Assembly: GCA_020051845.1 (NCBI GenBank)
Contig: JAGVQG010000017.1
Location: 1 to 58,574 of the forward strand
From: an archaeon
GTDB taxonomy: Archaea; Nanobdellota; Nanobdellia; Woesearchaeales; ARS49
Direction of reading: 5' to 3'
DNA: 58,574 nt
How positions within the stretch are numbered: the stretch's first letter is position 1; each line of letters begins with the position of its first letter. The notes below the pieces were generated by a model, which was not told the origin of the DNA, made no database searches, and saw nothing but the letters and a program-made list of their open reading frames with translations. Shown here piece by piece: positions 1-58,574 of this stretch. A program made the translations under genes and the position numbers.

Positions 1-27
1 ATATAATTACGGCAAATCAGAAACATC

Positions 28-357
28 ATGAAAGAACTACTCGGAGTCCCTGCGTGGACAATTCAGCAGGTGCCACTTGTACGGCTCGAGACAAAACTAA
101 GAGAAGAAGGAAAACTCGACCCTGAAGACGAGAAACATCTCAACACTCTTTATGACATAATGATGTGGCACGTCGATTCAGGCAAAGAACACACGTGGAT
201 GAATTTACTTCCGACACGCATCCAGACAGAGTTCAAACAATATGTCGAACACGCTGCGATAAAGAGCATAGTAAAACTCTCGCAACTCTACAAAGGCGGC
301 CCGGATTGCACATACGATACTGATATCGAACATCCTGTCTGCTTGTGCTGCGATTAG
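28..357 (+). CDS. hypothetical protein, 109 aa, ends ...HPVCLCCD
   Basis: ATG ORF from the track. No family recognised by eye. Confidence 0.4.
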   Translation: MKELLGVPAWTIQQVPLVRLETKLREEGKLDPEDEKHLNTLYDIMMWHVDSGKEHTWMNLLPTRIQTEFKQYVEHAAIKSIVKLSQLYKGGPDCTYDTDIEHPVCLCCD

Positions 358-878
358 GACAAATCTATTTTTGCGAGCTCAGTGTACACAGGCCCCTGCC
401 GTGTGAGGACGCTTCGATATAGGACGAGCTTGTCGATCGTGAACTCCCTTGGCTCGACAGCGAGTTTCTGGATCTTTCCAGTCATTGGAGCATCGATGTC
501 CTCCTTGACCCTCGCGAGCGTGATGTGCGGATGGAACTTCTCATCTTTCGGGAACATGTCCTTGAGAAGGACATCGACCTGCTGCTGCAGTCTGATGACA
601 TCCTGCGCAGGCTCCACACCAACCCAGAGGACGCGCGGCTTCTTCCAGTCGGCGAACGCGCCGATCGGACCCAACCTCAGATTTATTCTCTTGGCGTCAA
701 TCTTCTTGATCAATGCCTTTAACGCATCCAGCTTCTCCTCATCCACCTCACCAAGGAATTTAATCGTCAAGTGCGGCGACTCGGGCAATCGAAGATGTGG
801 ATCCTCTATGTGCGTCTGCAGCGTGCCGACATAGGTGATGATGTCGGTCGGCAACGGGAATGCCAGAAATAATCTCAT
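354..878 (-). CDS. thpR: RNA 2',3'-cyclic phosphodiesterase / 2'-5' RNA ligase (LigT/ThpR, 2H family)
   Basis: Two HxT motifs, HLTIKFLG and HITLARV, with typical spacing. I start it at the internal ATG (MRLFLAFPLP, cat at 876-878). The Arg-rich upstream part of track ORF 354..1142 overlaps the TRAM gene. Confidence 0.8.
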   Translation of the reverse strand: MRLFLAFPLPTDIITYVGTLQTHIEDPHLRLPESPHLTIKFLGEVDEEKLDALKALIKKIDAKRINLRLGPIGAFADWKKPRVLWVGVEPAQDVIRLQQQVDVLLKDMFPKDEKFHPHITLARVKEDIDAPMTGKIQKLAVEPREFTIDKLVLYRSVLTRQGPVYTELAKIDLS

Positions 879-897
879 AAAAAAACAAAATACTCCG

Positions 898-1308
898 CTA
901 TGGCTGCTGTGGTTGCTCTTCGTCGCCGAAGTCTTCACTGTCCTCGGCGGCAGGTTCCTCGACAGGTGCTGCCTCAGCAGGAGCCTCTGACGACGCTTCC
1001 GCTGCAGGAGCTGACGCAGAACCACCGACGGCCTCCGCGAATCCGACCTTGCGCAACACTTTCGTGATGCGGATCTTAAGCTTCTGACCGGCCTTGGTGT
1101 TGGGCACGAAAAGGACGAAACCATCCTTCTTCGCGATGCCATCGCCCTTGACGCCGACAGCCTCGATCGTGACCTCCAATTCGTCTCCGACCTTCACGGG
1201 CGCTGTAGACGGACCTGTAGGACCGCCGCGTGGACTCCAAAATCCGCCACCACCGCCACCACCCATGTTATCGTTGTCTCTCCTACCGTATCCTCTATCT
1301 TCTCTCAT
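898..1308 (-). CDS. small TRAM-domain protein with Gly-rich N-terminus and acidic Ala/Glu/Pro C-terminal tail
   Basis: Core VKVGDELEVTIEAVGVKGDGIAKKDGFVLFVPNTKAGQKLKIRITKVLRKVGFAE matches the archaeal stand-alone TRAM pattern. AGGTGA SD lies upstream of the ATG. Confidence 0.8.
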   Translation of the reverse strand: MREDRGYGRRDNDNMGGGGGGGFWSPRGGPTGPSTAPVKVGDELEVTIEAVGVKGDGIAKKDGFVLFVPNTKAGQKLKIRITKVLRKVGFAEAVGGSASAPAAEASSEAPAEAAPVEEPAAEDSEDFGDEEQPQQP

Positions 1309-1565
1309 ATTTCACTTCACCTGTCTTCCGAGGAACGGACTCGTACAAACACGCAAGAAACCGCGGAATTCTCTTGACGCTCCGATATCCATTCTCGTAC
1401 AATCTGTAGGCAGCCGCTGCTGCACATCCTCACTTAGGCAAGGACCATATTTAAAGGTTATGCAATGGAGCAGAGCTCCATGCACACAAAACCAAGGGTT
1501 TTGTTGTGCAAGGATGCTTGTGTTATCGCGTTTGCCACCCGTCGGACGAGGGCGGCAAACACGGA

Positions 1566-1580
1566 TAAAAAAATAAAAAA
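1566..1580 (-). terminator. oligo-T tract (TTTTTTATTTTTTTAT on minus strand) downstream of radA
   Basis: A-run ataaaaaaataaaaaa on the plus strand about 45 nt past the radA stop. Archaeal terminators are T-stretches. Confidence 0.6.
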
Positions 1581-1623
1581 TCATGCGGTCGAAATGCAGT
1601 CTTAGACTTGAGATCCATCAAGT

Positions 1624-2610
1624 CTATGCATCCTTTATCCCGCCCTCATCCAGCACGTAGACGGCTTCTGTCTCAGCGAGGTTCGGAGAGTCTATCATCT
1701 TCGCCACACGGGTGCCCTTCTTTCCGCGACGCATATAGACGCGGTAGGTGCTGTTGTGACCTACGATGTGGCCGCCAATGGCCTCTGTCGGGTCGCCGAA
1801 GAACGTGTCAGGCTTCATCATGACCTGGTTCGTGACGTAGATGGCGATGTTGTACACATTCGCGAGCTTCGCAAGCGTGTGCATGTGCTTGTTCAGCTTC
1901 TGCTGACGGTCGGCCAATGTGCCACGGCCGACGTACTCCGCACGGAAATGGGCAGTAAGCGAGTCCACGATAAGCAGACGCACCGGCAACCCCTCGTTCT
2001 TGATCAGGTCTTCAACCTTCTCGGAAAGAAGCGCCTGATGGTCGGAGTTGAAAGCGCGCGCGACGCGGATGTTCTTCAGAGCCACATCCTTGTCAAGGCC
2101 GACATGATTAGCAATCTGCACTATCCTCTCAGGACGGAAAGTGCCTTCTGTGTCGATGAAGACAGCGATGCCCGCTGCTCCGCCTTCCTCGATGGGAAGC
2201 TGGCAGCGCACGGCAAGAGTGTGGGCAAGCTGACTCTTACCAGAACCATACTGGCCGTAGCATTCCGTGATAGCGCCCGTCTCTATACCACCACCAAGAA
2301 GCTTGTCGAACTCCTTGGAACCGGTGCCGATCTTTATGCAACGCTCCCTGCGCCGAAGCAGTTCGTCGCCTGACTCGAATCCCATCTGCAGGTTGGCCCT
2401 TGCGATGGCGATGATCTTCTTCGCGGTCTGCTCGCTGAGTTCGGTCGCACCGACAACCTCACCGGGCGTCGCGACAGCGATGCTCAACAGATCGCGGAAA
2501 CCCGCGGCCTCGAGCTTCTCGAGAGATGATGGCCCGATTCCGGGCAAGTCTCCGACACTCACAATCTTTTTCTTGGTTGGCGTTTCATCCATGATCGTTT
2601 CCTGTTCCAT
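1624..2610 (-). CDS. radA: DNA repair and recombination protein RadA
   Basis: N-terminal HhH ([17 protein letters not shown]), Walker [10 protein letters not shown], Walker B LLIVDS, full-length RadA/Rad51 pattern. Confidence 0.97.
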
Positions 2611-2695
2611 ATTCTTCCTCCATTGCTTATATCATTTATGCACTGCCCCACGGAAAACGTGAGGTGTGTGAACGTCAAATCTCCGGACAATTCGC

Positions 2696-2702
2696 AAAAA
2701 AA
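2696..2702 (-). terminator. T7 tract immediately after the stop of 2703..3062
   Basis: Minus strand reads TAA TTTTTTT GCGAA. Confidence 0.5.
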
Positions 2703-3062
2703 TTAGACCACTTGAGCCAGTTGGTCTTCCTGCCTGTTCAAAACCAGGTACTTGAACGCCTCATCCAAGACAAGAGCGGCCTTTGGCAGGTCAGCCACGC
2801 GCATGGACGTGGTATGCTCCCACTTGTCACCCTTCTTGTAGGCGCGCTGCAGCGTAACGGTGTGGAAGGACGACACCTTGCCGTCCTTCACTGAATCGTT
2901 GCGCCAGATGGCCGCGCTTATGGCGCCTGTGCTGAACTTCTTCTCCGGCTTGTTTGTTTCTGTTTCCATTTTTGTCTCCGTCCCTTGCTGGACGGCATCT
3001 TTTCCGTCACTTTCGCATCTTGTTTCAGGGACCGTATCGCATACTTGCAGGTCCTGGGACAT
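2703..3062 (-). CDS. hypothetical small protein; possible PC4/YdbC-like nucleic-acid-binding fold (weak)
   Basis: The track start is GTG and I use the next ATG at 3060-3062. The C-terminal 75 aa, ISAAIWRNDSVKDGKVSSFHTVTLQRAYKKGDKWEHTTSMRVADLPKAALVLDEAFKYL, looks like beta-beta-beta-beta-alpha. The family call is tentative. Confidence 0.45.
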   Translation of the reverse strand: MSQDLQVCDTVPETRCESDGKDAVQQGTETKMETETNKPEKKFSTGAISAAIWRNDSVKDGKVSSFHTVTLQRAYKKGDKWEHTTSMRVADLPKAALVLDEAFKYLVLNRQEDQLAQVV

Positions 3063-3174
3063 CACTCATAGAAGTCGAGGCCGCTTTTATACGCCACGAG
3101 AGCATGTCCAGTGGGAAGTGAATGATATAATTTATATGAGATATCAACACATACACCAAAAAAGAGGTGATATT

Positions 3175-3372
3175 ATGGCAAAGAGCGTAGTGGACTGGAT
3201 CGTGTTGATCCTTGTCTTTGTAGGAGGCCTGAACTGGGGACTGGTCGGATTACTGAACCTGGACCTGGTCGCCACGATATTCGGATCAATACCGATCCTT
3301 CAGAAGATCGTGTATGTCGTTGTCGCAATAGCGGCAATCGTGCTCCTTTACGGCGAAGTAAAGAAGAAGTGA
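3175..3372 (+). CDS. DUF378-family small membrane protein
   Basis: Internal ATG preceded by AGAGGTGA. Signature GGLNWGLVG...DLVATIFG. Confidence 0.8.
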   Translation: MAKSVVDWIVLILVFVGGLNWGLVGLLNLDLVATIFGSIPILQKIVYVVVAIAAIVLLYGEVKKK

Positions 3373-3377
3373 AAATA

Positions 3378-3388
3378 TTTTTTATTTT
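3378..3388 (+). terminator. T-rich tract after the DUF378 gene
   Basis: TTTTTTATTTT starts 6 nt after the stop. Confidence 0.5.
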
Positions 3389-3390
3389 GA

Positions 3391-4197
3391 TTATCCATTT
3401 CTATTGAGCAATTTGTGCAACAATGACACCAACAGGAACAATGCGCCAGCGACAAGCACAATCGCGCCGCCTGCCGCGATATCAAGATAGAACGCGGCAA
3501 ACAACCCCAAGAAAACCGAAAGCAGACCGAATAGCGCCGAATAAACGAGCGTCTGCTTGAAACTACGCGAGAACAGACGCACGGTTATGGTCGGCAATAC
3601 TATAAGGGAGCTGACGAGCAGGACACCGACGACACGCATGGCGACAATGACCGTTATCGCGGTGAGCACCATCAACAACGCATTGAGGAAACCTATCGGC
3701 AAACCACTGGCCTTGGCAGCCTCCTCATCGAAAGTGATGTATAGCAACTCCTTGTAGAATATTATCACCGCGGCGACAACGACCACGCCAAGCACACCGA
3801 CAGTGAACAGATCGGCCTCGCTGACGGCAAGGATGCTGCCGAAGAGGAAACTGAACAGGTCGATGTTGAAACCTCTCGCGAGACTCACAAGCACGACACC
3901 AAGAGCCAATCCCATCGAGAAAATGACGGCTATGGCTGCGTCGGCGGCGACTTTCTTCTGCTTGAGCCATTGTATGCAGAGCGCACCCAGAACAGTCGTG
4001 CCGAGCGCAGTGATCATCGGCGGCAAACCCGTGAAGAGTCCCAAAGCAAGACCGCCAAATGCTATGTGTGCGAGACCGTCGCCAATCAACGATAGTCTTC
4101 TGAGCACGAGGAAGACACCTATCAGCGAACAACTGAGAGCGACGAACAACCCGGCGATCAACGCCCGCTGCATGAACGCGTATTGGAAGAAATCCAT
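3391..4197 (-). CDS. znuB: metal (Zn/Mn-type) ABC transporter permease, ABC-3 family
   Basis: Polytopic membrane protein of about 268 aa with the typical ZnuB/MntB-like sequence (MDFFQYAFMQRAL...). Adjacent to the ATPase. Confidence 0.8.
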   Translation of the reverse strand: MDFFQYAFMQRALIAGLFVALSCSLIGVFLVLRRLSLIGDGLAHIAFGGLALGLFTGLPPMITALGTTVLGALCIQWLKQKKVAADAAIAVIFSMGLALGVVLVSLARGFNIDLFSFLFGSILAVSEADLFTVGVLGVVVVAAVIIFYKELLYITFDEEAAKASGLPIGFLNALLMVLTAITVIVAMRVVGVLLVSSLIVLPTITVRLFSRSFKQTLVYSALFGLLSVFLGLFAAFYLDIAAGGAIVLVAGALFLLVSLLHKLLNRNG

Positions 4198-4198
4198 A

Positions 4199-4957
4199 TC
4201 AGTGCTTGTGCCTCACCCTCTTGAAGATCTGCTCGTTTTTCTTGACATCGTTATGCTTATGTGAAGGCAACAGGAACTCGATGCTGCAACCGTGATCCAT
4301 GATGGTCTTGTTGATGCACAACAACCTGGAAACGTGCGTGCTCACCACATCGGTATCGTGCGAAATCAGGACCAATGTGAGCCTGTGGTGGACGTTGAGG
4401 TCATGCAGGAAATGGTAGAACTCATGCTGAGATCTGACATCCACTCCTGTTGTCGGCTCGTCGAGAATCAGCAAATCCGGATCCGAAGCGAGCGCCCTTG
4501 CGATGAAAACCTTCTGCTGCTGGCCACCCGAAAGCTCACCCACGCGACGGTCAGCAACCTTGTCCAACCCCACCATCTTCAACACATCGCCTATGCGGTG
4601 CCTGTCATGATGATCAAGCGGCCGGCCGACGCCTGCGAAAGCGAAACGACCCATGGCGACGACCTCTTCGACAGTGACAGGGAAAGTCGCGTCGAAAGTC
4701 GTTGCCTTCTGCTGGACATAGCCGATCTTGTGCCAGTCCTTGAATTCCTTGATGTTCTTTCCATAAAGTCTGACATTACCTGAAGACGGCTTCAGCAGGC
4801 CGAGAAGCACGCGGATAAGAGTGGTCTTGCCAGCGCCATTGGGGCCGATAAGGCCTATGTAATCGCCTTTATTGATGACCGCATTGACGTGCTGCAACGC
4901 GACCCTAGAGCCATAAGAGAACGAGACGTTCTGGAACTCCACAATTGGCTCGTGCAT
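4199..4957 (-). CDS. znuC: metal ABC transporter ATP-binding protein
   Basis: Walker A GPNGAGKTT, signature LSGGQQQ, Walker B LLILDEP. The track start is TTG; the ATG at 4955-4957 is preceded by AGGTGA. Confidence 0.88.
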   Translation of the reverse strand: MHEPIVEFQNVSFSYGSRVALQHVNAVINKGDYIGLIGPNGAGKTTLIRVLLGLLKPSSGNVRLYGKNIKEFKDWHKIGYVQQKATTFDATFPVTVEEVVAMGRFAFAGVGRPLDHHDRHRIGDVLKMVGLDKVADRRVGELSGGQQQKVFIARALASDPDLLILDEPTTGVDVRSQHEFYHFLHDLNVHHRLTLVLISHDTDVVSTHVSRLLCINKTIMDHGCSIEFLLPSHKHNDVKKNEQIFKRVRHKH

Positions 4958-5024
4958 CAAATCACCTGCTTTTGACTAATGATCGAGTTGGATATCATAC
5001 TGGACATTATAAATAACCATCGAT

Positions 5025-5492
5025 TCAGAGAATGAGACCATTCCTTGCAAGAAGCCACAGGTCCAGCGCGCCAACAATGACGAGCATGACCAACTCCAAG
5101 ATCCCTCCTGTAGATATGAAACCATTGAGCCTGAAGTTCCAAAGCGGATGGAAAGGCCTTGTCCCAAGACGAGTAAGGCTGTCTGACAACAGGTGGGAAA
5201 TATAACCAAGAGCGATCGCGGCGCCCATCCAAGCATAACCCATGAACGCTGCGACGATCACCACGATCATGGGCGGGAACAACGAATGAAACACACCCCT
5301 GTGCTCGAAGAACAATGGAATCCAGCGCGTGAGCGGGAATTTCTTGTTGAAAGTGCTGCCCTCGTGATCCACATCAGGCAACAAAGCGCCGACAAGAACA
5401 AGAGGGAAGAATAACATGCCCCAGGACTCGACAAAAGGATAGACTGCGAGCCCTGCAAGAAGGCCGATCGCCAGATGAGTCTTGCCCATCAT
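5025..5492 (-). CDS. membrane-bound metal-dependent hydrolase, YdjM/DUF457 family
   Basis: THLAIG..., LPDVDH, HRGVFHS and SHLLSDSLT motifs. Its ATGA overlaps the rpa stop. Confidence 0.75.
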   Translation of the reverse strand: MMGKTHLAIGLLAGLAVYPFVESWGMLFFPLVLVGALLPDVDHEGSTFNKKFPLTRWIPLFFEHRGVFHSLFPPMIVVIVAAFMGYAWMGAAIALGYISHLLSDSLTRLGTRPFHPLWNFRLNGFISTGGILELVMLVIVGALDLWLLARNGLIL

Positions 5493-6493
5493 GTGCGTGC
5501 TTGAAGCCGGGCGAGTTCCTCATCCGCGTTCGCCTGCTGCACGAACTGCGCCACGAACTCGAGCCTGTCAAAGAACTGGTTCTTGGAAGCACGGCCGGTG
5601 ACCTTCACTATGTTCCCTAGCAACTCCGTCTTTATCTCCTCGAAACGCTCGGGAATCTCACGATAGGCAAGCAATTGCTCCGTGGTCTTGTTGGTCAGGC
5701 GCTCGAGCTGATTGCGGAAGAAAACGACGCGTATGTTGCCGCTGCCGTCATCGACATAGGCATTGCCGACCATGGACCAGGCAGCCTGCACCGCACCGTG
5801 CTCAGGACAGACGACCTTGCCACTCTCATCGGGCTTGCTGCGCTTGTTGCACGTGGGACATACCTCATAGTACTTAGGATCGAATACCTGCACTATAGTG
5901 CCCACGATCTCGGCGCTCTGGTCCTGCTCGGAAAGATCCTTGATCATCTTGCGGACAGCCGCTTGACGCTGCTGCGGCTGCGCGACATCACCCACAGCGA
6001 CGCCAGGAGGGTTGTGGACTATGGACGTCTGCGAACCAATGTGAAGCTCCTTGAAGCCGCGGTTGTTCTCGCGCACCTGCGCCTGCTGAAGAAGAATGAT
6101 GCTGTTCTCCGATATCGCCGCGATCTCGTCGGCCTTCTCGCCCCAGGCGACCACTCTGATGGTGCCTGTCTCATCGCCAAGCGTGAAAGCCGCAAGCTTG
6201 CCAGAAGTACCGTCCTGCCTGCTGAACTCGCGGGCATCGAACTTCTGCGTGACCTTGCCCGCGATCTCGACGCTACGCATGCCAGGGAACGCGTCCTTGA
6301 CCTTGAGCCTGCCACCGTTGACTATCAACTGCACACCGAGCTCGTTCGCCACGATGTGCGCAGCACCATCCTTCGAGATAAGACCTGAGAGCTGCGTGCA
6401 CTTGGTCTCGATCCTTGCCATGATCTCTGCTTCGGCAAGACCGCTCTTCTCGGCTATGCGCTTGACAACCTCTTCAAAAGGGATACGTATCAT
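5489..6493 (-). CDS. rpa: replication protein A (RPA) ssDNA-binding protein with OB folds and a zinc finger
   Basis: The N-terminal domain (IPFEEVVKRIAEKSGL...LISKDGAAHIVANELGV), OB-fold segments and CPTCNKRS...VCPEHG are typical of euryarchaeal-type RPA. The track start is TTG; the ATG at 6491-6493 lies about 28 nt downstream of a TATA. Confidence 0.82.
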   Translation of the reverse strand: MIRIPFEEVVKRIAEKSGLAEAEIMARIETKCTQLSGLISKDGAAHIVANELGVQLIVNGGRLKVKDAFPGMRSVEIAGKVTQKFDAREFSRQDGTSGKLAAFTLGDETGTIRVVAWGEKADEIAAISENSIILLQQAQVRENNRGFKELHIGSQTSIVHNPPGVAVGDVAQPQQRQAAVRKMIKDLSEQDQSAEIVGTIVQVFDPKYYEVCPTCNKRSKPDESGKVVCPEHGAVQAAWSMVGNAYVDDGSGNIRVVFFRNQLERLTNKTTEQLLAYREIPERFEEIKTELLGNIVKVTGRASKNQFFDRLEFVAQFVQQANADEELARLQART

Positions 6494-6517
6494 CAAACCC
6501 TGCCTCCGCAAACGGTC

Positions 6518-6524
6518 TTATAAA
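6518..6524 (-). promoter_or_regulatory. TATA box (TTTATAA on minus strand) for the rpa operon
   Basis: About 28 nt upstream of the rpa ATG, implying a leaderless transcript. Confidence 0.55.
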
Positions 6525-6567
6525 GATTTGTGGGCTTGAACGATATTGAAAAATCAACGGTTTGCAT

Positions 6568-7476
6568 TCACTGGCTTTTCCTGACCCTGATCGCGAAGCG
6601 CAAGACAGGACGCTCGTTGATGCCTGGCAATGCATTACCAATCCTGACCTCATAGGTCGCGACAGCGCCACCATCAACGGCCACGACCTGCGAAACCATG
6701 CCCAAGCCAAGGCTCTTGAGGCAGCTCACCGGCTCGATGTCACCATCGCACTTCCGTATCTCTTCAAGACCTTTCCTCACGGTGTCTGCCGTCGAAAGGA
6801 TGTCATAGACAGAGACGTTGATCGGATGCCTGAAATCGGGCCGCAGAGCGATCTGACCACAGGCATAAACCTGCTGTTCGACACGGGCAGGATTCCAGTC
6901 AAAGACAAACTCGGTCGCTTTGCTCAAGCCTGTGGCAAGGATGTTGATAGGCACGTATTCCCGTTGGGTCCTGCACTTGACAGTCAGAAGAACCGGCCGC
7001 GCAGTGTGACCCTCGATGATCGTCAAGTTCGGTTCGACTGCGCTGTAATAGACGAAATCGCGAGGCCTCTTGTCTCCAAGTATGTACGGGTTCTTCGCCA
7101 GTTGCCGTGTGAAGTGGTCATACTCCATGAAAGAAGAGAGGTCTTGAGAGATGTTCTCCTGCGATGGAAAGCACTCAACCCCGCGATCATACCACAGCGT
7201 CGTCGTGCCAAACTTACCACAGGGCGCCTCGTACCAACCACCATTCCTGAAAAGGTCCATTACCGCATCATAGGACGCGTGCTTGCTCGCGACATCGAAG
7301 TACTGCAAAGCCACCTCGCGGTCGTGCAATCCCTGCAACGCCTCTATCGAACTCTGACCCATGACCAGCTGCTCTTTTCCGACCACTGCCTGGGTGTTGT
7401 TCCAGAGACGCAGCATTATGATCACCAGACCGAGCACGCCAAGAACGAAAGTATACATGAACGCCTTCCTGTTCAT
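6568..7476 (-). CDS. prepilin-like N-terminus protein, 302 aa, no known domain
   Basis: The track start is GTG. The ATG at 7474-7476 is preceded by GGAGGTG and forms an ATGA overlap with the upstream stop. N-terminus MNRKA/FMYTFVLGVLGLVIIML. Confidence 0.65.
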   Translation of the reverse strand: MNRKAFMYTFVLGVLGLVIIMLRLWNNTQAVVGKEQLVMGQSSIEALQGLHDREVALQYFDVASKHASYDAVMDLFRNGGWYEAPCGKFGTTTLWYDRGVECFPSQENISQDLSSFMEYDHFTRQLAKNPYILGDKRPRDFVYYSAVEPNLTIIEGHTARPVLLTVKCRTQREYVPINILATGLSKATEFVFDWNPARVEQQVYACGQIALRPDFRHPINVSVYDILSTADTVRKGLEEIRKCDGDIEPVSCLKSLGLGMVSQVVAVDGGAVATYEVRIGNALPGINERPVLRFAIRVRKSQ

Positions 7477-8195
7477 GATGCACCTCCGCACTTCGCCGAG
7501 TCAACAAGCACATCCCTCGAGAAAGACGCATCATCTACAAAACATAGCGATGCGACACTTGAGACTTCCGAGACGCAGACACGGGCATCACCCTCGCGCT
7601 TTGTGACGCACGGCAGACCCTCCTCGCTCCAGACGCCTGATTGGCCTGAAGGAGACCTGCTCCAATAAACCCAAACCCTACCATCAGCGGTCACGTACTG
7701 CCAGCCGCCCTTCTTGGCGAACTCGCGCACGACATGATCATACTGGTCCTGGGGCGCGCTTCGCACCTCGACCCTGATCTTCGAACCTGAGGATGAAGGC
7801 AGACGAACGCTGTCAAGGACAGGATGGGAATCCTCGGCCATCATCACCTTCCAACCACCATAATCTATGGACAACGTGTTGGCCTTGGCAGATGCCGCCA
7901 TGCGCTGCCGCAGGGCAAGCTGTATGGACGGGAAGACCTTGTCGAATTCGGACTCGACATCGCCCAATGATATCAGAAACGCAAGATCGACATCCTGTCC
8001 CTCGTAGACCACCGGCGTGCGCAGGACGGCAAGAGCCTGTTGACGTTCAGAAATCCCTGTCAACGCCTCCATCTGGATGGTCTGCAGCCTCGGACCAGAG
8101 CAAGACTTGAAGAAAATCACGGCGAACAATATCAAGATGAACATGGCTATCCACGACCAGAATTCAGCTATGGACCAAAGCGCGCCGCGTTTCAT
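7473..8195 (-). CDS. prepilin-like N-terminus protein, 240 aa
   Basis: MKRG/ALWSIAEFWSWIAMFILILFAVIFF. ATGA overlap with the upstream gene. Confidence 0.65.
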   Translation of the reverse strand: MKRGALWSIAEFWSWIAMFILILFAVIFFKSCSGPRLQTIQMEALTGISERQQALAVLRTPVVYEGQDVDLAFLISLGDVESEFDKVFPSIQLALRQRMAASAKANTLSIDYGGWKVMMAEDSHPVLDSVRLPSSSGSKIRVEVRSAPQDQYDHVVREFAKKGGWQYVTADGRVWVYWSRSPSGQSGVWSEEGLPCVTKREGDARVCVSEVSSVASLCFVDDASFSRDVLVDSAKCGGAS

Positions 8196-8704
8196 CGTGC
8201 AGGAGTCACCAGCTCAATGTTCAATATGCCTGGATGATGACCGCCATCCGTCTTTATCGTCACAGGATGGCTGAAGGAGACGGACAACGCCGATCCTGAA
8301 CCGGACTTCGTGGTCAATGGCTTATACAGATCATAGCCATATTTGTTCCAGTAAATCTTGCATGAATGCTTCGTACATGTACCTTCATCGACAAGATCGG
8401 TGAGCACGAACCTCGCGCCCGTGAACTTGTTGTCAGGATGGCTCAACATGGCATCAAGAGTCTTGTCGTTGAACTTGGAGATATCCACGGACAACGGATC
8501 CGACCTGCCTGCGTCCACCACATGGAAACCGCCGGGAGAGTAGATGAAAAGCTGGTCATAGACCGACATCTGGGCAAGGCGCGTGTCAGAAGTCTGCCTG
8601 ACGATCCCCGCGACAAGCACGACCACAAGAACTATGACTATGGCGGTCATCACAGAGTACCTTATCAGCTCAAGCGCGTTGAAAGCCACGGCGCGCCTAT
8701 CCAT
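8192..8704 (-). CDS. prepilin-like N-terminus protein, 170 aa
   Basis: The track start is GTG; I use the ATG at 8702-8704. N-terminus MDRRA/VAFNALELIRYSVMTAIVIVLVVVLV. Confidence 0.6.
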   Translation of the reverse strand: MDRRAVAFNALELIRYSVMTAIVIVLVVVLVAGIVRQTSDTRLAQMSVYDQLFIYSPGGFHVVDAGRSDPLSVDISKFNDKTLDAMLSHPDNKFTGARFVLTDLVDEGTCTKHSCKIYWNKYGYDLYKPLTTKSGSGSALSVSFSHPVTIKTDGGHHPGILNIELVTPAR

Positions 8705-9671
8705 AGTAAACACCCATGCCCGAGTATATCGCCTTGGTGAGAGCGGCCGTGTTGGACAACAGCTGCTGCTTTGCGCCTAGCTGCCCCACAACGATCTCGA
8801 CGCCAGGCCTGTCCGTGGGCAACAGCGTCGGCATCGACGTCGGAGCGACGGCAGAAGCATCGACAAAACCGGTCTCCTGCTGCAATGCATTGACCAATGC
8901 GCAGCCGAGCTTCTCGCTCTTGCGGCGCACATCCTCTGAAGCCTTCGGATTGTAGTATGCGACTATCCTGTTGCGGTCCTCCATCAAAGGATCCACACGC
9001 AATGAGACTACGATACCATCGCCTTTTGCGATGACCTGCTTGCGTTCATCCACCGTGCCTTTCGCTATCTGGCTCTGCGACATCAATGCCTTGAGCCTTC
9101 CAGCGACATCCTCAAGCACGCTCCGCACCACGATGCCGTCCTTCGAGCGATCGTCTGCCGCGATGTCGATGACGTGCCTACCTGCCAAGCCGTTTGGATC
9201 GGCGGTCGGAACAAACTGACAACGCATGATACTCGGGCGGAAATCAGGAGACTTGCGCAGGGTCACGCTGTTTCCCTCTTTCACCACATGGACCAAGCCT
9301 GTTGCGGGCGAAATGCTGAAGGGCTGCAGCGACGTGTCTGCCGGCGTGAAAATCCAGTACCTGCTCGGACCCTTGAGAGTGTTGGCAGTGACCTCGATGA
9401 TGTTCTTGCCGCCCGTGAAAGAGAACTCGGTCTCGCCGTATTTGTTGGCGAAATCCGCCATGATCATGCTGTCCGGACTCTCGGCGACAACAGTGGCGAG
9501 AAGACCGAAATGACCAGGATAGAACTGCTTGGCGAGAAGACCGCCACGGACGGCGCTGTCGATGTAACCGATCAGCAAAACCGTCAACAGCAGACCGCCG
9601 ACGGCCTGCGCCAGCAACCAAATGGTCTCTTCAGAGAGCATCGCTCCACGACGACCCCACCTTCTTTTCAT
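8697..9671 (-). CDS. prepilin-like N-terminus protein, 324 aa
   Basis: MKRRWGRRG/AMLSEETIWLLAQAVGGLLLTVLLIG. A TATA lies about 26 nt upstream of the ATG. Confidence 0.65.
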   Translation of the reverse strand: MKRRWGRRGAMLSEETIWLLAQAVGGLLLTVLLIGYIDSAVRGGLLAKQFYPGHFGLLATVVAESPDSMIMADFANKYGETEFSFTGGKNIIEVTANTLKGPSRYWIFTPADTSLQPFSISPATGLVHVVKEGNSVTLRKSPDFRPSIMRCQFVPTADPNGLAGRHVIDIAADDRSKDGIVVRSVLEDVAGRLKALMSQSQIAKGTVDERKQVIAKGDGIVVSLRVDPLMEDRNRIVAYYNPKASEDVRRKSEKLGCALVNALQQETGFVDASAVAPTSMPTLLPTDRPGVEIVVGQLGAKQQLLSNTAALTKAIYSGMGVYYG

Positions 9672-9693
9672 GGATCGATAACTGTCAAGCGCC

Positions 9694-9701
9694 TTTAAAA
9701 A
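9694..9701 (-). promoter_or_regulatory. internal TATA box (TTTTTAAA on minus strand) splitting the 14-gene array
   Basis: It sits in the only real gap of the array (9672-9713), about 26 nt upstream of the 9671 ATG. Confidence 0.45.
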
Positions 9702-9713
9702 TGCAACGGTCGA

Positions 9714-10463
9714 TTAATTGATAGGAGCGGCTGGTTGTGCCGGCTGTGCCGGCGTGGTCGGAGCAGGCGCAGGAGCGACCGGTGTGTTCGGAACGGCTGT
9801 AGGAACAACTGACGCGACCGGCGCCTTGGCCACAACTTTCCTTGACGGCGCCTTGCTGTCGAACACTATCTCCCTGTCCTTCGAGTCGCTCGCGTAAACA
9901 TACATCACGCTCGGAGTCATCGTCGACCAACCTATGCCGCAATCACCATAGACAAGAAGCTCGTTGCCCGTATAGCCTGCAGGTTTCGCCGGGCTTAGGA
10001 AGTTGTCGTTCGCCAGGCCGCGGACGCTCACGCGCTTGATGTTGTTGAAAGACTTGCACGTCGGATAACTTCCCTTGCACTGGCTGCCCTCGACGCACAG
10101 ACATAGGCACGCCCTGCCAGGAAGGCACTCGCCAGGCATGCTCGGACGCTCGACGACATCACCCTTGCACTTGTCCTGCACGCCTCCGCCGTTGGTGGCA
10201 TCGAAACCCACAAGATAGAAACCATCCTCTATGTAGAAATCAGGGAGCGTCCTCGAATCAGGCAACGACGCGACATCGGCACGGTCGAACTCGTCGAGGA
10301 TCAGCATCATCGTGCCCACAGAGATGCGCGTGCCCTGGCCGGCGCTGTCGACGGCGCGCAACGGACCCGAGAAAGTGAAGATGATGTAAAGGACGAGCAG
10401 GGTCATCATTATGCCGATGATCGCCTGGATGAGCTCACCCAAAGAGAGTTCTTCCTCTGCCAT
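9714..10463 (-). CDS. N-terminally anchored protein, 249 aa, Cys-containing ectodomain and Pro/Ala-rich C-terminus
   Basis: I use the internal ATG at 10461-10463, directly after the upstream stop. N-terminus MAEEELSLG/ELIQAIIGIMMTLLVLYIIFTF is atypical (no basic residue). Ends PVAPAPAPTTPAQPAQPAAPIN. Confidence 0.6.
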   Translation of the reverse strand: MAEEELSLGELIQAIIGIMMTLLVLYIIFTFSGPLRAVDSAGQGTRISVGTMMLILDEFDRADVASLPDSRTLPDFYIEDGFYLVGFDATNGGGVQDKCKGDVVERPSMPGECLPGRACLCLCVEGSQCKGSYPTCKSFNNIKRVSVRGLANDNFLSPAKPAGYTGNELLVYGDCGIGWSTMTPSVMYVYASDSKDREIVFDSKAPSRKVVAKAPVASVVPTAVPNTPVAPAPAPTTPAQPAQPAAPIN

Positions 10464-10464
10464 G

Positions 10465-10737
10465 TCACTTCTTCGGCACGCAGCACCAGGTCGCCACGTC
10501 ATCGCTGCCGATCTTCTTCGTGCAACCAAGACCTAGAAGCCCGCGCTCAGTGTTATCGTCGCAACCAGTTTCCCTGCAAACACCGCCCTGTCCTGCACAT
10601 GTGCCTGACACGCCTGCCTGCTCGCCAGGCTTGACGATGTATTTGTACGTGAGGAAAAGAAGGACAGCAAGCACCACAAGGGCCAGCGCCATAACCATAA
10701 TAGTGTTTATCGTGTCACCATCACCGCGCTTGTTCAT
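10465..10737 (-). CDS. 6-Cys mini-pilin-like protein, 90 aa, ends WCCVPKK
   Basis: MNKRG/DGDTINTIMVMALALVVLAVLLFL followed by C-x6-C-x4-C-x12-C-x12-CC. ATGA overlap with the upstream paralogue. Confidence 0.65.
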   Translation of the reverse strand: MNKRGDGDTINTIMVMALALVVLAVLLFLTYKYIVKPGEQAGVSGTCAGQGGVCRETGCDDNTERGLLGLGCTKKIGSDDVATWCCVPKK

Positions 10738-11027
10738 TGGCTCACCACACAGCAATAGAGTTCGTTGTTTTTATCATCTGCATTTAGATTCGGGTCGCCA
10801 GGACAGCCGAACTTGAAAGACTGACCGCTCTTGCACGAGCCGCCATCAATATCATTCTTGCTCATGCAGGTCTGGCCTGGTTTGGTCTCGCAATCACCAA
10901 GCTTCGCGGCGTTCTCACCGCCCTTGAGGATGTATTTGTACGCGAGGAAAAGAAGTATCGCGAGCAGCACCAGCGCGATGATCATCTTCACCAGCGTCTC
11001 CTGCGTCATACCTCTTTTCGATTTCAT
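10734..11027 (-). CDS. 6-Cys mini-pilin-like protein, 97 aa, ends YCCVVSQ
   Basis: MKSKRG/MTQETLVKMIIALVLLAILLFL followed by C-x7-C-x10-C-x9-C-x16-CC. Confidence 0.65.
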   Translation of the reverse strand: MKSKRGMTQETLVKMIIALVLLAILLFLAYKYILKGGENAAKLGDCETKPGQTCMSKNDIDGGSCKSGQSFKFGCPGDPNLNADDKNNELYCCVVSQ

Positions 11028-11060
11028 AGCATCACAACATCGCACGAATCTATATAAGGA

Positions 11061-11738
11061 TTACGTCGGATTGCCGTACTTGAACTTGAGCACGGCGTTG
11101 TTCGAGTCGATTGGAAGCTTCGTGGTACTATTGATGTACAACAGCGGGTCCAGTGGCTGGATATCGATCTGATACCAGCCAGGACCGGGCAACTTGCTGA
11201 TGTTCATGATTTTATCGTTCATCGAGCAAACGCCGCCATCGCAATATCTCGGGTACTCCTGGAAAACACACTCTTTCACGCGCGCGAACTGGAACCACTT
11301 GTCGACGGATTCCGGGCAATACCTTACCCTGACCTGGGGAGGCACTTGCTTATCCGGCGAACGGGACACATACTGATCCCAATAGATGACGATCGGCAAC
11401 ACTTCCACGACATCGAAGTCAACCTCGGCCAATCTCATCATGTTCGTACTCGCCTGGGTCGTCTGTTCGGCTGGATCGACCGCCTTTGTATTCACCTTAT
11501 TCCCACCGGCCATCACATTGTATATCGAAACGAAACCTTTCCGGTTAGGAGTCGCCGGTGCTGTCATGGGAGGGGTCGGATCCGCCTGCTTGAGATGCAG
11601 CCTTGTCGCCACATCATCCGAGGTGCTCTTGGCCATCGCGTACAGCTTGTTATTCGAGAAAATGGCGATCAGCACAAGGATCACCACTACGATAACGCCG
11701 ACCAAAAGAGCCTGGTGTTCAATGCCTCGCTTGTCCAT
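11061..11738 (-). CDS. prepilin-like N-terminus protein, 225 aa
   Basis: The track start is TTG; I use the ATG at 11736-11738. N-terminus MDKRG/IEHQALLVGVIVVVILVLIAIF. Confidence 0.62.
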   Translation of the reverse strand: MDKRGIEHQALLVGVIVVVILVLIAIFSNNKLYAMAKSTSDDVATRLHLKQADPTPPMTAPATPNRKGFVSIYNVMAGGNKVNTKAVDPAEQTTQASTNMMRLAEVDFDVVEVLPIVIYWDQYVSRSPDKQVPPQVRVRYCPESVDKWFQFARVKECVFQEYPRYCDGGVCSMNDKIMNISKLPGPGWYQIDIQPLDPLLYINSTTKLPIDSNNAVLKFKYGNPT

Positions 11739-11875
11739 CAAACACCCATGGCGCCCCTGATCGCGTCAAGGACATCGGGAAACTTACCAGTCACCATACC
11801 TATTATCGCAAGAACAACCAAAAGCACAACAACAAAAAGAATCACGTATCCAAGGTTGTCAGTAATCCAGGTCAT
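11738..11875 (-). CDS. unlisted 45-aa single-TM micro-protein
   Basis: Hand translation gives MTWITDNLGYVILFVVVLLVVLAIIGMVTGKFPDVLDAIRGAMGV. GGAG lies about 6 nt upstream. Its stop overlaps the next ATG (TGATG). It falls below the ORF-track length cutoff. Confidence 0.4.
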   Translation of the reverse strand: MTWITDNLGYVILFVVVLLVVLAIIGMVTGKFPDVLDAIRGAMGV

Positions 11876-11917
11876 GGTCTTCTCCAGTCAGGTTTTGTAT
11901 ATAAATTTATTTTAAAT

Positions 11918-12775
11918 TCAGGTGACGAATTGCAAAGGACCTGCCCTTCCCTCAAGGCGGCTGCACTTCAGCGCAGGTATATCCTCATAGGGCCACAGGA
12001 CCGTGCCTGCGACGAAATTCTGGTTGTAAAAGTGAGGTGAGATGAACATGTTGGTCGTGAATCCTGCTCCGGCTCCTGCGCCGGCCGCTATCACCAAGAA
12101 AGGAGTCGCTGTGCCACCGGTTACGAGGACCGCGCCCGCCGCAAGCGCTGTGCCGCCGGCAGTGATCAGATATCCTGTCCACTTGTCCACGTTCTTCTCC
12201 GCGACGAACATCACGGCGAGCGGTCTGGACGTGTCCAGAGTGTCCTGGCTCGCAATAGGGCTCCTTCGATATTCATCGACGACCTGAGGCGTGCCTTTGG
12301 TGTTGAAAAGATATTCATAATAGGTAGCATCCTTTCCCTTGGCGGTCGTCTTAAGCAGATATTCCCCGAAATCCTCCAGTTTGGCAGGCTTCGTGAACTC
12401 AATGCGAGAGCAGACGACACAATAGGAACCTGTCTCTATGTCGAACAGCTTCACCTTGCCCTCGCCGAACTGCTCCCAGCAAGATGCCATCTCGCTCGCC
12501 ACCAACGCCTTCTGCTTCTCAGGATCGTCCTCGTCAACCTTCATCTGCTTGGTCGTGCAACGCAGGTCGACGACTGTGGTGGGATTGATCATGCCGATAA
12601 GGGACTGGCTGCGCACGCTGGAGACACACTGCTCCTTCTCGCCGACGCTGGTCGAGATCTTCCCTGTCTGCGAGAGGAATATCAGAAGGACCACGCCCGC
12701 GACAAGGATAAGAACTATCCCGAGGATCGTCCCCCACATCGCCTCTTCAGCTTTCTTCGCCATTTTGTCAACCAT
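11918..12775 (-). CDS. 285-aa envelope protein, paralogue of 12782..13639, with an extra Gly/Ala-rich C-terminal TM
   Basis: N-terminus MVDKMAKKA/EEAMWGTILGIVLILVAGVVLLIFL. Shares the block EMAxCW..GEGK...F......CV.C......F..FG.YL.(T).....TY..YL with its neighbour. Confidence 0.65.
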   Translation of the reverse strand: MVDKMAKKAEEAMWGTILGIVLILVAGVVLLIFLSQTGKISTSVGEKEQCVSSVRSQSLIGMINPTTVVDLRCTTKQMKVDEDDPEKQKALVASEMASCWEQFGEGKVKLFDIETGSYCVVCSRIEFTKPAKLEDFGEYLLKTTAKGKDATYYEYLFNTKGTPQVVDEYRRSPIASQDTLDTSRPLAVMFVAEKNVDKWTGYLITAGGTALAAGAVLVTGGTATPFLVIAAGAGAGAGFTTNMFISPHFYNQNFVAGTVLWPYEDIPALKCSRLEGRAGPLQFVT

Positions 12776-12781
12776 CGATAC

Positions 12782-13639
12782 TCAATATAACGTGTCGCAA
12801 GGCGGCCTCAGGTCTGATGGCCAACCATAAACCGCCGCGTTCGGCCTGTCCTTGTAAAACACACTAGTCAGCAGATCAGAGTCACCCTGCAGATATGTTA
12901 TGACCATATCATCCTTGAAAAGATAGATGTCATGGGCGTTCACATTCTCCTCGCGCCCGCCCTGGGTGCGCTCCTCGCCGACGATGTCCTTGTATACATA
13001 GGACATTATCACCGAATCATAGGAGCTGAACTTGGCCTCGAACTTCTCGCGCTCAGGACGCAGATAATCGAAATAGGTCCTACCATCATCCATCTTGGTG
13101 TCCTTCAAGTATTGGCCGAAGCCGTTGAAACCGACACCACCCACCTTCTTGAGGAAGCTCGGGTCGAAGTGCACGACGGCGCAGGTCACGCAGCGATTGC
13201 CGCTGTAGAGCGTGCGCGTCTTGAAAGGATTCTTCTTACCCTCACCCCAAACGCGCCAGCAGATAGCCATCTCCTGCGCCATGGAATATTTGGCCATCTC
13301 CATCAACACCTCGTTCTCAGAGGGCTTCTGGTTGCCCGACTTCTGCAGACGCCTCGCAGCAGTGCCTGTCGACAGGTATTTCTCGGGGGACTTCGTCCTT
13401 ATGCTGTTGCGGTAGACGCCATCATCCTTGATGATGATCATCTGCGTCGGGCACTGGATCGTGACAAGATTGCCTATGGCCGCTGTGCTGGCGGCATCGA
13501 CGGTCGCCTCGCAGGCCTGGATGTCGGTGCCTTTCTTGACCGAAGCCTCCAGGTTGTATTGCCAGGCGAACAATGCTATGGCTGTGACTGCCAAGATGAT
13601 GAGCCCGATAAGGAAAGGATGGACATAGCCCTGCCTCAT
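12782..13639 (-). CDS. 285-aa envelope protein, paralogue of 11918..12775
   Basis: MRQG/YVHPFLIGLIILAVTAIALFA. Shares the Cys/Trp block described for its neighbour. Confidence 0.65.
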   Translation of the reverse strand: MRQGYVHPFLIGLIILAVTAIALFAWQYNLEASVKKGTDIQACEATVDAASTAAIGNLVTIQCPTQMIIIKDDGVYRNSIRTKSPEKYLSTGTAARRLQKSGNQKPSENEVLMEMAKYSMAQEMAICWRVWGEGKKNPFKTRTLYSGNRCVTCAVVHFDPSFLKKVGGVGFNGFGQYLKDTKMDDGRTYFDYLRPEREKFEAKFSSYDSVIMSYVYKDIVGEERTQGGREENVNAHDIYLFKDDMVITYLQGDSDLLTSVFYKDRPNAAVYGWPSDLRPPCDTLY

Positions 13640-13773
13640 CCTGCCACCAACATACCCCTGTTTATCATCATGTAGAACAGGATAATCAGAGCCACGAGCA
13701 GGACCAGCGTGACTATCATGGCGAAAGTCGAACGGGTGATCGCTTTCCTAGACTTGGATACAGCAGATGCCAT
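13636..13773 (-). CDS. possible 45-aa single-TM micro-protein
   Basis: Internal ATG of track ORF 13636..13869 gives MASAVSKSRKA/ITRSTFAMIVTLVLLVALIILFYMMINRGMLVAG. It overlaps the upstream gene by 26 nt and has an ATGA overlap with the downstream gene. Confidence 0.35.
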   Translation of the reverse strand: MASAVSKSRKAITRSTFAMIVTLVLLVALIILFYMMINRGMLVAG

Positions 13774-13999
13774 CTTCAATAGGTGCCTTTCTTCCATCAT
13801 CGCAATTCGGCGATGGGACTGTCGCCGAGTTAGCATTCGGGCAGGGGTTTCCGCGCTTGACGCACTCACCCTTGCACTGGCTAAGGCCCTGCGTGAACAC
13901 CTTGCCGCGCCCCAAGAAGATGATCGTCAGGACCAGCAGCACAATCAAGGCTATGGCTATGACAACGATGACATTAATCGACATATCCCCTTTCCTCAT
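13748..13999 (-). CDS. 6-Cys mini-pilin-like protein, 83 aa, ends ICCIQV
   Basis: MRKG/DMSINVIVVIAIALIVLLVLTIIFLG followed by C-x3-C-x6-C-x12-C-x12-CC. ATGA overlap with the upstream paralogue. Confidence 0.68.
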   Translation of the reverse strand: MRKGDMSINVIVVIAIALIVLLVLTIIFLGRGKVFTQGLSQCKGECVKRGNPCPNANSATVPSPNCDDGRKAPIEDGICCIQV

Positions 14000-14250
14000 T
14001 TGGGAAGCGCACAGCAGGTCTGTGACGCGCCGCCTGAAGTCTTAGGGCACACCCAGATGTTGTACTCGCCGATGCCTGCCGGACACGCGCCGACTACGCA
14101 CTGACCGCCCTGGCCCTCGCAATCCAGGCTCTTCTGTGAGAAGACGCCTGCTCTGCCAAGGAAAATCACCGACAGAACGACAAGCACAAGCAGCGCGATG
14201 GCTGCCACGATGATCACATTGATGGAGATGCCTTGTCCTTTGGAATTCAT
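13996..14250 (-). CDS. 6-Cys mini-pilin-like protein, 84 aa, ends TCCALPK; first gene of the array
   Basis: MNSKG/QGISINVIIVAAIALLVLVVLSVIFLG followed by C-x6-C-x4-C-x11-C-x10-CC. AGAGGTG SD 8 nt upstream. Confidence 0.7.
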   Translation of the reverse strand: MNSKGQGISINVIIVAAIALLVLVVLSVIFLGRAGVFSQKSLDCEGQGGQCVVGACPAGIGEYNIWVCPKTSGGASQTCCALPK

Positions 14251-14292
14251 GATTGAACACCTCTTGCTTATCTTGACTCGGTCGCAGAAGCA

Positions 14293-14300
14293 ATATATAA
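14293..14300 (-). promoter_or_regulatory. TATA box (TTATATAT on minus strand) for the pilin-like array
   Basis: About 46 nt upstream of the 14250 ATG, leaving a short SD-containing leader. Confidence 0.5.
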
Positions 14301-14325
14301 GCTTTCCTGTGAAGGAAACAGGTGC

Positions 14326-14802
14326 TCACGACGAGCCAGGCGCAACCACATCGACAAGCAAGGGGTCGCTGAGGAAAGCCTCCCGCTTGATATCGTCTAT
14401 GACGAAGAAGACCTGCTTTGACTTGATGTCGAACTGGCGCTCGGTCTTGTCCATGAAATCCTCAAGATCGTGCAGATCACGGAATACACAGTCGGCACAG
14501 AAGTCGAAGCCGTTGTTTATCTTGAACAATGAATTCACAGGCAAAGCCTTCGAAAGGTAGTCCCTCAAAGCATCCCTGGACTTGGGATCAGAACGCATCA
14601 GGATGGTGGCTCTCGTGTGGAAACCCAACTTCGAGAAGTCAAGCAGCGCCGTGTTCCTGACGATAAAAGTGCCGGCATAAATCTTCAGCCGGTCATAGAT
14701 CGTCGAGATGGGCACTCGCGCAGACTTGCTCATCGCGGTCAGACCCATCCTCGAGTTCTTCCGCAAATGACTCAACAGCACCAAATCACGTTTGTTTACC
14801 AT
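14326..14802 (-). CDS. Lrp/AsnC-family transcriptional regulator
   Basis: N-terminal HTH (DLVLLSHLRKNSRMGLTAMSKSARVPISTIYDRLK) plus a C-terminal RAM-like domain. GGAGGT SD. Confidence 0.8.
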   Translation of the reverse strand: MVNKRDLVLLSHLRKNSRMGLTAMSKSARVPISTIYDRLKIYAGTFIVRNTALLDFSKLGFHTRATILMRSDPKSRDALRDYLSKALPVNSLFKINNGFDFCADCVFRDLHDLEDFMDKTERQFDIKSKQVFFVIDDIKREAFLSDPLLVDVVAPGSS

Positions 14803-14953
14803 GGGATACCTCCGGACATAATTCCGAATCCAGGCATACTTCCGGTTTGCCCGAAAACCTAACAGGTATTATGGTAAGATTTTCGTATATACTTTTTTCT
14901 TATACATTATATATTGGGATATAATTATATACTAGTTCTTCCTAGAAGGCCAC

Positions 14954-15868
14954 ATGCAAAGAAGCGTCATACGGCTAGCAGGCAAGACATTCGTCGTGAG
15001 CCTACCAAGCAAATGGTGCAAGGCAAACGGCGTGACCAAGGGAGCCTTGCTGGAAGTCACACCCCATGGAAGGACACTACTAGTGGGAAGCCAAGGACCC
15101 AGCCATGACAAGCTGAAGCTGGCCTACGACGGCCACGCTGACGGCATCAAACCCCTCCTCACATCAGCGTACAAACGAGGATATGACGAGATCGAACTCG
15201 GCATCGGACCGGGAATGATGCGGCAGATCCAACGCACCATCGATGAAGAACTGGTGGGATTCGAGATAATCAACCAGGGCAAAAGCCACTGCACGATCAG
15301 GACCGTGACGGACGAACGCGAGGAAGAATACGACCAGATAATGCAACGCTGCGTCCACATACTGGGCGACATGCTCGAAAGCGGGCTTTCTGCGCTCAAA
15401 TCCAAGAAATGGGCTGAACTCGAGGAATCGGCGCTCTCCGAGCGGACGCTCGACAAGCTCACAAACTTCGCAAAACGCGTGCTCAACAAGAAATTCAGCG
15501 GCGACGCAGATTTCGCTTTCAACTACGGAATCCTGCGCGGAATAGAACAGACATCGGACGTGCTCGAAAACACATATGTCACGTGGGCAAAAGCAGGCCA
15601 CGCGACACACGACGAGATCGTCTTGTTCGAGGATGTATGCAAGTACGCGAAGACACAACTCGCGCTGATCCAATCACGCTCGCTGACGCACCCTTCATCC
15701 GGCAAGAAAATACTACTGATGCAGGCAGCGGTGCTGATCGAGAAAGGCGGACACGGAGCTATCATCGGCCATCATCTAAGCGAAGCGATAAACGCGCTCG
15801 ACAACATGGCCGGCCAAGTCATAGGTCTCAGCCTAGGGCAGACCGCAACGAGCAAAGATAATCCTTAG
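14954..15868 (+). CDS. AbrB/SpoVT-domain plus PhoU-like helical-domain regulator
   Basis: N-terminus IRLAGKTFVVSLPSKWCKANGVTKGALLEV is a swapped-hairpin AbrB-type motif. The rest is helical with a PhoU-like pattern. The upstream region is AT-rich and multi-TATA. Confidence 0.6.
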   Translation: MQRSVIRLAGKTFVVSLPSKWCKANGVTKGALLEVTPHGRTLLVGSQGPSHDKLKLAYDGHADGIKPLLTSAYKRGYDEIELGIGPGMMRQIQRTIDEELVGFEIINQGKSHCTIRTVTDEREEEYDQIMQRCVHILGDMLESGLSALKSKKWAELEESALSERTLDKLTNFAKRVLNKKFSGDADFAFNYGILRGIEQTSDVLENTYVTWAKAGHATHDEIVLFEDVCKYAKTQLALIQSRSLTHPSSGKKILLMQAAVLIEKGGHGAIIGHHLSEAINALDNMAGQVIGLSLGQTATSKDNP

Positions 15869-18773
15869 CCAACCCCTTCTCATTAGGCAATCTATCGACG
15901 ACAGACAACACGTTGTCGATGAAACCACGGACGACAGGCCCCCTGCTCGGCTGATCGGCCGCATAGGCCGCGAATGAAGCCGCGCGAAACGGAGCGACGC
16001 CGATCATATCCTGCACGAGAGAGCGCGACTCTCCAGATGCCAATGGCTTGCCCGACTCCTTGCGACCGGCGACATAGGCGCCGACGCAACGATCAAGCAG
16101 GATCTCAAGAAGAGGCAATGCACAGGCCTCGCGCTGGAAAATCAGCTTGCACAACTCGTTCGGCGGATGGGTGCTGCCATGCGGCTGGAAGTCGATAGCG
16201 ACGACGCCATCCTTAGTCCTTATCCAGTTCTCAGGATGCGGATCCTTCTTGAAAACAGCGGCGTACTGAATGTCCGCTCCCTTCGCCATGCGAGACAATA
16301 CCTCAAGCCCGGACAGCGATGAAAGCGCGGCAAGCCTTGACGCCCGTTGCGGAGAGAGCGAATAGTCATCGTTGTCCTTGCGTCGGGGCTCGAGAAGACC
16401 GTGTATCATCCCAAGAGCGCGGGCTGCTTCGACGTATGAATCGACCTCGACACATCCTGACAAAGGGCTGCCTGACTCGAAAAGCAACGGAAGGACGTGA
16501 GCGCCGGCATGTTCTCGGACCGACGACAGAACAACAGAGGTCTTCACACCGGCAGCGGACAGCCTATCGTGGGCATGACGCGTCAGATGTTCCTCGGCGT
16601 CAAGACCCTGTTTGTCTCCACGCTTGAGAAGCACGGTCGACTTCAAGAATTCACTGCCTCCAAGACGATGGACATCATAATCACCTATCCGCTCCCAGAC
16701 CGGATTTCTTTCAAGCGCGAGCTTGATCGCGTCGCGCAGGGTATCGCCGGCCATCGAATCATAGCCTGCCGCGGAAAGCAACAGACCCTGCATTATGCCG
16801 AGCTCAGGACGCTCCTTTGGGATCGGGCCGGAAAGGATCTTCCTGGACAACAGCGGAACCCGTGAATAGAATCCACATTGCAGCGCGCTGAACTGGGCTT
16901 CGATCATCTCGCCCAAATCCGCACGCCTCAAAGCCTTGCGGGAATCAAAATATGAGTGTTGAAGCAGAAGCATACGCTGTGGAAGACGCAACGCATCGAA
17001 AGGATCAAAGAGGGCATGATTGTCATCAGGATGCCGCATCGCCTCCTTCAACGACAAAGCAGCGACATCATAATCCTTGTCAAAAATCCTCAATCTGGCC
17101 TCGCACAGGGCGGCAGAACGCGTCGATGGATGCATGATATCGCGGAGAGTCTCGAGCTCGCCCTTCTTCAGACCGACACACATCAAGCCCTTCGCCGAAA
17201 GACCCAACAAACCAAGATATCGCCTGAATCTCGGCGACCGGACAGACCGCGCGTTCGTCAAAATATGGTCTGCAGCGGCGACGTAGGTCATAGATATCAT
17301 GGCAAGGCCGACTGAAAAGGAATACAAAGCAGGACCGTGCAAAGACTTCAACATCGCGCGATAATAGCCGCCATGCATCGAGTCGATCAAATACGAAGCG
17401 GCAACACAGGAGGCGGTCGCGACTGCAAGAGGGTGCTCGACAGCGACGTCGAAAACACCCTTCTCTCCAGAATCCTTCAAATCACGCAAGTGCCTATCGC
17501 GACGCCTGTAGAGCGAGAACAACAACCAAGGCAGGAATGGGACCAACGAAAGACCACCGGCCAAGGCGACCTGAAGGTTGGACATGACTGTTTTCCTGTC
17601 GAATCCAGACCCGCCATCAGGGACATAACAATCGAAACCGCCATCCCTGATCCTCACACAGTCAAGACGAGCGAGCATGGATGCGAACTTATCACTATAG
17701 ATGTACAACCCATCAGAACCCCAACCGCAAAGCAGATCCAAACCGCCGGGATTCTCGAAAGCAGGACGCGTGGAGCGGGCGGCACAATCGAATAACGAGA
17801 CATCGACGCTTTTCATGAGATCGATGGCTTCGTTCGTGGACACCCTCTTCCCGGAAACATCAGGGATTGCCTGGAACGCAAGGATATCGTCGACAGGAGA
17901 CCAGGCCATCGAAACACGAACATCTCCTGAACCCAAGACCATCTCATCCAAAGAACGCAGATCGGTGAGGCGCAACATCCTCTCCTTCTGGTTTGCGCTG
18001 GAGACTGTCGCAAGATATCTACCTGACGGTGAAAGCTCCGAGCGCTCGACCGTGCCAAATGCATTTTCCGTGGTCCGAGCGCGTTTCGACTCCCTGTCGA
18101 CAACAGCTATCCTGCCGAGACCATGCAACACGATCGAATCAAGGGTCAAAGATGGATCGCGCCATTGGTCTCCTTCGACCTCGACAGCATCCATCGCCTG
18201 TTTTTCATCGGCGTCATAAACACGCACAGAGGTCTTGCCTTCTTTTTCGACACAAAAAGGCAATTCTTTGCCTGACCATCGACCGACAGAGACAGCGGCT
18301 GCAGAAAAGACAGACTCCCTGGTCTTGGCGTTGACCATATTCAATCGACCGCTCTTGCCATCGTGAACAGCGACAAAAGCGGCATCACGAGAGATGAACG
18401 CAGAAGGCGACTCTGCGCAGGCAATCTCGACAGAATCATTTGGTTTCCTACCCACATCGACCAGGCAGACAACACCGCCATTCTTGACAACCAAATAATC
18501 CGAGGACACATCCAGGATTTTGTCAGCTGCGCACCTCCTTGTGCCATGGCGCCTGCCGGCATCGATCTCTTCGACACTGCCACCTGCAACACGGAAATAC
18601 GCCCCTTTGACAACATCATGCCTGCTGCCTGTGAACTCGTAGGGATACGGCCATGAACAATCCTTTTGTGAAGGTTGCTTAAGGTTGCAGATCAGATAAA
18701 CACCTGCGCAAAGAGCGCCTGCGCCGACGGCGAAAGAAACAGTCTCCATCAAAGAACGCAATCCCCTACCCAT
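15828..18773 (-). CDS. 981-aa membrane protein: N-terminal anchor, beta-propeller-like ectodomain, TM cluster, helical region, C-terminal protein-kinase-like (APH/PKL) domain
   Basis: TolB/WD-like strands (SPSGRYLATVSS, MAWSPVDDILAF). TM candidates LQVALAGGLSLVPFLPWLLFSLY and ALYSFSVGLAMISMTYVAAA. C-terminal FKKDPHPENWIRTKDGVVAIDF resembles the H.D.HP.N ... IDF catalytic/Mg loops of APH-like kinases. Confidence 0.6.
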   Translation of the reverse strand: MGRGLRSLMETVSFAVGAGALCAGVYLICNLKQPSQKDCSWPYPYEFTGSRHDVVKGAYFRVAGGSVEEIDAGRRHGTRRCAADKILDVSSDYLVVKNGGVVCLVDVGRKPNDSVEIACAESPSAFISRDAAFVAVHDGKSGRLNMVNAKTRESVFSAAAVSVGRWSGKELPFCVEKEGKTSVRVYDADEKQAMDAVEVEGDQWRDPSLTLDSIVLHGLGRIAVVDRESKRARTTENAFGTVERSELSPSGRYLATVSSANQKERMLRLTDLRSLDEMVLGSGDVRVSMAWSPVDDILAFQAIPDVSGKRVSTNEAIDLMKSVDVSLFDCAARSTRPAFENPGGLDLLCGWGSDGLYIYSDKFASMLARLDCVRIRDGGFDCYVPDGGSGFDRKTVMSNLQVALAGGLSLVPFLPWLLFSLYRRRDRHLRDLKDSGEKGVFDVAVEHPLAVATASCVAASYLIDSMHGGYYRAMLKSLHGPALYSFSVGLAMISMTYVAAADHILTNARSVRSPRFRRYLGLLGLSAKGLMCVGLKKGELETLRDIMHPSTRSAALCEARLRIFDKDYDVAALSLKEAMRHPDDNHALFDPFDALRLPQRMLLLQHSYFDSRKALRRADLGEMIEAQFSALQCGFYSRVPLLSRKILSGPIPKERPELGIMQGLLLSAAGYDSMAGDTLRDAIKLALERNPVWERIGDYDVHRLGGSEFLKSTVLLKRGDKQGLDAEEHLTRHAHDRLSAAGVKTSVVLSSVREHAGAHVLPLLFESGSPLSGCVEVDSYVEAARALGMIHGLLEPRRKDNDDYSLSPQRASRLAALSSLSGLEVLSRMAKGADIQYAAVFKKDPHPENWIRTKDGVVAIDFQPHGSTHPPNELCKLIFQREACALPLLEILLDRCVGAYVAGRKESGKPLASGESRSLVQDMIGVAPFRAASFAAYAADQPSRGPVVRGFIDNVLSVVDRLPNEKGLAKDYLCSLRSALG

Positions 18774-18796
18774 AGCTGATGCCTGCTGAATGGGCT

Positions 18797-18804
18797 CTTA
18801 AAAG
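18797..18804 (-). promoter_or_regulatory. TATA-like box (CTTTTAAG on minus strand) upstream of the kinase-like gene
   Basis: About 27 nt upstream of the 18773 ATG. Confidence 0.4.
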
Positions 18805-18838
18805 GGTTATGAAGCCCTGTTATAGTGATCCCTTGCCC

Positions 18839-19363
18839 TTATTGGCAAAGCTTCAGAACAAGAGTCAGTGTCTGACCGCCTATCGGACGAGGACGCGTTA
18901 TCTTCTGGAAACCTGCCGTGCACCCCCCAGGAGGGTTCTTGAACTCGATCTTCTGGTCGTTGATCTTCTCCTCTATCTCAAATACATACTTTCGGCCCCA
19001 GGTGTTGAGCGTGCTGTTGAGCATGTAGCCTATGGTCGCGTTCGCGTAAGCGCAACTGTCGCCGGCAGGGATGACAATGGTCGCGACACCTGCTTTCGTG
19101 ACCTCGATCTCGTCGCACTGGAAGGAAGCGCCTGTCGCACAGTCCTTGAGCATAACCGAAAGCGGCACGCCCTTGCAGACCATCGTAGTCTCAAGCATCG
19201 TGTCGAGAAGGTTCGCTCCGAGCTGCACGTCACGCGCGTTCTGCACAGGATTCTCCTGCACGTTGAAGAAAAAGAAACGCAATGCGAGAAGGATGCCCAT
19301 CAGCACGATGACCATTATTATCGCAAGCCCGAGAAGCTCCATCTGTGCGCGCCTATTTCGCAT
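18839..19363 (-). CDS. prepilin-like protein, 174 aa
   Basis: MRNRRA/QMELLGLAIIMVIVLMGILLAL. 11-nt overlap with the upstream gene. Confidence 0.68.
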   Translation of the reverse strand: MRNRRAQMELLGLAIIMVIVLMGILLALRFFFFNVQENPVQNARDVQLGANLLDTMLETTMVCKGVPLSVMLKDCATGASFQCDEIEVTKAGVATIVIPAGDSCAYANATIGYMLNSTLNTWGRKYVFEIEEKINDQKIEFKNPPGGCTAGFQKITRPRPIGGQTLTLVLKLCQ

Positions 19364-19880
19364 ATTGAGTCACCTCAATGTAGCCGAAAGCGTAGGTGCC
19401 TTCTGTAGACTGGCTGCCTGTGGCATTGAAAATAAGTATGGGAACCTGCATCTTGCTCGACTCCTTGTATTTAGGCAATGTATTGTTGTAGAGCGTGACC
19501 TGCCTGACGGCTGTCGGTGGAACGGCATTACGAGCGTAGATCTGCGTGACAGTGACCGTACTCCAACCGAAAACAGGGAAGTAAAGCGCGGAGATCGCGG
19601 AAGACTGAGGATTACTGTCATCAAGGACCGACGCGAACGCGCTCAACTTGCTCGCATCTATGCAAGCCTCCTCCTGGATGCCGGCTATGGCGCAATCCAG
19701 CTCTGGAAGGAATGAAATCTTCTGCGCCAGGCCGAACATGTGAAGCTGGCTCGCGCGCGCCAACTCCCTGTTCACCGACGTCTTCTGGATGCCGAAATAG
19801 AAGTTCACGCCGAAGATAAGCAGGAAGGCGAACACCACCATCACGGCTATCGACTCGAAGAGCTTTATCTGGGCTTTCAT
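19353..19880 (-). CDS. prepilin-like protein, 175 aa
   Basis: MKA/QIKLFESIAVMVVFAFLLIFGV. Confidence 0.68.
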   Translation of the reverse strand: MKAQIKLFESIAVMVVFAFLLIFGVNFYFGIQKTSVNRELARASQLHMFGLAQKISFLPELDCAIAGIQEEACIDASKLSAFASVLDDSNPQSSAISALYFPVFGWSTVTVTQIYARNAVPPTAVRQVTLYNNTLPKYKESSKMQVPILIFNATGSQSTEGTYAFGYIEVTQYAK

Positions 19881-19881
19881 C

Positions 19882-20967
19882 TCAGTACACCGTCGGACAA
19901 CTCAGACGCAACAACTTCTCATTGGAGGCGGCAAGGCTGTCCGCCGCTATCTGGAGTATATTGAAGTCAGGGGAGCTTTCGTCGACCACGGTCTTATGGG
20001 CGAACTTGATGATCGTCGGCAAAGGACCGTCATTCGCAGCGTCAAAACCACCCTCCAGATCGTTCGTCTTGGTGATGACCGTGTACTCTGCACCACACGC
20101 GGGGTTTTTTGTGGTGTCTTTCAGTTCGACAGCCCTTTGCTGATACACCCTGCCCACACCCTCAAGACGCTTGAACGCCGTGATTGCATTGCACGAGTAA
20201 TCCTCCATGTCCTGCGCCATTATGGCGCCGAAAAGCATCTCGTCTCCGAAAAACGCAGTCATTATCGTCTGACCACTGTCGTCAACCGCGTTCTCCTTCT
20301 CGATCATGTTCTTGTTCCTCTTGTAGAACGTGAGATCGTTGGTGGAAGCGCTGACAACCACCACGTGGACATCGACGTCCTTGAACTTTGAGTTCATGAC
20401 GGTCTGGATGGCAGGCGCATCATTGCCGAGCGTCACGAAAACCACACGGCTGTATTTCTCGTTGGTCGCGTCCTTGACATCACTGATCTGCTCGAAACGC
20501 ACATCGGCAGGCATCGCCGCCTTTATCCGGTCAAGCACAGGATCGTTGCCGACCAGGTAAATCTTGACGAAATCATTTGTGATGAAGAGGAAGTTGGTGG
20601 CGCGGAAAGGCGCCTTCCAGTCAAGGGTCCAGAGCTTCGCGTCAGCGCCCTCGACGGTGTATGGCGAAAATATGGAACGATCGTTGAACGGGATGCTGAA
20701 GCGGCCGAACTTTATCGAACAAGAACAATCAGCACAATCGAAGTTAAGACCCAGCTTAGGCAAAGGCACTGTCTGGATCGTGTCCTTGGATTGGAGCGCG
20801 GCTGTCGTTATCGCGTCGAAGTCGTTCTGCAGACGTATCGCCGCCTTGTCCGCGGAAAGCTGGCGCTGAGTGTTGGCGACCTTGAAGAAAAGAGCGAGTA
20901 TGACAGCACCTGCTATGAGGACGAAGATCCAGTTGAACTGGACATCAAGCTGTGCCTTGCGCTTCAT
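19882..20967 (-). CDS. prepilin-like protein, about 361 aa
   Basis: [28 protein letters not shown]. The ATG at 20965-20967 forms an ATGA overlap with the upstream stop. An alternative ATG lies 6 nt upstream at 20973. Confidence 0.68.
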   Translation of the reverse strand: MKRKAQLDVQFNWIFVLIAGAVILALFFKVANTQRQLSADKAAIRLQNDFDAITTAALQSKDTIQTVPLPKLGLNFDCADCSCSIKFGRFSIPFNDRSIFSPYTVEGADAKLWTLDWKAPFRATNFLFITNDFVKIYLVGNDPVLDRIKAAMPADVRFEQISDVKDATNEKYSRVVFVTLGNDAPAIQTVMNSKFKDVDVHVVVVSASTNDLTFYKRNKNMIEKENAVDDSGQTIMTAFFGDEMLFGAIMAQDMEDYSCNAITAFKRLEGVGRVYQQRAVELKDTTKNPACGAEYTVITKTNDLEGGFDAANDGPLPTIIKFAHKTVVDESSPDFNILQIAADSLAASNEKLLRLSCPTVY

Positions 20968-21509
20968 TGCCATGGCGATACGCGCACCGCATTACCAAGC
21001 CCCTCAAGCCGCAATACCACCGTGCCTTGGTCGACAGGCTCGCAGAACCAGCGCTGGTCGCTCTGCTTTTCCGGATCGCTCGAAGCCTGGATGTCAGGAA
21101 GCAGTATGTTCTTCGGAGCGCTTGGCTCGAAGAAGACATTGTCGCCGCCGGTCTCATACACCTCATAGATCAGAGAAGCGTTCTCGGGCAGGCCTGCCAG
21201 CTCGGACATCTCATTGAATTGCGGCTTGCCCTTGACATCGACTTGCGGGTCCTTGTTGCCTGTGACGATGCAGATCTTCTTGTACCTCATCGGCAGCCCT
21301 GCGAGCTCGACCTTCTTCACAGAACCATAGCTCAGACTGATGCTCTTGACCTCGGACTTGAGCGTGCTCGTGAAATCGATGAACGCGACCTCGTTGCCGC
21401 GTTGACTGATCCCCTGGATCGCCTTGTATCCATAACCGAGGATCAGCACGAAGATTATACCCGCCAGGATCAGCACGAAAACCTGCCCTATGATCTGCGC
21501 TTTCCTCAT
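20964..21509 (-). CDS. prepilin-like protein, 181 aa
   Basis: [32 protein letters not shown] overlap with the stop of the giant gene. Confidence 0.68.
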
Positions 21510-24500
21510 TTCTTCCCTCCCTTGGGCTTCTGGATGATCTTGTTGAGCTTGACCTGAGCCATGGACTTGCCAGTGGCATAGGCCTCGACCTCGTGCTCGA
21601 GCTGGTCCTTATGCTGAGAATAGTATTTCGCCGTGATGCGCAGCTTCTTGAAAAGCTCCTCCGCATCTTTCGACGAGAGCTTACCAAGGCGCAGCAACCG
21701 CAGCTTCCTGAGCAGATCCTTACGGTCCTTCGCCGACAATTGCGACAGCGCGATGTTGCCCAGGTTCGCAAGGACATCCTCCTTTGTCTCGACCTTATTC
21801 TCATCGACCTTTGAACCTGGCTTGTTCATCCCGAACTCCGCCGCCAGCTTGCCGATCGCGCCCTTCTCTCCGAGCGGGCCTTTAACATGCATATGCTGGC
21901 CCTTGCCATCCTCGGCGATGCGCCTCTCGAGCTCCTTCAACTTGGAGAACTCCTCCTTCTCAGGCGCCTTGAGAGAATCAAGTGAGACGTAATCATCCTG
22001 CTTCTTGGAACCTGCTCCCGGTGTTCCGGCCACTGTCCTCTTCTGCTGCTGACCAATCCGCTGGGCGATGCGCGCACGCGCCTCCTGCAAGCGTTGCATG
22101 AGGTTCGTGGACAAACCACCCTCCTTGGCGGTCTTCTTGAACCTCTCAGGATGCCTCTTCTGGTATTCCTTGTAGCCGAAATAGCCACCCACAAGCAATG
22201 CCAACAAGACTATCAACAATATCCACAGCCAGAGCCAGGAAGTCGGATGGCTTGCCGGATCAAGAGGATCGGTGCCTGCCTCGACCTCGACACCATCATT
22301 GTAACCATCAAGGTCGGTGTCGGCGTTGTTGGGGTCGGTGCCTGCCTGCCATTCCTGCATGTTGGTAAGACCGTCACCGTCAGGATCGGCGTCTGCCGCG
22401 GCATCGCCGGAGCATTCGATCTTGTCGCCGCCGCCCACGAAGCCGTTCTTGAAACGCCAGGAATCAGGTATGTCGTCACCGCAGGAATGACGCTGGTCGA
22501 TCGAACAACCATCGGCGTCGACCTCGGCGCCCTTCGCAGTGCCAGGACACTTGTCCGTACCGTCAGGCACACCGTCGGCGTCACGGTCACCCTCGACACC
22601 GCAGGAAGCGTCGCCGGGCTCGCACTTGCGGCACACGTTGGCCCCACAGACAAGACCCTGGGCGCAGTCAGCGTCGATCAGGCAAGCCTGGCCCTCGATG
22701 CACTTGGAAGAGCAGGCGCCGCCGCAATCGACATCGGACTCTGTGCCGTCATGGACCGAGTTGAAACAGGGATTCGATTGGACGCAAATATTGTTGATGC
22801 AGGTGTTCGACTTGCAGTCCGCGCTCACCAGGCAGGCCTTGCCGATATCACACTTGGTCGAACAGGAGCTACCGCAGTCGACATCGGTCTCATTGCCGTT
22901 ACGCGTACCATCGGCGCAACCGACCGGAGCGCAACGCGAGACATTGCCCGTCTTCTTGCAATTCCTGCTCTTGCAGTCCGTGTTCACCTTGCACAGCTTG
23001 TTGTCGTCGCACTCCATACACTCGGCGCCGCAGTCGATGTCCGTCTCTGTGAACAACTCGAGCGCCTTGTTCTTGCAATGCGACGGAAGCTTGGAGAGGT
23101 TGATGGTCACGCCATTGCTGTCGTTGGCAGGACCCACCATGCCACCCTCGTTCTGCGGCTTTACCGTGAAGAAATAGGAAGCGCCCTCGGTGAGGTTGAG
23201 ATTGCGGCCAAGCTGGTCCTTAGTCAGATAGAACTTGCCACTGTTCGGCAGCCTGCCTTCGCAGTTGCTGTTCGAGGAATTCGTGCCGTTCATGCAGTCG
23301 ACAATGACCTTGCCGCCGGTCTTGTCCTTGACAGTGTAGAAGTACGCCGTGACAGCGGTCTCGTCGTCCTTGCCCTGCCATTCGGCCTGCAGCTTGTCAG
23401 GGAAGTAGCTTATCTCCTTGTCCTCGGACAAGGGCCCGTCGTCACTGACCTTGACCATGTAGGGCGCTGTGTTGTCTATGACAAAAAGGACGGTGATCTT
23501 GGCTGTCTGCGCCTCCTGAATGCCGCCGACATCGATGACCGCAGTGCAAGTGACGTCGATGGCATTCGGGCCAAGAGTCCTATTGACAAAGCGCCTCGTG
23601 TGGCCTATGCCGTCGGCAGAAGCCATCGGATCATAGTTGACTCCTGCGACACATGTGGCCTTCTTGTTGGTCTCGACACCGATATCCACTGTGGTGTTGC
23701 TGAACGCAGACTTTGTCCTACTGACCACGGTGAGCGTCTGGTTGAGGTCCATGGAGACAGAAGTCGCGCCGAAGACCGGGCCAAGAAGCGCCTCGTTGAA
23801 GCAGGCGACAGCGTACCACTGGGTCTGATTGACCTTCTTGAGCACAGCAACGCTGACATTCACGTACACGTTCTGAGATACGGTCGGTGATAGATTGAAG
23901 TTCGGGAACTCATTGGTGAATGTGGCGTAGAAGTCCTGTGCTGCCTTGCCACTGACATTGACCTGCGAAGGGCTGTCTATCTCCCTGTATTTGCAGAATA
24001 TGTTCTCATCACCCTGAACCTCCAATTTGGTCACGAGCTGACCGTCGGTGGTCTGGGTTATGGGATTGGGATTCGTTGTGACAAGCACAAGTTGAGGAGC
24101 GGTCAGATCGACCTTGAGAGAGCACTGCTTCTGGACGGAATTGCCGCTATCATCGTCCTTGCACCAGATGAAGATCGTCTTCGTGCCAGCATCCTCCTTG
24201 ATGCCATCATAATCTTTCTTGAGATGCTCGAAACCGTCAGCCGACTTCGTGGTGGTGTAGAGACCGTTGAAAGGCAATGATGCGCCTGTCGGAAGATCGG
24301 AGAAGCGGCAGTTGGAGGGTTCACTCGTCTCGAAGATCACGTCGAACGGCGATATCTTCGAGGAGACGCCGAAGCGCGGCTGCTTCAGGCCGACAAAAGG
24401 ACTGCCTGCTGATGTCGAGAACTTGCTCGAACCATAGCCCTCGTTCCCTGCAAGGTCCATCGCCTTGGCCGAAAGCATCTTGCGACCACCCTGCAAAGTC

Positions 24501-27076
24501 AAAGGCTTGAGCAGCCACACCTTAGCCGGTGGACCGCTCATAGACAACTGCGTGTCCTGCGGAGCGAAAAGGCCGCAGTTGGTGCCGAAAATCACCCACT
24601 CTGTCAATGTGAGCTGCTTGATCGTCACTGGCTCGCTCGCATTGACGCCCATCGTGATGCCAGACTCATTCGTCTTTGTCCCATCCTTCGGGATAAGCGT
24701 CAGCGACGGAGCGACTGTATCGACGTTGATCGTGATGGGCTGGGGATTGTCCAATGTCGCGCCCTTCGCGTTGGCCGCGTCGAAACCCAAGGTGTAGATG
24801 CCGTCAGGCAAAGGCGCGCTCGGTGATATGGAATAGCTCGTCGCCGAAGCAGTGACGGCAGGATCGGGCGACACCACAAGGCTCACGCCACCCGACGGAC
24901 CGCTCATCGCGGCCTTGGTCAACTTCACAGGCGAGACGAACGTGACAATGATCTTGAGTTGAGGAGCGCCGGACCTGCCACTGCCTGCGTTGGTGTACCA
25001 GGGGCCCTTATCCGGATACTGGGTTCCTGGCGAGACATTGATGCCCTTGATCGTCGGACCAAGGCAGCCCTCGCAGATCAGCAACGGGATGGTCCTGACA
25101 ACCTCCACATTGTAGCTCGGATCCTCGGTATAGTAACGAAGTTCATACTGGCCCTCGGTGAGATTGAATAATGTCGTGTCATCCTGGGCAGGATCATCGA
25201 CCACACCATCACCCATGCAAAGCAGGTTGTAGCCGGTCGACTTCCAACCGCTCTTGTCATCACGCACGCGGGCGTCTGTGCAATCCGTCGTGTCGCCCTT
25301 CGGACGCACGCAATACCACGTCAAATAATTATCCTTGAACATCGAACCGTCGCCGCACTCGATCTGCGCGGACTGATCCAAAGGCTTGCCCTGAACCGCG
25401 ACAGGCGACGCAGGAAGCACGCCGGAAATCTTGTCGACAAGGCGCGCCACTATGAAACTCGTCACGCCAGACTTGGTCTTCGACGTCAAAGCCGTCTGCG
25501 GCGGGTAGTAATCCTGCTCGCAGGCCTTCTGCAAAAGCGCCGTGCTCGCGCCAAGGCAATCCGCAAAGGTCGCACCATTCGGCCTGCCGTCCGCGTTCTT
25601 GTGACATGCGCCGTTTATCCAGTCGCACACAGGGATCTTGCAGATGTTGGACGTGCTCATCCTTGAAAGTGAATTGTCGGCGTTGATCGCGATGCCGCCC
25701 GCAGGACCGCCGCAATCAGGCTCCTTCGGGAAGATAGAACAATCAGCCTCGGCACAGCTCTTCGCGCTATCCAGCTCAGGGGTAGGACCTGGCACGAAGA
25801 AGCACATGTTGTCCTGGGTCGAGAGAGCTGACGCGACCTCGGGCGAGCATTTGTTGAACACATCATTGTAGGCGTCCTTGTTGGGCGCATTCTTGCTACC
25901 AGCCATGTTGCAAAGCGCGCAATTGCTCGACGTGGAATCCTTGCAGACGCCTACACCGAGACCCTCAAGACCAGGCACAGGGGACCAGGCACAGGTGCCC
26001 TTCAGACCGCATGGGTTCTTTCCGCACACGCGGCTCGACTTGTAATCATAGCACACCATCGACCCGTCGCACTTGTAGCATTCATCGCCAGAAGCTGATC
26101 CGCGGTCGAGGAAGCAATAGGTCGGAGTATCGACAGGACCCTCACAATTCTGTTCGTTGATGTTCAAGCCGAAGACGTCGCTCGACGCGGGCTTGCATTC
26201 GGAAGGCACGATGCATTTCACCGCCTCTGCGCCGCGCTTGAAACACTGTTTGTCAGGAGGACACTGCAAACCCTTGACCACGATGTTGAACGGATTGCAC
26301 GATATCGCGCCATTAAGCCTGTCGGAGAAAGCCAACTTCACGGCAGAATCATAGTCCTTGTTGAAAGTCACATCCTTGCCATAGGAATCCTTGTAGCCCT
26401 TGTCGACCAAGTAATTCTTGCGCTTGTCGTTGTCGAAATGCGCGGGCGAGAGGCAGAACTCCTGCTCGTCGAAGACATCAAGGCACTCGATGTCACCAAG
26501 CATGCCCTGGCCAGACACATCATTCGACCAGCCCTGGATGTAATGCGCCTTGACCTTGTAGATGTACTTCGTCTTCCAAAGCACGATCCTCTTGCCAGCA
26601 GTATCAAGACCAGAATCCTCAAAGTAAGAGTTAGTGGTATCGCCGATCTCCAAACAGTTGCTTCCTGCGATATCACAACGCGTGACACGCACATAATCAG
26701 GAGAACAGCTCGCGTCACCGGGTGACCACTCGATGCGCATGATGTCCTTGCCCTTGACGCCACGCACGCGCACGTCCTTGACATCGGGCTTTCCTGCCGC
26801 ACAGGCAGGAAGCGTGGGAGATATCGACTGGCAAAGCGTGATGCAGTCATCGCCGATCTTCTCCGGCGTGGCTATGTCAGGATAATTCACGCAGTCGCCG
26901 GTGCCGCACTCGCCAGCAGGCCTGAAAGCGTCGCTGCACGCCGAGCTCGACTGAGCATTGCAGCAGCAGACAGGACCATCAGTGGTCTGCGCAGACGCAG
27001 GAACGACGAGGAGCGCGACAAGCGCGATCACCAGCAGGAAGCCGAGCTCAATTGAGCGGCAAGAGCGACTTGGCAA
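21506..27076 (-). CDS. giant (1856 aa) Cys-rich type-I membrane surface protein / putative adhesin
   Basis: TTG start 7 nt after GGAGGTG, with no in-frame ATG before the signal peptide ([22 protein letters not shown]). FN3/Ig-like segments with D-x-T/V-A-P linkers ([23 protein letters not shown]). Three Cys modules, Asp-rich TSP3-like repeats, [25 protein letters not shown] and a 221-aa Lys/Glu-rich tail. Confidence 0.85.
22241..22600 (-). repeat. Asp-rich thrombospondin-type-3-like (Ca-binding) repeats encoded just outside the TM segment
   Basis: [61 protein letters not shown]. Confidence 0.6.
22601..23077 (-). repeat. three tandem ~45-50 aa Cys-rich modules (protein-level repeat)
   Basis: [31 protein letters not shown] / [32 protein letters not shown] / [33 protein letters not shown]. 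Confidence 0.7.
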
Positions 27077-28442
27077 AGATCTCCACCTCCTGGTCGTCGA
27101 TGTTATGTGGAACGTAAATCTCCTTCTCTTCTGCCATTATGTAAACGGAAACCTTCTGGAGAGCGCTCTTCTCAGACGGGCTGAACTTGTGCTTGTCTCC
27201 ACCAGCGACAAGATCCGTGCCGCCAGCGCGCATCGTCATGAAAACTTCATCCTCATCAGGATCGAAGGAGACAATCTCTCCCAGACTTGAATTTGCGGCA
27301 TAGTTTGTAGGAGGCCACACGCCACCTTTTGGATGAGGAACTGTGCCATCGCAATCATCAACATTGAAAACCAAATGGTCGCCTTCCCTAGTGACGTTCG
27401 CCGCGTAACCACTCTGTAACGCGCAGAGCTGGATTTGAAGCGTGGTAGGGTTCGGAATGTACGACAAAGCAGGAGGCCTGTTGTGACGCATCACACGGAA
27501 CTCGTACGGATTGCCATCTATCTTGCTCGCCGCGTCCGTGAAAACGAGCAAATCATCGCCTGCAATGTTGTCCGACGCGTTGCGGACGATGCTGACATGG
27601 ATGGCATCACCGAAATAGGTCAAAGGATCATATGTTATGTCGGTCGCGTCAGCGTCGATGACCTGCTTGGTGACATTATGCACCTTCTTGAGACGCACAG
27701 GCATCTTCGCGGTGAAAGTAGGCAATGCTGTCTCGCCAGAACCGTCCTTCATCTTGACGACCAAAGACGCGTTGAGAATGAAAGTCGTGTCCTCGTCATT
27801 GAGCATGACCTGGACAACCGAGTGCGGCGGCGTTATGTCGACCTGGACGAACTTGGACCAGTCGAGGCAGCTGTCGACGTTCTTCTGTACAGCGGCGACA
27901 AGCTGGCTCTCCATCGAAGGCTGGGCAGGCTGCAGAGTCGTGCCGTTAAGGACAGGCAACCGGTTGATGCCATAGTAACCCTTGTAGGTACGACCGGAAG
28001 AACAACCCGGAGCGGCAGGGATCGGCTCCATCGATTCTTTGCAGAATGGAAAACTCTTCCAAGGATAGGTCGGCACGTACGATGAATACAAACCCTCACC
28101 CTCTGGAGCGTAGAGCCCGTACCACACATCGAAATCATCGTAATTGAGAGAGTTCACACCAGATATGAGATCGCCGCGCGGAGTAAGGCCGCCCTGATTC
28201 TCGGAATAAAGGACACCACCCTGCATGCCGATCTGCTTGACAGCGTCATTGGCAGCGGCCTTCAGGCAGCCGGTCACATATTCCCTGATAGGTTGAACGA
28301 TCTCCCGAGAGAGCTGAACGCCCTTGACAGCGTCTGTCTGGCGAGTCTCGGATTCCGAATTGACGATATAGTACCCCACTCCTGTCATGATTACCACAAC
28401 CAGCCCTACGATGATCATCAACGAGAGTTGTCCTTGCTTCAT
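27048..28442 (-). CDS. prepilin-like large protein, 464 aa
   Basis: [29 protein letters not shown] overlap with the upstream gene. Its 3' end overlaps the TTG start of the giant gene by 29 nt. Confidence 0.7.
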
Positions 28443-29962
28443 GGCCGCAGCTTCGCCGTGAGATCGCGCCAGGCGCCAATTATCGTTGTCTGGTCTGCGT
28501 TACGGAGCTGCGTGATAATTACATCCGATGACTGACCGGGCGGCGTGCAGGTCAGATCCTTGGTGTTGCTGGTGATGAAACCGCAGATGTTGAAAGTGGC
28601 GCCTGCGTAGTGCACGCCAATGACATCCTTGAAGTCATCCGCGGGTTGCTGCTTCTTCGTGTCATTCAATGGCTGCACTGCGAGATGATACTCTATCACT
28701 CCCCAGAGCTCCTTGCCTGCGTTCTGCGCAGCGTAGAATACATTGATGTTGTTCCTTTTACCGAAGAACGCGAAATCCTCACCACTCGTACCTGGAGCGG
28801 GCTCCCTTGCCTGGATTATGACATCCTTCTGCTTGAGAAGCTGCTGGTTAAGCGCATCCATGGCAGAGCCGCTGGCAGGAGTGACACCCTGCGAGTACAG
28901 GACGATGTTAAGGTCCTTGTTGTAGTAGATGTTCGTGCTGACACCCTGCGAGCATTTGGTGAACGTGTCAGAACCGCCGACCACATTGTCGCAGACGGTC
29001 TTCAAAAGATTCTTGTCGATGACCTTGATGAATGTGTTGTCGTCATTGATATTGTTGTTGAGCGAGGTACCGACAAGAGAGACGCCACCGACGCGCAACA
29101 GGCAGACGTTGTTGTGGCAGGAACCGGTCTTTCCGCCCGATGTCATCTTGCAATCGTTTATGACTGCCGGGCTGTCCTGGCCGAACACGCTGTCTATCGT
29201 GTCGCAGAATATCGAATACGGCTGACCTGCGAAAGACTGTTCTTTTATACGCAGCATAAGCAACGCGATGAATTTGGTCCTTGTCGTCCAAGTGCCGGTC
29301 TCATCGCACAGGTGGTCTCCGATGAACTGCCGCGACTTGATGCACGCGGGCGGAGTGGTGCTGTACTTCTCAGGCATGTCATTGTTCTGGATGTTCTGCA
29401 CGCCTGACGTCGGGAAGACAAGACCTGGCTTCACGACACAACGCTTGACAGTGTCTGTCTCAGGGCAATAGCCAAGATAGTCGTTGTCCCAGGTGGTCTT
29501 CGGAATCAATGCCTTCCAATCACCGTCGATGCAACGATAACCCTTGCCGCCAGCCATCACAGTGGAAGATTTCGGATCATTATACGCCGTGTCAAGGCTC
29601 TGGTTGCTTATGATATCGGTGCCGTTCCAGCAAGTGCCCACATCACAGCAACTGGCCTGCATGCCTTCCGGCGCCGGTGGAATGGTGAAACCCACTGGCG
29701 CTGAACATTCGTGCATGACCGGCTTCGTGGTCTTTTCCCACATCACCCAATTACCATTGGGCGAGCACCAGTAAGCGTTGCCTGACGTGCTCGAAGTGCT
29801 CGCGCCAGAACCAGAAATTGACGTAGGACCAAGAACGTCGCACTTGCTCTTGCCGACCACCAAAGGCCCGCCAGGCTTGGTGGGATCGGTCTCGGCTGCT
29901 ATTACGGCGACCGCAAGAACCGCAATGATTGACAAAACCAGGAGCGCTTTGGAGATTCTCAT
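28439..29962 (-). CDS. secreted Cys-rich protein, about 507 aa
   Basis: The track start is TTG. The ATG at 29960-29962 makes an ATGA overlap with the upstream stop. Sec-type signal MRISKALLVLSIIAVLAVAVIAAETD, with many Cys. Confidence 0.72.
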   Translation of the reverse strand: MRISKALLVLSIIAVLAVAVIAAETDPTKPGGPLVVGKSKCDVLGPTSISGSGASTSSTSGNAYWCSPNGNWVMWEKTTKPVMHECSAPVGFTIPPAPEGMQASCCDVGTCWNGTDIISNQSLDTAYNDPKSSTVMAGGKGYRCIDGDWKALIPKTTWDNDYLGYCPETDTVKRCVVKPGLVFPTSGVQNIQNNDMPEKYSTTPPACIKSRQFIGDHLCDETGTWTTRTKFIALLMLRIKEQSFAGQPYSIFCDTIDSVFGQDSPAVINDCKMTSGGKTGSCHNNVCLLRVGGVSLVGTSLNNNINDDNTFIKVIDKNLLKTVCDNVVGGSDTFTKCSQGVSTNIYYNKDLNIVLYSQGVTPASGSAMDALNQQLLKQKDVIIQAREPAPGTSGEDFAFFGKRNNINVFYAAQNAGKELWGVIEYHLAVQPLNDTKKQQPADDFKDVIGVHYAGATFNICGFITSNTKDLTCTPPGQSSDVIITQLRNADQTTIIGAWRDLTAKLRP

Positions 29963-32913
29963 TTTGTAGGTGCCACCTTCCAAACATAACCCATCGGTTG
30001 TAGCCTACCATCGCCCACAACCTGCTGACCCTCACAGGCAGGATCCGTGCTATCATAGTGATCCTTGCCATCCACAGTCACACAACTGTACAACGCGACA
30101 GCAGCGCCGCCAATCTCAGGCGTGGCACTGGCCAGCAAGTAACCAAGCGTGGTGCGCTTGGGCTTGTCTGCTTGCAGCGAATCAGCCACATTGGTGGTTG
30201 TCATGTAATCATTCACGCTGTCCTTGACGAAAACAGAGTAAAGCGTCTTGCCCGCCAGTGTCGTACCGCCAACCTTGGCAGCCTTCGGAATGTACCACTT
30301 CGCCTCTTCAGTGAAACCCGTCTTGCATGGCGTCGTCGTGGTCCTGTGGTCATAACTGGTACTGAAACACCTGTACAGCGTAGCGACGCCGGTCATCGGC
30401 TTGCCCGTGCCTGCTGCTGTAGCTGTACCCATCTTGTCAGGCTTTGTGGGCGTCTTGCATTTTATGCACTCTATTTTTACCTCGATTGCACTCTTAATGC
30501 TAGTTTTGGTAATGCCTTCTGTCGGAGGCAATGCCTGCGCGCCACAAGAGCATGCAGGAACCTTCTTCAACATGTCGATGACACTGCCCGTGCCACCAAT
30601 TTTCCAAAGTTCACTTGACTGAGTGGTCGTCGCCTTCGCAGACAGATATTCATTGCCAGTCATCCAGTTATAGCACTTCACATAATCGAATATCGCCTTT
30701 GCGGCCTTGTCCTTTGGAGCGACTCCATTGAACACCTTCTTGTCGACGATACGGAAGCATTTCTTGTTAGCAGTGGGCTTTAGCTTACCCTCCTTATCAT
30801 AGCAGGACTTGAGCTTTGGATCATCCGTGGCAGGAAGCAATACCGTTTCGAGGTCCTTGGCGTTATCACCAAGATCATCGGGCCTGATAGCAGCATAGCA
30901 TCCTGTCTTCTGCACCTTCAATACCGCTTTAAAGTAGGCTGTAACAGAACCATCATCATTATTCTTGACGCACGTGTCGACTGAACAATTCGGGGTGAGT
31001 GGGTTAATGTCGGCGCATTTCTTGCCATTCTTCAATTCAGTATTGATGAGCTCATAACGAGTATTAGGATCAGTAGCTGGCGCAGTACCACACTTATACT
31101 TGGGCAGCACACGCGCGCAATGCGCCTCGACTTTCTCTGACTCGACGCAGGACCTGCCTGTGGGACAGGCTGTCGCGATTGGATTGCACTTCCCATCATA
31201 TTCTACAAATCCTGTCTTATCGGCGTTGCACGTCGCCTTGCCCGGTATGCACCAGGTCCTGCTCAGAACAGTATTACCTGCCATGTTGCAGCCGTAGAAA
31301 GTGCCGTTGTAGTTCATGATCGAACGGTTTGTGAGCGTGCCACCGGCGTTAATGAAGAGCTTGTCATAGGGAATGCGCTCGCCGACGAAGCGCCAGATGG
31401 CAGCCGCTGTCGATGACGCCGGGTTCTGGGTGCCGACACCCTGTATGGGCGTGCTGTTCCAGCAACCTGCAGGAGGCACCAAAGCCTTCCATTCAATCTT
31501 TTGACTGTCTGGATTTAGGAAGGTCAACGCAGGCTCGTTGTAATACTGGCCTGGCCTGAAACCGCAACAATGCGTTCCTGTCCATTGTATCTTCGGGTCG
31601 GAATTAGACGCGGCTTCGCACGTCTCCTGATCATCGATATCAGACATCCACGCGCCGCTCTCTGTGCAGAAGTATTCGGTCTCGCCGTCTTCTGAAGAGT
31701 TGACTGTCTCGCCTGTTTTGTATGTCTTCTTGAAACCAGCATCACCGCCGATGGTGGCAATAGTCGTCCAAGCCTTCTTGGGATCCCCACCATAGCATTC
31801 CACGGCCGCAACAGCGGGCGGGTTCGCCAGTGGGTTGGCCATCGCGCAAGCGAAACCATGCATCACGGGCTTGGCACCGGTCGCCTGGTAAGCGGAGAAA
31901 TCCTCAGATTTGGCGTTTGCCGCCATCTCTATCTCAAGCTTCTGAGGATCGCCTGTCGCGCCCTCGAAGTCAACCAGTGAAGGACCGCAATAGCGGGGAC
32001 CGGCATCGGTGTAGACCGCAGTGCCTTCCCATTTCTTCTCGCCGTCGATGAATTTCACATTTGCCACGTTGCCCATCTCTTTCTTTGTCAGCCATTGCCA
32101 CTTGCCACTCGCATCCACAATGCACATCGCCTCGAAGTCCTTCGTGCGGTCATCCGGATGATCAGAATCAACTGCAGTGACGACATTCATGAAGTCGCCG
32201 CCTGCCTGAGGATCGTTGCCGCAGCACCTGAATTCGAGATCTTCATCAGTGGTGTTTATCCAAGCGCCATTATTGTTCGTGCAGACGTTCGGGACACTGT
32301 CGGAATCATTCATGAAATCATACTCGTATGAGACGTGGAAACAAGACTGTGTAGAAATGGTCGTCTTGTCGTTGAAGAATGATATCGTGTTAGGACCGGA
32401 TTGGGTTATCAACGGCTTTTTGGTCACTGGATCGACAAGAGGGAAGTTGACAGCTGCTGGCTCTTTAGACGCGCCTGTCACAGAACCCAATGGAATAGTA
32501 CCCCACAATAAAGTGAGTTTGCCAGAACCAGATACGACCAAGTCTATCTTGGCATCGACATTCTGGGGCTCGCCCTTTTTCTTCTCATCTGTCGGGACCT
32601 CATAAGCAGGGAGAGGAATGCTGAAATCACCACCGGATATGCAACCACAGGCCAACTTCTTCTTGCATGCAGTCAATGACCTGCCTTGATCGGCAAGCTG
32701 GCTCGCGTAAGATTCAGGATTCTTCCATTCGACAGGACCCCAATAGCCGCAAACGAAATGCGTGCCTTTACCATCAGCCAAATCAGACCCTGTGCAACCG
32801 GCTTTCAGGTTCTCAATCCCACTACCAACCTTTTGCGCATCCTTAGCAATAACACCAAAAGACAGCACTATCAGGGCAAGAACACAGAACAGCACGCGGA
32901 AGCCAATCTTCAT
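29959..32913 (-). CDS. secreted Cys-rich protein, 984 aa, first gene of the operon
   Basis: Signal peptide MKIGFRVLFCVLALIVLSFGVIAKDA. Very Cys-rich with no C-terminal TM. The C-terminus carries three LY...DH...GY repeats. Confidence 0.8.
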   Translation of the reverse strand: MKIGFRVLFCVLALIVLSFGVIAKDAQKVGSGIENLKAGCTGSDLADGKGTHFVCGYWGPVEWKNPESYASQLADQGRSLTACKKKLACGCISGGDFSIPLPAYEVPTDEKKKGEPQNVDAKIDLVVSGSGKLTLLWGTIPLGSVTGASKEPAAVNFPLVDPVTKKPLITQSGPNTISFFNDKTTISTQSCFHVSYEYDFMNDSDSVPNVCTNNNGAWINTTDEDLEFRCCGNDPQAGGDFMNVVTAVDSDHPDDRTKDFEAMCIVDASGKWQWLTKKEMGNVANVKFIDGEKKWEGTAVYTDAGPRYCGPSLVDFEGATGDPQKLEIEMAANAKSEDFSAYQATGAKPVMHGFACAMANPLANPPAVAAVECYGGDPKKAWTTIATIGGDAGFKKTYKTGETVNSSEDGETEYFCTESGAWMSDIDDQETCEAASNSDPKIQWTGTHCCGFRPGQYYNEPALTFLNPDSQKIEWKALVPPAGCWNSTPIQGVGTQNPASSTAAAIWRFVGERIPYDKLFINAGGTLTNRSIMNYNGTFYGCNMAGNTVLSRTWCIPGKATCNADKTGFVEYDGKCNPIATACPTGRSCVESEKVEAHCARVLPKYKCGTAPATDPNTRYELINTELKNGKKCADINPLTPNCSVDTCVKNNDDGSVTAYFKAVLKVQKTGCYAAIRPDDLGDNAKDLETVLLPATDDPKLKSCYDKEGKLKPTANKKCFRIVDKKVFNGVAPKDKAAKAIFDYVKCYNWMTGNEYLSAKATTTQSSELWKIGGTGSVIDMLKKVPACSCGAQALPPTEGITKTSIKSAIEVKIECIKCKTPTKPDKMGTATAAGTGKPMTGVATLYRCFSTSYDHRTTTTPCKTGFTEEAKWYIPKAAKVGGTTLAGKTLYSVFVKDSVNDYMTTTNVADSLQADKPKRTTLGYLLASATPEIGGAAVALYSCVTVDGKDHYDSTDPACEGQQVVGDGRLQPMGYVWKVAPTK
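29962..30393 (-). repeat. three C-terminal LY(R)-x-DH-x-T ... GY(V/L) repeats (DUF5648-type as far as I recall)
   Basis: LYRCFSTSYDHRTTTT...WYI / LYSVFVKDSVNDYMTTT...LGYLL / LYSCVTVDGKDHYDSTD...MGYVW. Confidence 0.5.
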
Positions 32914-32934
32914 ACCCCTTTTTCCTCAACAACC

Positions 32935-32944
32935 GTATATTAAG
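32935..32944 (-). promoter_or_regulatory. TATA box (CTTAATATAC on minus strand) for the giant-adhesin operon
   Basis: About 27 nt upstream of the 32913 ATG. Confidence 0.5.
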
Positions 32945-32962
32945 CAAGACAAGTGAAGAAAG

Positions 32963-32972
32963 CTTTTTATAT
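32963..32972 (+). promoter_or_regulatory. TATA box (CTTTTTATAT) for the divergent 32994 gene
   Basis: About 26 nt upstream of the ATG. Confidence 0.5.
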
Positions 32973-32993
32973 CTTTCTGCGTCCATCTATAAT

Positions 32994-33500
32994 ATGTCGC
33001 ATTCAAAAAGAGGTGTCAATAGATTAAACGTTCTTCTTTTGACCTTCGGGGTGCTGGCCTTGGTCCTGATAGGAATAATGGTTTTCTATACCTGGAAAGC
33101 GCCTGCCGAGAAAAAAGCCGAGCTAAGACGAGAATGCGCGTCCTCATTCGACGACAAAGTATACCACATGACGACGATGCAGCAATGCAATGACGCCAAC
33201 CTGTGGAAGGAAGCCTTGACGAAATGCAAGGCCTGGGTGAGCGGCAACACCGACTACTGCATCGGCCTCGCGCCGACAGACACTTCCTGGTGCAATGCCA
33301 TGGCCACAAAGGACCCTGCGAAGTGCGAAGGCACAGGAAGCGCGGCGAACTACTGCAAAGCGTTCGTGACAAGGAACCCTGCGCTCTGCGACGGCCTGGT
33401 CGGAACAGACTATGAATACTCGTGCGCGGTCACGATCAAAGGCGACTATAAAGCGGTAGACGCCGACGCCGCTGAATTATGCGGTGAGGACACTGTCTAG
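32994..33500 (+). CDS. prepilin-like/anchored protein with Cys-pair repeats, 168 aa
   Basis: MSHSKRG/VNRLNVLLLTFGVLALVLIGIMVF. Repeated C-x(6-10)-C units (KCKAWVSGNTDYC, WCNAMATKDPAKC, YCKAFVTRNPALC). Confidence 0.65.
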   Translation: MSHSKRGVNRLNVLLLTFGVLALVLIGIMVFYTWKAPAEKKAELRRECASSFDDKVYHMTTMQQCNDANLWKEALTKCKAWVSGNTDYCIGLAPTDTSWCNAMATKDPAKCEGTGSAANYCKAFVTRNPALCDGLVGTDYEYSCAVTIKGDYKAVDADAAELCGEDTV

Positions 33501-34069
33501 AATTCTCGGACAAGAGCTGCTGCGGCTTCAGAAGGATGCATGCCAAGCACGATTCCGACGGACTGCATGTCGTGCGGCGACCTCATATCATAGGGAGAAG
33601 CGGCGCATGAAGCGATGACAATCGGCACCTTCATCTTCCTGCACAAAGAGATGTTCTGCATCCAGCGACCCATAAGCTCGGACCTTTCCGCGCCTTCACG
33701 ACGGAGCAATGAGGCCAAAGAAAGGACGACGACAGCCTCCCGATGCGCGAGATCGCGCAACAACGGCTGGTTGAGGCCTGACTCGCGCTGGTGCATCTTG
33801 TCATGGCGCCCGCTCTCGCCAAGACCCAAAAGGACCTTCGGGGCATCAGAACGCTCGAAAACCAGCCTGTCCTTCTCGGAACTGAAGACCGCGATGCCGC
33901 TTTTCCCGTCAGCAGTCCTGACGGACCCTGTGACGACAGCCATGCCCAGGTCAGGCAAAATCTTTGGCTTGCCCTCATAGAGCATCAACAGGCGACCGAT
34001 TCCAAGGACCCTTGCCATCTCGACAATCTCCTTCTCATTGCCATGCGGAAACACTATATCGGTGAACAT
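33497..34069 (-). CDS. rnp3: probable RNase P protein component 3 (Rpp30)
   Basis: Size and C-terminal pattern ...VPIVIASCAASPYDMRSPHDMQSVGIVLGMHPSEAAAAL resemble archaeal Rpp30 (F.TSSA....R.P.D...LG...GM). Judged by eye only. Confidence 0.55.
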   Translation of the reverse strand: MFTDIVFPHGNEKEIVEMARVLGIGRLLMLYEGKPKILPDLGMAVVTGSVRTADGKSGIAVFSSEKDRLVFERSDAPKVLLGLGESGRHDKMHQRESGLNQPLLRDLAHREAVVVLSLASLLRREGAERSELMGRWMQNISLCRKMKVPIVIASCAASPYDMRSPHDMQSVGIVLGMHPSEAAAALVREF

Positions 34070-34120
34070 AGGCTACCGAGCGTGAAAGCATTTAAAAAGG
34101 TTGGGGACGGGCAGAACACA

Positions 34121-34825
34121 ATGGCAGAAGCCCAGCGCGTACAGAAATTGTTGGCCCAAGCAGGCATCGCTTCACGACGCAAATGCGAGGAGATGATCAA
34201 GGAAGGACGCGTAAGCGTGAATGGAACGATCGTGGGAATAGGAACCAGCGCCACGACAACAGACGACATACGAGTAGACGGAAAGAAAGTCGCTTTCGAA
34301 GAAAAAGTCTACATAATGCTCAACAAACCCGTGGGAGTCACAAGCACTGTCTCTGATCCGCACGCGCGCATGACCGTCTTGGACCTTGTGAAGGTACCGC
34401 AGAGAATATTCCCCGTCGGAAGACTGGACAAGGAGACAGAAGGGCTGCTCCTCCTCACAAACGACGGCGAGCTGATGCAACACATCACGCACCCGAGCCA
34501 TGGCGTCACGAAAACATACGTCGTCAACACGGAAAGGGCTGTGAGCGACGAAGAGATAATGAAACTCAGACAAGGAATAATGCTCGAAGGGAAGAAAGTG
34601 CAGGTCAATGCCATCGAAAAACACGCGCCGACCTTCATACAATTGACGATACACGAAGGAATGAAACACATCGTGCGCAACCTATTCGCCGCTTTGAACC
34701 ACAATGTCAAAAGACTGGTGCGCGTCAAACTAGGAACGCTAGACATAGGCAATCTGGACACGGGCAAATCAAGGCCTTTGACACCCGCAGAACTTGCGAG
34801 ACTGAAGAAAGCAGCAGGACTATAG
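34121..34825 (+). CDS. pseudouridine synthase, RsuA/RluB (bacterial rRNA) family, with N-terminal S4 domain
   Basis: S4 motif RVQKLLAQAGIASRRKCEEMIKEGRVSVNG and catalytic FPVGRLDKETEGLLLLTNDGEL. I use the internal ATG at 34121, because the track extension runs antisense through the Rpp30 gene. Confidence 0.85.
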   Translation: MAEAQRVQKLLAQAGIASRRKCEEMIKEGRVSVNGTIVGIGTSATTTDDIRVDGKKVAFEEKVYIMLNKPVGVTSTVSDPHARMTVLDLVKVPQRIFPVGRLDKETEGLLLLTNDGELMQHITHPSHGVTKTYVVNTERAVSDEEIMKLRQGIMLEGKKVQVNAIEKHAPTFIQLTIHEGMKHIVRNLFAALNHNVKRLVRVKLGTLDIGNLDTGKSRPLTPAELARLKKAAGL

Positions 34826-34867
34826 AACGTCCCTTCTCCATGCAAAATCACGCGGAAACCAACAAGC

Positions 34868-34875
34868 TTTATAAA
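34868..34875 (+). promoter_or_regulatory. TATA box (TTTATAAA) upstream of rpl34e
   Basis: About 26 nt upstream of the ATG at 34898. Confidence 0.5.
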
Positions 34876-34897
34876 CCCCCCCTTTGTCCACGAACAT

Positions 34898-35167
34898 ATG
34901 GTAACACCAGCACAGACAAAATCGAGATCTCTGCGACGCGTCCATATAACGACGCCCGGCGGAAGGACGGTCATACACTACCGCCCAAGGCCCCACAGCA
35001 AAGCCCAATGCGGTAACTGCAAGAAGGACCTTCAAGCGGTCATGACTGCAAGACCTCGACTACTGGCTAACTACGCCAAGACCGAACGCAGGCCAGAAAG
35101 ACCATACGGCGGAATGCTGTGCAGCAAGTGCAGCCGCGCGCTGATCAAGTCAAAGGCACGCGCATAA
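34898..35167 (+). CDS. rpl34e: 50S ribosomal protein L34e (eL34)
   Basis: RRVHITTPGGRTVIHY...CGNC...RPYGG.LCSKC pattern. Confidence 0.9.
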   Translation: MVTPAQTKSRSLRRVHITTPGGRTVIHYRPRPHSKAQCGNCKKDLQAVMTARPRLLANYAKTERRPERPYGGMLCSKCSRALIKSKARA

Positions 35168-35234
35168 TCACGTTCATAAAAATCAATCCTCCCGAGTCAG
35201 CGGCGACGCACTCAGGAGAGCGGAGGAAAAAACA

Positions 35235-35609
35235 ATGGTATTCGACATAGGAAGGGTCTGCGTAAAACTCGCAGGAAGAGACGCCGGAAAGAAGTGCGTC
35301 ATCGTTGAAATTCTAGAGAACGGCTACGTGCTCGTCGACGGCGAAACCCGCCGACGCAAGTGCAACATACTGCACCTCGAACCGACAAAGAACACTGTCG
35401 GGATCTCTTCAAAGGCATCGCACGACGAAGTCTGCAAAGCGCTCGACATCGAGGTCAACAAGGGCAAGCCGAAGAAAGCCGCTGCTCGACCGAAGAAGCA
35501 GAGAAAGACGGTCGCCAAACCCGCGCCTGCTGCGAAGTCTGCCGCAAACGCAGCGCCGAAAGCGCCTGCCAAGAAAGCGGCACCTAAAGCCGCAGAAAAA
35601 ACCGCGTAA
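35235..35609 (+). CDS. rpl14e: 50S ribosomal protein L14e (eL14) with a Lys/Ala/Pro-rich C-terminal extension
   Basis: KOW-like IGRVCVKLAGRDAGKKCVIVEILENGYVLVDG. GGAGG SD. The tail is KGKPKKAAARPKKQRKTVAKPAPAAKSAANAAPKAPAKKAAPKAAEKTA. Confidence 0.85.
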   Translation: MVFDIGRVCVKLAGRDAGKKCVIVEILENGYVLVDGETRRRKCNILHLEPTKNTVGISSKASHDEVCKALDIEVNKGKPKKAAARPKKQRKTVAKPAPAAKSAANAAPKAPAKKAAPKAAEKTA

Positions 35610-35616
35610 AACGAGA

Positions 35617-37272
35617 TTATCGCTCGTTGACAGCGTCGAACAATGCGTCCAGATCCAGCTCTACGACGACCGTCGGCATGTCAAGACCCCAATTCTGCAT
35701 GACCTGAGGGTGCACCTCGCCAAGGGTCGCGATCGGACGCTTTCCGACGGACAAAACCGCGACACGACCTTCGATGGCCCAGGCGTCTTCCGCTTCTGAG
35801 AGCGTGAACCCAATACCCAGGAGACGCAGCAGATATTCCACATGCTGACGTGCATCGGTGTAATCCGCGCGCATGTGGCTGATCGCGATCCCCAACGACG
35901 AGGTCTCGGAAATCCCGGTGTCGGCCTTCGGATCCTTGCCGAAGACAGTGCCGACGCAGAAAATCTTCTGCGGATAGTCGCGATGCTTGTTGGCGCGAAG
36001 CACATTGAGCAATGACGGCACCATCGACGCACGCAGGACGCTGTACTCCTTGTTGGTCTTGTTGATGAGCTGGATCACCGGTTTTTTCAGGTTTGTGCGC
36101 GAAGTCTGGTTCTCGAGACTGTCGAGATGATAGGTGCTGATCTCCAACAAACCCAAACCCACGAGCAGCGACGCAACGCGCGACTTGAATTCCTGGCAAC
36201 GGTCGGCGACAGCGACGAGCGAGACGGGAGAGGGTAATGGCTGGATGTTGTCCATGCCGACGGCGAGCATGATCTCCTCGGCGATGTCGACCGCGTGCAG
36301 GATATCGACCCTGTACGGAGGAACTATCGCTTTCCGGGCAGAATAGCCGATACCTACCTTGGCAAGCGCCTGCTTGACCTCGGTCTCCTTGAGCGACAGA
36401 CCAAGACGCCTGTTGACATCATCTATGCTGAAAGGCACCGACGCATTCTTGAGATCGGGAGTGATGCGCTTCGAAGCGCCGTATTCCACATCGACGGAGT
36501 GTATCGTTCCGCCCTCGTCCGCCAAAGAACACACAATGATGTTGAGCAGCTTGTCGAGCACGCCCTGATCAAAGCCGGAACACTCGATGAACACGTCGGT
36601 CGTGCCAGGGGTGACGCGGCCGGTCATCTCGGAATTAATTATCGGGGGCATCGACAGCACGTTGTTGTTGGCGTCGATGAAAATAGGGAACTTGTCAAGA
36701 CCCTGCAGCAGATTGCCGTAATCCTGGCCTGCCGGATGCGTGCTCAGGATCTGGGTGGCCGTCATCTCACGGCTGGACTCGAGCGGCGTGAAACGGATCT
36801 CGGAAGGCACACGCGCCTCATAGCTCACGGGCCAAGCGATTTTCTCCAACGGATAGACGCCGATAGCGGCTTTCCTGCGGTTGCGGCAATAGGTCTGATG
36901 CAGCTTCTCCTGCATCTGCACTACCTCCTTGATCTTCTCGTCGGTGAATGTTATACCTGTGACGACGGCGCACGCAGTCTTAGGCCGCACCTTGCCGACG
37001 CTCTTCTGCACGACGACCTTGAACTGCGGCTTCCTCGCCTCGTAGCTCCGCAACCCCTTGCGCACGCCGAGCATGCACGCGATCGACCGGGCGATGCCTG
37101 TCTCTGAAAGATAGTCCGGCCTGTTGGCCAAGGTCTCGACAGTGACTTTGTCATCGTCAAATCCCTCGGGGCTGATGCCGAGACGCACGAGGACATCCTC
37201 GAGCACCTCATCGGTCAGTCTCTTCCCCACAAGCCGTTCCAACGCCGCCCTTGAAAGTGTTATAGTCGACAT
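35617..37272 (-). CDS. pheT: phenylalanine--tRNA ligase beta subunit (archaeal type)
   Basis: 551 aa with B3/4 and B5 patterns. Immediately downstream of pheS. Confidence 0.93.
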   Translation of the reverse strand: MSTITLSRAALERLVGKRLTDEVLEDVLVRLGISPEGFDDDKVTVETLANRPDYLSETGIARSIACMLGVRKGLRSYEARKPQFKVVVQKSVGKVRPKTACAVVTGITFTDEKIKEVVQMQEKLHQTYCRNRRKAAIGVYPLEKIAWPVSYEARVPSEIRFTPLESSREMTATQILSTHPAGQDYGNLLQGLDKFPIFIDANNNVLSMPPIINSEMTGRVTPGTTDVFIECSGFDQGVLDKLLNIIVCSLADEGGTIHSVDVEYGASKRITPDLKNASVPFSIDDVNRRLGLSLKETEVKQALAKVGIGYSARKAIVPPYRVDILHAVDIAEEIMLAVGMDNIQPLPSPVSLVAVADRCQEFKSRVASLLVGLGLLEISTYHLDSLENQTSRTNLKKPVIQLINKTNKEYSVLRASMVPSLLNVLRANKHRDYPQKIFCVGTVFGKDPKADTGISETSSLGIAISHMRADYTDARQHVEYLLRLLGIGFTLSEAEDAWAIEGRVAVLSVGKRPIATLGEVHPQVMQNWGLDMPTVVVELDLDALFDAVNER

Positions 37273-38793
37273 TTATCTCAACCACGCTTTTATCGTCCTG
37301 AGCTGTTCGATATCGTTCGAGTACATGTCAGGCAGATTCATCTTGTAATAATCGGTTATCACGCGCTCAAGCCCCTGGCCCCAGGCAAGCACGGGCACGT
37401 CCTTGCCAAGCAAAGGAACGACGACCTCTGGACGCAGGATACCCGCGCCTCCGAGCTCGACCCACTCCTTGCGGACAGGATGGAAGACAGAGACCTCGAA
37501 ACTGGGCTCCGTATAGGGGAAGAACGACGGAGCAAGACGGACTTCCGAGTATCCCATCTTGCTGTAGAACTCCTTCAGGTAGAACATCAGATGACGAAGA
37601 TTCGCGTCCGGATCCACCACGATGCCCTCGAACTGGTGGAACTCGAAAAGATGCTTCCAGTCGAGCGCCTCGTTGCGGAAAACCCTGCCGACGGCGAAGA
37701 ATTTCGCGGGCAACGGTGCGTCCTTGAGCGCCGCGATCGTCCTCGCGCTGAGCACGGTGTTGTGCGTGCGCAGCACCAGCTGCTTCGCGATGTCATCGGT
37801 CCACTCACCGCCCCAGCCGCTGCCGCCACCGACGCCTTTCTCGTGCGCCGCCTTGACGCGCTTCGCGACATCCGCGGGGATCGTGGCCTTGCCTTCGACG
37901 AAGAACGTGTCCTGCATGTCGCGCGCAGGGTGGTCCTGGGGGACGAAAAGCACATCCAGATTCCAGAACGCGGGCTGCACAAGCGTGCCGGTCATCTCCG
38001 TGAAACCCATGTCCATCCAAATACGCCTGATGTATGAAATCCCTTCCTCGACGAAATGACGGCGGCCGCCGTTGATGCGAGGCACGTGAGCGGTCAGGTC
38101 ATAGCGGCGGAAGCGCTTCTGCTTCCAATCACCCGAGCGCAACATATCAGGCGTCAATGCGTCGATCACCTTACCATCGCCGACACCTCGCTCTACCAGG
38201 GTCTGGCCAAGAGGGGTCAACCGAACGCTGCGGCTCTTGATCTTCTCGACGACGACCAGCTGCTTGCGGGAACGCATCTGCTGCAAAAGCCTCTTCTCAG
38301 GCTCGGGCAACGCATCCACCTGCCTCGGGAACTCGGTCTTGAGGAAATCCTCCTCAGGAAGGGCGGCATCGCGAAGCTTCGCTCCCTGGGGCGTCAGCGA
38401 CACCACAAGATCCTTCTCCTTGGACAGAATGATGGCGCCTTTCTGGCGCAGCAGGCCGATGCAGATGTTCGCCTCCTCCTTGCTCAGGTCAGCCTTGGAA
38501 ATCAGCCTTGGCAGCGGCAGCGGCTTATCCGCCAGCGCGGCCAGGAACCTGCGTTCGGGAAGACCCTGCTTGAGATATCTCTGGCCGTTCACGTCGAGCC
38601 GGACTATGTCCGACTCGTGGACATCAAGCGTGACGACACCCTTGTTCTGCAACCACTGCAGAGCCCGCATGACCTCGACCTCCTTGAGTTTCGAGGCCTT
38701 CATCAGGTCATCTACGGAGGCGTGCGCCTTGATGAAAGGCAGCACGGTCCGCTCGAGCGGGTGGAGCGTGTCGACTAGCTTCTGTATGTCCAT
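37273..38793 (-). CDS. pheS: phenylalanine--tRNA ligase alpha subunit (archaeal type)
   Basis: N-terminal winged-helix repeats plus a class II core (FFVPQDHPARDMQDTF, FRNEALDWKHLFEFHQFEG, GAGILRPEV). Confidence 0.95.
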   Translation of the reverse strand: MDIQKLVDTLHPLERTVLPFIKAHASVDDLMKASKLKEVEVMRALQWLQNKGVVTLDVHESDIVRLDVNGQRYLKQGLPERRFLAALADKPLPLPRLISKADLSKEEANICIGLLRQKGAIILSKEKDLVVSLTPQGAKLRDAALPEEDFLKTEFPRQVDALPEPEKRLLQQMRSRKQLVVVEKIKSRSVRLTPLGQTLVERGVGDGKVIDALTPDMLRSGDWKQKRFRRYDLTAHVPRINGGRRHFVEEGISYIRRIWMDMGFTEMTGTLVQPAFWNLDVLFVPQDHPARDMQDTFFVEGKATIPADVAKRVKAAHEKGVGGGSGWGGEWTDDIAKQLVLRTHNTVLSARTIAALKDAPLPAKFFAVGRVFRNEALDWKHLFEFHQFEGIVVDPDANLRHLMFYLKEFYSKMGYSEVRLAPSFFPYTEPSFEVSVFHPVRKEWVELGGAGILRPEVVVPLLGKDVPVLAWGQGLERVITDYYKMNLPDMYSNDIEQLRTIKAWLR

Positions 38794-38808
38794 GTGAACA
38801 CTATCCCA

Positions 38809-39618
38809 TCACTTGATCACTGGATTCTTCATTCCCTTCCACGCGGTATCGAAGAGACCTTCCAACGCGTTCGCGAAGAACGGCGTGTTCGCCCAGATGC
38901 CGATGTCATAGGTCGGATGGACTTCCTCGTCATTCATGACCATGAAGACAAGCTCCTTTCCGTCGACGATGCAGAAGCGCGCCTTGGAATCCGTCTGGCG
39001 GACCTCGGCGACCTTGCCCAATTCCTTGAACGTGTTCTTGTTCTCCTTCGTGAGAGGCGCCGCGATCCGTATCTTGACGCCGCGCTTCTTGAGCTTCTCC
39101 AGCACAGGCATCATACCCTCGGCCTTGCGGATCAGACCCTGCGACGTCGTCATCAGCGTTATGCTGGTGTTGGCGTTGCGGATCGTGTGCTCAAGATGAT
39201 TGTACAGGTTGTGCCTGCCACGGAGACTGCCCGAGACGTCGGACGGCTCGATGAGCTCGATGCCCTGCGTGTGCAGAAGGTTGAGCTCGCCGAGGATGTC
39301 CGTGTTCTTGAGGTCCTCGAGGCGCTTGATCTTCTCCTGTGCCTCGGAGTGCATGTTCTTCTTGACACGCTCGACGACCTCTTCCGGAGGAACGGTGATG
39401 TACTTGATGGGCTTGCCTAACTTCATGATGACGAAGCCCTTCTTCTCGAGAGATTCGAGGACATCATAGCTCCTGGACCTCGGCACATTGGCGATGTCCG
39501 ACAACTCACCTGCTGTCGAGACGCCACGCGATAGCAACGCTGCCCAAATCTTAACCTCATATAGGTTCAAAGCAAAATATCTACGTAACTGGCTCAAAAA
39601 CTCCTCTTTGACGATCAT
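38809..39618 (-). CDS. TrmB-family transcriptional regulator
   Basis: LYEVKIWAALLSRGVSTAGELSDIANVPRSRSYDVLESLEKKGFV plus a C-terminal TrmB-type domain. Confidence 0.8.
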   Translation of the reverse strand: MIVKEEFLSQLRRYFALNLYEVKIWAALLSRGVSTAGELSDIANVPRSRSYDVLESLEKKGFVIMKLGKPIKYITVPPEEVVERVKKNMHSEAQEKIKRLEDLKNTDILGELNLLHTQGIELIEPSDVSGSLRGRHNLYNHLEHTIRNANTSITLMTTSQGLIRKAEGMMPVLEKLKKRGVKIRIAAPLTKENKNTFKELGKVAEVRQTDSKARFCIVDGKELVFMVMNDEEVHPTYDIGIWANTPFFANALEGLFDTAWKGMKNPVIK

Positions 39619-39779
39619 ACTACCACACCCCCCCTTTTTTACCGTACAATGGAATTTCTATCTTGTGGGGGTGAAAGTTTACCACTATTAATATGTTACG
39701 TTTCCCCCCTTCTGAAACAGGATGACAAAAACGTGTTGATACCAATTAGTGGCACTTGTTATATATAGACACGCAGTGG

Positions 39780-40817
39780 TCAAGAAAGCCTGAACCTGAG
39801 AATCGCGGCGATGCCGCCAAGACCGTCGAGCTTCTTTCCGCCATCGTTGGTGCTCGCGACGATCACGACCTCACCCTTGCCTGAATCGACCTGCCGCATC
39901 AGGGCGTCTATCGGGCCGAATGAATCGTCCCTGCGCGCGGCCGCGATCCTGCCGTCGCTGATCAGCAGCGTCGAGACGGCGCCGTTCTCGGCGGCTGTCC
40001 GCACGTCAGCCAATCCATAGGCGACGGCGCTGCCCTTCGCGATTCCGGCCAGCAACTGCTCGACAAGACGGGACTCGTGCGTCGTGCGATCCTGCGCAAG
40101 CGCGGTCCTCACCTCATCACGACGAAGCACCTCGTTGATGGCCTGCTCATGGCCGCCCGCGCTCGTGGCCAACACCACCTTCTTGCGGATGCTGTCGGGC
40201 ACGAAAGGAAGGAATTCCTCCTTCCAGAATGCAGGACTCGCGAGGACTATGGACGCGGGATGCAAACGCTCGTCATAATCCTTGATGACAGACGCGAGCT
40301 CGTCGAAGAACTGCTTGCCGATGTGTTGCTGAAGCCTCTTGCGTTCCACCTGACCTGACAGCCGCATCAGGAGTTGGTATCCGCTGCGACGCATCATCGC
40401 GATGGCGGCCTCCTCGCGATCGAACACCACGATAAGCACGGGTGGTGGTTGGGTGTCACAGGCCTGACGAAGACGCTGCACCTGGTCATGACCCCAGTGC
40501 GGCTTGACCATGGTTATGCTGGTGCCTGGCGAAACGAGGAAACTATGGTGCTCACCGCTCGGCACATCCTGAGTACCCTCGCGCACCACACCCAAAACAC
40601 GCAACGACTCACCCTCGAAGGCGACCTTCTCCACATCAAGGCTCAATACCATGGTCTTGCGCTCGCTTGACGACTCACCGACCTGGATCTTGCGGGTGGT
40701 GAGCGCCGTGCAGCGGTCACCTGCCTCGATGATCGTGCTAAGAAGCCATACATCATCAGCGTTCTCGGGCGTGACACGCCAGTGGCCGGTCTTAAGGTTC
40801 TGGGTCTCTGATTTCAT
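39780..40817 (-). CDS. pelA: mRNA surveillance protein Pelota (Dom34)
   Basis: Full-length Pelota pattern. I prefer the ATG at 40815-40817 (MKSETQNL...), about 27 nt downstream of the TATA, over the ATG at 40841 that abuts the TATA. Confidence 0.88.
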   Translation of the reverse strand: MKSETQNLKTGHWRVTPENADDVWLLSTIIEAGDRCTALTTRKIQVGESSSERKTMVLSLDVEKVAFEGESLRVLGVVREGTQDVPSGEHHSFLVSPGTSITMVKPHWGHDQVQRLRQACDTQPPPVLIVVFDREEAAIAMMRRSGYQLLMRLSGQVERKRLQQHIGKQFFDELASVIKDYDERLHPASIVLASPAFWKEEFLPFVPDSIRKKVVLATSAGGHEQAINEVLRRDEVRTALAQDRTTHESRLVEQLLAGIAKGSAVAYGLADVRTAAENGAVSTLLISDGRIAAARRDDSFGPIDALMRQVDSGKGEVVIVASTNDGGKKLDGLGGIAAILRFRLS

Positions 40818-40840
40818 CACCGAGGATATGCAGACAAACA

Positions 40841-40848
40841 TTTATATA
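40841..40848. promoter_or_regulatory. single A/T-palindromic TATA element (TTTATATA) between divergent pelota and the envelope operon
   Basis: About 27 nt from the pelota ATG (40817) and about 20 nt from the 40864 ATG. Confidence 0.45.
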
Positions 40849-40863
40849 GTTTCGTAGAAGCCA

Positions 40864-42075
40864 ATGACTAACAAAAAAAGCAAGGTGCAGAGAGTGCGGA
40901 ACAACAAACGCGCCCAAGGAGGCTCAGCGGCCACAGTAATCGGCATCATCACTCTCCTCTTCGTGTTCTACATATTGTTCATACCCCCAGAAGAGAGGGT
41001 CAAACTCCTCCTGGATGACGGAGAAGACGGCAGTCACACATACACCAGCGACACCTACAACAGGACACTCCTGCTCGCAAACATCGGAAGGCTCGACTAC
41101 ATAGCCGAAAGCGCCTATGACCACACGATGCCGAACGCCTACCTCACCATGTCGAAGAACGCCCAAGTCATATCCGCGTTCAGCCCATTCGTGATAGAGC
41201 ACAGCACATTCACCAACAAGAACAAGGAAGTCACTTTCAACATACTCGAACCAGACAAGACCGAGAACGTGCTACTGGTGTTCGAGGCGCCTGTACGCAC
41301 AGGAGTACTCACGGTAAAACTGAACAACCAAGTCATATTCGAATCCACCATCGACTCGCAGAATCCAGCGCCAATACCTCTACGCCGTGCGCAACTAAGC
41401 AACATCAACACACTGTCCTTCGAGCTCAACGGCGTCGGCATGGCATTCTGGCGTACGAACGAGATGCAGTTCCGCAACGTACAAGTCATCGGCGACGTGA
41501 GCGATGAACAATACCAACGCAGCACCACGGTCTTCACCCTCATCGAAGAGGAGGCTCGCAACATGAAGAAAGCGACGCTATGGTTCTACCCTGTCTGCGA
41601 CCGCAACCAGGTGGGCCTTGTCGAGGCCTTCGTCAACGACAACCGCGTGCTCAGCGAGCGGCCTGACTGCGACAGCATAAACAAGATCGAACTCGACACC
41701 AATAAGCTGCACACCGGCGCCAACACGCTCCAGATGCGCACGACACAGGGCACGATGCGCATCGAACAGATCCGCATCAAGACAGAACTCGAAAGCACGA
41801 AAAGCTACGTCGATTACTTCTTCCTCAACCAGACCGAATACGAGCGCGTCCAGAACGGCGACCGCCATGTGAAGCTCCAGATGGACTTCGTCGATGACAA
41901 TCAGGACAAGATAGGCACGGTCAACATAAACGGCCGGCTAAGCACATTCGACCAAACCAATGCGACCTACCGCAAGGACGTCAGCGACGTCGTGCAGGAA
42001 GGCAACAACTATGTCGAACTGCGGCCTGAGACCGTCCTCAACGTCGTCAGGCTCGGAGTTCTGCTGGAGCGGTGA
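40864..42075 (+). CDS. prepilin-like N-terminus protein with three similar beta-sandwich-like modules, 403 aa
   Basis: NNKRA/QGGSAATVIGIITLLFVFYILFI. Three recurring segments: GVLTVKLNNQVIFES...NTLSFEL, GLVEAFVNDNRVLSE...NTLQMRT, GTVNINGRLSTFD...NYVELRP. Confidence 0.65.
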   Translation: MTNKKSKVQRVRNNKRAQGGSAATVIGIITLLFVFYILFIPPEERVKLLLDDGEDGSHTYTSDTYNRTLLLANIGRLDYIAESAYDHTMPNAYLTMSKNAQVISAFSPFVIEHSTFTNKNKEVTFNILEPDKTENVLLVFEAPVRTGVLTVKLNNQVIFESTIDSQNPAPIPLRRAQLSNINTLSFELNGVGMAFWRTNEMQFRNVQVIGDVSDEQYQRSTTVFTLIEEEARNMKKATLWFYPVCDRNQVGLVEAFVNDNRVLSERPDCDSINKIELDTNKLHTGANTLQMRTTQGTMRIEQIRIKTELESTKSYVDYFFLNQTEYERVQNGDRHVKLQMDFVDDNQDKIGTVNINGRLSTFDQTNATYRKDVSDVVQEGNNYVELRPETVLNVVRLGVLLER

Positions 42076-43998
42076 ATGGCAGAGGAACGCACAGGAGTAG
42101 CCGTAAAAGGCTTCTTCCTAATCGCCCTGTGTCTTTATGCGGTCGACTTCGTCTTCCGAGTAGGACTCGGATTCGGACAGGATGCGGCGACGGGAATAAC
42201 CACCATCCTGTTCATAGGCTACATCTTCCTCGCGGTCTGGGCCGCATTCGGAATATTCAAGGTGGATGACCAGCATGAGCGCCTGAAGAACTTCGGTAAA
42301 TACCTACTGATGGCATTCATAGCCACGTTCGCGCCCAACATAGTGAACCAACTCTACAAGATATTCCCTGGCATAGCGACACAACTGCTATTCGGGCTCG
42401 CTGTCGCGTTCATCAGCCAGATATGGCTCTGGTACGTCTTCATGAACTACGGAGAGCAGATGGGAAAGCTGCTCTACTGGATCTTCCTGATATACATATT
42501 CTCGCTGATAATCGCGGTGATTTATGGAACAGGCCTCGCGGCATCGCTGAGCAAGATAGACATCGCCAACGGAAAAGGCATCGCACAGCAGCAGATGTAC
42601 AAGGACGTCTACACAAGAACGTACGAAGGCATCGCGTCGATAATACTCACGGGGAAAATCGCGACACAGAAAGGGGAACAGAAACTCAACGAGACGTTAT
42701 CCTACGCCACCGGCGATTATTACACGGGCCAGGTCGACAAAAAAGCGGTGATACCCAACAAGGTCGAACTCAAGGAGCTGACGGCGACACAGGCTGAATT
42801 CAAGGACTACGAACCTGTCTCGGTATACGCGACCCTAAGCACCCAAATGATCGACATGACACCTCCGCCCACGGCGACCATAACCTGCAATGCGGCCAAC
42901 GACGGAGCAAAGGGCATAGTGAAGAGCTACAGCGCAACACCTAAACCCGAACAGGTCGAACTGCGCCCCTTCGACGCATGGGACATAACCTGCAGCTTCA
43001 AGGAAGGCACATTCAAGGACCCGCCGACAAAACAAGCCATAATCAACATCTCAGTGCAATTCGACTTCTCGACCCAGGCATACCTGAAGACCTACTGGAT
43101 GGACAAGGCGCGATTGCAGGAACTCAAGACCGCAAAGCAGGATCCGTTGGCGATCTACGACATAGCCGACAAGAATCCCGTAACCATCTACACGAGCGGA
43201 CCGCTCAAGACAGGAATGCGGCTGTCGTCGCAATCGGTCCAGGGATTGGACAAGACCATTGAGAGTGATTTCACGCTGGGTGTGACGATGGACAACGCCT
43301 GGAACGGAAAGATAGCACAACTGCGCAGCCTCGTCGTCTTCGTGCCGAAGGGAATGCGCATCGTCAGCACAGTGGGCCAGGAACAACCACCCAAGCAGAT
43401 CGCCTGCAACGACGACGCCATAGCAAAGACAGGACAGGTCGAAGCATGCGATGACACGCTCAACAACATCTACTACCTCGAACCAAAGAGAGTCGACGCT
43501 TCGAAGTTCCTTACGCTGATCTTCAACATAAAGGCAGGACCTGCCGACTACGAGAAGATACTCTCGAAAGCGCCGATAACCGCGCGCTACTTCAAGACGA
43601 CGGCGGCATACACATACGTCATAAACCGCGTATTGAACGTACCCATAATGCCAACACAACAGGCAACGGTATCCGGCGGCACACTCGACAACGTGGCGGC
43701 GCTTGTCGTCGGCAATCCGACAACGACGACTACAGGCACTGAAGCGATAGTGAGCTACACCACCAACCAACTCACAAAGGACAAAATCACCCACTACTCA
43801 CCTACACTCGGGACCGCGTTCGTCGACGTATTCGAAGACGGCTACGCAGGCAAGAACGAGACGGCCGAGCACACAGTGCACATCAGCGGACTGGTGCCGA
43901 ACACCAAATACAATTACAAGATCACCTCTTTGAACAGGAACAACATCAAGGCAGTCAACCAGGAAGAGAACTACACCTTCACGACAGGCGCATCATGA
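42076..43998 (+). CDS. polytopic membrane protein (about 5 N-terminal TM) with a large ectodomain and FN3-like C-terminus, 640 aa
   Basis: TM runs FFLIALCLYAVDFVF, ILFIGYIFLAVWAAFGIF, YLLMAFIATFAP, LLFGLAVAFISQIWLWYVFM, WIFLIYIFSLIIAVIYG. C-terminal HTVHISGLVPNTKYNYKITS...YTFTT. Confidence 0.7.
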   Translation: MAEERTGVAVKGFFLIALCLYAVDFVFRVGLGFGQDAATGITTILFIGYIFLAVWAAFGIFKVDDQHERLKNFGKYLLMAFIATFAPNIVNQLYKIFPGIATQLLFGLAVAFISQIWLWYVFMNYGEQMGKLLYWIFLIYIFSLIIAVIYGTGLAASLSKIDIANGKGIAQQQMYKDVYTRTYEGIASIILTGKIATQKGEQKLNETLSYATGDYYTGQVDKKAVIPNKVELKELTATQAEFKDYEPVSVYATLSTQMIDMTPPPTATITCNAANDGAKGIVKSYSATPKPEQVELRPFDAWDITCSFKEGTFKDPPTKQAIINISVQFDFSTQAYLKTYWMDKARLQELKTAKQDPLAIYDIADKNPVTIYTSGPLKTGMRLSSQSVQGLDKTIESDFTLGVTMDNAWNGKIAQLRSLVVFVPKGMRIVSTVGQEQPPKQIACNDDAIAKTGQVEACDDTLNNIYYLEPKRVDASKFLTLIFNIKAGPADYEKILSKAPITARYFKTTAAYTYVINRVLNVPIMPTQQATVSGGTLDNVAALVVGNPTTTTTGTEAIVSYTTNQLTKDKITHYSPTLGTAFVDVFEDGYAGKNETAEHTVHISGLVPNTKYNYKITSLNRNNIKAVNQEENYTFTTGAS

Positions 43999-44909
43999 TA
44001 AAGGGCATTGCCGCGGCATTGACACTACTGACACTGCTTGCGGGATGTGGTCTACTCGGCACAGGAGGGGGCAGGACTCCGGAAGAGAACGTGCACGTCG
44101 GAGTGAAAGGCCTTGTCATGACGCTCGAACCGGTACAGACCAAGATCTTCCCGAACGACCCGTTCACGATCATAGGCACGATCGCGAACGCCGGCGCCAC
44201 TGACGTCGACAACGGAATACTGACGATCGGGCTAGAGGACGACTTCGTGACAATGGAGGGGCCGCGTACGCAACCATTGCGGCTCGTCGGCCGCAGCGCA
44301 CTGCAACCTGAAGGGGAGACAGGCACATTGCACCTGAACCTACAAGCACGACAATTGCCAAGCGTCACAGAGACCGTGACAAGCACCGTTCTGCTCACGA
44401 TGTGCTACCCCTATAAAACGGTTGGAAGCGCGACTGTCTGCCTTGACACCGACATCGAGAAGAGAATAAAGAACAAACCCTGCACCATGGGAAAAGTCAG
44501 CCTTGGCAACGGCCAAGGAGCGCCTGTCTCGATATCCAGCATAGACGTCTCGATGACATCACACACCGACAGGAACAAACTGATACCGACATTCACATTG
44601 ACATTCGACAACCCTGGTGGCGGCCAGATCGTGGCGCCTGACAAGGTCTCCGAGGCATGCTCAGGCAGGGCGGTCGAAAACATAAACCACGGAGAGGTAA
44701 AAGCATACCTGGTCGACAAGGAACTCAGCTGCGCAAAGGAAGGCAAGGCACAGGTGAGCTTCGAGAAAGGCCGCAACGTCGTGCGCTGCACACTTCCTGA
44801 AGGCATAGACAAGACCCTGGCGCCCTTCAACAGCGTGCTGAGGGTGGAAGTCGACTATGGATACAGCTCGACCATAAGCAGGAGCGTGCAGATAGCACGC
44901 CTGACATAG
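43995..44909 (+). CDS. lipobox lipoprotein, paralogue family member 1
   Basis: ALTLLTLLAGC lipobox-like signal. Shares CYPYKTVGSATVCLDTD and GQGAPVSISSI blocks. ATGA overlap. Confidence 0.7.
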   Translation: MIKGIAAALTLLTLLAGCGLLGTGGGRTPEENVHVGVKGLVMTLEPVQTKIFPNDPFTIIGTIANAGATDVDNGILTIGLEDDFVTMEGPRTQPLRLVGRSALQPEGETGTLHLNLQARQLPSVTETVTSTVLLTMCYPYKTVGSATVCLDTDIEKRIKNKPCTMGKVSLGNGQGAPVSISSIDVSMTSHTDRNKLIPTFTLTFDNPGGGQIVAPDKVSEACSGRAVENINHGEVKAYLVDKELSCAKEGKAQVSFEKGRNVVRCTLPEGIDKTLAPFNSVLRVEVDYGYSSTISRSVQIARLT

Positions 44910-44934
44910 GAAATGTTTATATAAAAAGGCGATA

Positions 44935-45882
44935 ATGACGATGGACATGAAGAGGTTGGTCATTCTGTGCGCGGCACTGCTATTTGTGACAGCCTGCGCC
45001 TCAAGTTCAACAAACCGAGACACGCTCGGAGCGAACTTCAGGACAGGATCCGAAGGATTATACTTCAATTTCGCGTCCAACCTGCCGCCGGCACGCATCT
45101 ACGATGACCAGAAACTGGACATACTGGTGGAAGTCGAGAACCGCGGCGCCACAAACATAGGAGGCGCGGGAGACAGGATATACCTCACCGGCTTCGACCC
45201 AAGCATAATCACAGGAATACCATTCATCGGACAGCAAATACCATTCATGAACGGCAAGGATGTTTACGGACCGGGCGACAAGTCATACGTGTCGTTCTCG
45301 GGCGTGCCTGTGTCTTTGTTCTCCTTGAACATAGACAAGTACACACCACGCCTCCAGCTGACCGCATGCTACTTGTACGAAACACTCGCCACGGCGAACA
45401 TATGCATAGACCCTGACCCCACATCGTTCACGGCACGGGACAAGGTATGCAAGCCCGCCGACGTCAGCCTCGGAAGCCAAGGAGCGCCCGTTGCAGTCAG
45501 CACAGTCCAAGTGGACGCCACACCAGGCACGACACGCTTCGAGATACTCATACAGAACGTCGGAAAAGGACAGCCATTCCGCAGCGGCCTGATGTACCTA
45601 CAAAAGTGCAGCCCCAACGACCCCACATCACTGGCGTACAACGAACTGGGATACGTCGAACTCGTGGACGTCGCGATCGCGGGCCGCAGCATAAAGAACA
45701 GCTGCAGACCAATGGACCAGGGCCACATACGGCTGAGCACATCAGGACCGACGCACCTGTTCTGCCAGTTCGACAACATACCCGGCTCGTCAGCATACAC
45801 AAGCCCACTGACAGTGACTCTGCGCTACGGCTACAGAGAAACCATGCAAAGAGATCTGACGGTCATACAATCAACAAGGTAA
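44935..45882 (+). CDS. lipobox lipoprotein, paralogue family member 2
   Basis: LCAALLFVTAC lipobox-like signal. Shares CYLYETLATANICIDPD and SQGAPVAVSTV blocks. Confidence 0.7.
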   Translation: MTMDMKRLVILCAALLFVTACASSSTNRDTLGANFRTGSEGLYFNFASNLPPARIYDDQKLDILVEVENRGATNIGGAGDRIYLTGFDPSIITGIPFIGQQIPFMNGKDVYGPGDKSYVSFSGVPVSLFSLNIDKYTPRLQLTACYLYETLATANICIDPDPTSFTARDKVCKPADVSLGSQGAPVAVSTVQVDATPGTTRFEILIQNVGKGQPFRSGLMYLQKCSPNDPTSLAYNELGYVELVDVAIAGRSIKNSCRPMDQGHIRLSTSGPTHLFCQFDNIPGSSAYTSPLTVTLRYGYRETMQRDLTVIQSTR

Positions 45883-45972
45883 CAAGTGCAGGGCTTTGAA
45901 CCCGCACGATTTCTTTGTAATGACGAATTCCATAGCGAAACATTTAAAAGAGACTTTGCTCTTGGTCGTCTT

Positions 45973-46932
45973 ATGAAACGACTCGCCACATTCGCGGTTC
46001 TCATAACGTTTTTGCTTGTTGTCGGCTGCACATCCGGAGGAAAGACGGTGACCCTAAAGACATTCATCGGCGGCACGCAAGGCGTGTCAATAGCCTTTGA
46101 CAAGAATGCACCACCGAAAGAAGTGTTCGACGGCGGAGACTTCCCCTTCGACATAGCTCTCAAGATCCAGAACAAAGGCGAGTATGCGGTACCCGCGGCA
46201 AACGCCAAAGTCAGCATAACAGGCATAAGGCCCCAGGAATTCAACCTGCAGGAAGCAGACCTCGTCAAATCACCGCCTGAAGACCTGATACAGCGCAAGC
46301 AGGACAGCACAGGCAAGACCACTGAACCCGGCGATGTATTCGTCGAGTTCAACAAGTTCAACCACGTCGGATTCATCACCGGTAACGCGCTCGAATATCC
46401 GATACGCGCGGAGATATGCTACCTCTACGGCACCACCGCGACAAGTTCGCTGTGCATCCGCAAGAACCTGGCCAACCCTGAAGAGAACGGCATCTGCACC
46501 ATAGACGGCAGCAGACCATTGTCGATCAGCGGCGCGCCTGTCCAGATCACGGATGTCAAGGAATTCCAACGCGGCAAGGACAGCATAGGATTCAGCTTCA
46601 CTGTGAAGAACGGCAACACCGCGAACGGCAAGGTATTCGCACGCAACAGCCGTTGCGAAGGCGGAAGAAGCGTCGAAGACAGAATCTTCGCCTCGGTAAA
46701 GACCGACATACCCGGTCTCACGTGCCAGGGCCTGGATGCCACAGGAGAAGGCACCGTCGAAGGGACAATATCTACCTTCGCCCAGGACCGCACAGTGACG
46801 TGCACGCAGCGCGTCGCGTCGCCATCCGACTATGAGATGCCGATAACGATAGTGTTGTCCTACGACTACCGCGACTACGTAGAAACCACTGTCACGGTCA
46901 AGCACTCGGGCGACGAAACCACGACGACATGA
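45973..46932 (+). CDS. lipobox lipoprotein, paralogue family member 3
   Basis: Internal ATG at 45973 (MKRLATFAVLITFLLVVGC). Shares CYLYGTTATSSLCIRKN and ISGAPVQITDV blocks. Confidence 0.7.
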   Translation: MKRLATFAVLITFLLVVGCTSGGKTVTLKTFIGGTQGVSIAFDKNAPPKEVFDGGDFPFDIALKIQNKGEYAVPAANAKVSITGIRPQEFNLQEADLVKSPPEDLIQRKQDSTGKTTEPGDVFVEFNKFNHVGFITGNALEYPIRAEICYLYGTTATSSLCIRKNLANPEENGICTIDGSRPLSISGAPVQITDVKEFQRGKDSIGFSFTVKNGNTANGKVFARNSRCEGGRSVEDRIFASVKTDIPGLTCQGLDATGEGTVEGTISTFAQDRTVTCTQRVASPSDYEMPITIVLSYDYRDYVETTVTVKHSGDETTTT

Positions 46933-47276
46933 GTGTATCTGAGTTACTCAGGCCGAAAAAGTGGAAGTTTGTTTTATTTTCATCTCTCTTAATCATTTCT
47001 TTCATTCTTGGAACATTCGAGGGACGACTTGGTAGCTGTCCCGTATCTTTTGAACCCCTGCCACCAAGTAAAAGATACTGTGAACTAACACATTCATTAA
47101 TTCAAATCCCGTTCTTTTTTCTGATATTGCCTGCTGCTATACTTAATGCCCTGCCAACCATATTTGGCAACGTATTTCTTACTATCGGAATTGCTGTGAT
47201 GTTTATCTTAGTGTGGCAGTGGTTCCTGGCATGCATAATTGACCGATTACGAATCAAATTGTTCAAGAAATCCTAA
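46929..47276 (+). CDS. small 3-TM-like membrane protein, 115 aa, compositionally AT-rich
   Basis: ATGA overlap with the upstream gene. Hydrophobic runs FVLFSSLLIISFILG, IPFFFLILPAAILNAL, FLTIGIAVMFILVWQWFLACII. Confidence 0.55.
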   Translation: MSVSELLRPKKWKFVLFSSLLIISFILGTFEGRLGSCPVSFEPLPPSKRYCELTHSLIQIPFFFLILPAAILNALPTIFGNVFLTIGIAVMFILVWQWFLACIIDRLRIKLFKKS

Positions 47277-48238
47277 CTTTGCTTCGCCATCGTCACATAG
47301 GCCAACAGGGCCTCAAGCTGAACGTACTCGTCAGCGCCCTCGACCATCCTGAACTCTATCTCGCCGCACTTGTCGATAAGAAGGACCTTTGCGCGGTCGG
47401 GGATGGCGAGCTTCCACACCGCAGGCTGGAGCTGTTTGATGACATCAAGCCCTGACATGCCGTACTTGAGCATGACATCCAAAAGCAAAGAACGCGACTC
47501 GTGGAACTTGCCTGCGATGGCGAGCTCGAGGATCTTCTGAATGTCCTGAGGCCGAGCATGGCTTGAGAGCGTGAAGACGACCTCTGGCGTGACCTTGTCA
47601 CCCAACGCACTAGCGCTCTGCAAAAGGTTCGCCAGGCGCCTGCAATCGCCGCCAGCGACCTCGACAAGGGCATCAAGCGCCTCGTCGGTTATGGAAATAC
47701 CCTCCTTCTTAGAGATGGACGCTGCCATCGACTTGAGGTCGGCATCTGGCAATGGCTTGAACCTGAAAATCGCACACCTGCTCTGGATAGGATCGATTAT
47801 CTTGCTCGAGAAGTTCGCGCTCAATATGAACCTGCAAGTCTGCGTGAAGTTCTCCATGGTCCTTCTAAGCGCCTGCTGCGCCTCCTTCGTCAAGGCATCA
47901 CATTCGTCCAGATATATTATCTTGAAAGGAACATCGCCAATGGCCCGGGTCCTCGCGAAATCCTTGACCTTGACGCGGACGACGTCTATCCCACGCTCAT
48001 CGGAAGCATTGAGTTCAAGGAAGTTCTCGCGCCAGGCATCGCCGAAAAGGGTCTTGGCGACGACAAGAGAGAGGCTGGTCTTGCCAGTGCCGGCAGGACC
48101 CGTGAACATAAGATGCGGGAGATTGCGCTGCTCGACGAAAGCGCGCACCTTGCTGACGATGTCATGCTGGCCGTGCACCTCGTCGAATGACTTCGGCCGG
48201 TACTTCTCAGTCCAGATAATCGCAGAGACATCCGTCAT
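47273..48238 (-). CDS. rfcS: replication factor C small subunit
   Basis: WTEKYRP, GPAGTGKTS, DECD, SRC motifs. Confidence 0.95.
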   Translation of the reverse strand: MTDVSAIIWTEKYRPKSFDEVHGQHDIVSKVRAFVEQRNLPHLMFTGPAGTGKTSLSLVVAKTLFGDAWRENFLELNASDERGIDVVRVKVKDFARTRAIGDVPFKIIYLDECDALTKEAQQALRRTMENFTQTCRFILSANFSSKIIDPIQSRCAIFRFKPLPDADLKSMAASISKKEGISITDEALDALVEVAGGDCRRLANLLQSASALGDKVTPEVVFTLSSHARPQDIQKILELAIAGKFHESRSLLLDVMLKYGMSGLDVIKQLQPAVWKLAIPDRAKVLLIDKCGEIEFRMVEGADEYVQLEALLAYVTMAKQS

Positions 48239-48260
48239 AGTGAAGAAGCGAACATGGAAT

Positions 48261-48269
48261 GTATAAAAA
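48261..48269 (-). promoter_or_regulatory. TATA box (TTTTTATAC on minus strand) upstream of rfcS
   Basis: About 27 nt upstream of the ATG at 48238. Its T-run could also terminate the PRC-barrel gene. Confidence 0.5.
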
Positions 48270-48282
48270 ACTTACACAATAA

Positions 48283-48546
48283 TCAAACAATGTCTTCTTC
48301 GGAAACGACAAGGTAGTCGCCTGCCGCGATGACCGCGCTATACGGTATCAGCATAAGGCCTTCCTTGTCCTTCTCGAGCTCGAGCTTGTCTGCGTAGGGC
48401 GTCGGGTTCTTGAGGATGACATGGATCAATTCACCTGACTTGACCTCAAAAATGACGTCACCGACCTCGCCGAACTTCTTGCCTGACTTGCTAACTACCG
48501 TCTTACCTATCAATTGCTTGGAGAATTTGCGTTCTTCATCTGCCAT
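48283..48546 (-). CDS. PRC-barrel domain protein
   Basis: LIGKTVVSKSGKKFGEVGDVIFEVKSGELIHVIL. Internal ATG at 48544-48546 preceded by GAGGGTGA. Confidence 0.7.
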   Translation of the reverse strand: MADEERKFSKQLIGKTVVSKSGKKFGEVGDVIFEVKSGELIHVILKNPTPYADKLELEKDKEGLMLIPYSAVIAAGDYLVVSEEDIV

Positions 48547-48656
48547 GAGCGTCACCCTCAAACCTATTTTGTTATTGAGCAATGAATATGGGTCGCCCTT
48601 TTTAAGTTTTTCTGTGAACGGGAATTGACGTTGGGTCCTAGGGCTCCGACGATAGT

Positions 48657-48666
48657 CTTTTATACC
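48657..48666 (+). promoter_or_regulatory. TATA box (TCTTTTATAC) upstream of tyrS
   Basis: About 26 nt upstream of the ATG at 48688. Confidence 0.5.
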
Positions 48667-48687
48667 GTGCAAACCGCGTCTTCGACC

Positions 48688-49767
48688 ATGGATATAAACG
48701 AACGGCTAGGGCTCATACAACAGGTGGGAGAGGAGATACTGACCCACGAAGAGCTCAAGACGCTGCTTGAAACCAAGAAAAAACCCGTCGCCTACGACGG
48801 ATTCGAGCCGAGCGGACAGCTGCACATAGCCCAAGGACTGCTAAGGGCCATAAACATAGGCAGGATGGTCGATGCAGGATGCCACTTCAAGATGTGGGTC
48901 GCTGACTGGTTCGCCTGGATGAACAACAAGTACGATGGCGACCTGGAAAAGATACACAAAGCAGGCGAATACTTCATCGAAACCTGGAAGGCCTGCGGCC
49001 TGGACACCAGCAAGGTCGAATTCGTCTGGACCAGCGAAGAGATCGGCAACAAGGAATACTGGACCAAAGTCATACAGATAGGCAGGAACTCCACGTTGCA
49101 ACGCGTGCTGCGCACTACCCAGATCATGGGACGCAGCGAAAAAGACACGCTCAGCGCAGCCCAGATATTCTACCCCTGCATGCAAGCGGCCGACATATTC
49201 CATCTCAAGGCAGACATCTGCCAGCTCGGAATGGACCAACGCAAGGTGAACATACTCGCGCGCGAAGTAGGACCCAAACTATTCGGATGGAAACCGGTCG
49301 CTGTCCACCACCACATGCTCATGGGACTTCAAGCACCGCCAGCGCCGGTGGGTGAAGGAGACGGCGTCGAGCGAGCCATCGCAATGAAGATGAGCAAGAG
49401 CAACCCGAACAGCGCGATATTCATGCAGGACACCCCAGAAGATGTCGTGCGGAAGATCAAGAACGCATACTGTCCTGAGAAGCAGACGACAGAGAACCCT
49501 ATCCTCGAATACAACAAGTACATCGTATTCAACAAGCTCAAGGCACTGCACATCGAAAGGCCCGCCAAATTCGGGGGGCCGCTCGACATAGCGAGCTATG
49601 CCGAACTCGAGGAACTGTTCGCCGCAGGAAAACTACACCCGATGGATCTGAAAAGCGGGACAGCGGCGGCGATAAATGAACTGCTCGAACCTGTCCGCAA
49701 ACACTTCTCAAAGGGGAAGCCGGCGGAACTGCTCGAACAGGTGCGAAGTTTCCAAATCACGAGATAG
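48688..49767 (+). CDS. tyrS: tyrosine--tRNA ligase (archaeal type)
   Basis: HIAQG (HIGH) and KMSKS motifs, with archaeal/eukaryal TyrS length. Confidence 0.95.
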   Translation: MDINERLGLIQQVGEEILTHEELKTLLETKKKPVAYDGFEPSGQLHIAQGLLRAINIGRMVDAGCHFKMWVADWFAWMNNKYDGDLEKIHKAGEYFIETWKACGLDTSKVEFVWTSEEIGNKEYWTKVIQIGRNSTLQRVLRTTQIMGRSEKDTLSAAQIFYPCMQAADIFHLKADICQLGMDQRKVNILAREVGPKLFGWKPVAVHHHMLMGLQAPPAPVGEGDGVERAIAMKMSKSNPNSAIFMQDTPEDVVRKIKNAYCPEKQTTENPILEYNKYIVFNKLKALHIERPAKFGGPLDIASYAELEELFAAGKLHPMDLKSGTAAAINELLEPVRKHFSKGKPAELLEQVRSFQITR

Positions 49768-49790
49768 GCTTCTGAACGTGATTCGCTACC

Positions 49791-49798
49791 TTTATAAA
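49791..49798 (+). promoter_or_regulatory. TATA box (TTTATAAA) upstream of pan
   Basis: About 27 nt upstream of the ATG at 49822. The track start at 49813 is GTG. Confidence 0.5.
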
Positions 49799-49821
49799 CA
49801 ACTATAATTTCTGTGAACACC

Positions 49822-50979
49822 ATGGGGGCAAAGGAAGCAGTCAAAGACGACGAGAAGTTCGAGAAAGCCATGTTCTCTTACGTGTCGAGCGTCTCAGGAC
49901 TAGAGGAAGAGAACCGCGTGCTCAAGGAGAGCATCGACACCCTGGAAAAGGAGGTCGAGAAGTTCAAGCGCACACCGCTCATAGTCTGCGAAGTGCGCGA
50001 CATATTGGATGACAAAGCACTCATACGGCTGCCCAACGGCAACGAGTTCCTGGTCGAGATAAGCGAGCAATGCAAAGGCATAGCGGCCGGAGATGGCGTG
50101 CTTGCCGAGCAGAAGAACCTCACACTCATACGAAAGATACCCAACAGCAAGAAGTTCGACGTCGAGAAATTCGTGGTCATCGAGAAGCCGACCATCACCT
50201 GGAACGACATCGGCGGCCTGCAACACCAGCAGCGCGAGATAGTCGAGGTCATAGAGCTTCCACTCAAGAAGCCGCATCTTTTCAAGAAAGTAGGCATAAC
50301 ACCGCCGAAAGGCGTGCTGCTCTATGGTCCTCCTGGAACGGGCAAGACAATCCTCGCAAAGGCGGTGGCGGCAAGCACCAACAGCACATTCATAGAAGTC
50401 GTCGGCAGCGAGCTCGTGCAGAAGTTCATAGGAGAAGGAGCGAAGCTAGTCAAGGAGATATTCCAGCTAGCGCGTGAACGGGCGCCGAGCATCATCTTCA
50501 TAGACGAACTCGATGCCATCGCGGCGACACGCGTCGACATAGGAACCTCTGGTGAGCGCGAGGTGCAACGCACATTCATGCAACTGCTCGCCGAGGTAGA
50601 CGGATTCGAACCACTGGACAACGTCAAGGTCATCGGATGCACGAACAGGAAAGACATACTCGACACCGCGGTGACGCGACCAGGACGTCTAGACCGCCTA
50701 ATCTACGTCCCTTTGCCAGATGTAGACGGCAGACGCGAGATATTCAAGATCCACAGCGCAAGGATGACGCTTGACAAAAACATCGATATCGACGACGCAG
50801 TCAAGCGCATGGAACACTTCAGCGGAGCGGAGATACGCGCGGTGTGCACAGAAGCGGGATATTTCGCGATACGCACAAACCGCACCAAGATCACCGCACA
50901 GGACTTGAACGAAGCAATAGAGAAAGTCATGTCAGAGAAACAGCTCGAAGGCGACGACTACCTGCAGATGTTCGGCTAA
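49822..50979 (+). CDS. pan: proteasome-activating nucleotidase (PAN, AAA+ ATPase)
   Basis: N-terminal coiled coil, OB segment, GPPGTGKT, IIFIDELD and C-terminal hydrophobic-Tyr-X-like end (LQMFG). Confidence 0.95.
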   Translation: MGAKEAVKDDEKFEKAMFSYVSSVSGLEEENRVLKESIDTLEKEVEKFKRTPLIVCEVRDILDDKALIRLPNGNEFLVEISEQCKGIAAGDGVLAEQKNLTLIRKIPNSKKFDVEKFVVIEKPTITWNDIGGLQHQQREIVEVIELPLKKPHLFKKVGITPPKGVLLYGPPGTGKTILAKAVAASTNSTFIEVVGSELVQKFIGEGAKLVKEIFQLARERAPSIIFIDELDAIAATRVDIGTSGEREVQRTFMQLLAEVDGFEPLDNVKVIGCTNRKDILDTAVTRPGRLDRLIYVPLPDVDGRREIFKIHSARMTLDKNIDIDDAVKRMEHFSGAEIRAVCTEAGYFAIRTNRTKITAQDLNEAIEKVMSEKQLEGDDYLQMFG

Positions 50980-51806
50980 TCCAACAACACATCTACGCAG
51001 ACACGGTGCACCCTCGGCTTTTTCTGACCACAGACATGGATGCCGCTGACTTTACAATTTCTCTTGGCGGTTTTGCACGCAGCGGTGACCTTGTCCGCTG
51101 AAAGACCGAACTCGCCTTCCTCCGCAAAATCATAGAAGTGGAGAGTGCCGCCTTTCTTGACCGCTTTTATCGCGGCTGGAATGAATTTATCCGCGTGGCC
51201 AGGCCAGGCGAGAAGTATCCTAGCATACCTCTTTTTGCAGGACTTGAGGAACTTGGCTGCGTCGGCTTTTATCGGGGCGACTATGGAATCCACTTTGTTC
51301 AGCTTGACATTCTCCAGCGCGAACTTGTGGGCGTCCGGATTCAGCTCGACGCTGTCGATGTGAGCTGGCTTCGCGAGTCTGGCCAGCACAATCGAGAAAG
51401 GAGCCACGCCTGCGAAGAGGACAAGCACATCCTCATTCGGCCGTACTAGCTTCGCGACACGCATGCGCTCGGTGCCAAGACGCGGACTAAAGTAGCAGGT
51501 CTGAACATTGAGTTTGAACTGGCAACCACTTTCTTTATGGATGGTCTCCAGGCGCTTCTCGCCCGCGATGACCTTCAGCGGCTGATGGCGGAACTTGCCG
51601 ACGTGACCACCCATCTTCTTGGCGACGACCTTGATGCTCGGCTGAGAGTCAAGAAGCAGCTTCGCAAGCTTGCGTTCCTTCTTGGACAGACCGCGGGCGA
51701 TCTCCACAATGGCGATATCACCCACCGTGTCGAAAGAAGCGCGCATCTTCTTGCGCTCGGAAACCGACAGCATCGACGCCACGAGCTCACGCCAGGAATT
51801 TCCCAT
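50976..51806 (-). CDS. trm5: SAM-dependent tRNA methyltransferase, Trm5/Taw2 (Met-10+) family
   Basis: FDTVGDIAIVEI, ERMRVAKLV..NEDVLVLFAGVAPFSI, VELNPDA motifs. Confidence 0.8.
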   Translation of the reverse strand: MGNSWRELVASMLSVSERKKMRASFDTVGDIAIVEIARGLSKKERKLAKLLLDSQPSIKVVAKKMGGHVGKFRHQPLKVIAGEKRLETIHKESGCQFKLNVQTCYFSPRLGTERMRVAKLVRPNEDVLVLFAGVAPFSIVLARLAKPAHIDSVELNPDAHKFALENVKLNKVDSIVAPIKADAAKFLKSCKKRYARILLAWPGHADKFIPAAIKAVKKGGTLHFYDFAEEGEFGLSADKVTAACKTAKRNCKVSGIHVCGQKKPRVHRVCVDVLLD

Positions 51807-52840
51807 CAGAAAAACGACCCCAATCCTTGCTGCGAGCGCGCCTTGTGCTCCTTTGTCAATCCTGAGACCGCTCTGCTTATGCGCTCGGCAGAGAAACCAT
51901 GCTCATCCACAAGCAGTTTGTTGAGTTGCTCGACATCAGGAGCGCGCCATTTGAGAGTGTATTCGTCAGAAACGGGCATTGTCTTGAACACCTTGATCAG
52001 ATCCTGCCAGCCCAAATCCCAGTGATCATCCCACTTCGCGTGCTTGAAAACAGCGTCGAAATCATCGCCGTGCTCCTTCACGAGCTTAAGGGCCTTCTGC
52101 GGCCCTATGCCCTTCACTCCACCCGGATTGTAGTCCGTGCCGACAAGCAATGAAAGGACGAGAAGCTGATCCTGCGAAATGCCGAGATGCGCGAGCGCCT
52201 TGTCAAGCTCGATCAACTGAGGCTTCACATCCTCATAGGCTAGGACACCAACTTTCTTCTTTTTACCGGTTATCGCGAGATTGCGCACAAGACGCGGAGC
52301 GCCGAACAACAACGAGTCAGCATCCTGGCTGACGCACGCCCACACATCGCCCTTCTTCGCGAGATAGGCTGCCTGGGCCTCACCCTCGCTAGGAGATTGA
52401 ACCACAGGAAGCCCGAGCGCTGCAATGACCTGCTTGGCCTCATCGACCATCTCAGGAGTCAGCCGTGTCGTGCGGCTGGCGAACTTCTTCATGGACTCCA
52501 CATCCTCTGCCTTCGCGGCCTCCTCATACTGACGTTGCGCCTCTTTCTTTATCGCCGCGCGCTTCTCGAGAACCGCACGCTTGAGCTCGGGCGGCTTTCC
52601 ATCGAACACATAGCACGGCAGGATCCCCTGCTGCATGAAATTCGTCGTGCGAGAAAGCAAACCCACAAGATGGGATGTGACGCGGCCTTTGTTGTCGGTC
52701 AACAAAGCGCCGTCACGTGAACGGATGGTGGCAAGAAATTGATAAAGAAAAATAGAAGCGTCTATCGCCACCCTCTTTCCCTTCAGGTCCGCTATCGCGA
52801 GCTCCGTGCCAGGACACAGATCGTACAGCTTGACTCCCAT
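51806..52840 (-). CDS. fen: flap endonuclease 1
   Basis: MGVKL...IAIDASIFLYQFL N-domain, I-domain, H3TH and C-terminal PIP-like QQGLGSFF. Confidence 0.95.
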   Translation of the reverse strand: MGVKLYDLCPGTELAIADLKGKRVAIDASIFLYQFLATIRSRDGALLTDNKGRVTSHLVGLLSRTTNFMQQGILPCYVFDGKPPELKRAVLEKRAAIKKEAQRQYEEAAKAEDVESMKKFASRTTRLTPEMVDEAKQVIAALGLPVVQSPSEGEAQAAYLAKKGDVWACVSQDADSLLFGAPRLVRNLAITGKKKKVGVLAYEDVKPQLIELDKALAHLGISQDQLLVLSLLVGTDYNPGGVKGIGPQKALKLVKEHGDDFDAVFKHAKWDDHWDLGWQDLIKVFKTMPVSDEYTLKWRAPDVEQLNKLLVDEHGFSAERISRAVSGLTKEHKARSQQGLGSFF

Positions 52841-53512
52841 CTAGGGTTCGACCAGGATGGTTAGCAGGATCACCGAGTATTCATCGAGGAGCTTCACATT
52901 CTTGTCCTTGTTGAACACCTTGATATTGAGCTCATAGGTTCCTGGCTGCGTTTTAGCGCCATCCGCGAACTCGGGCTTGATATCTATGATCAACGGATAC
53001 TTCTTCTCACCATTTGGACTCAGTGCCACGGTAGCGAAACCATTATTCACATCATCCTCGATGTTCGCCTGGAAAAAAGGCTTGACCTGGGCGAAGTCGG
53101 ACGTTATGATGCTGCGGCTCTTGTCGTATGCTTGCCTGAGATCAAACCTGATCTGATAGGTATCGGGTTCAGGACGCAAAGCGCGCAATGCAACACCGAT
53201 GACCTTGCGTTCACCGATCTTCATCTTGAAGAACGAACCCGAGAGCGCCATCTTAACGCCCGGCTTGAAGTTCTTGTCAAGCGCTGCCTGGGTGGCTGCA
53301 TCCATCTCATTCGAAGGAGGCGCGGTCTGCGGAACAGCAGAAGGTAACTGTGTTGGCTTGGTCTCCGTGACAGGAGGTTGCTCAGACACAGGCGGCACAT
53401 CTGAATCAGCGGCTGCCACAGGCGCCGCGGGTTTCACCGGTTGCACGGGCTGCTCCTTCGCACACGCGGCAAGCATCAACAGACAAACACAGAGTATAAT
53501 CAACCTTTTCAT
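52841..53512 (-). CDS. lipobox lipoprotein, Pro/Ala-rich linker, 223 aa
   Basis: MKRLIILCVCLLMLAAC signal followed by a Pro-rich linker and a beta-rich domain. Confidence 0.65.
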   Translation of the reverse strand: MKRLIILCVCLLMLAACAKEQPVQPVKPAAPVAAADSDVPPVSEQPPVTETKPTQLPSAVPQTAPPSNEMDAATQAALDKNFKPGVKMALSGSFFKMKIGERKVIGVALRALRPEPDTYQIRFDLRQAYDKSRSIITSDFAQVKPFFQANIEDDVNNGFATVALSPNGEKKYPLIIDIKPEFADGAKTQPGTYELNIKVFNKDKNVKLLDEYSVILLTILVEP

Positions 53513-54465
53513 TGTTCCCCTCCCAATTGTTTGAAGGTGAGACCGTGCAAGTCGCGCTGGACCAGCTCCTGGGCCTTCTTGGCAAGCTCGCCAGTGCCTA
53601 TCAGAAGAACGGGCAGCTTCCTTAGCTGACCTTGCACAAAAGCACCGCTGACATCCGTGTCAGCCAGTTTCTTCTTTGCCTTCGCCTTGCAATAATAGGT
53701 CAATTCACCCACACTGCTAGGCAGTCTCAGCACGAAATCGTACTCAGCCTTCTTCTTCAAACACTGCTGTTCGACTATTTTAATGTTATTCTTGGAAAAG
53801 AACACCAGCAACGACGCAAGGAAGTCATCCGTAGCAGGATCACCCGGGTTGTGCGGCGCTTGACCGGGCAAGATGACGCTGATGGGTTCATCTGATTCCA
53901 CCAAATGGGTCTGCTCGGCGATTGGCACCGGGTGTTCGACCGGTTCCTGCCTCTGGACTGGCCGCGGCCTCGGCTCAGGCCTTGCCTTCAACGGCTCGGG
54001 CTTGGGCTCCGGTCTTGGCGGCTGCAAAATAATCTTGATCCTCTCCGACGTCTCCTCATCCGACACCAAATGCCATTTCCAGAACGTCTCCTTCTGCTGG
54101 TTGAAAGAGACATCAAGAGGTATCGCGAAGTCAGGGATATTATGCAATGAAGCCCTGAGCAACGGAGTCAACTGGTTCTCACGCAGAACATTCTCACGTT
54201 CGAGCAATTGCACTGTCTGCCTATCCTTGTCAGGCAGGTATTCTATGAACTTGACAAGCAACGATTCCTGGCCCGGCACATAATAAACAGGAGAGCCGCC
54301 GACCTTCAACTTGCTTATCTTGAGGATACCCTTGCCACTCAACTCAGACAGCATCGCGCCGGCAAGCATCGAATTCATACCCATGTGCTTGCCGATCTGC
54401 ATCGGCACAGCAGGGCCATGAGAATTGATGAAAGCGACCACTGTCTCGCGATAGTCCGCACCCAT
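53509..54465 (-). CDS. winged-helix protein with Pro-rich linker and C-terminal PD-(D/E)xK-like domain (tentative)
   Basis: The track start is TTG. The ATG at 54463-54465 lies 27 nt downstream of a TATA (54488-54496). wH-like VAFINSHGPAVPMQIGKHMGMNSMLAGAMLSELSGKGILKI. C-terminal EYDFVLRLP...LTYYCKAKAKKK. Confidence 0.5.
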   Translation of the reverse strand: MGADYRETVVAFINSHGPAVPMQIGKHMGMNSMLAGAMLSELSGKGILKISKLKVGGSPVYYVPGQESLLVKFIEYLPDKDRQTVQLLERENVLRENQLTPLLRASLHNIPDFAIPLDVSFNQQKETFWKWHLVSDEETSERIKIILQPPRPEPKPEPLKARPEPRPRPVQRQEPVEHPVPIAEQTHLVESDEPISVILPGQAPHNPGDPATDDFLASLLVFFSKNNIKIVEQQCLKKKAEYDFVLRLPSSVGELTYYCKAKAKKKLADTDVSGAFVQGQLRKLPVLLIGTGELAKKAQELVQRDLHGLTFKQLGGEQ

Positions 54466-54534
54466 GCTCCTGAACTGAGAATCACGGCATAAAAGGTTTT
54501 CGAGGGTGGGGACGCAGACCAAACCCCTATTGAT

Positions 54535-55065
54535 TCAAGGACGGAGCCAGCCGACATCCCAGTAGGTGATGTCACCCTCGTCGTCGACCACACCTATGAG
54601 AAGACCCTTCTTGGTGCTGTGCGCCACACGGCTCTTGGCAGCAAAAGAATGCCAAGTCAGTTTGTCATGCTCATGCACCGCGAACAAGACCCAGCGCGCG
54701 TGGTCATCGCCAGGCAAAGAACCGCGATCGTAAACCCTGAAATCCGCGCCGAACTTCAGCGCGGTCTTGACAACATAGCCACGCTTGCGCATGTCTGCGA
54801 AAACAGCATACTGCACATAGCGCTGCTTCGAGGAACCGATGATTTTCTTGTGCAAAACATCCGACGCTATCTGCTTTCCCTTGGAATTCTGGATGGCGAT
54901 CCTGCCAGACTCGGCAAGGAAAAGCGCCTCAAAACCGCTGAGCTCGACCCTGTTGTCAGAGCGCAATGAACCAAACCTGCTCTTCTTGAACAGCGCTTGC
55001 GCCTCGCCAGAATGCTCTGTGACACATCTGGAGCCGACAAGGACCGCGGTGACTAGCTGTTGCAT
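54535..55065 (-). CDS. endA: tRNA-splicing endonuclease (short, homotetramer-type size)
   Basis: KRGYVVKTALKFGADFRVYDRG...HARWVLFAVHE...KGLLIGVVD pattern, 176 aa. Confidence 0.85.
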   Translation of the reverse strand: MQQLVTAVLVGSRCVTEHSGEAQALFKKSRFGSLRSDNRVELSGFEALFLAESGRIAIQNSKGKQIASDVLHKKIIGSSKQRYVQYAVFADMRKRGYVVKTALKFGADFRVYDRGSLPGDDHARWVLFAVHEHDKLTWHSFAAKSRVAHSTKKGLLIGVVDDEGDITYWDVGWLRP

Positions 55066-55088
55066 GATGACACACCCAATAACCCACC

Positions 55089-55095
55089 TTTAAAT
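55089..55095. promoter_or_regulatory. shared TATA element (TTTAAAT) between divergent endA and rnz
   Basis: About 27 nt from the endA ATG (55065) and about 23 nt from the rnz ATG (55115). Confidence 0.45.
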
Positions 55096-55114
55096 CACTA
55101 TCTATTTAAAGGAT

Positions 55115-56032
55115 ATGACGGTCAGCGAGCGTATGCAACTGACGGTATTGGGGACCAGCGCGATGGTCCCGACAAAGGACAGGAACCACTCAGCATACCT
55201 TCTGACACACAAGACAGAAGGACTGATCATGGACTGTGGCGAAGGCACGCAACGCCAACTCAAGCTAGCAGGCATACCACCATCCAAGATCACGCGCATA
55301 ATGCTCTCACACTGGCACGGAGACCACACCCTAGGCCTGCCAGGGCTCTTGATGACCATGTCACAGAGCGGTTACTCCGAAACACTCCAGATATACGGAC
55401 CAAAAGGAACGAAGCAGCATCTCAAAAGCATGTTCGAGGCCTTTGAATTCGACATGCGCATGCGCATAGAAGTCCACGAGGTAGGAAAGGACACCTTGTT
55501 CGAGACAGAGGAACTTATCGTCACGTCATTGCCACTGGAACACGGCATACCCTGCATCGGTTTCAGGATCGAGGAGAAAGACCGGCGCAGGATAAACCTC
55601 GCGAAGACCAAGAAAATGGGAATCCCGGAAGGGCCGTTGCTCGGCAAACTGCAGCGTGGTGAAGAGATAATCTGGAAAGGGAAACCCGTGCATCCAAAAG
55701 ACACCACAGAACTCATCAAAGGAAAGATAGTCGCATTGGTGACAGACACCTCGCCGTGCAAGAATGCGCATATACTTGCCGAAAACGCGGACCTGCTCAT
55801 CTGTGAAGCGAGCTACACCTCGACACTAGAGGAAAAAGCGGAAGAATACACCCATATGACCGCGCGACAGGCAGGACAGCTCGCGTCACAGGCCGGTGTG
55901 AAGAAACTCTGCATCACCCACTTCTCAGCGCGCTACATAACGACTAACGAGCTGCTCGAAGATGCCCGTACGGCGTTCCAAGAAACAGTGGCTGCGCATG
56001 ATTTGATGAAGATCGCGCTGGACAAAGTCTGA
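55115..56032 (+). CDS. rnz: ribonuclease Z
   Basis: Metallo-beta-lactamase motif LSHWHGDH and typical RNase Z length. Confidence 0.9.
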   Translation: MTVSERMQLTVLGTSAMVPTKDRNHSAYLLTHKTEGLIMDCGEGTQRQLKLAGIPPSKITRIMLSHWHGDHTLGLPGLLMTMSQSGYSETLQIYGPKGTKQHLKSMFEAFEFDMRMRIEVHEVGKDTLFETEELIVTSLPLEHGIPCIGFRIEEKDRRRINLAKTKKMGIPEGPLLGKLQRGEEIIWKGKPVHPKDTTELIKGKIVALVTDTSPCKNAHILAENADLLICEASYTSTLEEKAEEYTHMTARQAGQLASQAGVKKLCITHFSARYITTNELLEDARTAFQETVAAHDLMKIALDKV

Positions 56033-56043
56033 ACATATATCCT

Positions 56044-56265
56044 TCATTCCTTCTTCAAAGAAAGCTTCACATCATCACGCATGACAGTCCGCCTGCCCGC
56101 GTGCTTCGAGAACGTCACGGCCTTCGATGCGAGATCCTTGCCCAAATCCTCCAATGCCTGCTTCAGGGCGACCTTCGCGCTATCGCTCACGCGAGCAGCG
56201 CCGGCCTTACGCAGAATCTTCTCCATCGCCGCAAGCGGCAAACCCCTTTCTGAACGTCGGACCAT
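56044..56265 (-). CDS. archaeal histone (HMf-type histone fold)
   Basis: Internal ATG gives LPLAAMEKILRKAGAARVSDSAKVALKQALEDLGKDLASKAVTFSKHAGRRTV, matching the HMfB pattern. The longer track ORF is rejected. Confidence 0.88.
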   Translation of the reverse strand: MVRRSERGLPLAAMEKILRKAGAARVSDSAKVALKQALEDLGKDLASKAVTFSKHAGRRTVMRDDVKLSLKKE

Positions 56266-56287
56266 ATCCGGACAAAGGCACAATTGA

Positions 56288-56295
56288 TATTTAAA
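56288..56295. promoter_or_regulatory. single TATA element (TATTTAAA) equidistant from the divergent histone and hjc starts
   Basis: The centre is about 26.5 nt from both ATGs (56265 on minus, 56318 on plus). Confidence 0.55.
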
Positions 56296-56317
56296 GAGTA
56301 GGGTAATAACTTCAGGC

Positions 56318-56716
56318 ATGGTAAACCGCAAAGCAAAGGGCTCTGGAGCCGAACGAGAGCTGATCCACAAGTTCTGGAAATGCGGGTGGGCGGCCATCCG
56401 GGTGGCAGGCAGCGGATCCATAAAGTATCCTACGCCAGACATCATAGCGTCGAACAACCTTCGCAAGATAGCCATAGAAGTAAAGGCCACAAAAGGGGAT
56501 GCACAATACATCACCAAAGACCAGATCGGCCAGATGCAGGAATTCTGCCAACGCTTCGGGGCAGAAGCGTGGATAGCTGTCAGGTTCGACAACCGCGGCT
56601 GGTACTTCGTGAGCCTTGAGGAACTCAGGGAAACGACTGCCGCTTTCGTCCTTGATTATGACAAAGCCAAGGCAATAGGCATGACTTTCGAGGACGTGAC
56701 AAGGCAAATGCCCTGA
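56318..56716 (+). CDS. hjc: Holliday junction resolvase Hjc
   Basis: KGSGAERELIHKFWKCGWAAIRVAGSG...PDIIASN...IAIEVKAT (PD-ExK). Confidence 0.9.
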   Translation: MVNRKAKGSGAERELIHKFWKCGWAAIRVAGSGSIKYPTPDIIASNNLRKIAIEVKATKGDAQYITKDQIGQMQEFCQRFGAEAWIAVRFDNRGWYFVSLEELRETTAAFVLDYDKAKAIGMTFEDVTRQMP

Positions 56717-56771
56717 ACACGCCAATTGCACTGACGAAAGATTTATAATATACCCTGTCGAGAAAAACACC

Positions 56772-57425
56772 GTGGCACATTCTAAGAAAGGAAAGAAACC
56801 AATCCAGAAGAAGAAGCCAAAGGCCCCTAGGAAGGCAAAGAAACCTGTCCAGAAGAAAGCGCCTGTTGAATCCAAGAGCGCAAAGATGCTCGAAGAGGTC
56901 ATATCAGAGGTGGCAGGAAAGGATGTAATGGCTCTTGTCCGCGCGCTGCGCAACAAGAAGAACGTCTCAGAATTCACACTCGCAGAAGCCGTCAAGCGAG
57001 AGATCAACGCCACGCGAAACATGCTCTACCGTTTGTATGAGAACAACCTCGTCACGTTCATCAGGAAGAAGGACAAGAAGAAAGGGTGGTACATCTATTA
57101 CTGGACCTTCAACCCTAACCGCGTCAAGGAAATATATGTCAACCTTCGCAAGAAGAAGCTCGAAAAGCTATACGAACGGCTTGAGCGGGAGAAGACAACC
57201 CAGTTCTACGTCTGCTACGCGCAGGAACAGGCCCCCGACGGGACAAAAAAACAGGGACCGGTCAGCATGCGCCTTGATTTCGACCAGGCCATGAATTTCG
57301 AGTTCAAATGCCCTGAGACAGGCCAACTGCTAGAGCTGGAAGACAACAGCGACCGAATAAAGCAGATATCGGATGAAATAGAACAAATAAAGAAAGAACT
57401 GAAAGAGATCAGCGTCGCTTCTTGA
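56772..57425 (+). CDS. tfe: transcription factor E (TFE alpha) with Lys-rich N-terminal extension
   Basis: wH core EFTLAEAVKREINATRNMLYRLYENNLVTFIRKKDKKKGWYIYYWTF. GTG start about 26 nt downstream of TATA 56741-56750. The alternative start is the ATG for MLEEVISEV. Confidence 0.78.
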   Translation: MAHSKKGKKPIQKKKPKAPRKAKKPVQKKAPVESKSAKMLEEVISEVAGKDVMALVRALRNKKNVSEFTLAEAVKREINATRNMLYRLYENNLVTFIRKKDKKKGWYIYYWTFNPNRVKEIYVNLRKKKLEKLYERLEREKTTQFYVCYAQEQAPDGTKKQGPVSMRLDFDQAMNFEFKCPETGQLLELEDNSDRIKQISDEIEQIKKELKEISVAS

Positions 57426-57603
57426 GCGCGCGTTCTATCTTCTTCTCTTCACCCAAAGTCTTGTGAACCAGGGTGTCGATGTGCTGCTCGATGCGGGCGA
57501 CACGGCGCTCCATCAAGACAAGCACGCGAAGACTATATACAATAGCGGCCAAAGTGCCGATAATCACCGCAAGCGTAATCCTCATCAGGGCTTCGTCAGC
57601 CAT
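57409..57603 (-). CDS. small single-TM protein with basic coiled C-terminus, 64 aa
   Basis: ATG at 57601-57603 preceded by AGAGGTGA. Sequence MADEALMRITLAVIIGTLAAIVYSL... Its 3' end overlaps the tfe 3' end by 17 nt. Confidence 0.55.
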   Translation of the reverse strand: MADEALMRITLAVIIGTLAAIVYSLRVLVLMERRVARIEQHIDTLVHKTLGEEKKIERALKKRR

Positions 57604-57674
57604 AACATTCACCTCTTATTACTGAGATGTTAATAAGGCGGCGAGTATAAAAAGGTTACTGGGAAGTCAAGAAA

Positions 57675-58463
57675 TCAGTGGTAAGGTCTTCGGACAGCCT
57701 CTTCCAAAGAAACATTGAACCTGGATGTGACGCCGTAAACCTTCTTGTCAAAGGCCTCTGAAAGGACTATGCCCTTGGGATCCTGCTCCTCACACACACC
57801 ATTTTTCAACGCAAAGACGCGGCCTGTCAATTCACCGCTCTTCGTCTCCAACAACAACATACCATTCTCATGCATGTGAGTGTCGAGCGATTTCGCTTCG
57901 GGATTGAACCTATCTTCAGTGTGATGAAGCGACACTCCTTGTGGCAATGCAAGATTGTAATGATACACCAACTGCGCGCTGTTCGTCGGCGCGTGGAAGT
58001 ATATCCTAACATTATTGCCGAGCGCACATCCATCCATGACCACAACACGCTTGGCTGAAAGATCAGGAACTGAGAAGTCACAAGTGTCCGATGTCAAATC
58101 ACATGTCTGCCGGGAATAAGCGACCTTACCTTCAAAGGGTTTGCTGCATGGAACACCATCCACGGCCAATGGCAGAACCAATTCCCCTTGCTGGACTATG
58201 CACTCTTCACCCAGCTCTTCCATAATCGCCTGCTGCGGATCAACAAGGTGTTTTACGTCGAGATAGCCCGAAAGCAATTTGAGGACGACATCGTTGAAAT
58301 CTTTGTTGGCACGCCTATCTTGTCGGACAACAAGCGAGTATGAGTGACCGTCGATTTCGGTGTCCACAATGGCACTAATGCCGATGTTCGCAAATTCATG
58401 GCCTTGGGCCTGAATATTCGCGTACATCGTTTCTGGTGAAAACGGCACACGCTTTGACATCAT
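57675..58463 (-). CDS. hypothetical protein, 262 aa, with a degenerate Nudix-box-like segment
   Basis: SGYLDVKHLVDPQQAIMEELGEEC loosely fits G-x5-E-x7-REUxEExGU, but only EExG is clearly kept. Confidence 0.5.
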   Translation of the reverse strand: MMSKRVPFSPETMYANIQAQGHEFANIGISAIVDTEIDGHSYSLVVRQDRRANKDFNDVVLKLLSGYLDVKHLVDPQQAIMEELGEECIVQQGELVLPLAVDGVPCSKPFEGKVAYSRQTCDLTSDTCDFSVPDLSAKRVVVMDGCALGNNVRIYFHAPTNSAQLVYHYNLALPQGVSLHHTEDRFNPEAKSLDTHMHENGMLLLETKSGELTGRVFALKNGVCEEQDPKGIVLSEAFDKKVYGVTSRFNVSLEEAVRRPYH

Positions 58464-58574
58464 GACACTAAAAACATGTGCTGTGTTGCATAACTATTCC
58501 AAGGCTTTAGCGGCGTGATGAGAGTTACGCTTCGCCATAGCGTTTGAGTCTTTGGTACGCCCAGACTTTGCATG

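Follow-up and report, generated by a model that had tools for sequence, protein, structure and literature searches.

The three overlapping genes described here (g1, g2 and g3; 984, 507 and 464 aa) open a cluster on the minus strand of a 58,574-nt stretch of archaeal DNA, called the window below, and run directly into the gene for a 1856-aa giant protein. Alignments with fused and split relatives show that g1 and g2 derive from a single ancestral protein, Cys-rich, exported by Sec and ~1000–1500 aa long. The three genes are tentatively read, at somewhat less than even confidence, as the front end of a conserved DPANN cell-surface operon that would combine a disulfide-rich head, a pilin-like adaptor and an anchor, probably for adhesion or host contact.

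The layout of the cluster is summarized in Table 1. A sequence-only reading of this DNA had described three large genes joined by ATGA overlaps into the giant, and both the ORFs and the 4-nt overlaps were recovered at the same positions (29959/29962 between g1 and g2, 28439/28442 between g2 and g3). The g2 protein has 507 aa when counted from its ATG and 514 aa if an upstream TTG is used. The giant starts at a TTG that is preceded, 7 nt upstream, by the SD sequence GGAGGTG, and the first 29 nt of its gene lie within the end of g3. The earlier reading had also proposed a unit of 14 kb, nine genes and about 4800 aa. The length holds, but the tightly packed unit (32913 to 18839; 14.1 kb) contains eight genes and 4704 aa, and the small genes downstream of the giant number four (g5–g8) rather than five. 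A ninth gene, g9 (15828–18773; 981 aa), follows g8 after a gap of 65 nt, is syntenic in relatives and extends the unit to 17.1 kb; it may have a promoter of its own. Coding-strand T5 runs are absent inside g1–g3, and Rfam and tRNA scans of the window were empty. The ORFs do not appear by chance: homologues of all of them lie in the same order on other metagenome contigs. The notion of a single co-oriented, overlapping string of genes with extracellular products is supported, and the g2–g3 ATGA junction is kept with the gene order in many relatives.

Table 1. Features of the cluster and its upstream region in the window (positions are those of the window).
Feature	Position	Strand	Basis
g1: 984-aa Sec-secreted protein, 42 Cys; N-terminal piece of the putative split head protein	29959..32913	-	ORF, ATG start, signal peptide
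g1 conserved core, ~residues 206-555	31249..32298	-	alignment A4, core HMM
g1 C-terminal repeats, ~residues 841-984	29962..30393	-	three copies of LYxC..DH..T..C.G....GY; related to DUF5648-type
g2: 507-aa Sec-secreted protein, 19 Cys; C-terminal piece of the putative split head protein, its best conserved part	28439..29962	-	44% identity to the L020 fusion, family HMM
g3: 464-aa pilin-like protein, class III-type N-terminus, ~330-aa conserved module	27048..28442	-	homologues P0012-P0016, L026-L049
giant: 1856-aa type I membrane protein	21506..27076	-	homologues after g3 in other loci
g5: 181-aa pilin-like protein	20964..21509	-	orthologues at the same position in 8-9 loci
g6: 363-aa pilin-like protein	19882..20973	-	homologue alignments
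g7: 175-aa pilin-like protein, MKA/QIKLFE...	19353..19880	-	invariant Q4, K6, F8, E9
g8: 174-aa pilin-like protein, RRA/QMELLGLAII...	18839..19363	-	invariant Q7, E9 and four Cys
g9: 981-aa membrane protein, C-terminal kinase-like (APH-type) region	15828..18773	-	65-nt gap after g8; alignment to L029
SD-like stretch GAGGAAAAAGGGGT, directly 5' of the g1 start	32914..32927	-	matching motif in relatives
TATA-like box TTAATATA, 23-30 nt upstream of the g1 ATG	32936..32943	-	seen in the window
palindromic TATA element AGAAAG-ATATAAAAAG-CTTTCT(TCA), common to g1 and the divergent 168-aa gene	32954..32978	.	candidate bidirectional promoter, function inferred
divergent gene: 168-aa N-terminally anchored protein, 6% Cys, promoter region common with g1	32994..33500	+	ORF

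The g1 and g2 proteins begin with n-, h- and c-regions typical of Sec signal peptides, with small residues at -3/-1 (VIA/K in g1, VIA/A in g2) and predicted cleavage at MKIGFRVLFCVLALIVLSFGVIA/KD and MRISKALLVLSIIAVLAVAVIA/AE, respectively. Their sole hydrophobic windows are residues 1–27 of g1 and 1–28 of g2, and neither protein has a C-terminal hydrophobic tail or another TM segment. By inspection and hydropathy, on which the signal-peptide assignment is based, both fit the class of Sec-dependent secreted proteins without an anchor, in agreement with what had been proposed for the first two proteins of the operon. Cysteine makes up 4.27% of g1 and 3.75% of g2, against a figure of 1.05% for 20 housekeeping proteins that the contig also encodes. 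The roughly fourfold enrichment is thus real, while the earlier label "extremely Cys-rich" is generous.

The common origin of g1 and g2 is apparent from their relatives. Residues 1–978 of g1 align, with 30% identity, to residues 1–950 of a single 1472-aa protein in locus L020, and g2 is 44% identical to residues 980–1472 of the same protein. The two parts are likewise fused in L024/25, L030/40, L035, L036/37 and L043. L026 breaks the chain at the point used in the window; there, too, the two genes overlap by ATGA and the second piece has gained a signal peptide. In six further loci (L022, L029, L033, L034, L038, L039), the split lies elsewhere, near position 62 of the g2 HMM. In such split relatives, each piece carries its own signal peptide. 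A g1-core HMM found the gene upstream of g3 in L020, L026, L029, L033, L034, L035, L036/37 and L038, and in 17 distinct loci the gene immediately preceding g3 matches the g2 family HMM; the window and seven further loci have an ATGA overlap between this gene and g3. A word-indexed homology search with g1 was empty, which proved to be a false negative, and it was an exhaustive phmmer search together with contig look-ups that found the L020 fusion; even the exhaustive search gave only 28 matches in 1.84 billion proteins. The shared ancestry of the two genes had been overlooked in the sequence-only reading.

The core of g1 contains 11 invariant cysteines and the motifs RCCG(N/D)D, W(Q/K)W, GPRYCGP, WTG(T/S)(H/R)CCG and NGTF(Y/H)xC (alignment A4). 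About 20 of the phmmer matches cover only the C-terminal repeats (E down to 4e-13). In this respect, g1 may be akin to the DUF5648 repeat proteins: its last ~140 residues form three repeats that retrieve bacterial proteins, three of which (P0024, P0027, P0030) match Pfam PF18885. Unlike them, g1 itself remained below Pfam significance for PF18885 in a direct hmmscan. DUF5648 is a family without a known function, so the likeness explains nothing yet about g1. The predicted model of g1 has a pLDDT of 43.5 and gave weak Foldseek matches to jelly-roll coat proteins only (best E 4.7e-3, TM ≤ 0.45), which may at most hint at a beta-sandwich domain and do not suggest a viral relationship. A toxin, enzyme or metal-binding family was found in neither g1 nor g2 by Pfam, NCBIfam and PDB profile searches, and no Pfam match was obtained for g1, g2 or the homologues P0019–P0023.

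The third protein had been described as prepilin-like, and its N-terminus confirms this. In g3 and in g5–g8, a short, positively charged leader ending in [KR]-[GAS] is followed by ~20 hydrophobic residues, as judged by inspection, which corresponds to the class III type; g7 starts with MKA/QIKLFESIAVMVVF... and g8 with RRA/QMELLGLAIIMVIV... The junction of [KR][GAS] with Q or a hydrophobic residue is kept in all aligned homologues of the five families. In particular, eight homologues of g3 show no variation in Q or the hydrophobic stretch, and the further invariant features of the family comprise Q5, two QGG motifs, PxYP, FP and NRPPAL. The AF2 model of g3 shows a helix (residues 2–74) followed by beta-strands, with a confident alpha/beta core at 170–330 and a mean pLDDT of only 58.7, and it had no Foldseek match at E ≤ 0.07. 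Pilin profiles (Pfam DUF361/Class_IIIsignal, TIGR02537) gave no significant match to g3 or g5–g8, the nearest being TIGR02537 with g5 only (E 0.5), and Pfam returned nothing for these proteins at E ≤ 0.1. The family profiles searched against PDB sequences, which include solved pilins, gave nothing below E 0.29. Five loci (L042, L044, L045, L047, L049) encode the g3 module in one chain with a Cys-rich stretch of ~700 aa that is unrelated to it; the fused proteins match g3 with an hhalign probability of 100% over their first 370 aa. The idea that the extension of the L042 type is a relative of g1 or g2 was rejected after a profile–profile test without any relationship.

No match to g1–g3 was found in Pfam, NCBIfam or PDB sequences, in line with the earlier statement that no enzymatic domain could be recognized, and the profiles of all seven families (g1 core, g2, g3, g5–g8) were also without a match in PDB sequences. 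Structure prediction with Foldseek, proposed earlier as a check, yielded low-confidence models of g3 and g1 without a match at E ≤ 0.001; lectin or adhesin domains were not identified. An S-layer family was matched in Pfam and NCBIfam by none of g1, g2, g3 and the giant, nor did any other characterized envelope family turn up; such a hit is what the sequence-only reading had named as evidence against itself.

The giant carries a signal peptide, a CCC motif, 87 cysteines, Ig-like and TSP3 repeats, 18 N-glycosylation sequons, a TM segment (1609–1637) and a cytoplasmic tail of ~220 aa. Its homologues (1690–2770 aa) follow g3 in at least 13 loci. At the g9 position, the proteins of L029 and L037 match Pfam APH (E 6e-12 and 1e-7), and that of L038 contains a PD40 beta-propeller. 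The g9 of the window has no Pfam match itself; its residues 672–904 align with the APH region of L029, including KDPHPENW...AIDF.

The order of the cluster in related metagenome loci is a g1/g2-like Cys-rich gene or genes, g3, the giant, four small pilin-like genes and a membrane kinase-like gene. It is kept in at least eight loci whose GC content ranges from 29% to 62%, so that the comparison of synteny, suggested earlier, turned out in favor of a conserved gene order. One JGI sample, to which the Ga0247727 contigs belong, contains six versions of the cluster. A housekeeping neighborhood (PheS-PheT ... RNase P p30) is common to the window, L020, L029, L036 and L038. Judged from these loci, the cluster is a conserved lineage module in a core-genome neighborhood and not an extravagance of one genome. 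The earlier reading overlooked this lineage-wide conservation. The contig carries archaeal eRF1, RNase P p30, TrmB and PheRS, and the closest relatives of its PheT belong to Woesearchaeota, Nanoarchaeota and Pacearchaeota MAGs with at most 50% identity; on these markers, the source is a DPANN archaeon of the Woesearchaeota/Nanoarchaeota type. In the nearest GTDB species representatives (45–50% PheT identity), the cluster was not found within 10 kb of PheT. A scan of viral contigs with g3 was empty, and the idea of a mobile element or provirus was therefore dropped for want of viral relatives. Literature searches found no description of this cluster.

The region upstream of g1 bears on the start of the transcript. 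A TATA box 27 nt upstream of g1 had been taken to imply a leaderless transcript. The box is present, and a similar one (CAATATAA) occurs in L020, but it is absent at -27 in the relative L026, and the leaderless inference is not supported. An A-rich GAGG motif of the AAAAGAGG type lies 6–8 nt before the g1-like start in L020, L033, L034, L036 and L038; in L026, its distance from the called start is 2 nt. Further upstream, the palindromic TATA element is located 22–29 nt from the ATG of the divergent gene (32994) and 51–58 nt from the ATG of g1. The element is identical at 25 of 25 nt in L020 (5510–5534), despite flanking proteins at 30–45% identity, and with a similar one in L026 it is kept in the window and both relatives. 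A counterpart of the divergent gene (154–189 aa, 6–7% Cys) has the same position in L020, L026, L029, L033, L036 and L038. The conserved SD-like motif, the upstream palindromic TATA and the non-conserved -27 box together favor a g1 transcript with a predicted 5' leader of ~25–30 nt and an SD site. A scan for bacterial-type promoters and terminators, which is unsuited to archaea, gave the same counts as shuffled sequence.

In the proposed mechanism, g1 and g2 would be exported by Sec, stabilized by disulfides and, having once been domains of a single chain, associated with one another. They may dock on g3, which together with g5–g8 could form either a short stalk resembling a type IV filament or a pilin complex embedded in the membrane, and in this way keep the Cys-rich head outside the cell. 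The giant would serve as a membrane anchor with a cytoplasmic tail. Such an assembly may serve adhesion or contact, with either a host cell or a surface as the partner, much as bacterial minor pilins present PilY1-type adhesins, and engagement may be signaled by the kinase-like protein. That g1 and g2 have split and fused repeatedly, and that the g3 module is found fused to other Cys-rich regions, points to parts that are likely to be in physical contact. For the cluster as a whole, a role in adhesion or host contact is what we infer; the neighborhood of conserved housekeeping genes suits a constitutive part of the envelope no less than an adhesin.

The last point is also the starting point of a different explanation, in which the cluster is a housekeeping envelope scaffold, with the giant as a membrane-anchored S-layer or stalk protein, g1 and g2 as canopy or lattice partners and the pilin-like proteins as anchors only. 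Besides the core-genome neighborhood that the window shares with L020, L029, L036 and L038, it draws on the giant, whose signal peptide, Ig-like domains, 18 sequons and C-terminal TM segment resemble those of proposed DPANN S-layer or anchoring proteins, and on the lack of an assembly ATPase nearby. An S-layer family, however, was not matched, five pilin-like partners are to our knowledge not needed by S-layer proteins, and the length and architecture of g1/g2 vary strongly from relative to relative (340–1470 aa), a trait of interaction modules more than of lattice proteins. The scaffold is considered rather doubtful.

It is less probable still that g1 and g2 leave the cell in soluble form, for example as a metal or ligand binder, a toxin or an effector aimed at hosts or competitors, pushed out of or through the envelope by a T2SS-like pseudopilus. 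Tethering rather than release is suggested by another lineage, in which the g3 module and a Cys-rich region form one protein; additionally, a single-membrane archaeon has no outer membrane to cross, and the families expected of such factors were not matched in g1/g2. These points have to be set against the Sec signal peptides without an anchor, the five pilin-like proteins, a number also found in T2SS pseudopili and Com pili, the Cys-rich neighbors in the distant cluster L023 that match the Cu-binding MopE family, and the relationship of the g1 repeats to DUF5648-type repeats of secreted bacterial proteins. The fused 1472-aa version in L020 could also mean that the split of g1 and g2 is an artefact, or that a frameshift or nonsense mutation has left a decaying pseudogene. 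This is hardly credible and can be regarded as refuted in practice: g2 opens with a full, newly gained signal peptide precisely where the ATGA overlap lies, L026 preserves this arrangement at an identity of just 37–41%, other lineages split the chain elsewhere and again with own signal peptides, and the cysteines stay invariant.

The preferred reading, a pilin-borne Cys-rich head with an anchor, can be compared with several known systems. In the Methanococcus maripaludis Epd system, or archaeal type IV filament system 1, several co-transcribed proteins resemble those of the window in that a short, charged leader with [GA] at -1 precedes Q at +1 and a hydrophobic helix; its cluster also includes accessory non-pilin proteins with adhesin-like domains. 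Szabo et al. reportedly set out in 2007 a +1 Q rule for pilins cut by EppA. System 1 occurs in DPANN (bioRxiv 10.64898/2026.04.22.720090). The cluster differs from it in that matches to DUF361/TIGR02537 are lacking, the pilin-like proteins are larger (160–464 aa) and form five separate conserved families, and the unit includes a giant membrane protein and a kinase-like protein. It also differs in its machinery, as an assembly ATPase, platform protein or prepilin peptidase was found neither on the 58.6-kb contig nor within 10 kb of the cluster in relatives; the sole hint is a sub-threshold Peptidase_A24 match (21 bits, cutoff 26.5) that adjoins the distant g2-like cluster in L023.

In bacteria, a large Sec-exported non-pilin protein rides on minor pilins. 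For the type IVa minor-pilin/PilY1 tip and the GspH-I-J-K tip of T2SS pseudopili, as in the cluster, four to five pilin-like proteins are encoded alongside a large, Sec-exported, anchorless non-pilin protein. The likeness is one of gene-set logic only: homology to the beta-propeller of PilY1 or Neisseria PilC was found in g1/g2 or P0019–P0023 neither by Pfam nor by PDB profile searches. In archaea, subsystem 4A/B is reported to have an adhesin remotely similar to PilY. Type IV pilins with extra modules have been described as a modular-pilin principle (PMC8179133, PMC9934059). Like Streptococcus sanguinis PilB and PilC with their adhesin or lectin modules, g3 joins a pilin-like N-terminus to extra globular domains, and the ~700-aa Cys-rich region on the g3 module in the five loci named above is of the same kind; in contrast, the modules here are novel and Cys-rich, come from an archaeon and not a Gram-positive bacterium, and show no sequence or detected fold similarity. 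For DPANN, S-layer or anchoring proteins have been proposed (NEQ300, MJ1_0160/MJ1_0707; bioRxiv 10.1101/2023.10.27.564410). These and SlaA/SlaB resemble the giant as large, glycosylatable, extracellular Ig-like proteins, one of them with a C-terminal TM anchor, but they have no homology to the cluster proteins, whose Cys content is far higher. As regards gene content, we know of no S-layer locus with pilin-like or kinase-like partners.

Woesearchaeota-type DPANN are abundant, uncultured and presumed to be attached to other cells, and we know of no attachment structure in them. The cluster, with its pilin-like proteins, Cys-rich modules, giant anchor and kinase-like sensor, supplies concrete candidates for such a structure, and it adds no fewer than seven new families of proteins (g1 core, g2, g3, g5–g8) without Pfam, NCBIfam or PDB relatives. 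The widest version of the idea, a lineage-wide surface machine of these archaea in which a five-pilin stalk carries the g1/g2 head, the giant ties it to the cell and a receptor-kinase-like protein monitors it as part of a host-holding organelle, is unlikely but conceivable. If true, it would be an organelle by which uncultured episymbionts recognize and hold on to their hosts.

Eight genes, g1 to g8, form a tight unit of 14.1 kb that encodes 4704 aa. The sequence-only reading had described a 14-kb unit of nine genes with five genes behind the giant (the gene for the 1856-aa protein). The length holds, the gene number does not: four small genes, g5–g8, follow the giant, and the ninth, g9, lies a further 65 nt away. 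The ATGA overlaps that it had claimed are present as 4-nt overlaps at both named junctions, g1/g2 and g2/g3, and no T5 run occurs on the coding strand across g1–g3. The giant has a TTG start codon and shares 29 nt with the end of g3; 7 nt upstream of this codon, inside g3, lies a perfect GGAGGTG, a strong Shine-Dalgarno (SD) site. The genes g5–g8 overlap or nearly abut their neighbours, and all four products carry a hydrophobic stretch behind [KR]A/Q.

Coordinates of the operon and of related features in the window and in related contigs (L numbers)
Feature	Location	Strand	Remarks
g1	29959-32913	minus	984 aa
g2	28439-29962	minus	507 aa counted from ATG
g3	27048-28442	minus	464 aa
giant	21506-27076	minus	1856 aa, after g3
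g5	20964-21509	minus	small gene after giant
g6	19882-20973	minus	small gene
g7	19353-19880	minus	small gene
g8	18839-19363	minus	small gene
g9 (cluster-closing gene)	15828-18773	minus	ninth gene; membrane protein
Cluster-closing gene in relatives	L029 19002-21182; L037 12604-14189; L038 18931-21002		membrane protein
Palindromic element (AGAAAGATATAAAAAGCTTTCTTCA)	window 32954-32978; L020 5510-5534; L026 about 1497-1519		25 nt
g3 fusions	L042 238-3465; L044 9992-13018; L045 1681-5286; L047 3917-7201; L049 94-3543		
Second run of ORFs	window 7473-13639	minus	six or seven ORFs, 173-324 aa
Third surface cluster	window 40864-46932	plus	
Homologues of its 403-aa protein	L001 1150-2409; L002 1994-3196; L003 4974-6182		beside Pelota/eRF1-like gene
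Distant g2-like cluster	L023 1-22574		includes P0018

The operon is flanked by genes for archaeal eRF1, RNase P p30, TrmB and both PheRS subunits. Among GTDB species representatives, PheT is best matched at no more than 50% identity by MAGs labelled Woesearchaeota, Nanoarchaeota or Pacearchaeota, and some top matches were deposited under “uncultured Methanosarcinales”. Given these archaeal flanks and distant PheT matches, the source organism is evidently a DPANN archaeon, and none of its sequenced relatives is close. Each operon protein is a singleton at 90% identity in a collection of 15 billion proteins.

The cluster is conserved. Homologues of g3 lie on contigs syntenic with the window, and a metagenome scan with the g3 alignment, onto whose hits all operon proteins were mapped, provided 24 additional loci. 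The order is (PheS-PheT ... RNase P p30), a divergent Cys-rich membrane protein of ~170 aa, one or more Cys-rich secreted proteins resembling the g1 core or g2, g3, the giant, g5, g6, g7, g8 and a membrane protein of 600–980 aa. A g2-like gene lies immediately upstream of g3 in 17 distinct loci, with the ATGA overlap between them in the window and 7 further loci, and the string from g3 to g8 is found in at least 8. The window, a complete contig of 58,574 bp, has a GC content of about 54%, and contigs with the cluster range from 29% to 62%, a large compositional divergence inside the clade that bears it (L026–L049 versus the window). Six versions come from one metagenome (Ga0247727 contigs).

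Sec signal peptides without a membrane anchor had been proposed for g1 and g2, and this is borne out: each has one hydrophobic segment, at its N-terminus and with a Sec-type c-region, and lacks further membrane segments. Cysteine makes up 4.27% of g1 and 3.75% of g2, compared with 1.05% for 20 housekeeping proteins encoded on the same contig. No Pfam or NCBIfam family matched g1, g2 or g3, and family profiles of g1–g3 and g5–g8 matched no PDB sequence. An exhaustive phmmer search of 1.84 billion representatives with g1 returned 28 proteins. Five are similar over a long stretch; in about 20, the match is confined to the last ~140 residues of g1, which consist of three repeats related to DUF5648-type repeats. 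The conserved core (residues ~206–555) holds 11 invariant cysteines. The predicted model of g1 (9 sequences, pLDDT 43.5) is mostly beta, with only weak jelly-roll matches.

The boundary between g1 and g2 is not fixed. In L020, one 1472-aa protein spans both (g1 in residues 1–950, g2 in 980–1472), joined by a Pro/Thr-rich linker, and an unsplit protein is also found in L024/25, L030/40, L035, L036/37 and L043. The split of the window recurs in L026, again with an ATGA overlap and a new signal peptide (MRRIISLLLFCALAASVVAQQ), at just 37–41% identity. A different break point is seen in L022, L029, L033, L034, L038 and L039: the upstream gene carries positions up to ~62 of the g2 family HMM at its C-terminal end, and the gene that follows begins at position ~62–65 with its own signal peptide. 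The existence of two different break points, with a signal peptide restored at each, speaks for repeated fission of a single functional unit and rules out a frameshift artefact. Thus, g1 and g2 are evidently one protein in two pieces, whose parts must still come together outside the cell.

The conserved module of g3 comprises its first ~330 residues, with a class III-type (prepilin-type) N-terminus and invariant QGG...QGG, PxYP...FP and NRPPAL. Its predicted model (6 sequences, pLDDT 58.7) has a helix at 2–74 and a confident alpha/beta core at 170–330; a Foldseek search with it found no match. In five loci (L042, L044, L045, L047 and L049), this module is fused to a Cys-rich region of ~700 aa (hhalign probability 100%) that is unrelated to g1/g2 in profile-profile comparison, and a giant again lies downstream. 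This region has its own motifs, HTCC and CSGxRGNIC; the lineage is of low GC and has no g1/g2-like gene upstream, and ribosomal protein genes adjoin the fusion in L044 and L047. The g3 protein would be a pilin-like adaptor for Cys-rich extracellular modules, either covalent (fusions) or non-covalent (g1/g2).

Homologues of the giant span 1690–2770 aa and carry CCC or CC right behind the signal peptide; the CCC motif of the window protein is kept in most of them. In Pfam and NCBIfam, the window protein has only TSP3 and weak Ig-like matches. Three Cys-rich repeats of ~45 aa and TSP3 calcium-binding repeats precede its transmembrane segment, and its cytoplasmic tail of ~220 aa is lysine/glutamate-rich. 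In L029 and L037, the last gene of the cluster encodes an APH/kinase-like domain; its counterpart in L038 encodes a PD40 propeller. The alignment of window g9 with this kinase region takes in the catalytic-loop-like KDPHPENW and AIDF. The kinase-like (APH/ABC1/Pkinase-type) domain is C-terminal, and the propeller of the one relative is extracellular. The product looks like a receptor kinase attached to a surface operon.

A leaderless g1 transcript had been deduced from TTAATATA, which is indeed present 23–30 nt upstream of the g1 ATG. A AAAAGAGG-type motif precedes the g1-like start by 6–8 nt in most of L020, L026, L033, L034, L036 and L038. Farther upstream, the window, L020 and L026 share a palindromic AGAAAG-TATA-CTTTCT element in the gap between the operon and the small divergent gene for a Cys-rich membrane protein; the divergent ATG is about 25 nt away and the g1 ATG about 55 nt. 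The element is identical in 25/25 nt between the window and L020, while the neighbouring proteins are merely 30–45% identical, and it is similar in L026. It resembles a bidirectional BRE/TATA promoter or a regulator site. Since motif and element are conserved, a g1 mRNA that has a leader and an SD site and is made from a bidirectional promoter is at least as likely as the leaderless one.

Other surface loci were also noted. The ORFs of the second run have N-termini resembling class III signal peptides (e.g., MKRG/ALWS..., DKRG/IEHQALLVGV..., MRQG/YVHPFLIGLII...), and Pfam matched none of them. The 403-aa protein of the third cluster has a class III-like N-terminus (NKRA/QGGSAATVIGIITLLF). Behind it come a 640-aa membrane protein, which contains an fn3-like domain, and three proteins whose N-termini are lipobox-like. 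In L023, the distant g2-like protein P0018 lies amid a giant of >2000 aa and several secreted Cys-rich proteins that match the Cu-binding MopE; a weak Peptidase_A24 match and a radical SAM/SPASM-HxsD pair adjoin them.

Beyond the observed export signals, gene coupling, conservation and pattern of fission and fusion, a mechanism can be proposed. The g1/g2 proteins would fold into a disulfide-rich extracellular head that docks on g3; g3 and g5–g8 would build either a short stalk similar to a type IV filament or a pilin complex embedded in the membrane; the giant would anchor the assembly and extend into the cytoplasm; and g9 may signal. In the logic of its gene set, the cluster is like bacterial minor pilins with PilY1 and archaeal Epd/system 1 clusters. 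Membership of either type is not established, because its pilin-like proteins matched no pilin profile and because neither the window contig nor the 10 kb around the cluster in relatives encodes an ATPase, platform protein or peptidase; the sole peptidase hint is the sub-threshold Peptidase_A24 match in L023. The strongest competing explanation is a constitutive envelope scaffold, which the core-genome position of the cluster and S-layer-like traits of the giant suggest. It is less likely that g1/g2 are a released Cys-rich factor.

No description of this gene cluster was found in the searchable literature. Many pilin-like and large surface proteins are already known from DPANN genomes, so this kind of system is familiar. 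What is new are seven protein families, the constant architecture that includes a giant anchor and a kinase-like gene, and the split-gene evidence. The cluster is real and conserved, and it represents an undescribed variant among pilin-associated surface systems, with the putative function proposed above.
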